A DNA stretch of 64,000 bases from Dipteris shenzhenensis (Eukaryota): NCBI GenBank assembly GCA_047967505.1, contig CM106538.1; one strand, 5' to 3'. Each line of letters opens with the position of its first letter. Position 1 is the stretch's first letter. Shown in pieces: positions 1-64,000 of this stretch. A program made the translations under genes and the position numbers. Under the pieces are notes generated by a model. It did not search any database, was not told the origin of the DNA, and saw only the letters and a program-made list of their open reading frames with translations.

Positions 1-1620
1 ATTTTTATGTGTCTCATGGTCATGAAACTTTGCAAAGTTATTCAATTGAAATAATCCCTTATACTCACAAAGTTTCATTGGGACATGCACATTTCTCATT
101 TTCAATCTTGCATAGTGCATAACTGCCAAAAAGATTGAGATTCATATGCTCACATACCATATCTCTATGTGTTTGAGAGTGATGAAACTTTGAAAAGACA
201 TTAAAATAAAATATTCTATTATATTCACAAAGTTTCATAAGCATTCTCATTCTTTATTGTGCATGTTACACAACTAAAAAAACTGGTGCGTTAGTAAATC
301 ATATCTCTTTATGTCTAATGGTTAAGAACTATGAAAAACCTTACTAAATTTTTTTAAATAAGAATAGGACATGACTTGTATGGAGGTACAAGTACATTTC
401 CTAAATTTTATACCATGCATGGTACATAACTTTCAAAAAAGTGTGCATCAGTATGCATATACCAGATCTCTATGTGCTCAATGGTCTTCTCATTTTTGGC
501 CATGCATGTTGTATACTTGCAAAAAAAATTTGCATGGGTATGATTATACCATTCCTCAATGTCTCCAATGGCCATGAAACTTTGCAAAAACATTTAAATA
601 AAATAGGAAATTATAGTCACAAATTTCCATAAGATTGGTAATTTCTTGTATGGGGGGGAGACATGCATATTTTCTCATCTTCGACCATGCATGGTGCATA
701 ATTATCAAAAAATTATGCATAAGTATGCTTAAACACCATACTTTCATGTGCCCCATGATCATCAAAATTTGCACAAATTCTAAAATGTGATAGTTCCTTA
801 GAATTTCAAAATTTACAAGGATAGAATAGTACTTATATAGTGGGACATGCACATTTTGTCATTCTTGACCATGCATGGTGCATAATTGCCAAGAAATTGT
901 GCATCGATATGATTATATCATAACTCTATTTATCCGATAGTCATGGAATTTTAGAAATACCTTCAAACAAAATAGCACCTTATACTTGCAACATTCCATA
1001 AGCATTGAACATGACTTGTATGGTGGGACATGCACATCTCCTCATTTTCGATCATGCATGATACATAACTGCAAAAATAGTGCATCCATATGCTTATGCC
1101 ATAAACCTATGTATTTGATGGTCATGAAGCTTTGCAATGAACTTTAAAATGGTAAGTCACTTATCTTCACAAAGTCTCACCAGAATGATTCATCTTTTGC
1201 GTGATGCAACATATATGTTTTCTCATTTTTGACCATACATGGCACACTAATGGCAAAAATTTGTGCATCAGTATGCTTATATTATACCTCTATGTATTGG
1301 ATGATGATGAAATTTTGCAAAGCCCTTGAACTAAAACATTTCCTTATACTCAAAAATTTCATAAGGATCAGACATATGGGACATGCATATGTTTTAAATT
1401 TCGACCATGCATGGTGCATAATTGTCAAATAAATTACACCGATATTTATATCATACTTGTATGTATCTTATGGTCATGAAACTTTGAATAGTATCTTATA
1501 TTTGTAAATTTTTATGAGCATCGAACATAACTTGTATGGTGGGACATGCACATTTCCTCACTTTTGACCATGGATTGCATATAATTGCCAAATAATTAAG
1601 GATTGATATGCTTATACTAT
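1..1620. repeat. Degenerate AT-rich tandem repeat (satellite-like), unit ~160-190 bp, ~9 copies, runs off the left edge
   Basis: Motifs GGGACATGCACATTT, GACCATGCATGGTGCATAA and ATGGTCATGAAACTTTG recur, with GGGACATGCA-type anchors near 80, 655, 840, 1022, 1203, 1377 and 1538. Spacing is mostly ~180 bp. Confidence 0.8.
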
Positions 1621-1624
1621 ACCT

Positions 1625-4600
1625 ATATATTTTTATAAGAAAACAATACAGCGTCTGTGCTCAACAAATAACAGGATCTCATATGCAAGAGAGAAAAGCA
1701 GATAGTATGGAGAATAAAAAATTTGATTACTGTAAAACTGATACAATAGATGGCACTGCCTCCCAGCCGTGTGCTCCTATGTGAGAAGCTTCGATGGCAT
1801 GCTAGAAACAGTAGAGGATGGAGGCTGGATGCTAAGGAATCACGGTTGCTGTAGCCAGTGATGATCGGACTAGAGGTCGGTCCCGAAATAGGCCACCGAC
1901 CACACGATAGAACGGTGGTGCAGAATAGAGCAACTATCCTACAATCTTTGTTCGGCCCAGAGCCATCCAGGATCATCTGGGGCTCCAAATGGGCCTCGCA
2001 ACTCGAGAGTGGCTTGCCTCGGGAAATGCTCCATCTACCCTCAGTGCGGTCAGTCATGGGATGCCTTCCCACACTTGCATGTAGCCTAGTTGGTAGTGTG
2101 CCAACTCTATCTGAAGCCGTCCAGCCATGAGGCCACACATGGCCCCCATCTGGTCTCCAAAATAGGACCTACCGAATAACCGAGCTACTCAAATGCCTTC
2201 TCCTCATATGGGGGGCTTATAAGTAGAGTTAGCTGGTTCCTGCGTAGTTATATGAGAGTGGAGCATTGATATCCAACACCCCCCCTCAATGTCCACCTGC
2301 AAGTGAACTTAGTTTTTTGACCCAATGCCAAGTCGATGAAGATGCCTCTCCAGCAAGTCTCTTCCAAGAGCCTTCGTGAAGATGTTCCCAGCATTCTCTG
2401 TAGTCGGATAGTACACCAAGTCGACTTCTCCATCCATGATGAGCTCGCGTACAAAGTGATATTGAATCTCAATGTGTTTTGTGTGAGCATGGAACACAGG
2501 GTTCTTTGCGATTGCCATGCAACTCTGATTGTCACATGATAACTGCGTAGGCTTGTTTTGCACTACACCCATGTCCCCTAAAATCCTCCTCAACCACACT
2601 GCCTCACAAGAAGCAAAACATGCTAATTTGTACTCAGCCTCGGTAGAAGAAAGAGCAACTGTGGGTTGCTTCTTGCTAACCCATGAACATCTCCAGATCC
2701 AAGTGAGAAATAGTAACCTATCACTGATCCCCTGCTGTCCACGTCTCCTACCCAATCTGACTCACAGAATCCGATCAAGATGTTGCCCTTGGTATACGTG
2801 ATGCCATAATCAAGTGTGCCTTTGATGTATTTCAGCACCCGCATCCCTGCCCTCCACCAATGGTTCTCCTAGGGCATATTGGAAAACCTGCTTAGTACAC
2901 TAGTCACACAACTGATGTTCGGCAGTGTGTTGCACAAGTAAATCAAACTGCCCACAAGCCTTCTGCAAATCACTTCATCCACCAGTGGAGATGAATTTTC
3001 GTCTAAGAGCTTCATGTCAACACTTAGCTATGCCAAATGCCTTTAGTATCTCTCCAGCATACTTCAGCTATGAAATGAAGATCTTTTTTGGCTCTTGCCA
3101 AACTTCAATCCCCAACTAGAAATGCATCAGTCTGAGGTCTACTATTGTTTCAAACTCTCTTCCTAGCAACTGCTTTGTTTGTGAGATCTTTTCTTCATGG
3201 TTCCTTGTTATGACAAGGTGGTCCACATAAAGGACCATGATCATACACCTGCCTCCTTCTCTGTAGATATACAAATTTGAAGAGATGGGCTCCTCATGAA
3301 CCCGTTTTGCAGAAAGTAGGCATCAATCCACTGGTACCATGCTCGTGGGGCCTATTTTGGCCCGTAAAGTGCCTTTTTTAGTTTACAGACTTTACCTTAT
3401 GAACCGGGGATCACAAAACCTAGTGGTTGTTCCACGTGTACCTCCTCCTTGAGATCTCCATTCAAAAAGGTGGATTTCACATCCATCTGAAACACGGGCC
3501 AACTTTCCTATGCTGCTAAATCCAAAACACAGCGAATTGTGGTTAGTCGAGCTGTGGGAACAAAAGTATCTTGATAATTAGAACCATGTACCTGTGCAAA
3601 TCCTTTTGCCATGAGCCGAGCCTTGTACTTATCCAATGTGCCGTCGGACTTGTACTTGGTCCTGTACACCCACTTGGTGCCGATGACCTTGCATTTTGGT
3701 GGTTGATCCACAAGGTCCCAAGTGTTGTTCTTCATTATGGAGCCATACTTTGACTACATAGCCTCCATCCACCTATCATCACCCTGTGCCTCTTCAAGAC
3801 ACTTGGGTTCTTTAGCATGGATCACCTCTGTCATCAAAGCGTAGTTGACCAAGTGTTCTCGCACCCTTCTTTGCTCCTCTATAATCTCTTGGACCGGCAG
3901 TGTTTGGATGGTTCCTCCTCAATGGTTGGAGGTTCTCTGCCATCCAAAAGCTACTTTACCCACTTCGGGAATGGCCGTTGTCGTTGTGGTTCTGCAGGCT
4001 CTTCTTTCTCTTCTTTATCTTGAATCCTCCCAAGCACCATTAGGAGAGTACAGTCTACTATTGGTGGTTGTACTAGATGGATATCCTGGTCCTGGTTGTC
4101 TAGGAAGGAAGCATCCTCCTTTGATTGATGCGGTTGTTCTAAGACCACATCGCATCTTACTATTACCTTCTTGGTAACAGGATTATATAGATGGTGACCC
4201 TTCACCTCTTCACTGTAGCCTAAGAAAATACACTTTCGATACTTCGGTTCCCATTTGGTCCTGTTAGCATCAGGGACATGCACAAAATAGTCACATTAAA
4301 AAACTTTGAAATGTGCAGCTGAAGGTTTCTTACCAGAAAAGGCATGCAGTGGAGTCATGCCATTCACAGCCTTCGTGTAGCTACAATTCAAAATGTAAAC
4401 TGCCGTGTTACATGCTTCAGCCCAGAAAGACTTTGGCAAAATTTTCCCTTTCATCATACTCCTGCCCATTTTGCAGATGACATGCATCTTGCGCTCTACT
4501 ACTCCATTTTGCTGTGGTGTATGTGGCAAGGGTTTTTGCCTCTTGATCCCATGATTTTTGCAGTAACTTTTGAATTCACTTGATGTGAACTCTCCACCTC

Positions 4601-5488
4601 TGTATGATCTCAACTTCTTCACCTTCCTCCCCATTTCTTTCTCGACCATTACATGCCATTCTTTGGACTTACTAAAAGCCTCATCTTTAGTCTTCAGGAA
4701 GTATATCCATATCCTTCTACTGTAGTCATTGATTAGCATCATGAAGTATAGGAACCACCCGTAGCTTCCGTCTACATCTTTCCGCAGAGGTCCATGTGAA
4801 CAAGCTCTAGAGGAGTCTTTGCCCTACTGGCCTCTTTAGGAAAGGGCTGCGATGTTGCTTGCCCATCATGCAAGCTTCACATATATCGGGTAGATCTCTG
4901 ATTTCTGGTAGGTCTGCAATCATTCCACTTTTATGCATCTCCTTTAAAGAACTAAGGTTTAGATGACCAAACCTCTCATGGCACATATTAGTGTTGCTCA
5001 CATTGGCTCAAGCATAGAAAGTTGAGAGTTCGTAGATGCTGTTGTGCCATGTACCTTTATCAATGACCTTCCCTTGAAGATCCAAAATTTGTGCGCCATT
5101 CTTATCGAACTGAACTTTGAGGTCCCAATCCGTGATCGCAGAAACGGACAACAAGTTACTCTTGATATCTGGCACATAAAGTACATCGGACAACTGTTTT
5201 ACAACTCCATCTGACTTGAGAGCAATCATACCTTTTCCTTTTGCTGGACATTTTGCATCATTGCCGATTGCTACTAGGATGTCATTCCCTATTGGATGTA
5301 GAGAGGTATACCAATCCTTCCAACTGGTCATGTGGCGCGATGCACCACTTTCAATAATCCAAGGTTCTTCTGCAGGTACATGAACTGCCTTCATGCAAAT
5401 CTCCTCAATTTCTATGAATAACTCTACTAGTACTGCCTCCGTGCTATTGCTGGACTCTTTCTTTACTCCGTTCTTCTCATCTACAATC
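1625..5488 (-). mobile_element. Ty1/copia retrotransposon A, 5'-truncated and degenerate: 3' LTR ~1625-2278, PPT 2279-2289, RNase H-RT-integrase-protease
   Basis: ORF fragments include RNase H (SKKQPTVALSSTEAEY, HAHTKHIEIQYHFVRE), RT (TWDLVDQPPKCKVIGTKWVY), integrase (PHTPQQNGVVERK), GAG-pre (HERFGHLN) and protease (WIIESGASRHMT). On the minus strand a GAGGGGGG PPT is followed by TGTTGG. The left LTR end is approximate. Confidence 0.9.
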
Positions 5489-5489
5489 G

Positions 5490-8400
5490 TACTTGATACG
5501 AGTTCACCGACTTCGGAAGATCATTAGAAAGGTCCTCAAGGACATTGCTCAAAAGAAGGATGCCAGACCGCACACCCCTTGAAGAAATAGCATGGCGACC
5601 ACAAGAACTGGAAGAAGCTGAAGGTGATGTGCAAGCTCTCCAACTGTTGACATTTTTCATGGCATTCTTGTTTGCCTTGATGAACAACCTCATACAGCGT
5701 CGTGTCTCTAACCCTCGCTTGTAAAGATGGATGTGATATCATGGGGGTTGGTCCTTTTAAGATTGTCTATGTGCTATTTTATGCTGAAGATTCTTCCCGT
5801 GTAGTATTTCACAATACACCAGTCACACCCTACCCTGCCTATGTGTGCTTTGTGGATGTATCTTCACCCGATTTTCAGTTCAAGCTTTCTCTTTCTATTG
5901 TTTGTCCATAGATAAGCCTCGTCGTGTCTCTCTCTTTTCCATCTTCCAAGCATGGCTGACATTCCCGTGTTTTGTGGACGGGTTGAAGGAAATCCAAATG
6001 AGTATCTTGTGGCCTTCAAGCGCCGTTGTGTTTCTCTCAACTTTCTTACTGAAGACAGATGGCTGTTGGTTCTTCCCACATTTCTAGAGGGTTTGGCTCA
6101 AGTGTGGTATGAGAAGTAGGCCGAAGACGTTCACCAAAGCTGGCCAAGTTTGACAGCAATGATGATTGAGTATTTTGGCAAAGAAGAGGAGCCGAAGAAT
6201 GTGTACTTGTAGGTGGCAAACTTGAAGCAGTCAGAAGGTGAGATGGCGTGTCGATATGTGGATTGAGCGGCCATGCTCCTGGACTATTTAATTGCCACAC
6301 AGGAGGACAATGCTGGATTTGGAGCTCGAATGACTCAACATGTGCTGGGCTACCTTGTAGCAGGAGCAAGTGATGAATTCTGCCTCAAGCTTAAATGGGA
6401 GAATCCAGAAACTATGGTGCTAGCACTTGAGATTGCTCAAAAGTTTGATAAAGTTCAGTCTGACCCCGCTTCAAAGAAGACGATTGTCCCTCCGCAACCC
6501 CCTCAATTCTTGCAACAACAACCTGGGGGGTCTAACTTAGGGGCATACCCCCACCCCTCATCAGGGATGTATCCACCGCCTCCACCTCAAATGTATGGTC
6601 CTCCCTTAGGTGCTTACCCTCAACAAGGTGTATATTCTCACCCTCCGCCTCGAAGATTTCCCTAGCCTCGCCCATGAGCCCCCCTCTTTTCTACTCCCTC
6701 GCCCCCTCCAGCTAAAGAGGCCCCCTTGCAATAGAACCTGGAGTCAATGACCTAGCCAAGGCCCTAAATGATCTTCGGCTTGAGATGGTGGGCATCAAAA
6801 ATCAAGCCAATCACCCTCCAAGAGACCGTGATAATGTTGTATGCTACGAGTGCCACCAGAATTATCGCATGGAATGCCCCAATATTCCAAGGGTGAATCT
6901 TCTAAGTGAATTTGGCACTGAGGATTCTGATGTAGAGATCCTTGACCTCGAGAAAAGAAGTCGTACCACCTCGGACCCCTCTCCAAACCATGGGGATTGG
7001 GCCGCCCTAGGAAGAAGGTGTCCTTCTCAGAGCCCTCAGATGTTGAGATGGCAGACCCACCAACCGAGAAGACTAAAAGATCCCGCAGGAGTAAATGGTC
7101 ACCCTTGGATTTTCCCATCAGCTCGAGGCAAGAAGACTATTCGGTCATTCAAGACCTTGCTCATCGTTCTTTGAGCATCACGCTTCCTTAACTAATAGCA
7201 TTAAGCCCTAAGGTGAGACGTGAGCTGCAGCAAGGGCTCTCAACAAGGAGGAACAAGAAAAAGGGAAAGGTAAGAGAGGTATCTTCTATCTCTGAAGAAA
7301 TTGATCAGCACCCACATACAGTTGATGTCATCATAGATAATTGCCATGTCAAAAATGTGTGTGTTGATGGGGGAGCTGCATGTAATATCATGGTGCCCCG
7401 AATCAGGAAGAAATTTAATTTGAAATGTACAAGGCGTTCCTCCACTCGAATCAAGGTAGCAGATGGTCGACGACTCGCCACCCTGGGAGTCATTGAGGAT
7501 TTGCCCATCACTGTCAATGGGTTGACCACCACTATCAATTTCTATGTAGTGGACATTGAAGATACAGGCAGGAGTTACCCAGCCATACTCGAGAGACCAT
7601 GGTTGAGAAAGAGTGATGCAATCAACTATTGGAAGACAGGACATATGTCTTTTGGTGCTTCTAAGGAGAAGATCCCGATGCAACCTGGTGCCACGAAATC
7701 AGAAGAAGAAGAGGAGCAAGACAGTGATACTCTCTCATCCTCGGTGTCTGAATCAATGGAAGAATCAGACGGGGGGGAGGAGTTCTCAGAGGAGGAATTT
7801 TACATGATGGGGGTGTCTCCGACCCTGCCACCTGCAGAAAAGGTAACAGCTAGTCCTCAACAACTTGAATCTATGCTTTCCCTAGACCTCACTCCAAGTG
7901 AGAAAGACAAGTTCCTAGAAATGTTCAAAGATTTCCCTGATCTCTTTGCAACTAGCTACCACCACCTTCGCCATGTGACTGCCATAGAGCACAAGATAGA
8001 GTTGAAGCCTGATGCGAAGCCTGTGGCTCAAAAGTATCGGAGATTAGGACCGCTGCAAACTGATGCTTTGCGCTCGGAGTTGCAGAAGCTTGTAGAAGCT
8101 GGGTTTATTGTTCTAGTTCACAATACTGAATGGGTTTCACCAGTGGTAGTCACCCCAAAGAAAAACAACAAGTGGCGGGTCTGTATCGACTATAAGAAAC
8201 TCAATGCAGCCACCAAGAGGGATCATCATCCTTTACCCTTTCAAGACCTCATTCTTGAGAAGGTAAGTGGTCATGAGATGTATACTTTTTGTGATGGTTA
8301 CTCTGGGTTTTATCAAATCAGAATTGCCGAAGAAGATGTGCTTAAAACCACATTTGCCACACCTTGGGGGACATTTGCATTCAAAGTAATGCCATTTGGC

Positions 8401-10090
8401 ATCACCAATGCTCTTGCTACCTTTCAAAGATTTAAGCAGATGGTGTTTGCTCCTTATTTGGGGGATTTCTTGGAGGTGTTTTTAGATGATTTCTGTGTAT
8501 TCTCGTCACGTAAGGAGCACGTCATGAAGGTTAGATTGGCCTTCCAAAGGGTCAATGATGCGAATGGCAGTCTCAACCCTGAGAAATGCACCATTGGAGC
8601 CACTTAAGGGAGGTTACTAGGACATATTGTCTCATTTGAGGGCAACAAGCCTGACCCCGAGAAGGTAGAAGCCATCCTCAAGCTCTCCCCGCCAACAACC
8701 AAACGTCAGGTACACTCATTTGTCAATCTAGCAGGATACTATCGCCACTTCATTGATCAATATGCTGCTTTGACACAACCCATGACTATGCTATTAAAAG
8801 ATGGGGTTGATTTCTCTTGGGATGAGGATTGTGATCATGGGTTTGCACAAATCAAGAATGCTCTGGCTTCAGAACCCATTCTACGCAATCTAGATTGGTC
8901 AAAGACTTTCTATATCAATCCTGGGTTTGGTGAGCATACTTTGGCAGGTATTCTTCTCTAGCAAGGGGAGGATCGGTTCATGTATCCTGTTCGATTTGCT
9001 TCTCGACAATTGCTTGACACTAAGCGATGCTATTCAGAGGCTGACAAGCATGCCTTGTCTTTGGTGTTTTGCATTGAGAAATTTAAGCATTATGTGGCTG
9101 GAAAGTCCTTCATTATACTCACTAGCACTGGTCTTGCAAAGCAGGTTCTTCAATCACCAAATCCCATGGGTCGGTTGGCCAAATGGCTGGCAGTTCTACA
9201 AGAATATGATTTTTCTTTCAAAATTGTAAAAGGGGGTTGTTCCAACTTGAAGAATGCTTTGATTGATTTAGAGGAGTGCCTTGATGTAACCCTTGTAGCA
9301 GCCATAGAAGTTGGGGATCCATGGTATGGTGGTATCTACAAGTTTCTGATTGCTTTCTCCTTTCCTCCAGAAAGTACTAGCTATGAGAGAAAGAAGATCC
9401 GCAGAGATAGTAGGCGCTACACCCTCCTTGATGGGGTGTTGTATCGTCAAGGCATGGATGGGGTACTAAGATGGGCCATTGATGCAAATGAAGTGCCTAA
9501 GGTATTGAAGCATTATCATGATGGATTTTGTGGAGGCCACTATGCCAGTGACTATACAGCTAAGAAGATTTTACATGCTGGATACTATTGGCCAACCTTG
9601 TTCAAGGATGTCACTTTGTATTACAAAACCTGTGAACCATGCCAATTCTTCGGTAGGAAGGATTTGCATCCTGGGCAACATCACCCAATGATGTCCATCC
9701 ATCCGTTTCAGAAGTGGGCAATAGATTTTGTCGGGCCCTTGCCCATGACTGCCCGCAAAAAGAAGTATCTTTTGGTAGCCACTCAGTATGTCACTAAGTG
9801 GGCTGAAGCTATCGCCCTCCCCACCGCAAATGGTAAGGCAGCTTCAAATTTCATATTTGAACGTATCTACACAAGGTTTGGGACACCCATGGAGATTGTC
9901 TCTGACCATGGGAGTCCATTCTTAAATGAAGAAGTGGAGTTACTCATGGATCGCATGGGTATTGATCATCACACTTCTAACATCTATTATCCAGCATCCA
10001 TGGGTCAAACAGAGTGGACCAATGGCCTCCTTTATAAAACCATGGGAAAAATGGCCATAGGGAACAGGAGCCAGTGGGATTAGAAGGTCA
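5490..10090 (+). mobile_element. Ty3/gypsy (non-chromovirus, Athila/Tat-like) gag-pol, truncated at both ends, with stops and frameshifts
   Basis: Gag from ATG 5952 (MADIPVFCG...FLEGLAQVWYE), zinc knuckle CYECHQ near 6840, protease VDGGAACNIM, RT (WVSPVVVTPKKNNKWRVCIDY, CDGYSGFYQI, FLDDF), RNase H (PVRFASRQL), integrase (GGHY..GYYWP..CEPCQ, PFQKWAIDFVGP, SDHG). Domain order PR-RT-RH-INT. Confidence 0.93.
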
Positions 10091-12584
10091 CTATCCTTCT
10101 CTCGTGCACTTTGGATGTGCGCGGCGCCAGTCATGGAAGGACTGCATGATGAACTATGTGAGGAGGCACACCTCAAGAATTTCATAGAGGTGGACATGTG
10201 AGCCCTCGAACTGTTGCTTCCAATGGTGCATTAGCACACTATCTAGCAACTCCTAAAAGGACTGTAAGTTTGGGCACCAGTGGACATCTTCAGGGGGAGA
10301 AACTGGCAGGGGATGGCAGAGCATCATCATCTGCAAGTGGCATGGGCTCCAACTCTGTAGTATATGTAGGCGTTGATGTGTTAGCTTCTTGTACAAAATT
10401 TGCTGCTTCGTCAAGAAGGTCAACCGGAGCATTGGAGGAGATGGATGGAAGGGCCCATGCTATGTGGTGGTGGTGTTAGAGGCGCTAGACGAGTACTCGG
10501 GTAGTGTTGTCCAAGGGAGGGGAGGGTGGGTGGCTTATTGTGTGGGTAGGGCAACATCTAGAGGAGGCAGTAGTGGAATTTCTACATGGGGGCGGTAGTA
10601 TTAAAGAGGGTGATTGCTTCATTTCCCTCTTCCTCGATGACTTCCTCTGGGTAGGCTACGTGAATTGTTTCAAAATTTCTCACCAAGGGCTCAAGTGAGT
10701 CTTGGAGAGCCTATAGCACCCTATTGAAGAGGATTATTATTCCAAGGGGTGGTAGGTTGTGGACTGGTAGGTGCACAATTGATGTCTGCATGCAGACTTG
10801 CGGGTGTGCAAACCCACGGCGAGAGTTCCTCGGGCTTTGCAAGTTGCATCACTTCATCGTCCATAGGATAATTAAGGGACTCAGTATTCCTCCTCCTATC
10901 ATGTACATGCTTCTCTTCCCCCTCTCCCTTTCTCCTTGTGTCATAGTCTCCCTCTTCATTTCCTCCCCTTCTAATTCCTTTTCCCCTCCCATGATAACGT
11001 TTCGCCCTCACGATCTCCTTTCCTCTATGGCCCTCGAGTGTCGCCATGCTTAGCCTCTAGCCTTTGGTCCTGATTTCTTTTCCGGCTAATACTACAAACT
11101 AGGTAAGACCCACAAAGGGACTCACATGTGAGTTTTTCATAAAATAGAGGATGCTGCAACTAGAAGATAAAGGTGAGAAAGTAGAAAAGATTCAAGATGC
11201 AAGTATGTACCAAGACCAAATTAATTAGGCAAGATAAGTTTACTTGGAGATACCTTGAAAACCATGATAGAAGATGGAGGTACCATCTCTTTGATGCTGG
11301 CTCCCTAAGTATCTTATAAGGAAACTTGGCATGTAATTACAGTTACATAAATGACCAACAATTGCCCTTATAAGGGGTGGGTATCCTTTACTTCGAGACC
11401 TTTTTGGGTGCTTTGGCTCCCCAAAACAAAAGATCAAAGCTTGATGACATGGGGATTAAATATATATTTGTTGTATGGGAAAAGGGAAAGCGTCGCGAGT
11501 AAGTGGGGACAATGGAGTTTATCATGATTGATGGTGGAGAGAAAAACGAGGAATCTGATGCTCCATGGCACTCGCACAAATTTAGACAGAGCTTTCCTAT
11601 TAATAAACATTGGCTGGGGCACCCACGCAAATTTAAGTAGAGTTTTCCTATTAATAAACGTTGGTTGGGGATGGTTGGATGGACTGACGATGTGACATTC
11701 ACGTCTCATGCATGCCCTGGAGATATGCCTACATTGGTGCCTTGAATTTTGTGCACCACCACCGTTCTTTTTGCTCCTTTTACGTCTCTCCTTCTCTTAT
11801 CTCAACTATCGCTCTTTCCAAGCTCCTCTCACCATGGTTCTTTGCAAGCTCGTCTAGAGACAAGGGCGGGAAGGATCAAAGGCTCCTCTCACCATAGTTC
11901 TTTGCAAGCTCCTCCTCGTGCTCTCCTCTTCCTTCGCACAATCACAATCTTTCCCTTTTCTTTATTCAGCATCATGAACTCCCTTCGCTTTTGCTTTTGA
12001 TGCGTTCTGTCGAGCATCGCTCCTCACTCCCTAGACAATGGCAGCACAAGGCAAAGAACGTACAGTGGCACACGATGGAAATCTTGACACAACGCCAAGC
12101 AGCTATGGGAGTCCGTTGATGATTTAGGGATGCAGGCATTGAACGTGCAACCTTTTATTGCCACTAAGCAACGTCAAGGTTGCAAGGACTCTATCGAAGT
12201 TGATCCTCGAGAGCCACAGGAGTGATGTGTAGTTTTTTGAAAATAATGGCCTCTCACCTCTAGTTGTCATGGACATATTCTTTCACGCATACTACATAGT
12301 TAGCTCCACTTCTGTTTACTGTCATTGAAATAGTACTAAAGACTTAAAACTTCAACTATAATCTCAATGAGCACTTAGAAAGAATGGAGATTGCTACCCA
12401 TTTAAAAATAGGAATCGCTACTTCATCTATCTTTTTTCTTTTTCTTTCTTTTTTGGAATAATGTGGGTTTATATTAATATGACAAAGTCAAGTATATACA
12501 TCTTCAAAAAAGTCCATAAGACTTTAAAATCGGGATCTAATCATCTGAAACGGCAACAGTACCATTGACGGTAGCAGTAAAACA

Positions 12585-13908
12585 CCCCATAAATTCACTA
12601 ACAGTCTAGTGTGCTTTGGCAACGTATATCCGGCCACTGTGCATTCTTCTGTTGATGCATGCGGAACCAGAAATGGAGCTGGGCGATGCAGACGGAACGT
12701 TTCCTTCATCACACAGCTCAAGTAGGGGAGACTGCCGGTGTCCGATCCTTCTACCATGTCTCCAGGGCGCCCCTGCACAACGGTGTCCAGTTCGTCTTGA
12801 AGTTTCTTTAGACAACGTGGATTCCTCAGCAGCTCTGCCATCGTCCATTCCAGTGTGTTCGATGATGTGTCTAAGCCAGCGCCCAATAGATCCTGCAAGC
12901 GTAAAATACGTGTCTCCAGCAGACAACCCTCTGATACGATTCTTTTTTGTCAAATCCGTCCAATTCTTTCGATTGAAAGCAGCAACCCGAAAGAGATCTA
13001 TGAGAGTTCAGACATCTTACCAGTATCATTCCTTTTGCGGTGGTTTTGTCGGGTGCTTCCTCACCGCCCGTTATGGTCGACGATTAAAGAACATCAAGGA
13101 AATCGCTAGGGGTGTCCGTTGCGTTCTCGTCTCTTTACTGTTGCCTCTCAGCCAGAACATCCTCCAGAAGCATATCAATCAGGCAGTGAAGTTCATCCAT
13201 AGCGCGCTTGACTTTCACATCTAACCATCCAAGGTAAGGAATGAAGTCTCCTATCACTGGAGTTGCAAACGAGGCAGACACCCTGCGAATGAGATCCTTG
13301 AGGGAAGAACGGCCGTTCACTCTGCGGTCGGAAATTCGATTTGAGAGCACCATCCGACCGACAACATCCGACGTCAAAGCACCGAGACATTCACCCAGGT
13401 TGATGGGTAGCTTCCCTCCCTGAGAATGCTCTTGCATACCTCGCAACATCAGCCGGAGCTCCTCCGTTCTGATGTGCTGAAGCTTCTCCATCGAGGTCCA
13501 TGGGGCCCGAAAATGAGACTGTGGTGCCGCCCATAACCAGCACGTTCGGCGAACTCTAAAGGGGGGCGATCTGCAAAAGCTCTATTATGGGTGAGAAGGA
13601 ATTCTTTGGCTAGAGATGAACTGGAGACGACGACGGCAGGCATGGAACCGAGGCGAAGGAAGAGGAGGGGGCCATAATTGTTAGAGAAGCGGGCGAGGGT
13701 GAGGTGTGAGAAATCGGAGAGGAGGTGGAGGTGGCCGATGATGGGCAAAGCAGGAGGGCCGGGGGGAAGCGTGGACGAGGAGAAGATCATGCACGTGGAG
13801 ATATTTAGCACGGCGGAGGAGGGGGAGCATCCCAAGCTCACATAGCCACAACTCCATCTCTAGAAGGACCTCACAGTGTGCAAAATCTAGAGGAGCCATA
13901 TCATACAT
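12585..13908 (-). pseudogene. A-type (CYP71 clan) cytochrome P450 pseudogene: exon 1 ~13908-13021, intron 13020-12893, exon 2 12892-12585 truncated before PERF and heme motifs
   Basis: Motifs LPPGPPALPIIGHLHLL, YGPLLFLRLG, GDFIPYLGWLD, AGLDTSS (I-helix) and KETFRLH (K-helix). A GT..AG phase-0 intron lies at the conserved KGMIL|DLLGAG position. Lesions: frameshifting deletion near 13490, two in-frame TAA stops (13135-13137, ~13084) and loss of homology after VNLWG. Confidence 0.92.
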
Positions 13909-14860
13909 GGCTGTCGGTTCGAGAGGACCGAGCGTGATCAGCTATGCCCACTCTTTGCAGAAGCTCATGATGTTGAACACTCAGAGGAAAAGTAGCACGT
14001 GCCTTCTTTAATGCCCTGTCCCTCTTAATTGAAACTCCTCCCTCCCCCTTTTATTCCTTAGTTTAATCATGCCCTTTTCCTCTTCCTTTTCACCACTTGG
14101 GGCACATACTCACTCAACTTAACTTTATTCCTATTTGATCTTCTTTTGGCCCGTGAAGGCTAATTAACCTATGTTTGTGCTTGGGTTAAATTATTTTATG
14201 CATAGGTTAATCTTTTAAGCCTATGTCTAAGAGGGGTGCACATAATATGTGAAGTTCAAGAAGAATTTGAACCCATAATTTTGTGTTTCACACACGTGAG
14301 CTCTACCCCTAAGATATAGAATAGTATAACAAGTGTAAAGCTAACTATAATATCATAAATGGTCCCCCCTCCCCCTTCAGCATATCCCTTTCTCTTTCAT
14401 GCCTCCTTCATAAGTGGTCCCTCCCCCCTCCCCAATCTCACGTAGCTCCTCTTTAATGCCCCCTACCCTTCCTTCAACTCGATGTTGGATTGAAAAGCTT
14501 AGTTTGTATCATCTATTCCTCTCGACAAGCTACCTTGGCTATGGCAAAGCTCGAGTGATTAATATTGAAGTCCATCTGCCCAATTGATTATATGGATAGT
14601 GTGAGAGTTAGAGACCCAAAGAGTACCAATGACATTCCATTAGCATATGTCTAGTAATCAGTAAAATAATCAGACTCGCCTTAGCCATATCCACCTTCCC
14701 ATTTCCATTCGCATATGTGTGCATGATTTTCATTGGCTCGTGTGATGTAGCCTTGCAAGGATGGCTTGGACTTTAAACAAAGGTTGTGATTCTTTGTGCC
14801 CACTACAATGGTCCAGCTTTGTGTGCTTCTCACCATGCCTGGCTCTCCCAACTTGCATTT

Positions 14861-14866
<6 letters not shown>

Positions 14867-14906
<40 letters not shown>
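14867..14906. repeat. (CT)20 microsatellite
   Basis: Direct reading of the sequence. Confidence 0.95.
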
Positions 14907-14908
<2 letters not shown>

Positions 14909-15879
14909 ACGAAAATACAATTCATGAAAAACCACAAACCAAATAGGTATAGAGACATTAGGCTAGGCTTTATTTTATTTTTTTTGGGAAGAAAAGTAGA
15001 GTATCTTTATTGCTTTATTGTTTAACGTGTAATACATCAAAAAGATATCTCTTGGAATATCAGTTCTGATTATAACAACACTTACATCATGAAATAACAC
15101 AAAACTATCAACTTCAAAACAGTCTAAGAGGGACTTCTCAAAGATGAAAGGAGAAGCTAGAGGTTTCCTCTTTGGAGTCTCAAGCAGTAGTAGCAGTAGT
15201 ATCTGTAGAGTGACCATGAGTAGCAGTAGTATCTGTATGAGTGACCATGTGCGGCAGCAAGGCCGTGAGAAGGGTCAATAGACATAGAAGACAAGTCTTG
15301 CTCTGAACTAGGAAGAACCACTACAAGACCCTGGATATGATCGGGAAGGGTAGAAGGGAACTGAGCAGAGAAGCCAACACAAGGGAACTGAATGTTGGAT
15401 CTAGGAGAGGCAGCATGTGGCTAATCTGTTGAGTCCACAACCAAGGAGGGGGATTTGCTAGAGAGGCTAACTATAGTAGAATGGAAGGGAGGGACACCAA
15501 TAGCAAAAGTGGTAGGAGCTTTGCTTAAAGAGCCATCAAGATGAAGAGAGGATGATCCTGGAGAAGAGGGTAAGGGAGCACCAGTTGCTGCAGCTTTCCT
15601 TTGTAAGAAGGGGGGTAATTTGGCATGATCATCTGATATGAAGCAAGAACGATTATGTCTGGAGATATCTTCACTTAGTCTCTAGTGTTCAAGGTTGTAT
15701 GCAGTAATAAAGAGGTCAAGTCTTTTCTTTTCTTGTCCCACCATGCAGCAAACATAGCATCAGTATCTTTATGTGATTAAATTGAAAATTATTTCTAGAG
15801 ACCTAGATAAACCAAAGAGCATGGACCATTATTAGAAACCAAGGCTCATGCCTTATTTTGCAAGCATCTCCTAGCAATA

Positions 15880-18800
15880 TGGCTTATGATCTCCGACATA
15901 GTCACTGTCATAGTATCCATGCAACCGTGGATGACTTCCTCTATATTCTATCCCAAACTGTCTTGTACCTCTGATGTATCTCAAGACTCTTGTGGCTGAA
16001 TTCCAGTGAGACTGTTTTGGATTTTCCATAAACTATGCAAGTGAGCTTACTGCATAACAAATATATGGCCATGTGATAGTCAGATATATAAGAGATCCAA
16101 TGAGCTACCTATAGTACCTGTCATTGACTGTAGGCTTTTATGAATCTTTAGTAAGTTTCAAACTCTGTTCCATGGGAGTGGCTGCAATCTTGCAATTTGC
16201 CATATGAAACTTCTTCAGGAGACTGTCAGCATACTTGAGCTGACTCATTTATGTGCTATCTAAATCTCTCCAGAACTCAATTCCAAGACAATAGTGCATA
16301 AGTCCAAGATCTTTCATGTAAAACTCTATAGATTAGTCTTGTTTTAGTTTTTTGATGAAGCTATCCTTGCTTCCGATCACAATCAAATCATCTACGTACA
16401 AAAGTGCAATAGTAATGTCTTCCCCTTGAACTTTGTAGTAGAGAGTATGATCTACATTGGATTTCATGTATCCCAGATCAACAAAATATTTGTCGATTTT
16501 GTTGTACCAACTTCTGGGTGCTTGCTTTAAGCCGTAGAGACTTTTCTTAAGATGGCAAACCTTATTCTCCTGTCTTGGTCCAACATAACCTGCTGGTTGT
16601 TGCATGTAGACTTCCTCATCTAGATAACCATTGAGAAATGCATTCTTTACATCGAGCTCGTACACATTCCATCTGCTAAGTGTCACTAGTGATATCAAGA
16701 ATCGTATAGAATCCATCTTTGCTACTCGAGCATAAGTCTCATCATAATCCTAACCATATTGCTGTGCAAATCCTTTTCCAACTAGTTTGGCTTTGTATCT
16801 CTGAATATTGCCATCTGGATTGTACTTCACTTTGTATACCCATTTGTTTGCTATGGCCTTCTTTCCTAGTGGAAGGTCACATAATTCCCAAGTATTATTC
16901 TTATACAAAGCATCCATTTTTTCATTCATAGTAGTTTTCCATTATGGCTTGTCTACTACGTCTTCAAAGTACACTGGCTCTTTTGTGCCATGATGGTAGT
17001 CATAAGAGCATAGTTGGTCGTTTCAACCTAAATTGCTTTGCCTTTCTAAGCATATGTCAATTTGGCTGGTGGTCTACTTTCCCTAGTACACCGTCTGAGC
17101 TGTTGTGGCTCTACTTGGGGTGTTGCTAGCAAATCTTGCTCTTCTTCATCAACCTATTCTATAGATGACTACGAAGTCGATGCTTTTATCTCCTATGTAT
17201 TTGAGGTTTTCCATTTTGATTCCTCATCAAAGATTACATCTCTAGAGATAATGACCTTGCGGTTAATGGGATCATACAACTTGTATGCTTTGCTTTCTTC
17301 ACTGTAGCCAACCATGATTCATTTGCATGACTTCGCATCCAATTTCCTACGATGATCATCATGTATGTGGGCATATGCTATGCAACCAAATATGCAGAGA
17401 TGCCCAATATGTGGCTTTTGTATCGCTTCTATAGGAAGCCGATTAAGCAAATAGTTTACAGTGGCTATTGCTTCTGCCCAATACTGATTCGAAAGATGCT
17501 TCTCATTAAGCATTGCTCTAGCACTGTCTGCTAAAGTCACATTTTTCCTTTCAGCTCTTGCATTTTCCTGAGGAGTATCTGCACATGTGAATTGTCTTCG
17601 AATGCCGTGATTTTTGCAAAAGTTCATAAATGCTGAGGACATGTATTCACCTCCTTTATCTGATCTCATGACTTTGATCTTTCTACCTTTCTAGTTTTCT
17701 ACCATGGCTTTGAATTCTTGAAATCTAACAAAGACTTCAGATTCCTCTTTCAGAAAGTAGACCTAACAATATCTGCTGTAGTCGTCAATGAAAGTCAAGT
17801 AGTAAAGTGAACCATTGATGCTGTAGGTCTGGGCATAACCCCATATATCTGTACGAATCAAATCAAGAATACCTCATGCACGAGAGGTACTTCTACAGAA
17901 ATTGGTTCACTTTTGTTTGCCGAAGCAGCATGCTTCACAAACTTTTCCAAGAAATTATAGTTTAGGAATCCCGATTTCCATATTCTGATTCCTGAGATCT
18001 AACAAGTACTTGAAATTGACATGACCATATCTCCTGTGCCATTTTGCAGATAGTAGCATCTGTTGCAGTTGAGCTGACATGGCATGCTTATCTGGTACTA
18101 TAGCTAGCATTTTGTATAAGCATCCTTCCTTGACACATTTTGCTACTAGCTAACATCTTTTGGATTTGTCTCTGATAGTATATTCATCTCCATCGAAGAT
18201 GACTTGATAGTTGTGTTCCTTCATTTGACCTACTGACAAGAGGTTCTTGCTGAGCATTGGAACATAGAGCACATCTTTCACTTATCCTTTCGTACCAGTG
18301 AAATTGTTCATAGGGATAACACCTATCCCTTGAACTGGATTCCGTGTATTATCTGCTGTGTAGAGGACATTTTTCTGACCTTCTAATGGTTTCATCTCTG
18401 TGAACCATTCTTGATGATTTGTCATGTGATATGATGCACCACTATCGATATACCAAGGATCTTGTTCTACTTTGTCGACTTGATAGTTAAAATCCTCTTT
18501 TGGATTGTAGTCAGTGTTTAGGTACACTGTATTAGTTTGATGCATTTCCTCGCTTGCAAGAAACATATTCCCATGTTCATTTGCAAAATGACTATGACTA
18601 GAATGTCCACCATGATGATTTCCTTTGCCTCAGAAATTCCCTCGATTACTGCTGGATTGACCGCCTTGGTCATACTGCTTCTTGCGCTGGCAATCTCTTT
18701 CATAGTGTCCAAACTTGTGACAGTAGTTGCACTAGATGTTTGACACATTGGTGGATGCATTCCCTCGTCCTTGAAATCTTCCTCGATTGGAATGATTTCC

Positions 18801-21800
18801 TCTTTGCTGATTTTGATGTTGCTGAGGATGATGCTAATGTTGATTTTGTTAATGATGTCCACTTCTCTAGAATGATCTGCATCTGCCTCTACCTCTGCCT
18901 CTACCTCTACTTCTACCTAAAGCTGTGAATGTATGATCATTAGAATGACCTTTTTGTGCTTGAATGGCCTGCGTCCTAAGTTCTTCACCAAGTAGGATTG
19001 CTGACTGAAGTTCTTCCAGTGTCAGAATTTGTCGTTGGATGGCAATACTGTGAACTAGATTCTCATATCCCTCTCCTAGTCCATTCAAGAATACTTGAGC
19101 CATTTCTACGAGGTTCATAGTCTCTCCTACTACTGAAAGTTGATTGTCGTAGTCTTTTATCCAGAGTACATAAGCATGACCAGTTTCATTGTGCTATTGC
19201 GGAAACTCTAGTTGATTTGGTTTCTCAATGTGAGAATCCTGGATGTGTTCTTTGACTCGTAGAGAGCTACGAGCATATCCCATGCTTATTTCGATGTCTT
19301 GACTGTGCTAAGCTATCCTAGCATGAAATCTTGCACATTCTGCTTGATCAGATGATAGGCATACTTGTCTTTCTTATTCCATTCTACCTGAGCTCGGGCA
19401 ATGCCAAGATCTGCTACAGGTGCGGATTGCGTAGCTGTAGATGCTGTTGTAGATCCCACTGCTGGTGTTGTAACAACAGGTGGAGTAGAGCTACTGTTGG
19501 CTAGATCATCCAATGGTCTAGGTGTAGATCCATCGACATACTCCCATTTGTCTTGAAGTACAAGAATGGTCTCCATTCAATATTTCCATGTATAGTAATT
19601 GGAGTTGTCTAGCTTAGCAGATGTCTCTAGATTGAGGTTGGTAGTCGTAGACATGGTGCAAGAAATGTACTCAAAGTGTCATGAAAATCTCTATATAAAT
19701 CAACTACAAAACACTGACTGCAGCAAGTGAAATCTTTGAGCTGTTAGTGAAGAACTACAATATATAAAATCTGATCTGTATTATAAGGCTTGTGGCAATG
19801 ATGTTGGGAATAGCCAAGAGGCTTTACAAGGCTAAAATGATGTGCACAATGTCATGAAATAGCCATGTAGGCTTTACAATGGTGGCATGTGTGTGTGAAA
19901 TCAAATGCTATAAGCCCACTGAATGATCGGCAATGCCTCTAAACAACTCTATAGTTGGCTCATTGAACTGATGAATGTCAGGTTTCAGGTAATGTAATGA
20001 TGTGAAACCGTATGTGAGCATATGGACTGACTTCGAGTAGGTACTAGTCGAGAATTTTGGGCATGGCTTAGATTGGCAACTTGGGGAAATTCAAAGCGTC
20101 TCCTCTATGGTGATCTAGTCGACTCTGATCTAGATCTATACCAACCGTCGAGCGATGAAAGAACATCAAATAATTCCTTTTCTTTTGTTCTTTTTAAATG
20201 CTGGGTCAAATGCGTCGATGTAGAGGCGAATGTGTGTGTAGGAAGTGGATTTGTTGGCGAGGCTCAAAATTGAGTGTAACTTGTGCTGAAATGTGCATGT
20301 GATGTGACGAGCACGTAGAGCATAAAAAATTGAGCGACATTCCTTTTGGAGCACCCTCAAATTCTTCCTGGATCAAGAGATACGACTTGATCTAGGTGTA
20401 GGGGCAAAAGGAGTGCAAATGGTACTCAATGATGATGTGTTATTGTGGGTCACATGCAATGATGATGTGTCACTGTGGGTCACATGTAGTGATGATGTGG
20501 CACTGCCTAGCAAGAAGTGTGCTTGTGGAGCCCTGTGTTGAGGTGGCAAGAGTGGTCACATGCAGTGACTATGAAGCACTGTGTGTGCCTAGCAGGGGTC
20601 AGTGCCACATGGCAGTGATGATGTGGTAGCTGACTGGGATGCTGATGTGGTTGTGTTGACTGGTCAACTGTTGACTAATGAGGTGGAAATTAGTTGTGGA
20701 TTGGTCAAAGTGATGATGTGGCTGTTGATGACATGGCAGATGATGTGGTAGTTGAGGTGGCCTGATGATGTGGATTGCCATTGTGTTAGATGATGTGGCA
20801 ATGTTGACTTTGACTGATAATGTGGTAGATAAGGCTGATGATGTGGCAACCTCATGGGGCTACTAACATGGCAGTTGCTGAGGTGGAAGATAGAGTGCCA
20901 AGTGGCAGTTCTTTTGCCACCCCTTTTGTGTGGTGACCTTGAGATAAGGTCAATGCCACATGTCCAGTTTTGGGGCACCGAAATCTTTTGAGATTTTGAC
21001 GGAGTCTAAAAAGATTTTATCTGCCAGTGAGGAGATCTGGTCATGGATGGCTATGTTGCTTAGATGGAGCTGTGTTGTGATCGGTCGTTGAGAGAGGCTA
21101 TGGAAGTCTGTGGCACTGGCATTGTTTGCAGTCTTATGCTTAAGGAGGGTCGAGTGTCATTCGTGTATGATCTCCTTGGAGATGGAGCCTTTGTGCATGG
21201 ATTAGCCTTGGTCATCGTCCGCGTTGGAGAAGCAGAAGGTTGTTAAAGGTGGAGCTTGGGAAGCTTGGGCTTCGCTGATGTGAGGCTGGCCTTGGAGGAT
21301 GGTCGAGTCCTAGCGCTGCATGGGCGGCTAAGGTTGTTAGAGCAGCTGAGGCATTTTTGGAGCTATGAGGCATTTTGAAGGCAGGAGCGTTGGCCTTGGC
21401 CCGTGATCATATGGTGAAGAGCAAATGTAGAGCTACTTGTGCTGTTGCACTGCTAGGGAGCCATGTTGAAGAGTTCGCCTGGCATTGTAGAAGGTTGGAG
21501 TTGAGCTGCTGCTAGTCGCATGCGCAGTTAAAGACATTAAAGTTTGCTGAGAGCTATGAGCTCTATGTTGGCCACCCTGGAGCTTTGGGAGTTGGAGCCT
21601 TAGGAATCGGGTCGTTGTAGTTGGATATGCGGGAGGAGTCGTGGATGTGGCTGAAGGTAGCTTGGCTTTGCTTGGTGATTCATTGCTGGAGCAGCCTATG
21701 AAGGCGGTGGCTATAGATCTGCAGGCTTTGTGGAGAGGTCGAGCAGCCTACCCGTGAGTGTTGTAGCTTGCATTCACTTGCTGTGATGCTGGGACATTGC

Positions 21801-22465
21801 CGCTATAGGCTAGTTGCTTGCATGCATGCTAGCCTCGCCTTTGGTCGCTTAGTTGTAGGCATGGAGGAGCCAAAAGCTTCTGTTGATGAAGCCTTTCTTT
21901 GATAGCTTTAGAAGTCAGAGGCTCCTTCGCTCTCTATCTCAGACAAGGATAAGAACCTCTCTCTTTCAAAAGGAGTAGAGATCACTCCTTAGACTTTCCT
22001 GATCTCTCTCTCACACAAGCAGAAACACTCAAATGTACTCTCTCTCAAATTATGAAAATCTCTCAAGAACAATGATGGAAATTTCTTTCAATGGACAGAA
22101 TTTTCTCTCAACAAAAGAGAATGGAACACTCAATCTCTCTCGATCTCCTGGTCTCTCTCGCATGAAGGATGGCACCTCCGTGGAAGGTAGAACCATGCTC
22201 TGATACCATGACAAAATATGAAGAGGGGAGAGGAGAAGAGTGGAGATGAGGAGAGAGGGCACAACTAGAGAGCACACCACAAATGACTAACTGTACACTA
22301 GATTTAGTTGAAAATGTAGAATATATACAAACCCATTTAGGGTTAGGGTTAGGGAATCTAACCCATTGCTTTATAGCACTCTATTGGGCTAGTGCTATGC
22401 ACATATGATCACATGATGGTGCTATACACATGTGATCACATGATGTTGAGCGTGAACTCTCAACG
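15880..22465 (-). mobile_element. Ty1/copia retrotransposon B, 3'-truncated: 5' LTR ~22209-22465, PBS 22197-22208, ~2.5-kb leader, degenerate gag-pol from 19654 to ~15880
   Basis: tRNA-iMet PBS TGGTATCAGAGC abuts the LTR end. Gag (KLDNSNYYTWK, QDKWEYVDG), protease (WYIDSGASYHMT), integrase (RSDKGGEY, TPQENARAERKN), RT (LDVKNAFLNG, LYGLKQAPRSWY, LLYVDDL). The sequence stops just after the RNase H start GYYDSDYVGD. Confidence 0.9.
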
Positions 22466-22900
22466 GAACTCCCTTCTGATTTCAAGCCAAGATTTTCACG
22501 TGAAAAGCTCTTTATTCCAAAGCTGGCCCCAAGATTGAAGACCTTTCTTGAATAAGATAGCTGCTACTGTAAACTGATCATCTGCTATTGTAAGATAGCT
22601 GTATGGACATCCATACAGACCTCTGCAAGCGAATGCGCGACACTGCTAGGAGTCTGTACAACTTGTCAGAAGGCGATTCCGAGTAGTTTTAGGCTACTTT
22701 TGGCATTTTTTGCTCAGATTTGGACTCCCGTGACCTCCAACAGTAATTTGGGTAGCTCCCTTCAACACTTTCACTCATTTTTTTGAGCCTCTTCTGTGCA
22801 TTCGATGACTCTCTGATCAGCACATTGAGAGTCATGATGTGATCTCCCTTGGTAGCTGCTCTCTGGACCTTCATTCACACATCATTTGAGGGCATCCTCG

Positions 22901-25900
22901 TGTGGGGATTAAAGGTCACTGTGCCTTTACCCCAGTTATATACAATACCCAAACACATATATAAATGAATGAAAAAGAAGATTAGGGTGGTTCTGCACCC
23001 ACCAAAACTTGTGTGGCTCTCTGTCTCTCTCTCTCCTTCTTCCATTCTGGGTTCCGTTGAGAGCACTCTCAACTGGTATCAGAGCCCGGGTGATCTAGCT
23101 GAGCGTGTGTGAATGCTTGAAGCTCAGCAGCTCTATGAGAGGAAGGAGAAGCTCTGTGGGAAGCTTTGTGGGTGACTTTACTTGCGTCCGAGCGTGTAGA
23201 GAACTTGGAGGAACCTTTGGAAAAGTCACTTTGGCTTTGCGAAGTGGTTTTGAGAGCCTGTTAAGAGTTTTCAAAGAAAAAGTCGTTTTTTGAGCTTTTC
23301 CTTGTTCTGTTCGATGACAGAGACTCCGTATTGACTTGTAGAGGCAACTATTGATTGCTTTTGGTGTCCACTTCACTTCAGGAGCTTGGAAACACCTTTA
23401 TTCTTGAATCTGGGATCATTTCATTGGATTTCTGACTCATTGTGTCAGTTTCTGCGTTTTTTGCCCGGGTGTTGGAACTCAAGTTTGGAGCAACCATTTG
23501 TAGATCTGTCAGTTCCAGTGGACTCAGAGGTCCTAAAACTTCTATGTTGCTCATCATTCGCACTCCGGTGGAGTTTACAAACAGCTCTGTTTCCAAAAAC
23601 GTTTCTCAGTCCGTGTGTTGGACCCAGTGATTGAGACCACGGTTTCCAAAACCGTATATCCCATTGCGTTCCGGACGCCCAAAAACCCCAACCTGTCAGT
23701 TCTTGGGCAATTCGGTGGACGATTTTCAGAGTTATAGATCTCTGTGTATTCGATTTCATCTCTCTATTATGCATTTTTCATTCTAAGGTTTTGAAACCTT
23801 AGATTTATGCCACATGGCAGTGGATAAGTGTTGACTCCCATTTCTCACTCATCGGTTGGGATTTTGGAGTTCTGGCAGAAGAGAGATATTTGCAGATTTT
23901 CTTACTGAGTCCGATTATGCAATGACGCCCATGTTTTGAGGCATCTCAGGTTCTATTTTCAGTAGCGGTCATTACCGTGGGACCATGATTTCTTGAGCAT
24001 ACCTTATGCAGATCACTCTGGTTGCAGTTTGAGCAGTGTAGTTTGAGCAGTGTGCGCTCATTCGTGGTGTGCATTGGGTTGCAGTGGATGATTTATAGGA
24101 CATTTGGATGCATTACGGTCCTTATTGGATGCGCTGATAGGCCCAAATTGCCTTGTGGGATGCTATTTTTTATGGACGCTTTGCACATGGATGCTATTTT
24201 ATGCTAAGGGACAGCTTTGACACATTGCAGGTGATGCACTGATAGTGTTATGCTCTCTTGGATGAGATATTATTGATGCATATGCCAGTGGACGGTGTTT
24301 ACGCTTGAGTCATTTGGCACTTATTGGCATTTTCTTTTGGGCCAGATTTGCTCATATGGATGCATAGTATATGCACATGAGTCAGATGCATCTTTTGATG
24401 CTTTGATCTTTGAGTTTTGGTGATATTTCACTCTATTGTGGCATACACATTTGGGTGCACCTAGTATTTGGTGTGATTCTCTCTTGCAGGCACTAGCATT
24501 TGGAATTTTGTTTCATTTGCATCATGGCATCCTCTTCCATGTCTGAAAAGGATTTTTTCAGCATTAAAAAGTTTGATGGGATAAACTTTTCTTTGTGGAA
24601 AGAACAAATAAGGGATGTGGTTATTCAAAAGAAGTAGATTAAACCCTTGGCAGGGAGTGAAGCTAAGCCTGCAAATATGTCTGAGGATGATTGGAATGAG
24701 TTGGATGCATTAGCAAAGTCTACTATTAGACTTCATCTTGCAGAGTCAGTTTATTTCATAGTAGTAAATGAGCAGACTACGGAAGATTTGTGGAAGAAAC
24801 TGTGTGCTACTTATGAGAAGGAAACTGCCTCTAATAAAGTTTACCTTATGAAGACGTTGTTTAAGCTATAGATGAAGGAAGGGGTCTCCATTGCTTCTCA
24901 CTTGAATGAATTCAATATTATTTTCAGCCAGCTTCAGGCTCAGAAGATGAATTTTGATGCGGAGACTAAGGCAATATTTCTCTTATGTTCATTGCCATCC
25001 TCATGGGATACCTTCCGTACAGCTGTCAGTAACTCTGCACGTGGTGGAGTACTGAAATTTGATGATGTTGTGGGTAGCTTGTTGGCCGAGGAGATTAGAT
25101 GGAAGTCTATGGATGGCAACAAGCAAGATGCAGCCTTAAATGTGCAAAGGGGCAGATCACAGTTCAGGGGGAAGTCCCAAGAAAGAGGGAAGTCTCATAG
25201 CAAATCCAGGGCATGGAACATTGAGTGTTACCATTGTGGCAAGAAGGGCCATATGAAAAAGGATTAGTACAAGCTGAAAAGAGAGCAAAAGGATAAGAAA
25301 AAGAATGCAAATTGGGGTGCAAATCAAAAGGAAGAGAGTCCAAGGAAGGACAAAGGAGGAAAAGTGAAGATCGAGGAGATCAATGCAGTCACACATGATA
25401 GTGACAATGACATTCTCTTCATGTCTAGTTTATCTGCAGAGTTGCTTACCACTTCAGATGATGCATATTCCCAGGATTGGATTTTGGATTTTGGTGCTTC
25501 ATTCCATGTTACTCCCCATAGGGAATGGTTCTCCACTTATGACAGTGGAAAGACAGGTTGTGTGCATCTTGGAAATGACTATGCATGTGACATAGTGGGA
25601 GCAGGTGACATAAAGTTTTCTTTTGCCAATGGGTCTGCATTTATTTTGAAAAATGTGAGACATGTGCCTAAGTTGACCAAGAGTCTTATTTCAGTGGGTC
25701 AACTAGATGATGCTGGTTTTCACACCACTTTTGGCTTTCAGAGTTGGAAAATTCAGAAGGGCTCTATGCTTTTGGCCAGGGGTGCCAAGTGTGGGACTTT
25801 GTATCCCTTACATGTATCAGGGGTATTTGATCATGTTGTTGCAATAACCGAGCAGCCAAGCACTTCTTTGTGGCATTGCAGGTTGGGGCACATGAGCCAG

Positions 25901-28813
25901 AATGGAATGAAACTCTTATGCCGTTTGGGTTATGTATCGCATTTGAGTTTCACTGATTTTGAATTTTGTGAGCACTGTCTCTATGGGAAGCATACTAAAT
26001 CAGCCCATAAAAGAAGGGGAAAGAAAGAGTTTGAAAAGCTTGATTTGGTGCTTTCAGACGTATGTGGTCCCATGCCTACACGGTCATTAGGCGGGGCTGA
26101 ATACTATGTGACATTCATTGATGATGCAACTAGGAAAGTGTGGGCTTATGCTATAGCTCGGAAGAGTGATGTGTTCCAGGTATTTCAAAAATGGCTGGCC
26201 TTGGTTGAGAATCAGTCAAGTAGAATGCTTAAATGCCTACGGACTAACAATGGAGGAGAGTATCTCTCTCATGACTTTCAGCATTTCTGTGATACACGTG
26301 GGATTAAGAGGGAGCTCACATCCCCTCGTACTCCAGAGCAAAATCCAGTTGCAGAAAAGATGAACCGTACCATTCAAGAAAGGTTGCAATGCATGCTTTC
26401 CAATGCAAGTCTCTCTGGTGGTTTTTGGGCTGAGGCAATGAAGACTGCAGTACATGTGATCAATAGATCACTAGTAAGAGTTTGGATGGTGGTATTCCTG
26501 AAGAGGCATGGAGTGGCAAGAAGCCCTCTTACTCTCATTTGTGTATATTTGGGTGTGAGGCATATGCACATGTGCCAAAAGAGCTTCGAAAGAAGCTAGA
26601 TCCTAAGTCTAGGAAATGTATCTTTCTGGGTTATGGTGAAAGTGGAGAGATGGGCTATCGTCTCTGGGATCTAGAAGCAAAGAAGATGATACGCAGCCAT
26701 GATGTGGTCTTCAATGAGAAGAAGATGCATAAGGCACCCATGAGGGATGTGGAAATGAGGAGAATCACTTTCCAGGATGTGAATCCACCTACATATGTTG
26801 ATAGACAGCAAGCTGTCCATGCACCAAATGTGCAAGAAATGGTACCATCAAGTACTCCCACAGGTATACAATCAAGGGTAGATGATGGATCATCTATTGG
26901 TGGAAATGATGAGCCAAATGTGGTTGATATGCAGGTGGGACAGCAAGCTGAAATGCCCTTGAGAAGATCTTCTAGAGTGTCTAGACCGCCTGATAAGTTT
27001 GTTTCAAGGGTAGACTATGTGATGCTTACTGATTGCGGGGAGCCTTCTTGCTACAAAGAGGCTATGATGCGTGAGGATCAACGCAAGTGGGAGTATGCTA
27101 TGCAATCAAAGATGAGTTCACTTATGAAGGATAAGACTTGGGACTTGGTTTCTTTGCCACATGGAAAGAAAGCATTGCCATGTAAATGGGTCTACAAAAT
27201 GAAGGTCACAGGTGATGATGTGCCTAGGTACAAGGACCGTTTGGTTGTTAAGGGTTCAAGCAAGAGAAGGGTGTGGACTTTGATGAGATATTCTCTCCAG
27301 TTGTGAAGATGACCACACTTAGATGCATGCTTGGACTAGTGGCAGTAGAGGATATGGAGCTTATGCAGATGGATGTCAAGACATCTTTCTTGCATGGGGA
27401 TTTGCATGAGGAAATTTACATGGTGCAGCCAAAAGGCTTTGAAGAAGAGGGCAAAGAGCATTTAGTTTGCAAGCTGAATAAGAGTCTCTATGGTCTTAAG
27501 CAAGCGCCTAGAGAATGGTATCAGAAGTTTGATGCTTTCATTCGGTCCCAGGGTTTTAGAAGGAGTGAAATTGATCACTGCCTCTACACTAAAAGGGCTA
27601 AGGATAATAGCCTGATAATCTTGGCACTATATGTGGATGATATGCTATTGGCTAGCAAGAATACTTATGAGTTAGATGCATTAAAGGCCAAGTTGCATGA
27701 GGCCTTTGATATGAAGGATTTGGGACTTGCAGGTCATATTCTTGCTATGCGCATCACGCGTGATCGCAGTAGGAAACTCCTTTGGCTTTCACAAAAAGAG
27801 TATATTACAAAAGTATTGCAGCGTTTCAATATGGAGGGGGGGAAGGCAGTGAGTATTCCATTGCCTCCATATGTGAAACTGAGTCATACAGATAGTCCCA
27901 AATCAGAAGAGGAGAGGGCCATGATGGCCAAGGTTCCTTATGCATCAGCGGTTGGGAGTCTTATGTATGCTATGATAGCTACTAGACCAGACATTGCATT
28001 TGCAGTGGGAGTTGTTAGCCGGTATATGGCTAATCCAGGAAAGAGGCATTGGGAGGCAGTTAAGTGCATCATGAGGTACATGAAGGGTACCAAGGAGATG
28101 TGCATCTACTTTGGTAGAGGAGACTTGCGTGTATTTGGGTACACAGATTTAGACTATGCAGGGCATGTGGATAGTAGGAGATCCACTTCTGGTTACGTGT
28201 TCACCTTTGCAGGTGGTGCAGTGTCGTGGATGTCTCGCACACAGAAGTGCGTTGCTTTGTCTACCACAGAGGCTAAGTATGTTGCAGCCACAGAGGGTTG
28301 CAAGGAGGCTATATGGCTTGATCGACTAGTGGGAGATTTGGGGATTCATACAGGTGTACCGACATTGCATAGTGATTCCATGAGTGCTATTCAGCTAGCA
28401 AGGAATCAGGTCTTTCATGCAAAGACCAAACACATTGACGTCAGGTACCATTTCATCACGGAGGTACTTGAGGACAAGCGCATAGAGCTTGTCAAGTTTC
28501 ATACAAATGATAACCATGCAGATATGCTGATGAAGAGTCTACCTAGTCAGCGGTTTGAGTATTGTCGTGTATTGATGGGCATTGGATAGTATGCTCACTG
28601 GTTGTTCTCCCTTAAAGGCACATTGTCCTTTAAGTGGGAGGTTGTGGGGGTTAAAGGTCACTGTGCCTTTACCCCAGTTACATACAATACTCAAACACAT
28701 ATATAAATGAATGAAAAAGAAGATTAGGGTGGTTCTGCACCCACCAAAACTTGTGTGGCTCTCTATCTCTCTCTCTCCTTCTTCCATTCTTGCTTCCGTT
28801 GAGAGCACTCTCA
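22901..28813 (+). mobile_element. Structurally complete Ty1/copia element C (Tnt1/Tork-like): LTRs 22901-23071 and 28643-28813, PBS 23074-23085, PPT 28632-28641, TSD CCTCG
   Basis: Two 171-bp TG..CA LTRs differ at 6 positions by manual count. CCTCG flanks both ends (22896-22900, 28814-28818). PBS is TGGTATCAGAGC. Confidence 0.97.
24524..28589 (+). pseudogene. Gag-pol polyprotein of copia element C, disrupted by stops and frameshifts
   Basis: KFDGINFSLWK, zinc knuckle CYHCGKKGHMKKD, protease WILDFGASFH, GAG-pre LWHCRLGHMS, integrase, RT LYVDDML and RNase H QKCVALSTTEA / HAKTKHIDVRYHF, split over at least five ORFs. Confidence 0.93.
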
Positions 28814-29503
28814 CCTCGCCTAGTCCTTCACCGACATACCTCTTTGCATTAGGATGTGCACAGTCTTGTGTGGTAGCTACTTCAGGCTCATGGGTTCTCT
28901 GCCCTTGCTATGCATAAAATGAATGAAATGTATCTTTACTACTTTCTTGTTTGAGTCAAGGGTACTCTGCCCTAGGTTGTCCCCCAAAATGAATGCAAAT
29001 AAATCATGTGTGTTGAGTCAAAGGTTCTCTGCCTTGGATAGTCCTCCTAAAAAGATGTATTTTCCTATTTTGTTTTTGTGGGTGGCTCCATGTCTCTCAT
29101 TAGCCCCTGGAGCCAGAAGGGGATGTACTGTGGGAGCCATATATTAGCTTTGATAGGTTTAGAGGGGGATGTATTATGGGAGCCATGTATTGGCTTTGAT
29201 AGGTCTCGCTATCAGGCCTGCCCAAGTTCCACGATGTTGGTGTATTCCTAGACCTATGATTTGGTCATGTAGCCATGCTATAATGTGAACCTCTGAGTAT
29301 GTTGAGTCTCAAGCCATGAGAGTGCTTGGATCAACCTTTGAACACACTCAGGCTTTAGCCTCTAAGTTACATAGGGTGCACAGTTTGATGACTGTCATTG
29401 TCATGTTCTGTTCTTAGTTCCATTCCAATAGTCCCTCACCTTAGACCATCATTGTCATGTTCTGTTCTTAGTTCCATTCCAGTAGTCTCTCACCTTGCTG
29501 AGG

Positions 29504-29833
29504 TGTTGGAATATGAAGCCAAAGTGAGTCAAAAATGTGTGTTCTAATGTGTTCTAGTGTGAGTTCTAGTCTAGTGTGTCCTATGGATGCCACGTGTCAT
29601 ATTGGGAGTTATCCCATATGCATAGGTGTTCATATGTGTGTGTGTGCTCTATATAAGAGTTGTACTTGTCTAGTGTCAAATAAATCAAGTATCAAGTTAC
29701 AAGCTCTTTGGTCTACATGTGAGTACTCTCATTTTTGTTCATTGCTCTAGTCATTTCATTATGTCTCCTTTTGAGTATCACTTCCTCTCTCCCTAGCCTA
29801 CCCTATCTCTCTCCCTCTTTCCACCATGTTACT
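29504..29833 (+). mobile_element. Probable solo or orphan LTR fragment
   Basis: Begins TGTTGGAA and contains a TATATAA box, AATAAA and a pyrimidine-rich end. No partner LTR or clean TSD was found. Confidence 0.4.
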
Positions 29834-29869
29834 TCGGGGGACTCCCCTTGGATGTACAGGGTTTAGGGT

Positions 29870-30730
29870 TAAAAAGAGCAAAGATAAAAGGATAATTTTT
29901 CTAGTTTGGGGCCTTGCAGGGTCTAATATACCTCATATTTCTCAATAGCAGATGTGCCCAATCCTCCTCTAGATGAAGTGCTGCTTTGATAATCCAAGTA
30001 GCGAAAAGCTTTTTAGCAGTAGAAAAAATATCTATCACCCCTAGTCCCCCTTCTTCCTTGGGTTTGATATAGTAGTCCCATCTCACTTTGGAAATTTTGT
30101 TAATACCTCCTCGTAAAAAGGATCTGCATAATCTGATGAATCTGTCTAGATCTATTTTAAAAGGAGACCAACAAGAGAGATAAAAAATAACAATGGGGTA
30201 GAGGCAATGGTTAAGAACCATTTTTCTTCCAACTAGGTTGGCTTGAAAGCTTCTCAAATTATCTAGCTTCTTCTAAGATCTATCCATTACCCAGTCCTAC
30301 CTCTACTTCATTGTGACCTCAAAACCCATTGGAATCCCCAAAAGTCTAAAAGTTGTCCCTTTTTTGATTTTAAGGCATCCTAACTATTGGAGAACACCCT
30401 ATTCCTTGCCACTGAGAGTGTCATACTCTATTTTGGAGAACACCCTGTTCCTTGCCATAGAGAGTGTCATACTCTGTTGGAGAACACCCTGTTCCGTGCC
30501 ACTGAGAGTGTCATACTCTGTTTTGGAGTGATTGATAGAAGATCTCGAGGCTTGACCAAAAACTTCAAGACAATCCATTACACATCTAACATCCTAATCA
30601 GTGTTTCTAGGAGTCAAAGTGGTGTCATTAGCAAACTGTTGGTATACCAATTGTTTACCATTAATCAGCTCTATGCCTTTCAGATTTCCCTCTTGTATTT
30701 GAATTCTAAGAAGCCAACCTAGAGAGTCTG
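29870..30730 (-). mobile_element. L1-type LINE ORF2 fragment (RT C-terminal part), interrupted by a tandem repeat
   Basis: QFANDTTLTPRN near 30630, FLGIPMGF-like stretch, and NLVGRKMVLNHCL..RSFLRGG..KPKEEGGLGV. Homologous to the LINE at 63000-63530. Confidence 0.85.
30387..30528. repeat. Three tandem copies of a 44-46 bp unit (TTGGAGAACACCCTRTTCCTTGCCACTGAGAGTGTCATACTCTRTT)
   Basis: Direct reading; copies are head-to-tail with no spacers. Confidence 0.9.
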
Positions 30731-30855
30731 CCATCCATTCCACCTCCTTGTTAATTGTCTCACTTCATTCCCTCACATTCGAGGTTCATGGATGGATGTC
30801 ATAATTGCTAAAGTAGTAGAGAAGCAAAGGAGAGAGGCATTTTAAACACGCAATC

Positions 30856-30932
30856 ATGCACTCACACACTCACGCACACACACACACGCACGCATGCACA
30901 CATGCACGCATGCACACACACACACACACACA
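30856..30932. repeat. Imperfect (CA)n microsatellite
   Basis: Direct reading of the sequence. Confidence 0.85.
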
Positions 30933-31379
30933 TGAGGACTTTATTGAAAATTACCCAAAATTACCCCTACTTTCAAAGCCAAATTACACTGTGTTTGAAC
31001 CCAAATTACACCTCCAGGGCCAAATTACACCTTGTTTGAACCCAACTTATACCTTGTTTTTTGAACCAAAATTTAACATGTGCAAAGTTCTACTATAAAA
31101 TATATTTTTTGGGCCATTCAACATTTTTTTGAGCTCCATTAGATGTCTTTCACATGGCACTAATTTTCATCCATTTCTTGCACATTTTTTACCATTTTTT
31201 GGCCTATGAAGCTCAAAAATCAAAATTAGACTTCACAAACATATGCACCTGCTTAAAGGCCACAACTAAGCATTGTTTATGCACCTAACATTAGGAAGAA
31301 GACCATAACTCACCCATTTTTTATAACCTTCTTGTATCCTCAATGCTCTCTAACAATTTAACCTCTCTCCCTCCATGAG

Positions 31380-32090
31380 CAACATGGTAGAGCAAGGATA
31401 TGATGAAAGAGAACTACATGAACATGCCAACGATTTCTCCAATCAATCATCCAAAAACTCTCCAAAAATGCCAACCATAATAAGAGAAGACACTTTGGAA
31501 AACTAGAAATTCCAAAGTATAATGGATGAGAAGGTCCTCAAAAGCTTCTTCCATCTCTTTGGTGCAATGCATCATGCCAGTCGCATGATAAGAAAATCAA
31601 CTTGGTTTTCCATGGCCTTGATCAATGAGGCCTCTAAATGGTATCTAGAGCTTCTTATGGAGGAAAGAGCCACATGGGATCTTCTCTCTAATCGATTCAA
31701 AATGGTATTCCGATCCAAAAGAATACAAGATGGCCCTACCCTCCAACTCGTGAATAGCAATGAGGGAAAAAAAGAGAAAGTCAAACATACTTAGAAAGAA
31801 TGAAGAGGTTAATAGGCAAACTTTAATTATTCAATTGCACGGTCCATTTCTAACTCAAAATTCCCATTTGAAAAGAATGAGAAAAGTAAGTAGCTATGAG
31901 CATTATAGCAATGCTCATGAAGCCACAATTGACATAAAGGATGGCATGACTGACTCAAACATTGAGAGTGATGACCATAAATCAAGTCATCATGACAATA
32001 AGTCTTCTAAGAAGGGAATTAATTCCACGAAGGATCGTGTCACTAAGCATCAAGTAGAAGCCATGGCCTCAAGTGTGAATGCTACCAATT
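31380..32090 (+). mobile_element. Highly decayed gypsy-type gag fragment
   Basis: ALINEASKWYLEL..RATWDLLSNRFKMVF resembles the Retrotrans_gag signature. Confidence 0.55.
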
Positions 32091-32660
32091 AATTATCAGC
32101 CTCCCACTAAACCCATTCAAGGTATGACACCTTATGAGGCATTCACTGGATGCAAGCCATACATTGGGCACCCTTGCATTTTTAGATGCATAGCATATGC
32201 TCACATACATGATCATTGTAGAAATTTGGATGTAAATTCATGCAAATGTATCATGGTTGGCTACCTTAAAGAGAGCAAAGCACACATATTGTGTGATCCA
32301 AGCAACTTAAGGGACATTATCTCCATACAAGAAGAGAATAGCCCTTATTGTCTGTAGATCCCCCAAAATAGCAACAACTCAAACGGTCTACAAAAGAACA
32401 AGGACCACCGTCCAAGTTGGCAATTCTTTGTGCAAAAAGATCACTTTGAATTGATGTGACTTGCCACCAGGAAAGAAGGCAATTGCAAACAAGTAGGTTT
32501 ACAAAATAAAGTATCATCTAGATGGCATTATTGAGAGATACAAAGCTAGACTTTGTTGCAAAAACTATTGCCTAGTATATAGAGATGATTATGATGAGAC
32601 TTATGCACGAATAGCCAGGATGGACTCCATCAAATTTTTGGTATCTCTAGCCACACATAA
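32090..32660 (+). mobile_element. Internally deleted copia integrase-RT fragment related to element B
   Basis: GMTPYEAFTGCKPYIGHPCIFRCIAYAHIHDH..CKCIMVGY, followed by RYKARL and ARMDSIKFL-like stretches. Confidence 0.8.
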
Positions 32661-33084
32661 CAAACAACTTGGGAATGAACTTTCCGAGAAACATGACAAG
32701 CTCTTGGTTTGTTGACTTAGATAAGGACATTGCCTTTATGGTGGTGTGATGGAGTGTAATGTTCCCTCCTTCTTTATGTCCCTAAAATCATCATCTTGAG
32801 ATTTCATAATATCTTCCCACTTTTGGTTGATGAATAGGACCTCCCTCAAAGCTTTTATCAAGGTCTCTCTTTTTTTTAAAGCCTTTGGAAAAACACTTTT
32901 TTAAATAGGAGTCATTATGTAGAAACATAAAAAATTGAATCTAAAGATCTATATGTACTGTAGAATTCTCAACACAAATTCTATGTGCTAAGTACTACTT
33001 ATTACAAACTTTCTCTGACCCTCACAAGATGGCTACAAGGATTAGACTCCACACTTTCATCACCAAGATTTATAGATATCCCTA

Positions 33085-33830
33085 GCCCTCGATTGGGTTG
33101 ATGCAAATCATATTGCAAAGGAGTGTTTAGGAGGGCTTTTTCCGGCAGGAGGGGACTTCTACAAGTTTGCAGTAAGCCTAGGAGCGATCAAGCCTTGGGT
33201 CACCCAGAAAGAGCAGGAAAGGCTCGGATGGGGGTAGGGGGGGAGGATGAGAATCGACGGTTGGCATCTGGTTCAGTTCGAAGAAGAAGGGTTGGGATGT
33301 TTATGTGTTCTGCATGTCAATATTGAAATCCACGTGTCCCTTGAGATGGGCAAGAAAATAAGGCTACAGGATTTGGGTCTTGTTCTAGATCTATCTCAAG
33401 TGTATACTCCCGGAATTCCGATGTATTTCGTGCCACTCCCTTGGCTTTCCCGAAACCTATCTGATTTTCTTTCTCATGAGCGGGGGGAGCGAGCCAACTC
33501 CCTCAGGTGACATTCGTTCAAGACGTCATTTCGGCAAACCAAACCTAGTTGTTAAAACAAAACCTACGAATGGGTGGGGGTGAGGCCTACGAGCCAGCTC
33601 TCATTTCCGTACGTGACAGTTTCCCGTCCGGCCCTCAATCCTTTGATTTTCAATAATCTGCTGTTGATTCCTGATGTGTTCTCTATGCCTTGTAGTTTCG
33701 ATTAACCAAGCATCAAGAGAACGAGGCAAAATCGTTTGTCCTGATGGCTCGCTTTGTCCTTTAGTCTTGATGGTAGAATCAACCTTATCGCCCTCAATAC
33801 AAGGCTCTACCATCTGCACCAAAGTCTAGA
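33085..33830 (-). other. Probable organelle-derived (mitochondrial-like) insert with group II intron domain V/VI (33634-33574) and a downstream exon remnant
   Basis: Minus strand GGGCCGGACGGGAAACTGTCACGTACGG matches the domain V pattern GAGCCGtatGA.GGGAAACT.TCACGTACGGTT. It is followed by a short DVI ending CTCACCCCCAC. CpG is better retained than in the flanks. Boundaries are approximate. Confidence 0.6.
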
Positions 33831-33909
33831 GATTTATGCCATAGTGCATTATTTATGGATTCATTTTTCACCACCAATTAAGATTAGCAAATAATTTCTC
33901 AGCATGAGG

Positions 33910-34284
33910 TAAGTTGACTATTACTTCAGTCTTGCCACAATGGAGATGACATCATCAATTTCTTCCATAGAGAAAATTTGGGAATGATAGTGTGCTTACA
34001 TGCATTCGTGATTGTTGGCATACTTTATACTTGATGTAGCCTTGTGGTGTCATCCAAGACCATTAGTTTATCCAAACATTAGAGACAAAGACTCTCTCTG
34101 AGTTAAGTTGAGTATTACTTCAATCCTACCACGATGGAGATGACATCATCAATTTCTTCCATAGAGAAAATTTGGGAATGATAGTGTGCTAACATGCATT
34201 CGTGATTGTTTGGCATACTGTATACTTGATGTAGCCTTGTGCTGTCATCCAAGACCATTAGTTTATCCAAACGTTAGAGACAGA

Positions 34285-34316
<32 letters not shown>
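33910..34316. repeat. Tandem duplication of a ~190-bp unit ending in a (CT)n tract
   Basis: ATGGAGATGACATCATCAATTTCTTCCATAGAGAAAATTTGGG...CCAAGACCATTAGTTTATCCAAAC occurs twice (33910-34099, 34102-34295). Confidence 0.9.
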
Positions 34317-34318
<2 letters not shown>

Positions 34319-34811
34319 CCCCGTTCCTCGCTGACATACCGCATGCCAGGTGCCCGCCATAACTCCTGCTTTGCACCACTGCCATTGGTCTAGCTTGTGT
34401 GATCTCAGCTCTCTACTTCTACCTCTGTCGCTCGCTAGCTCACCTCTTCTTGGGATTTGCAGCAACCGTCGTAGGTCCCCCTTTCCCATCATCATGATCT
34501 AATAACTCCCCCTTTTATCTTGATCTTGATCATTTTTGGCTAGCGGCTTGCAAGCTCAGAACCTCCCAAAGCTCCAAAAGTTCCCCGTACCTCTACCCCA
34601 ACCTGCAGAATTGCTCTCTAAACCACGTCTTCCTTTAGCAAAAGTATAGAAGATATAGATATAGAAATAGAAGTGTAGAAGTACCATACGTAATCCTGTA
34701 TTCTATGATGTTATCCAATACTTGGATCCCTCTATTGATAATCATTATGTATTTTTTAATTATCTAACATTATTCAACAAAATTTATTCTACTTCTACAT
34801 ATCTTATGAAG

Positions 34812-35912
34812 TGTTGTCACTCGCCTTGCCTTTTTGAAACCCCTATTTGTCACAACATTTTGGAGCATTCTTTCTAGTTGCCCTAAGTAGCTTCACATCT
34901 GTTAACATCCACAGAGTAGAGCAACCCAATGCAAGGTAATTAGTGATTAAAGGTGACCAGGCCACATGATCTACTTCAATGAACAAGCTCAGGGAGTTTG
35001 ACCCCCAAATACCCCAAGGCTAGTGATTACAAGCAATGTGCACACGGAAGGAGTATAGCTCAAACTCAGGGAGTTTAATCCCCAGATACCCAAAGTCCAC
35101 TCCAAAGTCCAAGGATTCAAGGATTCCAGGCACAGGTTGTATGTTCCAGCTAGCACCAAGACCAAGGAGTGCAAGGAACGTGCACATTTCAGGTCTACGT
35201 CCACAGAAATAGCCATGCCAATGAAAACAGCCATGAAAGGAGTACAGCTCAAACTTAGGGAGTTTGATCCCCAAATATTCGGAAGCAAAGGATTCCAAGC
35301 AATGTGCAGGGTTGTCATGGGGTGTCTCACGGAAGTTAAGCCTTGCCACTCTAGGTTTTGAGCCACACTCATAGGGTTCAAGCCCTAAATGGTTTAAGGT
35401 GTGAGGGCACTCAGGGAGTTTGAGCCCCAAATCACTTAAGCCTAGGAGGCGCAAGGCTAACACAAGTGCTATTTGGGAACTAGTTAGGACCACCTCCTAA
35501 TTCCAGGTTTGTCCCAAGCACTCTAATATGGTTAACACGACTGCTATTTCCGCTAGTAGGGAGAGATGGAAAGAATAGCGATATGCCTTGGCACCCTATG
35601 GGCCCAAGAGCCCTTGGTTGTAAAGAGAGGGGGAGTGCTAAGAAGGAAAAGGGTTGGCCCTCCTTTCAAAAGGTGACTTGTATAAAAGGCCAAATGGTTG
35701 ACTTGTCTTCATTGTTGTTTGCACAAGTTGAATACAAGCTCCCTCTTCTCTTCCAAGAGAGTGTTTTGGGTGTTCTCTTGTTTCCTTCATAGTATCCTTG
35801 TGGTTGCCACTCTATCCCCCTTCACTCCCTTATCCCCTTTCCCTCTTCCTCTCTCCTTCTCCCTCCCTTCTCCCTCTCCACTCCCCTCTTCCCCTTTCCT
35901 CCCTCCCTCCCT

Positions 35913-35968
<56 letters not shown>

Positions 35969-36140
35969 TGGAACCACATTGCAATAATCCAGAGGCCGCT
36001 TGCGTGACACTTGCGGACGACTCGTGCTATGCATTGCTCCCACAAGGAGTAGCTAGGAGTGGAGACTCCATCGGCATATCTTCAACATCCCCATGACACG
36101 TGAGTCACCACCAAGACCCACTATAACATTTGGCACCCTC
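34812..36140 (+). mobile_element. Gypsy (Athila-like) LTR remnant ending at 36128 with decayed PBS; internal CTCAGGGAGTTTGA repeats
   Basis: The 3' part is homologous to 51670-52171 (TTTGCACAAGTT.GAATACAAGCTC, CACATTGCAATAATC, CATCCCCATGA). It ends ..AACA followed by TTTGGCACCC. The left end is uncertain. Confidence 0.6.
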
Positions 36141-37502
36141 TTCATATTAGATTCATAATTCACATTGACTTCTTACATGTTTAGCTTTTGTTCATCTAAT
36201 TATAGCACACAATCATTGACTAATCTAGGAGAACTTATTTTGTTTGGTGCAATTCCACCTTCTCTTCAGCATATCATTTGGGCTTTGTTCCCAAAGGTGA
36301 AGGATCATTTACAACTAAAGAGGGAGAGATTAGAGTGAACGTATCTACTTTTTGTATAATCTTCTAGTACATAGTCATTGTGGTGACACATTCACAAAGT
36401 CTTCTAGTACATAATCATTGTATAGCCTTCTAGTACATAGTCATCATGGTAACACATTCACATACTCCTATGATATTTTCAAAATTTCATTTTTTAATCT
36501 TGGTTGCTATTATATATCATTTAGAAAGGACATAGGGACAAACTCTAACCTAAGGGGTGAAGATGTAGAGATTTCATTTTTTGTAATACAACATAGTGTA
36601 TAGTTAGTAAACTTGTGCACTCCACTCCCTCCCCCCCTGATCCTCCAAGAAAGGGCTAGAAGAGATGAGTTGTTTGGGCTAGAGATTGAGGAAACGAGGA
36701 GGAGAAGTGCAAGTTTGAGGAAAGCCATAGAAAGAGAGTACAAGTACAAAAAATGTGAGTTGAACACAATGATATATTTTCAACCATAGGTTAGAATATC
36801 AAGATCATTGACTTGTCTATAAAAGTAGAGATCACCTTTCTTCCATCTCTAATATCAAAATAAACTTGATGTTTAAATGCAATGCCTTGATGTTCCATTG
36901 GTCCTCCATCGAACGACATTGCAGATGGAGTTAGATTACAAACATTTCACCTTTTTTTTTGCAAAGCCCATAGTGAGAAAAGTTCTCTCACTTTTTGTTA
37001 GGGCTTCGTATTAGAAATCTTACATTTGATAAGGATTTGCATCTTCCTAAAAGACGAGGCAATTCCTCTTCTTTATATTTGGGCTACGTTAATACACTCG
37101 CAACATTCTCAACAATTCTAGGTGGGTTAAACTTTCCTTTTGATGCTATTGTTGCTCTCTCTTTGGTAGGCATGTCAATCTCATCCACTTGTTGGATGGA
37201 AATTATTGCTTCCATAGCCACCATTAATTAACCTTTAAATTTACTACATTTTTTCAATAGGCCTCTCGCCTTTGCTCGATCTGCCTATGGATGCCATGGA
37301 TGGGCATCCCCCAATCGCTTGCTTTTCCACCCCAAGTAAATGGACTCCTTGACAAAAGAGATTTTAGTATTAGAAATTTCTACCCATTTTTTTTTGTTTG
37401 AAGTGCACCAGTTTTGGCATCTCCAATCTAGTGAAGCTGATAATTTTTGAAAGTTCGCAGAGCGCGAAATCCCCAACCTCTCAGCCCATCACCAGCCAGC
37501 CT

Positions 37503-37649
37503 ATGGATCACACACACCAGCAGCATATGGATCTCTCACAGCGCACACCAGCTTCCAGCAGCCGGATCCTGTCTTCCCACCGCCAACGCTTCGAACTCTT
37601 TCTCGATGATGTTTTTAATGCGGTGCGATCTGGGTTTCGATATGTGTGC

Positions 37650-37698
<49 letters not shown>

Positions 37699-40600
37699 GT
37701 TTCGATATATGTGGGTTTCGATGTGTGTTTGTGCGCTTTATGTCATTGCTTTGGCGTTTTTGTTTCTAAATGCCCCTTCATGTCGCGTTGGTTTTGCAGA
37801 CCTACGACATTTTTGAGGATTCCTTCGAGACCCTTGAAGAGTAGGACCGCAGAAGCTCTGCTTCTTGCTGCATCTAGATTACTAGGTGGCGTTGGTATTA
37901 CGTCGTTCTTTCGACTTTCCTACTCTGCCGATTAATGTTGTATCACCTGATGAAGTCTTCTGTTGCGTCGCAGAAATGCCCCTCTTCTTTTGGGTAATCC
38001 CAATGAAGAGATATCGCAGCGTACAACTATGGTAAGCATCTCGCGCAAATCTATTTTGATTGCGTCGAGTATTAATCCGTTGGATCTTAGCTTCAAAAGT
38101 CTATATATGTGTAGGGGCAAGTGGGAAATTATTGTATGGGATCTGTGAGAGTGCACACGTCTTTTAAATTTTCCAAATGTCCACATGCTTGTACGTGACA
38201 GCATGCACACTCCTAGACCAACATTTTTTCTAACTTTTTGTATGCGTTCAATTGATGTATTGCAGTGCTTTGTTGCTGCATAGTCAAGATCCAGATTATT
38301 TTAGTTTGTTATTTTCTTCTTGAGAGAATCTAGCTGTCTTTTGTGCTTGGACTTTTTATTTTAGTTTGCTATTTTCTTCTTGAGACAATCTAGCTATCGT
38401 CCGTGCTTTGACTTTTTATTAGATAATGTTATGCCCGTGAATAACATTTTTTAAATTTTCGTTGGCTATGAAGGCTTTTGATGCAGTGTTCAATACACTT
38501 CTAGGAAAGTTGGAGAAAAATTTGAATCGTTGGGAGTTTTATTGTCGTGCTAATTGCTTTACTCCTCCGAAGGATCTTTCAACTTTCCAAGAGGTCTGCT
38601 CAGCCTGCTTGTCATGATTTGGAAATCATAACTTGCTTTTGAGATAAGACCTAAGGACAAAGAGTTATATCAATTATTTGAACTTATGCCGTGACTCGAA
38701 TATATGATAAGAGCTACTTAGATATCTTACATTCTACAGGCTCTGCATATATTTGAGCAGTGTGAAGTCAGCAGAAGATACATGCTTTACAATCTTTGAA
38801 ATGATTATTCATTGGACATGGCAGGATGCACAAGCAGGGGTCCATTTGGAAGCAAGTGTTCTAAGTGGTACAGAAGAGGAACAGTTGGACGCTGAATTGG
38901 AATCTGTGAGGAGTGAACTTCACATTGTAAGCACAGGTTTTAAATTATAGCACAGAAGACATACCTAACCGGGCCATATCTATTGGTCACATGAACGTCT
39001 TGTTGTCCATTGTAGGCTGGAAAAGAGGCAGCAAAGATGCGTAGAGAGCTGCGCCAACTGGAAAGGTTATTGGCTGTGAAGAAAAGGCACGAGGAAGCCT
39101 TGCAAGATGCGGTGACACAGTTCAAGGAAGAAGACCACCAAAATGTATTAGAAGGTACTTCTCTGTCTGTTTCTGGAATTCTGTTTAGAGGTACTTGAAA
39201 TCTTGCTATGACAATTCCCTGTCAAAATTCATTGGCCTGCCAGAAGTAAAATATTGTAGAAATGAATGCAGTTTGAAGTGATCACGTATTGAGTTTTGTG
39301 GTATTCATATACTACATCCTTTTCCTTTATAGGATTCAATTTACCGACTGTACATGCTTGTAAAAGGACTATCAATCTATGACTTTCACCATATGAAGTA
39401 TCTGTTGGTTTAGATGTTCAAATATAGTCCGGATAGTCTTGGTGGAAGCATGTTTTAGCAGTTCTCTATATTGGTTAGTGTCCTTGGAGACTAACCTACG
39501 GTTCCAAAATTTTAGATTTGATGTTCTGAAGACTCTCCGTCTGTGGCCTTATGAGAGGGGCGTCATGTGGCACAAAGTGTATGAATTCTAAGTCTAGAGA
39601 GTCTTGGGGGGGGTGGTTTTGTATTGTTTTGTATAAGGTATCTGTCTATTTAGAGGATAATACTGGACAGTCTTGAATGTAGCATCGTCATACATAGAGA
39701 CTAAGCATGAAAACAAAGTGTAGAGAGGAGTCAGGACACCTACTCTTCATGTGTTCTTAATAGAATGCCTTCTAGTGTACGACTTTTACTGTATGAGGCA
39801 TTTGTTGATCTAGAGATATGTGGACTCGATGATAGCATGCTGTAGCAGTTGTTGATATCATAGTTGGTTCTGTACTCGTATGGTTGGCTGAACCATATGT
39901 GGCTTTTTTTGAGGAGAAAAGCGGGGTTTCCAAGACCTTTATGAGAACGTTTTTAAATAAATTTCTTGACTTTAAAATTAATACAAGTTTGAAGTTAAAA
40001 CTTTTGTAGCTCTCTGCCTATAAATGTGTACAATGTATATTTTCCTTTTTTTGTTGTTGTAAAATTAGGGTCATGCGTGATTCAGCCCCAGTGGCTGATC
40101 CATACTCCAATCATACTTCCGTACTTCCGTACCCATATGCCGTATGTGTATGGTAATGTATGAAAAAAGCTATGGTTGATATGGTGTCCATGGAAACTGA
40201 TCACAGCATGCACACCAAAGATTTATCCTTAAAAGTTCTGAAGACCTATTTTCTTTCACTCTACCAAACAGGTCATGTGCATGGGCACAAGGCTTGCTGT
40301 GTGTGATGTCTATATATGGGATGCTTTAATCTTAGGAGATACTGTGGCAGCATGGAGTCTTCGCAAAATGGCCTCAATGAAAAGTTTGTGTGGCATACGA
40401 ATATGCTATTGCTTCATTGGGTCACCAAGGAATGGATTCAACAGTGATGTGCATGGGCCTCAGTGCCGACTTTTGAATCACCTTGAAGTAACAGTTGACT
40501 TGGCTGCTTGAGAATGTTGTTGAGTTTTTTGGTATTGTTATCGTATTGATTTAACTATACCTTTTCAGGATCGTGGCCATGTTATGTGTTGAGAAAGAGC

Positions 40601-43600
40601 CTATAGTGGTTCGTTGTTCAAGAGGGAACTTCTCTTGTGGCTACTCTTTTTCTTGTGGTGGCTTGAGCATCCCTTCTGCAAGGCCTTGCTTTGAGACATC
40701 TTAGGCAATGTACGTTTACATGATCATGGCCATCATTTGTTTTGTAGGGGGAGAATAGCAAAACACATACTCGTTGTAGATTCTCATTCTCCTGAAGGTG
40801 AGACAGGCTACAATCGTGTTGTAGATGAGAGAGGCTACAATCCATCTTCCATCTTGGTAGAACTGCTTGATCGTGAATTTAGTAGGGGAGGTTGGAATGT
40901 ATGACAGTTGAAGATATGATTGCTACTTTAAGTGATTCTGACTCCTATTGTGAGTCAATCCATTGAACTTTCCACCTCTTTGAGGGAAGCTTGAGACGAC
41001 CAGCTCGTGGAATATGGATGAAGTTGAGTTGCATTGAATGTTAAATTACACGGCGCAGCGGAACAGAAATTGAACAAAGAATAGAGAGTACCGCAAATTG
41101 AAGATGGACAAAATTTTCCTTCAATACTGATGGTATAGATGATGGCTCTGTCCACCCGTGTGCTCCCACAGTGGAGCTTAGATGGCGATCTAGACAGATA
41201 CTAGGTGAAGAGCTACTAGTTGGAAGATCTTTGTTGGAAGATTTGATCTGGTACAATGGATTGGGGAGGTCGCCTCTTTATAGCTATGAGGGTGGTAGTC
41301 GGATCAACGTAGTCGGTGGAACCGACCAGTCAACCTAGTTGGTGAAGTCGACCAGTCAACCTAATCGATGGAATTGACTAGTCGTCCATGGAATATTCAG
41401 GAAATATTTCCTATATCGTTGCCTTGGGGGCTCTCGTCTCGAAATCCCCACCAGGGGGCTGGTTGGCTCCCCTGGGACTCCTTAGTTGGGGCCCAGCTGT
41501 CTCCCAAGTCCCAGTAAGAATAAGGGGCTCCCACACAATCACCTTTCCACAATCAACGGTCTCATTGATAGACCTCATTTGACATGCAAGTCAGGATCCA
41601 TCTAGTGTCTCGGGCTCACACATGGCTTCTTCTCATATGGGGGCCTTACAACTTGAGCACCTTGGACCATTGGTGGTTACCAGGAGGGTGGGACATTGAG
41701 CATATCTAAGATCCCTCCTCTATGTCCATCCGTATGTGAGCTACCTTCTCGGCCCAATGCCAACTCTCTGAAGATGACCCTGAAGTTGATCCTTCTCGAG
41801 TGCCTTGGTGAAGATATCTGCTCCATTTTGCTCTGTTGGACATTAGACCAATTCCACTATCCCGTCCTCGATCAAATCATGCACATAGTGATATTGAATC
41901 TCTATATGTTTTGTGCGTACATGAAACATTGGATTTTTAGCAATGGCCATGCAACTTTGATTGTCGCACCTCAGTACAGTTGCCTCATTCTCTTGCACTC
42001 CCATGTGCCATAAGATCCTTCTCAGCCACACTACTTCATAAGCAGCAAAACATGTTGCCTTGTACTCAGCCTCGGTAGAAGACAATGCCACTGTTGGTTG
42101 TTTCTTACTGATCTAAGAGAAGATACCTAAACCTAAAGAGAAACAATATTTAGAAATTGATTTCCTGGAATCAACATCTCCAGACTTCAATCCCCGAGAG
42201 ATGAAGATCTTGCTTGGCTCTTGCCAGACTTCAATTCTCGAACAGTAGTGCATCAAGCCTAAGTCTGTCATCTCAAACTTTGTGCTCAACCCCTTTTTAG
42301 TCTGTTGGATCATGTCTTCATAGTCACCTGTAATAAGGAGATCATCCAATATAGAACAATAATAGCAGATTTTTCACCTTTCCTGTACATATACAAGTTA
42401 GCATCTGAGGCACATCTTTTGAAGTTTAATTTATGAAAGAATTTGTCTATCCGTTGATACCATGCTCTTGGGGCCTGTTTCAGCTCGTACAAAGCCTTCT
42501 TCAGCTTACATATCTTGTTCTCAGAATGGGGGTCTCAAACCCAGGTGGTTGAGCTAGGTACACCTCCTCCTTGAGGTCACTATTTGAGAATGTTGATTTA
42601 ACATCCATTTGATAAATTGGCCACATTTTATGAGCAGCTATCGATAGTACTGTGCGAATAGTGGTCATTCTGGTAGTCGGAGCGAAAGATTCTTGAAAAT
42701 CAAACCCTTCAACTTGTGAAAATCCTTGTGCAATCAATTTGGCTTTATACTTTTTCAAAGTTCCATCGGCCTTGTACTTTACCTTCCAAACCCACTTGGT
42801 GCTAATAACCTTTCTATTAGGTGGTCGATCTACCAGCTCCCAAGTTTCATTCTTCATGATGCTATCTACTTGCATAGCGTTTTTCTAATCTCAGTTTGCA
42901 AATGCTTTCTCCAAACTCGTAGGCTCCTTTACTTCTGAAATATTTTCAGCCATCAAGGCCATATTGACTATGTGAGCAGAAGCCCTCCTTTGCTCCTCGA
43001 TTCTTTGAGACCGCCTTGGTTCATCTGCATGCTGCTCAACAGACATAGGCATCTGGTTATCATGGTGGTAGAGTTGTCTTACCCATCGCGGCAATAGCTT
43101 TTCCGGTGGTGTAACAACAGGTTGGTGACTTATACCTTCATTATCTGATATTTCCTCGAATGCGGCTTGTCTCTTGAGCCCTATTTCTTGAGGACAATAA
43201 ATTGCAAAATACAGCAGTGCACTCGGATACTTTTGTAGTGCATTTTTGGACTTTAGATGGTCCTTGGCACCCAATCAAAAGTTTGCCTGTCATCATTAGC
43301 TCTTAGTATGAGGAATTTACCATGCATCAGACTGCACAACAATGAGTTTGGGAGATTCTTAGTTGATCCATAGGATCCCCATCCAAACAAGTGGTATCTA
43401 CCAATGAAAACAGACTTATAATTGGTTGTTAGTGTTGGAAAGCTGAAAGGAAAGCAAAGAGTGGACACAAACTCAGAATACTTGCTTATGGAATGAAGAA
43501 GAGTGAGGTCCTTAAGTAGGCACCTCATACAAGCTCACTGACATCACTGATGACCTCAGAGCTCCACAATCATCTCCTCAATCTGCTCTTAGATTCTCTC

Positions 43601-46600
43601 AATCGTCCTATGTGGCTCTTCCACCACCTAACTGTGCTTGTGGGCACCTAACTGTGCCTCTAGCACTCACACATAGAAACATAAGGTGTGCCTGAGGCAT
43701 ACACCTTGAGATATCCCAACAAACCCCCCCTCAAGGAAATGCCTTAGGCTATGTCAAGGATACATCTAGTCTCATAGTTTCTCATGCCATCTCATGGTGG
43801 TCAAGGATAAATCTATGGCTAGGTTCTTATGCTAGCAAGGGTTTCCTTGGGTGTAAGGTAAACAAAAAAGGGATACAGAAAGACCTTCCAATGGTTATCT
43901 CCTCTGCATGTACATGCACACAATGTCTGTAGGAGGTACCATGGAGCAAAACATACACATGGCCTACATTATAAGGTGACCAGAGGTGTTTACAAAACAC
44001 ACAAAACACAATAGTTTATTTCATTCATTTTGAAGGACTATCCAGGCTGAGTACCTTGACATAAAAAAGAGAGATCTGGAGCATACATAGAGATGATTAA
44101 AATGCATAATCTTCATGGGATGCCTCATCTTGTGGAGGCTCAACTGAAAGTAGATTTGCATTTTCTTTCTTTGCTTTGGCTCTGCAAAACTTCTCATTAT
44201 GGTTGTTCTTGCCACAGTGCTTGCATGGATTAATTTTGAAGCAGTCCTTTGAAAGGTGATTTGTCTTTCCACAGTGATTGCAAGGAGTATACTTGCCCTT
44301 CTGGCCTTTACAGCATAAGCAGTGTCATTGCCTTTCGTGAGCTCCATATGCCTTTCTTCTTCTTGGAGAGCAGAGATAATACCTTCAAGATTAGGATTAG
44401 GAAGATTTTTCAAAGTGGTAACTGTGTGATCATAATCTTCAGGCATGCTCTTAAGTAACATTGCCATAGCATCATCTGGAGAAATAGGAGAGTTGATAGA
44501 AGCTAATTGAGTCGCTAATTGAGTCATAAGACTCCGCATATAGTTGACATGAGCTGCTAAAGTAGTACCACTAGTCATCTTCAATTCAAAGAAAGAGATT
44601 TTAAGTGATAGTTTAGAGATGTGAGAGCTAGCACCAAAAATCATGTCAAGCTTCTGCCAAGCTTCCGAAGGAGACTCCAAGTCAGAGATATGGTGTATAT
44701 AATCATCTCCTAAAGCAAGAGCAATAATACCGTATGCTTTTTCTTCTCTAGCTGGATCCCTTGCCGATCGTGTCGGAGTTGAGGATTCTCCAGCATTGGA
44801 GGCCGTAGAAGAAGCGATAGGAGTCGGTTTGACAAGTCCCCATAAGTTCTCCCTCATCAATGCAAATTTCACCTTCATCTGCCATGTGTGGAAGCCCTTT
44901 CCATTGAACTTCTCGAGATTAAATAGGGTAGCCATGAGAGGGTTTAACCCAGATATTGGGCAGTGTCTATCTCTCTTACAAGGAAAAAATAACTGAAAGA
45001 CTTCCAAAATATGAGCACTTGATGTAGCAAAGACTAGTGACCAATATTCAAACAATGATGCTTCTTCTTACATGCTTCATAGAAGTGGGTGAAATAAATA
45101 CTTTCCAATCAAAACCAGGTCTAGTAATTCAAAACAAAACTGAAGCCACACTTGTACTAAAGTTATTGAAAGCTTCAAAAAACCAGAAATGCTAGAGTAG
45201 CATTTTATGTAGCATCATCTTCAAAAACTTGTCCAAAATTGTCAAAACTGAAAAGCTGAACTTGGAGGGCTTGTAGCTCACTCTTCAAAGCAAGGAAAAG
45301 AGGGCTTTCTGAAGCAAAAGAAAGCTCATATACCAGAGAGGGTCCAGCACAGAGGTTGGACGAAATGGTGCGCACTTTTGCCCGGGAGAGTTGCTACAGG
45401 CTGAAACTGAGTTTTGACGATTTCTCCCTCGTTACTGAACCAAATGACCTGAAAAATGGCTCAAAATCTTCGTCTTGAGGTCGCCCATCTACTCCTAAGA
45501 GGGCTCAGGCAATGGCGGAGCAGGCAGGGAGTATTGAGCAACAGAAGAAATGCGCTGTTTGGAGAATGGCAGCCACCACAGACGTTTTTTCTTCAATTGC
45601 TTGCAGGTGGAGGTTCGCCCATACTAGAGGAGTTTCTAGCTCAGAGGGTTTGGGCAATGGTCGTTTGTAGGTGGAGAACCAAGCTCTCAAAGATTTTGGG
45701 AAGAAAGAGGAAAATGGAGAAGAAGAAGATGAAGAAGAAGATGATGATGTGACAGAAATGGGCTCAAGGGGGATCAAATGGCTCTGATACCATGTTGGAA
45801 AGCTGAAAGGAAAGCAAAGAGTGGACACAAACTCAGAATACTTGCTTATGGAATGAAGAAGAGTGAGGTCCTTAAGTAGGCACCTCATACAAGCTCACTG
45901 ACATCACTGATGACCTCAGAGCTCCACAATCATCTCCTCAATCTGCTCCTAGATTCTCTCAATCATCCTATGTGGCTCTTCCACCACCTAACTGTGCTTG
46001 TGGGCACCTAACTGTGCCTCTAGCACTCACACATAGAAACATAAGGTGTGCCTGAGGCATACACCTTGAGATATCCCAACAGTTAGCACTCTCAATCAAG
46101 CTTCTAGTGCTAATTATTACTTGCATAGAGCTTCTATTGCTATCTAGCTTTCACAATAGGAATGAAAGTGCTAGCTGGCACTCACAACAAAGTTTCAAAT
46201 GCTATTTAGCACTCATAGTGGTGCTTCAAGTGGTATTTGGCAGTAAAAATAGACTTGTAACTGGTAGTCAGCACTCTTAGTCGAGGAAGCAACTAGTAGT
46301 CAGCAATAACAATATTGTAGATAGTGCTAGTTATCACCACTACAAAGTACAAGTTAGCACTCATAATAGAGTGTGAAGTATTAGCTAGCACATTCGTAAG
46401 CACTATTTAGCACTGTGAATAGAGAACTCTTAAGTGCTAATCAATATTCACTGCCACATGGCAGCCAGCTATAGGCCCTATATCTGGTTGGCCAGGTAAT
46501 GCAGCATTAGTAGGGGGACTCGTCTAGCTTGCCTATAAATAGTAGGCTGTACGGTGTTCTTTAAGTCTTGGGACTCGTCCAGCTTCTGCGCCACCTACTT

Positions 46601-47964
46601 TCCTATAAGTAGTAGGCTGTACTGTGTATTCAAATTCATCAAATGCCTTCCATGTCGGAGTAGATTGGAGCAGCCAGAAGATGAGCATACAGCCCATGTG
46701 TAGACCAGATACTTTCAGAATTATACTTCGAGTTTGGCATACAGTGATACAACAGCAAATACTTCCATTTTGACATACAGTGGAGGGGTCCAACTATGAG
46801 AGAAAACAGGGCAGCATACACCTTCACTACCCCCACAGAGCTGAATGATGAGTTTCTCAATTCCACTTTTCACACTAGCTCAGATATCACTGCTCTCTTA
46901 CACAAAAAAAAGACACACTCAGATCTGGGAGATTTCACACCACAAGATAGGCAGCAAAACAGTCATTACCATGATAAGTGTTGACCGCTCAGTACAGACT
47001 CTAGTATGATGCTTTCACACAAGGTGCTGTGTAGTCATCCAACTACACTGACCCACCTATAGCCAAGAGGCCAAATAAACTGGGCACAACTGAAGAGGCT
47101 AAGAGCTCATATCCTTTCTAAATGCTCCCTCACTGTCTGTACTTTCTAAGGCTTCAGTGGATTGTGGAGGGAGTGGGTAATGAGCCTATTAATCAATTTG
47201 GGCAGGGCTGTGTAGACCTGTTCCTTGCTGGCCTATTGGCCCATATGTTGGACGATCTGGGACAAACCCTGATCTGGCTGACCCTCTGCCCAAACATCCC
47301 TGGCCAGCCAGCTCGACAGATGACCTCCATAGGGCCAACCTAAACCTGCTCAGGCTGACCTTAAATCTGCCACGTTGTGTGAAATGCATTTGTTTGCCTA
47401 AACAAAAGAATCGTCATTTGTTGAACTAAAAGATGGTTTTTAAATGGTCTTCAGAAACTGTGGATGACTTCCATAAGTATCAGAGATGCATTATGAATCG
47501 ATCAGACAATATGGATTGATGGATATCTTACTTGTGAATAAACCGTGCAAACTCGAAAATTCTTCCATCTGTAAACCTAAAACACCTGAATGCTGATAGG
47601 TATTTTCTGTAGGGTTCTGTAGAAGATTTTTGGTTTATGTTGCAGTATAAGTGAATGGGGTGTGATGCAAGCCAGCAATATGGCAGTTAAAGAGGTTGAT
47701 GTATGCTTGCTGCAGAGATGCTCAGAGTTGGGGATCTGTTGAGAGATAAACTGAGTACAGTGAAAGCTGAAAGGATTCAGAGCCCCAGAGGTGTGCGTTT
47801 GAGGGGATCTGATTGTGCAGGTAACGTTGGCATGTTGAAATCTATGAAATATACTTTGAAATGACCTGTTTTTTGGCGTTGCCCTTGCAAACATTTGTTT
47901 TCTGATGCATGCAGGATTGGAAAGAGTCGATTTGGAAAATCATGTGAAATTCTTTGGCATCTAG
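37503..47964 (+). CDS. MIS12: MIS12 kinetochore protein homolog, 8 exons, 244 aa: join(37503-37622,37800-37840,37974-38031,38474-38593,38825-38926,39016-39154,47716-47820,47915-47964)
   Basis: All seven introns are GT-AG with compatible phases and give a 735-nt open frame ending in TAG. The translation matches plant Mis12 motifs: FELFLDDVFNA (cf. PQIFINEAINSV), LEKNLNRWEFYCRANCFTPPKD (cf. DNRLKLWESYSLRFCFAVPDG), QLDAELESVRSEL (cf. ELDAELDSLRDKL) and a C-terminal coiled coil. Confidence 0.88.
37652..37695. repeat. (GA)22 microsatellite in MIS12 intron 1
   Basis: Direct reading of the sequence. Confidence 0.95.
40950..43160 (-). mobile_element. Truncated copia remnant (3' LTR ~40950-41711, RNase H, RT) in MIS12 intron 6; related to element A
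   Basis: ALSSTEAEYKATCFAA, DNQSCMAIAKNP, KNETWELVDRPPNRKVISTKWVWK and LKQAPRAWY. The LTR shares CCGTGTGCTCC, CTCATATGGGGG and GAGCAT..ATC motifs with 1625-2278. The left LTR end is uncertain. Confidence 0.88.
43433..46081 (-). mobile_element. Gag-only non-autonomous copia-type element (TR-GAG), 2649 bp: LTRs 43433-43721 and 45793-46081, PBS 45781-45792, PPT ~43722-43734, TSD GTTAG
   Basis: Two 289-bp TG..CA LTRs differ at 2 positions by manual count. GTTAG is present at 43428-43432 and 46082-46086. tRNA-iMet PBS and GAGGGGGGG PPT are present; no protease, integrase or RT lies between gag and the PPT. Confidence 0.96.
44097..44935 (-). pseudogene. Copia-type Gag (UBN2-like plus two CCHC zinc knuckles) with one frameshift near 44299
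   Basis: MATLFNLEKFNGKGFHTWQMKV..ENLWG and LLKSMPEDYD..LQEEE. The shifted frame gives CNHCGKTNHLSKDC and CKHCGKNNHNEKFC, ending EDYAF-stop. Confidence 0.88.
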
Positions 47965-50599
47965 TGTGACTAGTCAGATTAGTGGCCGGTGATGCGCTGG
48001 ACAAGATTGCTTGTGCAGGCAGCTTTGGCAAGTTGTATTGTCTATTGTGTATGCTGTAAAATGGGCTGGTTTTAAGATTGCCTTGCAAATGGTTGGGTAC
48101 ATTTATTGTTGATGCATGAATGGTTGAAAGTAGCTATAAACATATCCTTTTTATTTAGCACCAAAAGTCATATTAGTGGTATTGTATGACGCTCCAATTA
48201 TCCCATAAAAAACTGCAATTTAAACTATTACTTAAGTCCTTGGGAAAATGGACGAGAAGGGTTTGCATTGATTATTTCATTAGTCCATATTGATGTTATC
48301 TCTAAGAGCTTGTTCTAATAAACATCTCTCACCATGACACAGTCTCATCATGACATCATAGCAATTTTAACAAAATTACCGACATTTGAGATAATAACCA
48401 CCACCCTATTGGCCTATTCTTGAGATCATAACAAACCACCCTTGTGGATATTGGATAAGGCAATTTGCCTATTATGCCATACTTAGACCTTGGGAGTGAC
48501 AACATAGTCACAATAGATTTTCTTATTTGTATTTTTGTAAAGTGACTCAAATGTTTTTTTAAAAGAAAATTGGGGATATAAAGAACTTTCAAATCACTCG
48601 TTTTTCATTTTAGTATGCATTGGGAGAGAATTTAAAGAAATGTGCCATTGAACTAGAATTCTCATTGTAGCATTTGCTAATTGGTTGGACAATTCTTTAC
48701 CAAGTGCCTTATTGTGATTTTATACCTTCATATTATGATTGTATTGATTCTATTTCAACCTTCAGATGCCTTGATTATGTCCTTAAATATCCAATAAATT
48801 ATATGATTGAATGTTGATGCTATGAATCAAAATTGTTGGATGATCATGAATATACAAAATTATGTACTAGATCTTATTATAGTATACTCTTCAGTAAGCC
48901 TTACAAGTGAATCACTTCTAGCTCCTTCGCCCATTTCATGATTTCCCTAACTAATGACCCTTGGTCTAAGAGATAATTTAAGACATTATGTACACCTTGT
49001 TGATGCTTGCCAACTTATCCTTTTTGAAACGTAATTGATTAGGAATACACTTATCTTGACTTCATCATCAATAACATGAAGTCAAAGGAAGCATAGTTCA
49101 ACAAGACTTCATGGTATGAATGTACACGAGTTGCAATCTACACTATGTATATAGGTAGACCATTAAAAGTGCTCTATTTTCGAGAGTAGGGAGAGTAAAT
49201 ATGTAAGATAAAGAGGATATACAAGGAGGGTGTTTTTTTGTTGGCATTATAAGCGTGTATTATTAGTGTAGACACCAACTTGTGCTAGTTTTAGCTTATT
49301 TTAGGTGGCATTAATATAAAATGGAAAAGCTCACCAATTGAATTAAATGATTGAAATCGTGGCATGTCTCTTAGCTCTTATGAATTAGTATATGATATTT
49401 CAAGCGCCTAGGATTTTTAAAATAATTTTTAATTTAAGGGCTTGAGGGAGGAAAAAAAGGGGTTGCAAGGAGAGTGGGTACCCCCATTCTTAGAATCATG
49501 CATACTATATTTTATTTGGAGGTCAATGACAATTGTCATATTTTGCCTTTGACTTTCCTCACCAATCTTAGTTTTCCTTGCAATTGTTTTCATTGAATTT
49601 TGCAATGCTTTGAGTTTTTGAATATTTGGTGATGAGTTAGTATGTCCTTGGCAACTTTGAGTTTTTGAATCTTTGGTGGTGACTTAGTATGTCCTTAGTA
49701 ACCTAGTATATTCTAACGCATATCACATTGATAAATGCTTCATTTGGTAAAGTTTATATTTACACATTTATCTTCTAGATGTTACACTCCAATTTTAATC
49801 AATTGATCATCTCTAAATAATTTAGCTCTCATTATAATGGAATACGATAATAAATGTTGAATGATACCTATCTACGTTGAGTACAAAATCACCCTCTTAT
49901 ATGTTGCATCATGTTGAGAGCTTTTGTGAGTTTGTTTCTTCGTAATGAAGTATATAAGTCGCACAAAATGACTTGTCGCATGCTTCTCTTTAGCTAGTTC
50001 AAATTTTTTAAAGGTCTTTGCAAGACCTTAAGATTTCTTCCTTATTGGACTCCAAAACAAGTTGTACTCTTTAAGAAAACTTTTAGTCTTTTGCAACCTC
50101 AAATAATACATCTAGCTTGATTGTTCATGAACTCTCTGGAGCTAATTTCCTTTGGGATCCACTAAGGCTTTTGAAGCCTTGTGGCTTGCTATCTCATTCT
50201 ATTCCCCTACATCTCCACCTGCGCTCTTGTGTGGAATTGAAGGAGGGATCTATGGTCCCTTAAAATTAGGTTCTCCTTTGTTGTGACACAATGTTATACA
50301 ATGGAGATGGAGGAGATGAGAATAAGAGAGGATCTATAGACCACACAAACTAGCCTACAATGTACAACTAACATTAGAAAAAAAAGTTTTATAGCATCAT
50401 TTGTGGATGGGATTGATCCCCTTAGTTACCTTTATTCCACACATTAACCTATGCAACTAACTAGATTAACATGTAACTATAATCTTGATTATTCTAATGA
50501 TGCCTAAACCAACATCACAAGTAGGATGACTAAGGTCGGAGAGAGTAAAAGGGAGAGAGGGGTAGTGGAGAAAGTAATGAGAAAAAGGTTCCCATTGCA

Positions 50600-51620
50600 A
50601 GGAGACATGGTCATATGTCTTGTACAACCAATATCTAGGAGGGACTCCTCATAGTCTCAACTTCACTCACTAGTCATCCTTGAAATTTGACAACGTTTCA
50701 ACCACATCTACAAGAAGATTCTAGGTAAGAGCAAATAGTTGATATGTTGCTGGCCATGGTAACATCCTTCTTAAGGAAGTCGTGTACTTCATGTACCATT
50801 TAACCAAATGTTCCAAATTTTCAGCCCAAGCTTATGTACAACCACTATGTTAGAATAATGTGACTTGCATCTTAAGACTTAACTCTAAAAATATTAGACC
50901 AATGTTGAAGCCAAATATTCTGTAATGCATAACTCTTGATTTCTTGCCAGTTTCTTTGGCTTTGGAACATCCTCAAGCAAAATATATGCATAATTTAAGG
51001 AATAGGGACGATATGATTCCTCCACATTCTAAAAACTAACAGAATGCATACAACTCATAAATAAGTGGGTATGTCCTTGTGCATCTTGTGATATCTCCTA
51101 CATCTCCCATCAACCCTACCTTATCACTTTGGCCTTGCTAGCTGTCCATATTGCTTTATGTGTCATCAACCATAGTAAAATGAGTGCTTCTCAAGGATCA
51201 ACTTGATCTAGATCCTTCAAATCTACCTAACTAGACCTTGACAAAGTCTTTCCTATGCCATTTCTTGTCGAGGTATTCCTCACATATGGGGATAGAAAAA
51301 ATCCTTCTTCCAATCCATTTGTATTCCTTGAGTGTAGGTTGCTGCTTGCCACCCATCTAGAGGCCAAGGCATCTTTGTCTCGAATTCGTCTTCTTTCTTG
51401 CATCAACATTAAGTTAAACCTGTTCAATATGAAAGTCCTTTGCTGTTCTCTATTTATACCCCTTTGATTGTCCTAGAGGACTTGCCAATGTGTTATCCCT
51501 TTCTTGTTCAGCCTTGGAGCCCCTTTCATTGTAGCATCCTTTACGGGATATTCACTCCAAATGATTGAGAACCATATAGAGTTGTTAACCACATTGGTTA
51601 ACAAAAGCACCATTTTAACA
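50600..51620 (-). mobile_element. Highly decayed gypsy integrase/pol remnant
   Basis: Short stretches (AIWTA..KV, GHTP-like, PWP/GP-like) resemble the gypsy integrase C-terminus; no open frame survives. Confidence 0.4.
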
Positions 51621-51669
51621 TCTTGACATTTTTGTGGATCTAAAAAGATCATTTAGTAGAATGTATACG

Positions 51670-52193
51670 TGATTCTTCCTTGGAGCCATATGGGTCCAAG
51701 TGACTTGTAAAAAAAGAGAAAAGAAAGAGTGGACATAAGATAATAGGGTTGGTCCTCCCTTCAAAAGGTGAGATGTATATAAAACCAAAAGTTTGACTTT
51801 GGTCTTCACTTGTTTGCACAAGTTTGGAATACAAGCTCTCTTTTCTCACAATGATTTTTTTTTACTCTTCTCTTGTTTTTCATTGTAGTGTCCTTGTGAT
51901 TGCCACTTTGCTCCTCTCTCTTTCCCCCTCATCCTCATCCTCATACTCATCCTCACCCTCATCCTTATCCTCATCCTCATCCTCCCCCTTCCCATTCTCT
52001 TTCCCCATCTCCCCACCCCCTTTCTTCTTGTGGAGTCACATTGCAATAATCAGGAAGCTTAGAGTGACACTAGTGGTCGAAAAGCCTTTGCATCACTCCC
52101 AACTAGGAGTCAGGTGGAGTAAAGCTCATCGACGTGTCGGGCACATCCCCATGATCGCTAGGACCAACACATTTTCGGTGCCGCTACTAGGGG
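51670..52193 (+). mobile_element. Athila-like LTR 3' portion (ends 52171) with tRNA-Asp-type PBS
   Basis: ..CAACACA is followed by TTTTCGGTGCCGCTACTAGGGG, a decayed TGGCGCCGTTGCCGGGG. Homologous to 35580-36128. Confidence 0.7.
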
Positions 52194-52944
52194 TAGCCAA
52201 GTATGCTTTTGCATTGTGTTTTGTTTCCTTTAGTTATCTACCCATTGCCTAATGCTTTCTAGCTTAACTAGGAGTGTTGGTTCTAGAGAATAGGAAGAGG
52301 TTGAGTAAAAGAAAGAAGAATACCTATGTTTTCTATTTTTGGAGCATTTGAGGTGAATGTGAGTTGTTTTTTGGTGTTTTGTGTTGTCAAATCATATTAG
52401 AAGCTAGTTTAGATGATCGCTAAGGTGTTTGTACAATCAAATTTCAAGAAAAATACTATGAAATGATATTTTTGCATGAATTTCCAGTTCTTGGGAAGAT
52501 AAAAAATTCACATCATAGAAAAGTTTCCATTTTTGCTACAAAATATTGTTCTTTTTTTTGCAATTGGTAGAATAAGTAATATAGGGCCCTCAGAAGCATA
52601 AAACTCTCCACAAAAACTCAATATTAGTGGAAAATAATCAAACTCTTATTGATGAACTACATGGAACAAGAAATGTTCGGCGACATGTTGCATTAGTGCT
52701 AACGTGATGCCACATCACATTATAACGCAATGCCATGTAGCATTAACTCACCAAACTCTGATAGATCCTACCAACTGCTAGTTGACATTTAATGCTCATG
52801 TAGTGCTGTCAGTCCCCTACCCACGTTGCAATAACCTTAACGCAACACCGATGCCTTACTGTAATGTAGCCCCCGATGTGATATCTGTAATGTGGTAGGG
52901 AGTCTTCTGTACCTTACCAACACTCGCCTCGACATCTCTTTTCC

Positions 52945-53395
52945 GTTGGAGTCTTATGCAAGTTCTGTGCCAAACCCAAGGAGGCACACTGGAGAGCAGA
53001 ATTAAGAGTCCTATGGTACCTACAATGTACAGTACCTATGGCATTACCTACACCTCAGACCTGGACCTTGGGGATTTCTATGATTCCAACTGTGGGCCAG
53101 GGACTTCGACACTCGAAGATCCACTACAAGCTATTGTTTTGTGCTTTCTTTAGGAGTTATCTCATGGCTCAACAAGAAGCAACCTTCTGTTGCCCTCTCA
53201 TCAACGGAGGCAAAGTACAAGGCTACATGCACTGCAGTATGCGAATCTTTATGGCTCAGATGGATGTTGGAGGATCTGGACCAGACATAGACCGAGGCGA
53301 TCGTGATCCTGTGTGACAACCAGAGTTGCATGGAGATTGCAAAGAATCCAATGTTTCGCACCAAAACCAAGCACATCAAGGTTCACTACCGTTAT
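52945..53395 (+). mobile_element. Copia RT/RNase H fragment
   Basis: SWLNKKQPSVALSSTEAKYKA..DNQSCMEIAKNPMFRTKTKHIKVHY. Confidence 0.85.
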
Positions 53396-54539
53396 GATGT
53401 TTGAGCATCAAGCGTAACACGATGGAAATACCATCATCCATAACATAGCATCCTATAGGGAAGCCCATCATATTAGCCTCCATAATGCAATGTCCTACAT
53501 AGGTTTCTTGAAGGGTTGCAATCATTCATCTAGACTGCTCATTGTATTAGCCTCCATAATGTAGCATCCTATAGAGGTTGCTTGAAGGTCTAGTAGGGTC
53601 CTTGGAACAAAACCTAAACCCAAAGATAGCATTTCCAAAAATATCCTATTTAGCTATACCTATGAAGTTTTGCATCTGCCCATTTTGGAACTTTAGTCTT
53701 GAGTGCCTATTCTATGCACATACCGCCCCAAGAGGAGACATCTAGCTCCGAAAAATCAATGAGTGCGCCTATTTTGTGCACATACCACCTAAAAGGACAC
53801 ATCTAGCCTTGGAGGTCCCAAACTCCATCTCAATACCTCACTCCCCTACTCCCTCTGCATAACAGCCCGAATAAGAGGTATCTTTGCCAACATGATGGGA
53901 AGGTTTGGATTCTCAGAGTCTTCAAATAGGGTAAACCCATTTGCTCAGCAAAGCCAGGATTAGGAAGAGCCCCAACATCCCCCACAGTTTCCACCCCACT
54001 TGTGTTGTCAGTGGTCTAGGGAGCTAGATCTCATCGGGTTCAAGGGCAACCCACTTTATGGTGATAGTCAGTCATTTGGACATGAATTTGGTTCACGACC
54101 ATCAAAAGACTTTCATGTAGATCCAAGTAGGCAACATAGTTTTCCAGGAGGTCTGCTTGTGAGACCCTCTACTACTAAAGCACGAACATTCTTGGCTTGG
54201 AACCAATATAGAGAGGTATGCCCTATCCAACAAACAGCCCATGTAGACCCATGTTTCGAGTGAATGTGCCAATCCCTAGAGGGCCACTAGTCCAACCACG
54301 AGGCCTATCTGGCCCCACTCCATCATTCTAGTGTTTGGGGGATCAGGATCTAGAAATACTACCTTTGTGCCATTGAATCAGTGGACCACCATTCTAACGG
54401 ACGAGGACACGAGGATCCTAGTGCAAGCACTAGGAAGGGAGTCAACCACACCTTTAGTGTTTCTAGGAAGGGATACAAATCCCTTGAGAAGAAAACCTAT
54501 CACAATCTCAAATTTAACCATTGAAAAATAACCATTGAA

Positions 54540-55060
54540 AAGGGAGACCCAGTCAGTCTCCTATGTTGAAAAATAACCATTGAAAAGGGAGACCCAGTCA
54601 GTCTCCCATGTTGAACACTTTGAGAAGATTTGTGAGACATTTGGTGACGTTGAAGATTTGGACAAGGTTATTGCTTTATGATTTAAGTCTTGATGGTAAG
54701 GCTAGACAATGGTTCAGGGCACTAAACCCTAAAGAGAAAATCAATTTCATAGTGGGGTTCACCCATAGTGGAGCCTTATCAACCAGCTTTATGAGGTAAA
54801 GAAGATGGAGACAGAGCCCTTAAGGGACTATATCACCAAGATTAGACATCTGAATTTGCAATGCAAGCCCCACGAAAGGATGAGCGATGCGTAGCTTCTG
54901 ACATGTTTTCTCTTTGGCCTATGGGATCCTAAGCTTCATGATCACTTGTTTGCCATGATTCCCATGTCGTATGAGTTATGCAGTAAGATGACATTATGCC
55001 TAGGTGACAACATGATGGAGAAAGCTCAAATGGATAAACCTGCAGCTTCCTCTAACGTGT
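54540..55060 (+). mobile_element. Decayed gypsy gag (probably belonging to the LTR/PBS at 51670-52193)
   Basis: VEHFEKICETFG, LSLDGKARQWFRAL, EPLRDYITKIRHL and CFLFGL: Retrotrans_gag pattern with frameshifts. Confidence 0.75.
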
Positions 55061-55908
55061 CACAAATGGTGAAGTATCCAACCTCAAAAAGCAACCAAAG
55101 AGACAAGAGCACCTTGCAAGGGAATGAACATAGAAGAGTTGGCCCTAATCTTCTGAACCAACTAGGTCAACAATGGAAGGCAAGAGTGTCCAAGGAGACT
55201 CCTAGCAACCCTCATTTCACTCCACTATATTTCCTTCCATCTTTTGTTCTCTCAGACGGGCTGTTGTCACCAACCTTGTAACATCTCCTTTCCCACTTCT
55301 TCGCTTATTCACTTTCTTTGATTTCTTCTCCATTCGGCTCCTTGCAAGATGTCTGCTCTCTCATGACTCTCTCAAAGGTTCACTTTCAAACTTTGTCTCT
55401 CATCTTAACCAAGTGCATACGAGTTGTTTGAACCCAGAACATTCCCGCAAGGCTTCAAGTTTCATGGGTTTACCTTCTCATTGCTACTGTGTCACGTTTC
55501 CCGTTGGTTGATCTAGGCCCTCTTGGCATTTTGCCCTTCCTTGCTCTTTTCCTTGCTAGTATCTCTATCCCGTTTGTAATACCACTCTATGTCAATAAAG
55601 AATACAATTTTCAAATTATTTTCTTATTTGTTACAAAATATTGTTTCCTTTTGCATGTAAGTAAAATTGAGTATTATTTCCTTTTACATGTTCCATTGAC
55701 ATTTACTGTTTATTATCTCATTTTGCATGTAAGTAAATTGAGATTACATGTAAGTAAATTGTAGATTGCAAATACAATGAAAATATATTTGAGATTGCAC
55801 ATACAAAAAAGACACTTTACTATATTGAAAAGAGGATGATTCAAAACTGATGCCCAAAGGCAGAGTACATGAACTCTTACTATCACACAAGGTGTATATA
55901 CAAAAAAC

Positions 55909-56652
55909 CTAAGTGCCCTTGGGCTTCCTAAGACGGACATTAAACTGCATATCGTTGGCGGTCACAGTGACCCTTTTCCTGTGGATTGTAGCCAGTTGGG
56001 TTTCATCCATGAGGTCTACCAGGTAGGCCTCAGCTGCATGTTGCAAGGCATCTCTGGAAATATGCCATGGAGCCTCCACAATTGCACGCCTATAATACCA
56101 TGACATGGGACTATTGTTGAGGTCCTGCAAGACCTTGCGTACCACCCTTGCGAAGCTTGCCATCAAGATGAGCAGATCCATAGACTTTTGAAACTTTTTA
56201 ATTTCCCAAATTGCCATAGTCCCTAGCTTGAACTTGTATCTCCTCATTGGAGGAGGGCTCTTTGCCCTTTACATGGAGGGCCTCTTCCTGGATGTGGAGG
56301 GCCTCTTTGCCCTAGATCTGGAGGTGGATGTCCTCTCCTCATGGGTGTGGATGCTGATTCTCTGCTCTTGACTTGGTCCTTTGCTCTGTCCTTCACTATT
56401 GCTCTTCCTTCGCTCCTCCTCCGTGCTCTTTGAGTCACATGTCTCTGCATTATGATCTTATGTGCCTTCCTCTGTCCGTCTTTTTGTGGTCCTGCCCCTT
56501 GCTCCCTCTCTATCGGCCTCCGAAATGGCAGTTTCTCCCTTTGACATGGATCATCACGGGGAGAGGAGGGGGGATATCACTCTCTATCTTGAGTCTAGAG
56601 ATGGGTTTTGCTGTGCCAATCTCTTTGGTGCATTAATATTGGGCCTAGCCAT
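55909..56652 (-). pseudogene. Intronless divergent histone H3-like (CENH3-like architecture) gene, 247 codons, five in-frame stops in the N-tail
   Basis: ATG at 56652 (MARPNINAPKR) is in frame with the 56247-55909 ORF, 405 nt downstream. That ORF is a histone H3 fold: YKFKLGTMAIWEIKKFQKSMDLLI, SFARVVRKVLQD, ALQHAAEAYLVDLMDETQLATIHRKRVTVTANDMQFNVRLR. Confidence 0.88.
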
Positions 56653-56754
56653 GGAGGATGGAGAGAGTGTGCAAGAGAAAGGGTGAGGGTGCGAGAGAAA
56701 GGGTGTAAATGTCAGGGGCAAGTGGGAGGTGGTTCAAACAATGAAATGAAAATC

Positions 56755-58450
56755 CTCAAGTTTGTGTTAAGCTAGATGTGGCTGTCGACCTTCTTTACAA
56801 CCTAGTGATTGTCAATAGAAATGGGAGTATACTTGGAGCAACCATTAGTGTACAATAATTTACCTAATTCTTGTTTCCTTTGTGGGTTATCTACCCATAC
56901 AATAAAAAACTGTCCCTTGAAAAGAAATGAATCCAAGACCCCACAGGAATATCCTCAGCAACATGCTAACCAACCCTCCAAACCCAAGTGGACTGTAAAA
57001 GACAAAAAGAAACCTCAAACACAGGAAGGAGTTGCAGATAAAAGAATCAACAATGCACCTGTCAAAGAGCCAGAAGGAGTGAAGAACACTAAGGTACACT
57101 TAGGGGAGGACAGAGTCACTTTTCCTCTGGCTACTAACAATGCTTATGAAGCCTTGATAGAGCATGAAACTAAGCAATGGATCCAGGTAGCAAAAATGGA
57201 AGAGGATGAGGTCCAGCCTGGATGGTCAAAGGAATTTGAATATGATGTCAACCAATAGGATGCAAGTATGATTGACTCTCAGTTAGATGACTCAAAGGAG
57301 GAAATTCCTTTGTACCAGCTAAACCATGAGCCACAGTTCAAAATAAGAGAAGAATTTGTTAGGTCAAAGGCTAGAGTGTCCCTCCCAAAAACATTGCCCC
57401 TAAGGCAAAAAAGGGGAAGAACATAAATGGTAAGTAGCCCCTTTTCATTCCTCACATAAAATGTGTGTGGATTGACTGACCCTTTGAGGAGTCAGAAATT
57501 AGCCAATTGGTTGAGAGGAAACTCTCTTTCTCCAACCTTTCTTGCCCTGCAAGAAGTTAAAGTTATCAATGATGTCTTGTTAAATAGACTCAAAAGCATT
57601 GATAGCATAAGAGTGTGGTTTTTAACCTCTCATGAAGAGGGTAGAGGTGGGACTGCAATAAGGTACAAAGACTGTGTGTCCAAGTGTTAGCAAGATGTAA
57701 ACCACAAATGGATCAAGTGCCAGCTGAAAAGAATAGCTTTTACTATGGTTTTGGTTTATGCTCCAACTGGAACTATGATTAGAAGAGCCACATGGGATAC
57801 ATTGATGGGTATTGGCAGTGATTGTGTGATATTAGGGGACTTTAATATGGTTGAGGGGCCACAGGATAGATGGTTGTAGAAGGGTCTGTGCTTAGAGGCC
57901 CTGAGCTGCAAATCTCAGAAGACCTTATGGAAAACTTACAACTAGTGGACATTGGTACATCTGGCATTTTTACCTGGTGCAATAAACAGATAGGGGAGCT
58001 CAAAAGAGAGGTAAGACTGGATAGAGTGCATGTCTCATTGTCTCTTTTAGATCAATCTTTGGAAGTCAAACAAAAGACCTTCTCCTCCCACACCTTATTA
58101 GACCATAAACCTATCTCTGCCTGGCTACATATGGGGAATGGTAGGAAAGGTAGCTCTTGGTTTAAAGCTGACCCCTCCTTATTCAAACTTCAGAGTGTTT
58201 AGAAACAGGTCATTGAAAAATGGAACATGGCCTTCTCTACAAAATCTTGCTCTCAGGGATGGCAAAATGCTGTGCTAAGTGTTCAAACAATTTTAAAAGA
58301 ACCAAGAAAAAGCAGAGCTACCATTAGGGCTAGGTGAATGGATAAGTTGAAGGAAGAACTGGAACAACTAGAGCAAAAAGCTAGTTTACAGGACAATAAT
58401 GCCTAGCAATAACTTCTAGACAAAAGAAAGGAAATCAGAAACGAATAGGC
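56755..58450 (+). mobile_element. L1-type LINE remnant: ORF1 3' part (zinc knuckle) and ORF2 AP-endonuclease from ATG 57427
   Basis: YNNLPNSCFLCGLSTHTIKNCP; T*NVCGL, LALQEVK, VYAP, LGDFN, FTWCN, RLDRV and DHKPI. Confidence 0.88.
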
Positions 58451-58849
58451 ATGTGTACATCTCTAGGAAAACTAGAAACCTAAGAAAAACTCATTCCTTG
58501 GAAGTAACTTGCTTTCTTTATCAATTTGGGCCCTCCCACTTTTCTTGATATTGGTCCATAACTTTATGGTAGGATTGTCTCATATTTATTTGTGTATATC
58601 AATTTCTTTTGTGATATCTACATTGAATGGATTGGGGTGATGAGCCTTATAAAGAGCTATGTATTCCTAAGATAACGTGAATGTGCTATAGATTTTAGGA
58701 ATTGATTTGTTGTTACAATTTCAAATTCTTTGGAAGTATGATAAATCATTCAATTAGTATGTTCTTTCAGCTATCTATTTTTTTTGTCAAGGACATATGT
58801 CTCGTGATGTCAAGTAGATTGGGAGAGGTACATCCTAATGGTGGAGGCC

Positions 58850-59470
58850 ATGAGTACGCAATCTATGATTAGACTCTTTCATATTTTTAAAATCCTATCT
58901 AAAGTGCTCAAGATCAAGATGTAATAGGATAGGACATGATTGGATGCATCTTCACAAACTAGGGTGTAAGGGCTCTGCACATAGACTACTTTAAGATTTG
59001 GAAAATATCCTATGGCATCCCCATGATATTGGATTTAACTTTATACTTTGAAATTTTTTAATTTAAAATTTCTTGGTGTACAAGATAAAGAATTTTGTTG
59101 ATATTGTAGGTGATTGGAAGATCTAACATATTAACATATATTTCCTATGGGAATTTAGGAGTTAAGGTGGCATGACATGGGGAGTTCTAATCACCTAGAT
59201 GTCTCCTTGACTTTTTCTAACCTAAGCACCATCTTAGGGATGACTTACCATGTATGGGATGCCTTAAGAGGCTTGTTAGGAATTATTTATGCAATGCTAA
59301 ATTCACTTCTAAATTTTGAGCACTTTGGAGTGACAAAGTCAAAATGCATTGTGTTGTGGAATATATGTTAGGTAGATTTTGTTGAAGGGATAATTGCTAG
59401 CTCAAAGAGTCAAGATCCCCTACTCCATTTACAAGGATGTGAATTCCTTGAGGAGGAAGTATGTTATATT
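58850..59470 (+). mobile_element. Decayed gypsy (chromovirus-like) 3' end with PPT and start of LTR near 59462
   Basis: GSAHRL (AYRL-like) and LRWH-like stretches; CTTGAGGAGGAAGTA is followed by TGTTATA. Confidence 0.4.
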
Positions 59471-60539
59471 TTTTACTAACCACAGTTTACTAGTAGCTAG
59501 CCCTATGGTTAAGGGGAGCCTAGGCTACTAGCTGAAGATGGAAGGCCGTAGGACAGTTTTAGAAGTACCATCTACATTAAAGGACTACGATGTAAAGACA
59601 ATTCATTATATATTTAGCCATGTTGTAGAGTATATGTTGGCATGAGGGATTGGGCCATGGGCATTCATTGATCGAAGTATTTGGATCATGGATCTTAGTC
59701 GCAGGCATGGTAGATGGGCAAGCTAGTCCAATGCCTCCTCTGTGGAGGGGATGTCCATGGTATGGGGGGTGTCCATGGTACACTAGCAAGCTATTCCAAT
59801 ACATCCCTTGTGGAAGGGGGTATGGGGAGGCATGATTTCTACTAGGATAAGATTGGACCAAAGACCAAAGACCATGGTTGGGTGATGAGTTTCAAATGGT
59901 GGTGATTGTTGTAGGAGTTGTCAAGGACACCCAATCTCATCTTCTAGGTATGTTATTAGCACAATAGCAGGAACAGGATTTTGATGGTAAGGGCCATGAA
60001 CTGAAGGTTGATGTCATCTATTTTTCCCTAGGTACTCACATATTGTAGGGTCTTCTATTCATCCACCACATGATGGTTGCAATTGTGGCTACCCATGGAG
60101 TAGGTTCTTTGTATCTTATCTTGCTCAAATTTCTACAAGAAATGACTCATATACATAGCTTTCCTAATGATGAGATGTAATATGAAACAAATAAGGGAGA
60201 CACAAAGATGAGATGTATCTTGAATCAATTAAGGAAGACAAAGTAAAGTATTACAAATGACGATGAGATATAACCTAAAGCGAACAAGGAAAAACTTCAA
60301 GAAATAGAAAACATAATGTATATGCAATGCACATGCACAATTATTAGAAGTTAGAGAGAGAAGTCTTCACACATTGAACAAAATGCATAATATTTGTAGT
60401 GAGCCTTAGAGCATGGGGACAAACTAAGATCACCAACAAATTTAAGAAATTGATTGATGCCTCATAATTGAAAAAATTGCCTTAAATCTCACAAAATTTT
60501 TTCAAAATTGAGAGCTATTTAGAATATACATAATTGACA

Positions 60540-61950
60540 TGCTTTATAACTTGAGAGATGTATTCGTTGTTCAAATCCATGCCCTCATCTTAGCCATAGG
60601 GTTTCTTGCTTCGTGCTTTGTTGATGTTGTGTGCATGCTTCAATGCTAACACGCTTGTCTCAATCCTACTTATCCCAAGAATATGCAAGAGCATTATAGT
60701 GGATTTTGAAAGAGACCCTCTTGGAAGGCATAATTGCACTCAATGAGAACTTGGACATGTGCTCAAAGAACCAACCCACCACCACAAAGTAATTAGAGGC
60801 CATCAAATAAGGACTCTCTTTAGGATTGCCCATCATTGAGGAGTGTAGCTCCTTTGCAAATCAAGGGAGTGAGGTGACAATCTTAAGTTAGGAAACCCTC
60901 TATCCAATACAAAGGCTTTCCCAATTTGATTATCTAGATAGGCATAGCATGTAATTGTAGGCATTCATATCGACGTGTTTGATCAAGGAAGTGAGTTGAT
61001 AATCTTCAATTAGGTGTCCCTCTATCCAATATAAATAGTTTCCTTAGTTGATGATCCCAAAAGGCATAGATACACCATCTAGAGTGAAGTCTAAAATGTA
61101 ATTGTACGTATTCATATATGTATGTGAAGAACACTTCTTTCATGACCGTATCCAACAATGAGCAATGCACATAGTGTTGCTTGTGACTTCATAGCAAGAA
61201 CATCCACTCTTTTTGAGGCTCCTCCTTTCAAGGTAACTTTCTTATGAATTAGGAATAACTACCACAAAGGAGGGAGTAAGACATCTAAGAATTTCATGGA
61301 TGCTTTCTTCCATTAGAGTATGGAATTATGAGCTAGAGTTGATAATTTCCTATACACCAAATAGCTCAATAAACAAGGCAATGGGCCATGGTAATAAGTA
61401 TCTCAATATGCAAAGTTGCATTACAAAGCACATGATCAAGTCGAATTTATCTCACAACACATCACACAGAGAGTCTAAAGTACATTCATGCGCTGGAACC
61501 AATGTATCATTCCTTCCACAGCCTTCTCAAGCTACTTGTTTAGCTACAAGGCTTTGAGGGAAAAGTTGACCATGCACATGCAAATGTAGATGCATGCTTG
61601 GTGCCTAGACCTTATGATCCTACCTTTCCTTCTAATGTATTTTCAAGATGCTTGTGTAGTATCTACAAGGCTTTGATGGAAAACTTGACCACATATGTAC
61701 ATGGATGCATGCTTGGTACCAAAATTGTAGTTGGAGTTTCTCTTCTTGTGTGATCTCGAGATTACACTAGTTTGCAAGCCAACGAAGAAACTGGCAACAT
61801 GTTTCAATGCACTAACCATCAAGATTCATAGTGATCCCTTTCTTTGATACCGTCCTAAACGTCTATAGCTCTCATCTTGTTCCACTTTGTTAACCATCTA
61901 TTAGACTTTTACTATGCACCAACTAGCAAACTTATGAACTCACTCTTACA
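60540..61950 (-). mobile_element. Highly decayed gypsy pol remnant
   Basis: LAYES-like RNase H stretch near 61190 and C..Q..KPYG integrase zinc-finger-like stretch near 60600. Confidence 0.4.
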
Positions 61951-62579
61951 ATAGTGCTAAACCTCAAAAAGCACCTCCCAAGAAAGTGGGGATAAGAATA
62001 AGAGACAAATCATTGTGTTCAAAACTTGATACTTTTGAAAAGGCATGGAAGTCTTGGCACACTATTTAAAAGAGCTTGTCTTTCATTTTGTCTAGCTCCA
62101 CTTCAAATGGACACAACGCTCACAATCTCTTCCTCATTCAAACATATGATATATCTTACCACACCTTCCATGCTCCCATGATGGGAGGAATTTAGCCCTT
62201 CTCTATTTCCTTCTCTATGGCTAATGGCAAAACCTTAGCGGAGGATGGTCTTCCCATAACGTTTTATGTAAGTAGTTTTGGGAACCTATTGGGTCTTACC
62301 TTCTTGATGTGTGGTTAGAAAGTATGATGGCTTGGCTAAAGTTTTATATATTAAGTAGTTTTAGGAACCTATTCGGCCTTACCTTTTGGATGTGTGGCAA
62401 GAAATTCTTTTTCTTGGTTCTTCATGATGCAACAATGGAGGCATCATCAAGTAGATATATGAGGGGGGCCCAAAGAAGGCACTAAAAATTTGAAGACCTC
62501 TTACAATGCTTAATTATAGTTACAAGATCGTAGATAAGGCATTACCTACCAGTGTCAATATTGAAATGAAAGCTTGGTT

Positions 62580-64000
62580 AAGCCTTAGCAAATAGGTTTT
62601 ATCAAGGTAGATAGATTCTGGAAGCTGCCATTAATCTTCGAGAGAGGATTATGAGAGAGACGGGGTAGTACATATTCTTCATATTGGTCTCACATCAGTT
62701 GACTTTGATAAGACATGTGACAAGCTAGATTGGGACTTTCTTCATCTATCCCTAATGGACATGGGGACATGGGTTGAATTTATAGGTTTCATAAGGTTGC
62801 TACTCACTAATGCTTTAGCCAAGGTGGACATCAATGGTGAAGTTCTAGGAGCTTTTACATTGTAGAGATCAATAAGGCAAGGTTGTCTCATTGGTCCTCT
62901 ACTTTTTTCCATAGCCATAGATGCCCATGGGTAGGTCATAGATCATGAGGACAATAATGGTGACTATAAATGTATAGAGCTTCCTAATGGAGCACTAGTA
63001 AATCAACTATTTGCAAATGACACCATGCTTACTCCTAGAAACATTGACAAGGATGTGTGCAGTGTTATCAAATATTTGGAGACATTCTATCTAGCCTAAG
63101 GATCTCTTATCAACCACAAAAGACAACATATTCTCCTTTTTGACAAAACACCATCCTTTGCTAGATGCTATGGGATGCTAGAGAATTTAGAAGGGAACAA
63201 CTTTTGGAATTCTTGATGTTCCAATGGGTTTTGGAATTACAATGAAACAAAGATGGGACTCTACTTTACAAAAAATTTAGAAAAATATGGAAAATTGGAA
63301 AGGCTATCAAGCTAACCTCGCTAGGAGAAAGATAGTCCTCAATTATTGTATCTACGCTATGAACATATATATTTTGTTTCTTGGTCGTCCCTCTCAGAAA
63401 TTTCTCAACCAGCTTATCAGGACATGTAGATCATTCCTATGGGGAGGAACCAAGTCTAAGAGAAAACTTTCTTTGGTATGGTGGGCATTTTGCATTATTG
63501 AGAAAAGGGAGGGGGGATGGGCGTAATTAACATTCAGGATGCTTCTCGCAACATTTTTGCAACAAAGCCATACTCAATCCTAAAGAGACCTCCTAGTGAG
63601 AAATTTTCAATGGGTCAAATCAGTCAGGGAAAACAGATGGAAGAACTTCCTTATGCTAGCAACTATAGCAAACCTTGAACCTTGGACCACCAAAGGAAGC
63701 TCCTTTTGCAGATCAATGTGGGATTCCCTTGAGGCAATCAAGGCTCTAGTATTCTAGTCAAGGAAGGGCCATGTCACGCAATAAGCTCTATATGGTTTTC
63801 ATCTATCCTCAATTATGGGATAGAACTGAGCTTAAGTGCAAACAATGGCCAAATATTAGAATGGATTCTTGGCTTTAAAATGGGGACAAGGAGCTTTTTT
63901 GCCAAAGGTTAAGTCTATGGTCAAGGAATGATATTGGACTAGATATAGATGCTCTATCTTGAGGCACTAAATTTAGTGACGTTCCTAACCCAAAAGCATA
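62580..64000 (+). mobile_element. L1-type LINE ORF2 reverse transcriptase region, degenerate, runs to the right edge
   Basis: VDFDKTCDKLDWDF, RSIRQGCLIGPLLF, LFANDT, and NLARRKIVLN..RSFLWGG..KREGGW. Confidence 0.88.

Follow-up and report, generated by a model that had tools for sequence, protein, structure and literature searches.

The question raised by this locus is how a histone H3-like gene came to lie among transposon remnants, and whether one of them brought it there. An earlier note proposed that the gene, antisense to an Athila-like gag remnant and head to head with an L1 remnant, could be the cargo of a mobile element. The DNA analysed is a stretch of 64,000 nucleotides from Dipteris shenzhenensis (contig CM106538.1), referred to below as the window. 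The reading preferred here, with a probability of roughly 45%, is that the gene is the dead copy of a transcribed unit that reached transposon-rich DNA through RNA, and that the gag-like and LINE sequences beside it are independent neighbours.

The antisense H3-like gene is indeed present on the minus strand. It forms a single frame of 744 nt from an ATG at 56652 to a TAG at 55909, free of frameshifts and introns and containing five nonsense codons (Table 1). Its open 3' part scores 72 bits against the Pfam Histone profile (cut-off 26.4), and the histone fold matches 173 PDB sequences (E ≤0.001); all 60 of those listed belong to H3 or centromeric H3. The gene is thereby confirmed as a member of the H3 family, though as a CENH3-like variant whose loop 1 is long rather than as an ordinary H3. 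Collinearity with the full-length relatives extends from the first M.R.K..AK motif through the whole fold. The N-terminal tail begins with MARPNINAPKRL and bears no resemblance to the H3 tail, and an internal 25-nt repeat is found in the tail region (56255-56279 and 56300-56324). The pyrimidine-rich leader and the AT-rich 3' region described previously were both recovered, the former with a 20-nt unit present twice and the latter with three occurrences of the 15-mer TTGCATGTAAGTAAA (at most two mismatches). For this 15-mer, 0.26 occurrences are expected, and three were reached in 1 of 100 shuffles. A purine-rich, ORF-like stretch at ~55200-55570 also exists as reported, but it carries no sign of coding, with zero Pfam matches in any frame. 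A search for RNA families in 53000-59000 found none.

Table 1. Position and strand of the histone-related features and of the neighbouring element remnants in the window.
Feature	Position	Strand	Details
H3-variant coding frame, dead	55909..56652	-	247 codons + TAG; stops at codons 23, 33, 34, 65, 128
Open histone-fold part, 119 codons, extra-long loop 1	55909..56268	-	PF00125 E 6.7e-20
N-terminal tail, 128 codons	56269..56652	-	basic, Ser/Arg/Glu-rich; contains all five nonsense codons
CT-rich leader 5' of ATG	56653..56750	-	20-nt unit x2 within 56665-56705
AT-rich 3' region	55600..55908	-	AATAAA at 55709-55714; 15-18-nt word x3 (55651, 55723, 55744)
Gag-like remnant, neighbour only	54769..54924	+	Retrotrans_gag E 0.017, 15.8 bits (cut-off 24.1)
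LINE start, 5'-truncated, neighbour only, head to head with gene	56809..57867	+	sub-threshold Pfam matches
LINE zinc knuckle	56851-56916	+	zf-CCHC_4 E 0.0013, sub-threshold
LINE endonuclease	57451-57867	+	Exo_endo_phos E 0.00027, sub-threshold
LINE reverse transcriptase	62470-63117	+	RVT_1 E 5.4e-5, sub-threshold

Alignments to solved structures indicate that loop 1 of the window copy is 11 residues longer than that of H3. Measured from the VR(E/K) motif to the conserved W, the interval spans 22 residues, compared with 10 in H3 and 11 in the published land-plant CENH3 of PMC11687628; the latter value stems from a translation by eye of the codon alignments given there (supplement file 2), for a comparison set of conifers, mosses, a lycophyte, and a liverwort. 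Canonical H3 (H3.1/H3.3) combines an ARTKQTARKS-type tail with a short loop 1, neither of which is found in the window copy. With CENH3, the copy shares the H3 fold, a loop 1 that exceeds the H3 length, and an N-terminal tail that has diverged and is not of the H3 type. The motifs differ, as the CENH3 sequences published in the same supplement carry RWTAEAL and (A/T)ED, whereas the window copy has PWHISRDAL and AEAYLV. Furthermore, according to PMC12780178, the histone domain of seed-plant CENH3 is encoded by five conserved exons, in contrast to the intron-free window copy.

In a tree of 24 rows, which contains one named plant CENH3 (Setaria), the window copy falls inside a 13-row clade together with unnamed long-loop proteins (support 97/95). 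The Setaria CENH3 is the sister of this clade (85/82), and canonical H3 forms a group that excludes it (99/96). The long-loop members P0017/P0151, P0155-P0162, P0148, P0032, P0034, and L001 (identical to P0303) have the long loop 1, the AEAYLVD(L/M)M motif, and the M.R.K..AK start in common with the window copy. Compared with these relatives, the window copy is 31-42% identical across its full length; within the fold, as aligned in A1, the figure is 36-47%. The window copy differs from them in a tail about twice as long, in lacking the C-terminal NNSDAF...NMP extension, and in its five stops. Judged by its sequence, the copy is not a canonical H3 but one of the long-loop CENH3-like proteins that make up this unnamed clade, and it is probably not an orthologue of a known plant CENH3. 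The idea that it derives from the species' own CENH3 is weakened by the loop length and motifs of the CENH3 sequences in the PMC11687628 supplement.

Several searches were directed at closer or named relatives. No name was found for the nearest proteins in any source, and a word-based search for the 119-residue ORF among proteins of 65-209 residues returned zero matches. A profile search with alignment A1 found no closer relative among the 120 matches listed, which are mostly histone H3 records of ~270-410 residues and include two tandem double-H3 proteins (P0312 and P0310). The first ~400 characters of the cells of the PMC11687628 supplement contain none of the DNA words taken from the starts of the relatives. 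A limited literature search on CENH3 retrogenes and processed pseudogenes, covering titles and the beginnings of abstracts, found no long-loop family. Viral H3 relatives are present at 51 loci with 28-48% identity. An origin from giant viruses was rejected, as the two viral loci read, L048 and L002, encode ordinary short-loop H3 and a large ORF beside the intact relative L001, described below, has no viral relative.

The window copy is a dead gene. It retains 37 of 60 family-conserved fold residues, compared with 73-100% in the 13 other rows, and the residues lost include W-R-P of the WRPGT motif. Among the 23 departures, nine are single C>T/G>A steps and two are reverse transitions, and the gene has a CpG observed/expected ratio of 0.26, compared with 0.34 for the window. 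The transposon-like C>T decay noticed in the first reading is supported by these figures. The end branch of the copy in the tree is 1.66, seven times the median of 0.24. The five nonsense codons, the loss of conserved residues, the C>T/G>A bias, and the long branch together indicate that selection no longer acts on the copy. The distribution of the stops would be the main argument for residual function, since none of the 119 fold codons and five of the 128 tail codons are affected (Fisher p 0.045 for stop-prone codons, 0.061 for all codons). An internal ATG at codon 8 of the fold part could yield a tail-less histone-fold protein of 112 residues. With marginal Fisher support, a branch of this length, and 23 of the 60 conserved fold residues gone, we give hardly any credence to such a product being functional.

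The elements flanking the gene are poor candidates for carriers. A gag-like piece exists where an Athila-like gag remnant had been described, with a match to Retrotrans_gag below the Pfam cut-off, but the assignment to Athila lacks support. The supposed L1 remnant corresponds to a LINE that lies head to head with the gene; the evidence is weak, consisting of three matches (zf-CCHC_4, Exo_endo_phos, and RVT_1) that share strand and frame and each stay under the Pfam cut-off. The LINE is itself interrupted and extends past the end of the window. It is unlikely that either of the two carried the gene, since the gag-like match is sub-threshold and on the opposite strand, and the LINE, which has lost its 5' part, faces the gene head to head. 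LINE or LTR captures are not known to have such a head-to-head arrangement.

The head-to-head layout could also result from a joint insertion, in which both strands of one target site primed reverse transcription, one of LINE RNA and the other of H3-variant mRNA. The two 5' ends lie ~60-150 nt apart, and the LINE is without the ORF1 part that normally precedes the zinc knuckle, both of which would suit such an event. Joint insertions of two RNAs are rare. The outer ends carry no poly(A), the pair is not enclosed by a target-site duplication, and the LINE is interrupted and runs beyond the window, so that this scenario is considered very improbable.

A different form of the cargo proposal involves neither Athila nor L1. 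The window copy would then be a relic of a DNA transposon family carrying its own long-loop H3-like gene, a reading that we regard as rather unlikely. Precedents for the capture of H3 are a hAT element in Dothideomycete fungi, described in PMC6710886, and one report of a TE-capture duplicate in gymnosperms in PMC13477047. These cases follow the idea of the earlier note, with an element amplifying H3 sequences that later became inactive; they concern canonical H3 with defined carriers and copy counts, in contrast to a CENH3-like copy known from one locus. Within the window, inspection of repeat pairs of at least 80 nt detected no LTR or TIR pair bracketing the gene, a check that covers LTR and TIR termini, as Helitron ends are not recognisable in a single copy. 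Among shorter repeats around the gene, only one 19-nt inverted pair was found, 8 kb apart in AT-rich DNA. The 64 kb contain no second copy of the gene.

An indirect lead towards cargo comes from the only genomic relative that was read, L001, a contig of 2858 nt (RHMF01029035.1) encoding an intact, intron-free relative of 168 residues. The same strand carries, 137 nt ahead of this H3-like gene, an ORF of 527 residues that is open at its 5' end. The H3-like gene has a TATAAA ~50 nt 5' of the ATG, and no A-run follows it. Exact matches to the L001 ORFs are absent from the protein collection. Transposases of the Transib/RAG1 kind are characterised by an RNase-H-like DDE core and zinc-binding motifs, but the 527-residue ORF has neither a Pfam match (E ≤0.1) nor a PDB sequence match. 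The language-model clusters closest to it consist of RAG1 core fragments (score 0.95, with 194 of 256 features in common), and eight of the ten best family-bearing language-model matches agree on RAG1. By these language-model features, the ORF appears to resemble RAG1/Transib; this reading comes from a single method, and single-sequence AlphaFold gave an unusable prediction (pLDDT 32).

A mobile family is also suggested by subfamily 1 of the relatives, in which 14 of 14 distinct full-length variants are arranged star-like around a consensus seen on seven contigs. Of its 22 private changes, 12 are C>T/G>A only, with zero reverse transitions, although the variants may stem from several species or samples and not from one genome. 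Truncated members of the subfamily begin at an internal Met. In other genomes, relatives that are intact seem to exist in multiple copies. From these data one might envisage an undescribed plant DNA element that combines an intron-free, long-loop CENH3-like histone with a RAG1/Transib-like transposase, the variants among the relatives being copies of the element, but we consider this quite doubtful.

Cargo is further disfavoured by the comparison of the window with L001. No relative of the 527-residue ORF was found in the window (best tblastn E 3.4). The flanks of the two genes are no more alike than shuffled sequence, which did equally well in 41 of 500 trials for the leader and in 123 of 300 trials in a further flank comparison. 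P0286 and L001 have the coding frame and ~84 nt upstream in common and diverge beyond, with no likeness detected by tblastn past this point. The large ORF is thus not a constant neighbour of the histone gene. As the two share only a transcript-like part, they display the pattern that the earlier note had named as speaking against cargo, and this pattern fits copies of a transcript.

A retrocopy remains the preferred reading of the window gene. A transcribed unit, consisting of the leader, the coding frame, and the AT-rich 3' region, would have been copied through an RNA intermediate into transposon-rich DNA. The inserted copy may then have been methylated and have decayed afterwards, while the two remnants on the other strand, the gag-like piece and the LINE with its missing 5' part, would be independent neighbours rather than carriers. 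Processed pseudogenes are abundant in some plant giga-genomes, with 224,957 given for Platycladus in PMC13477047. Two observations speak against a retrocopy. Near-identical decayed variants occur among the relatives and could equally be produced by a mobile element. Moreover, neither a poly(A) tract nor a convincing target-site duplication was found at the gene, in agreement with what had been noted at the outset; both may be missing due to age. One candidate duplication, the 11-nt AAAGGAAACAA at 56871-56881 and 55641-55651, was discarded, since it sits within the zinc-knuckle coding sequence of the LINE and cannot mark an insert. The absence of introns was likewise dropped as proof of retrocopying: L001, the sole genomic relative read (1 of 1), is also intron-free, and the usual proof of processing is lost when the source family itself has no introns.

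The intron-free L001 with its promoter-like TATAAA is also compatible with a DNA-level duplicate, or with an original host gene that lost its function at this site and around which transposons filled in later. Retention of the leader and the missing poly(A) and target-site duplication would fit this as well. The upstream promoter region of the window copy is gone, as the LINE begins ~60 nt beyond the leader, and there is no second copy nearby. At such an age, a copy of this kind is indistinguishable from a retrocopy. Either history, a DNA-level duplication or a death in place, is judged improbable.

At this locus, the result is an ordinary pseudogene from a possibly interesting gene family. 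Like other plant histone and CENH3 pseudogenes, of which two CENH3 examples are reported for cowpea (10.1101/2020.01.07.897074), it is dead, dispersed, and embedded in repeat-rich DNA, and it differs in being without poly(A) and target-site duplication. In itself it is of minor interest, adding one more defunct gene to the repeat-rich DNA of plants. The family behind it may matter more, being a clade of H3 variants whose loop 1 has double the length found in the land-plant CENH3 of the comparison set. If its members are host genes, the family constitutes an unnamed H3 variant. If an element spreads the copies, this element brings its own centromere-type histone, which would be relevant to the targeting or shaping of centromeric chromatin by transposons.

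The H3-like gene is read on the minus strand in a single frame, from an ATG at 56652 to a TAG at 55909 (744 nt, 247 codons, no frameshifts). Five in-frame stops interrupt it, namely TAG at codon 23, TGA TGA at codons 33-34, and TAA at codons 65 and 128. All of them fall within the first 128 codons, while no stop interrupts the final 119 codons, which match the Pfam Histone family (PF00125) with an E-value of 6.7e-20. As the frame, this match, the leader and the 3' repeats were all found, the earlier note's description of an H3-like gene with a pyrimidine-rich leader and a repeat-bearing, AT-rich 3' region is accurate. The purine-rich stretch at 55200-55570, which it had regarded as ORF-like, matched nothing.

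The gene copy is dead. At 60 conserved columns, where at least 80% of relatives agree, it keeps 37 residues, and each of 13 other rows keeps 73-100%. Its 23 departures comprise nine single-step C>T or G>A changes against two reverse transitions, together with five transversions and seven multi-step changes. CpG is depleted (observed/expected 0.26 for the gene, 0.34 for the window as a whole), and the transposon-like C>T decay proposed from the sequence is thereby borne out. That all the stops fall in the tail departs only marginally from chance (Fisher p 0.045 or 0.061); that the gene is still functional, with a tail-less protein surviving, is hardly credible.

Compared with solved structures, loop 1 of the fold is 11 residues longer than in H3, with 5 extra residues relative to fission-yeast Cnp1, and the N-terminal tail is unlike the H3 tail. 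In a full HMMER scan of 1.84 billion representatives, 5702 matches reached E <= 0.001, with a best single-stretch identity of at most 53% among the 150 matches listed. The nearest matches with a similar loop are unnamed proteins of 153-245 residues on transcript-sized contigs. The copy shares 36-47% identity with the nearest long-loop set (proteins P0017/P0151, P0155-P0162, P0148, P0032 and P0034 from sequence collections) in the histone-fold alignment A1, and 31-42% over the whole length. Translated through its stops, the copy aligns collinearly with this set from the first motif, M.R.K..AK, to the end of the fold. In a 24-row tree, the copy groups with the long-loop proteins in a 13-row clade (support 97/95); this clade has a Setaria CENH3 as its sister (85/82) and does not fall within canonical H3 (99/96). 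The exact position of the copy is uncertain, since its end branch measures 1.66 versus a median of 0.24.

For comparison with plant CENH3, codon alignments from supplement file 2 of PMC11687628 were translated by eye, covering Picea, Pinus, Cupressaceae, several mosses, Huperzia and one liverwort. All CENH3 sequences compared have 11 residues from VRE/VKE to the conserved W, whereas loop 1 spans 22 residues in the copy and 25 in the P0155 group, a non-fern comparison. The loop is followed by RWTAEAL and then (A/T)ED in these CENH3 sequences (PMC11687628), in contrast to AEAYLV in the copy and the P0155 group. The copy is probably not an orthologue of plant CENH3. Because loop and motifs differ from this non-fern CENH3 set, the gene is, by its sequence, best termed a CENH3-like long-loop H3 variant and not filed as CENH3. 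CENH3 pseudogenes are reported from cowpea (10.1101/2020.01.07.897074).

Among the relatives, P0155 and P0270-P0304 form star-like, near-identical sets with a C>T/G>A bias, as in a methylated multi-copy family. Subfamily 1 was compared on 14 full-length proteins (P0155, P0270-P0274, P0276, P0277, P0280-P0284 and P0288), leaving out truncated members, P0162 and other subfamilies. All 14 differ, forming a star around the consensus P0284, which is seen on 7 contigs. Their 22 private changes, several of which hit residues invariant elsewhere, consist of 12 explicable by C>T or G>A only, nine transversions, one multi-step change and no reverse transitions. In subfamily 2 (seven sequences: P0158, P0296-P0299, P0301 and P0302), 18 private changes include seven of C>T/G>A only, one ambiguous, two reverse transitions, six transversions and two multi-step changes. 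Truncated relatives begin at an internal Met. Judged by these proteins, the relatives look like a recently amplified, methylated repeat, whose source genomes or samples may be several.

A scan of metagenome contigs based on P0155 matched 114 stretches, one of which was confirmed: RHMF01029035.1 (L001, 2858 nt). It carries an intact, intron-free 168-residue relative at 1723-2229, identical to P0303. A TATAAA precedes its ATG by about 50 nt, and no A-run was found downstream of the gene. A 527-residue ORF (3-1586, plus strand), open at the 5' end of the contig, ends 137 nt upstream of the H3-like gene on the same strand. Neither Pfam nor PDB gave a match for this ORF. A language-model look-up placed RAG1 core fragments nearest (0.95), and a single-sequence AlphaFold model reached a pLDDT of 32, so that a RAG1-like identity is a candidate lead only. 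A third ORF (2654-2856, plus strand) follows a (GA)n run and runs off the contig; its start, MVRVKKTP, recalls conifer CENH3 starts in the PMC11687628 supplement.

The star-like variant sets would fit a relic of an element that carried the gene. However, the window holds neither a relative of the 527-residue ORF (best E 3.4) nor any flank likeness to L001. The likeness between P0286 and L001 starts only some 84 nt ahead of the ATG, and the 84 residues that P0286 encodes further upstream have no match in L001. This disfavours a fixed element; transcript copies would show this pattern. In a self-comparison of the window (90 pairs), none of the 26 repeat pairs of at least 80 nt brackets the gene, and, apart from short internal repeats, a finer scan of 52000-60500 yielded a single 19-nt inverted pair with its arms 8 kb apart. 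No second copy was found in the 64 kb. Transposon cargo is a less likely but live alternative; the two carriers named in the earlier note, an Athila-like gag and an L1, are unlikely. Capture of H3 has reported precedents: a hAT element is described as having captured and amplified canonical H3 in Dothideomycetes (PMC6710886), and gymnosperm genomes are reported to hold a TE-capture duplicate of histone H3 besides 224,957 processed pseudogenes (PMC13477047).

We tentatively favour, at about 45%, a dead and dispersed copy that came in by way of RNA and is unrelated to its neighbours. Neither a poly(A) tract nor a target-site duplication was found at the copy, as had been remarked from the sequence. 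Duplication at the DNA level, or the death in place of a host gene, is improbable. The sole flank match, an 11-mer, was rejected as a target-site duplication, as it sits inside LINE coding sequence. The LINE is without the part that normally precedes its zinc knuckle and is thus 5'-truncated, its start lying about 60 nt beyond the leader; joint insertion with it is very unlikely. Among the papers listed by the literature searches, none describes, judged by title or abstract start, a long-loop, intron-free, multi-copy H3 variant; supplements may hold such sequences. The locus itself is ordinary, and the gene family merits examination in a full assembly.

The window is transposon-rich plant DNA (Table).

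Table. Features of the window and of the flanks of the H3-like gene
Feature	Position	Strand	Detail
Ty3-type element	~6.2-10.1 kb		
P450 fragments	12.5-13.9 kb	minus	Profile 1-97 at 13452-13859, 268-372 at 12527-12949
Copia element	between 22901-23074 and 28643-28816		174-nt direct repeat pair, 96%; integrase and RVT_2 ORFs, still long, at 25268-28586
Copia gag	repeats 43433-43721 / 45793-46081	minus (ORF)	289-nt direct pair, 99.3%; 348-residue ORF at 44024-45067
Tandem duplication	54521-54615		Exact-looking; 45-nt unit, 2.1 copies, 98%; just left of gag-like remnant
Retrotrans_gag match	54769-54924	opposite to gene	Left of gene; sub-threshold, E 0.017
AT-rich region	downstream of gene		AATAAA 55709-55714; 15-18-nt word, three times
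CT-rich leader	upstream of gene		~100 nt long; 20-nt unit, twice
LINE zinc knuckle	56851-56916	plus	Right of gene, head to head
LINE endonuclease	57451-57867	plus	
LINE reverse transcriptase	62470-63117	plus	4.6 kb beyond endonuclease

Within the LINE region (56809-63117, plus strand), the spacing between endonuclease and reverse transcriptase far exceeds that of an intact LINE; the gap, in which no Pfam match was found, reflects either an insertion or two separate fragments. The element at 43433-46081 is a young, short LTR element showing gag only. The cytochrome P450 fragments differ in frame and are separated by overlapping ORFs; they are spaced as would suit a pseudogene that is collinear, frame-shifted and possibly intron-free. 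At 1-1634, a degenerate tandem array is suggested by many overlapping self-matches (67-76% identity, offsets of about 185 nt); the sole unit that Tandem Repeats Finder picked up there is one of 87 nt, at 413-571.
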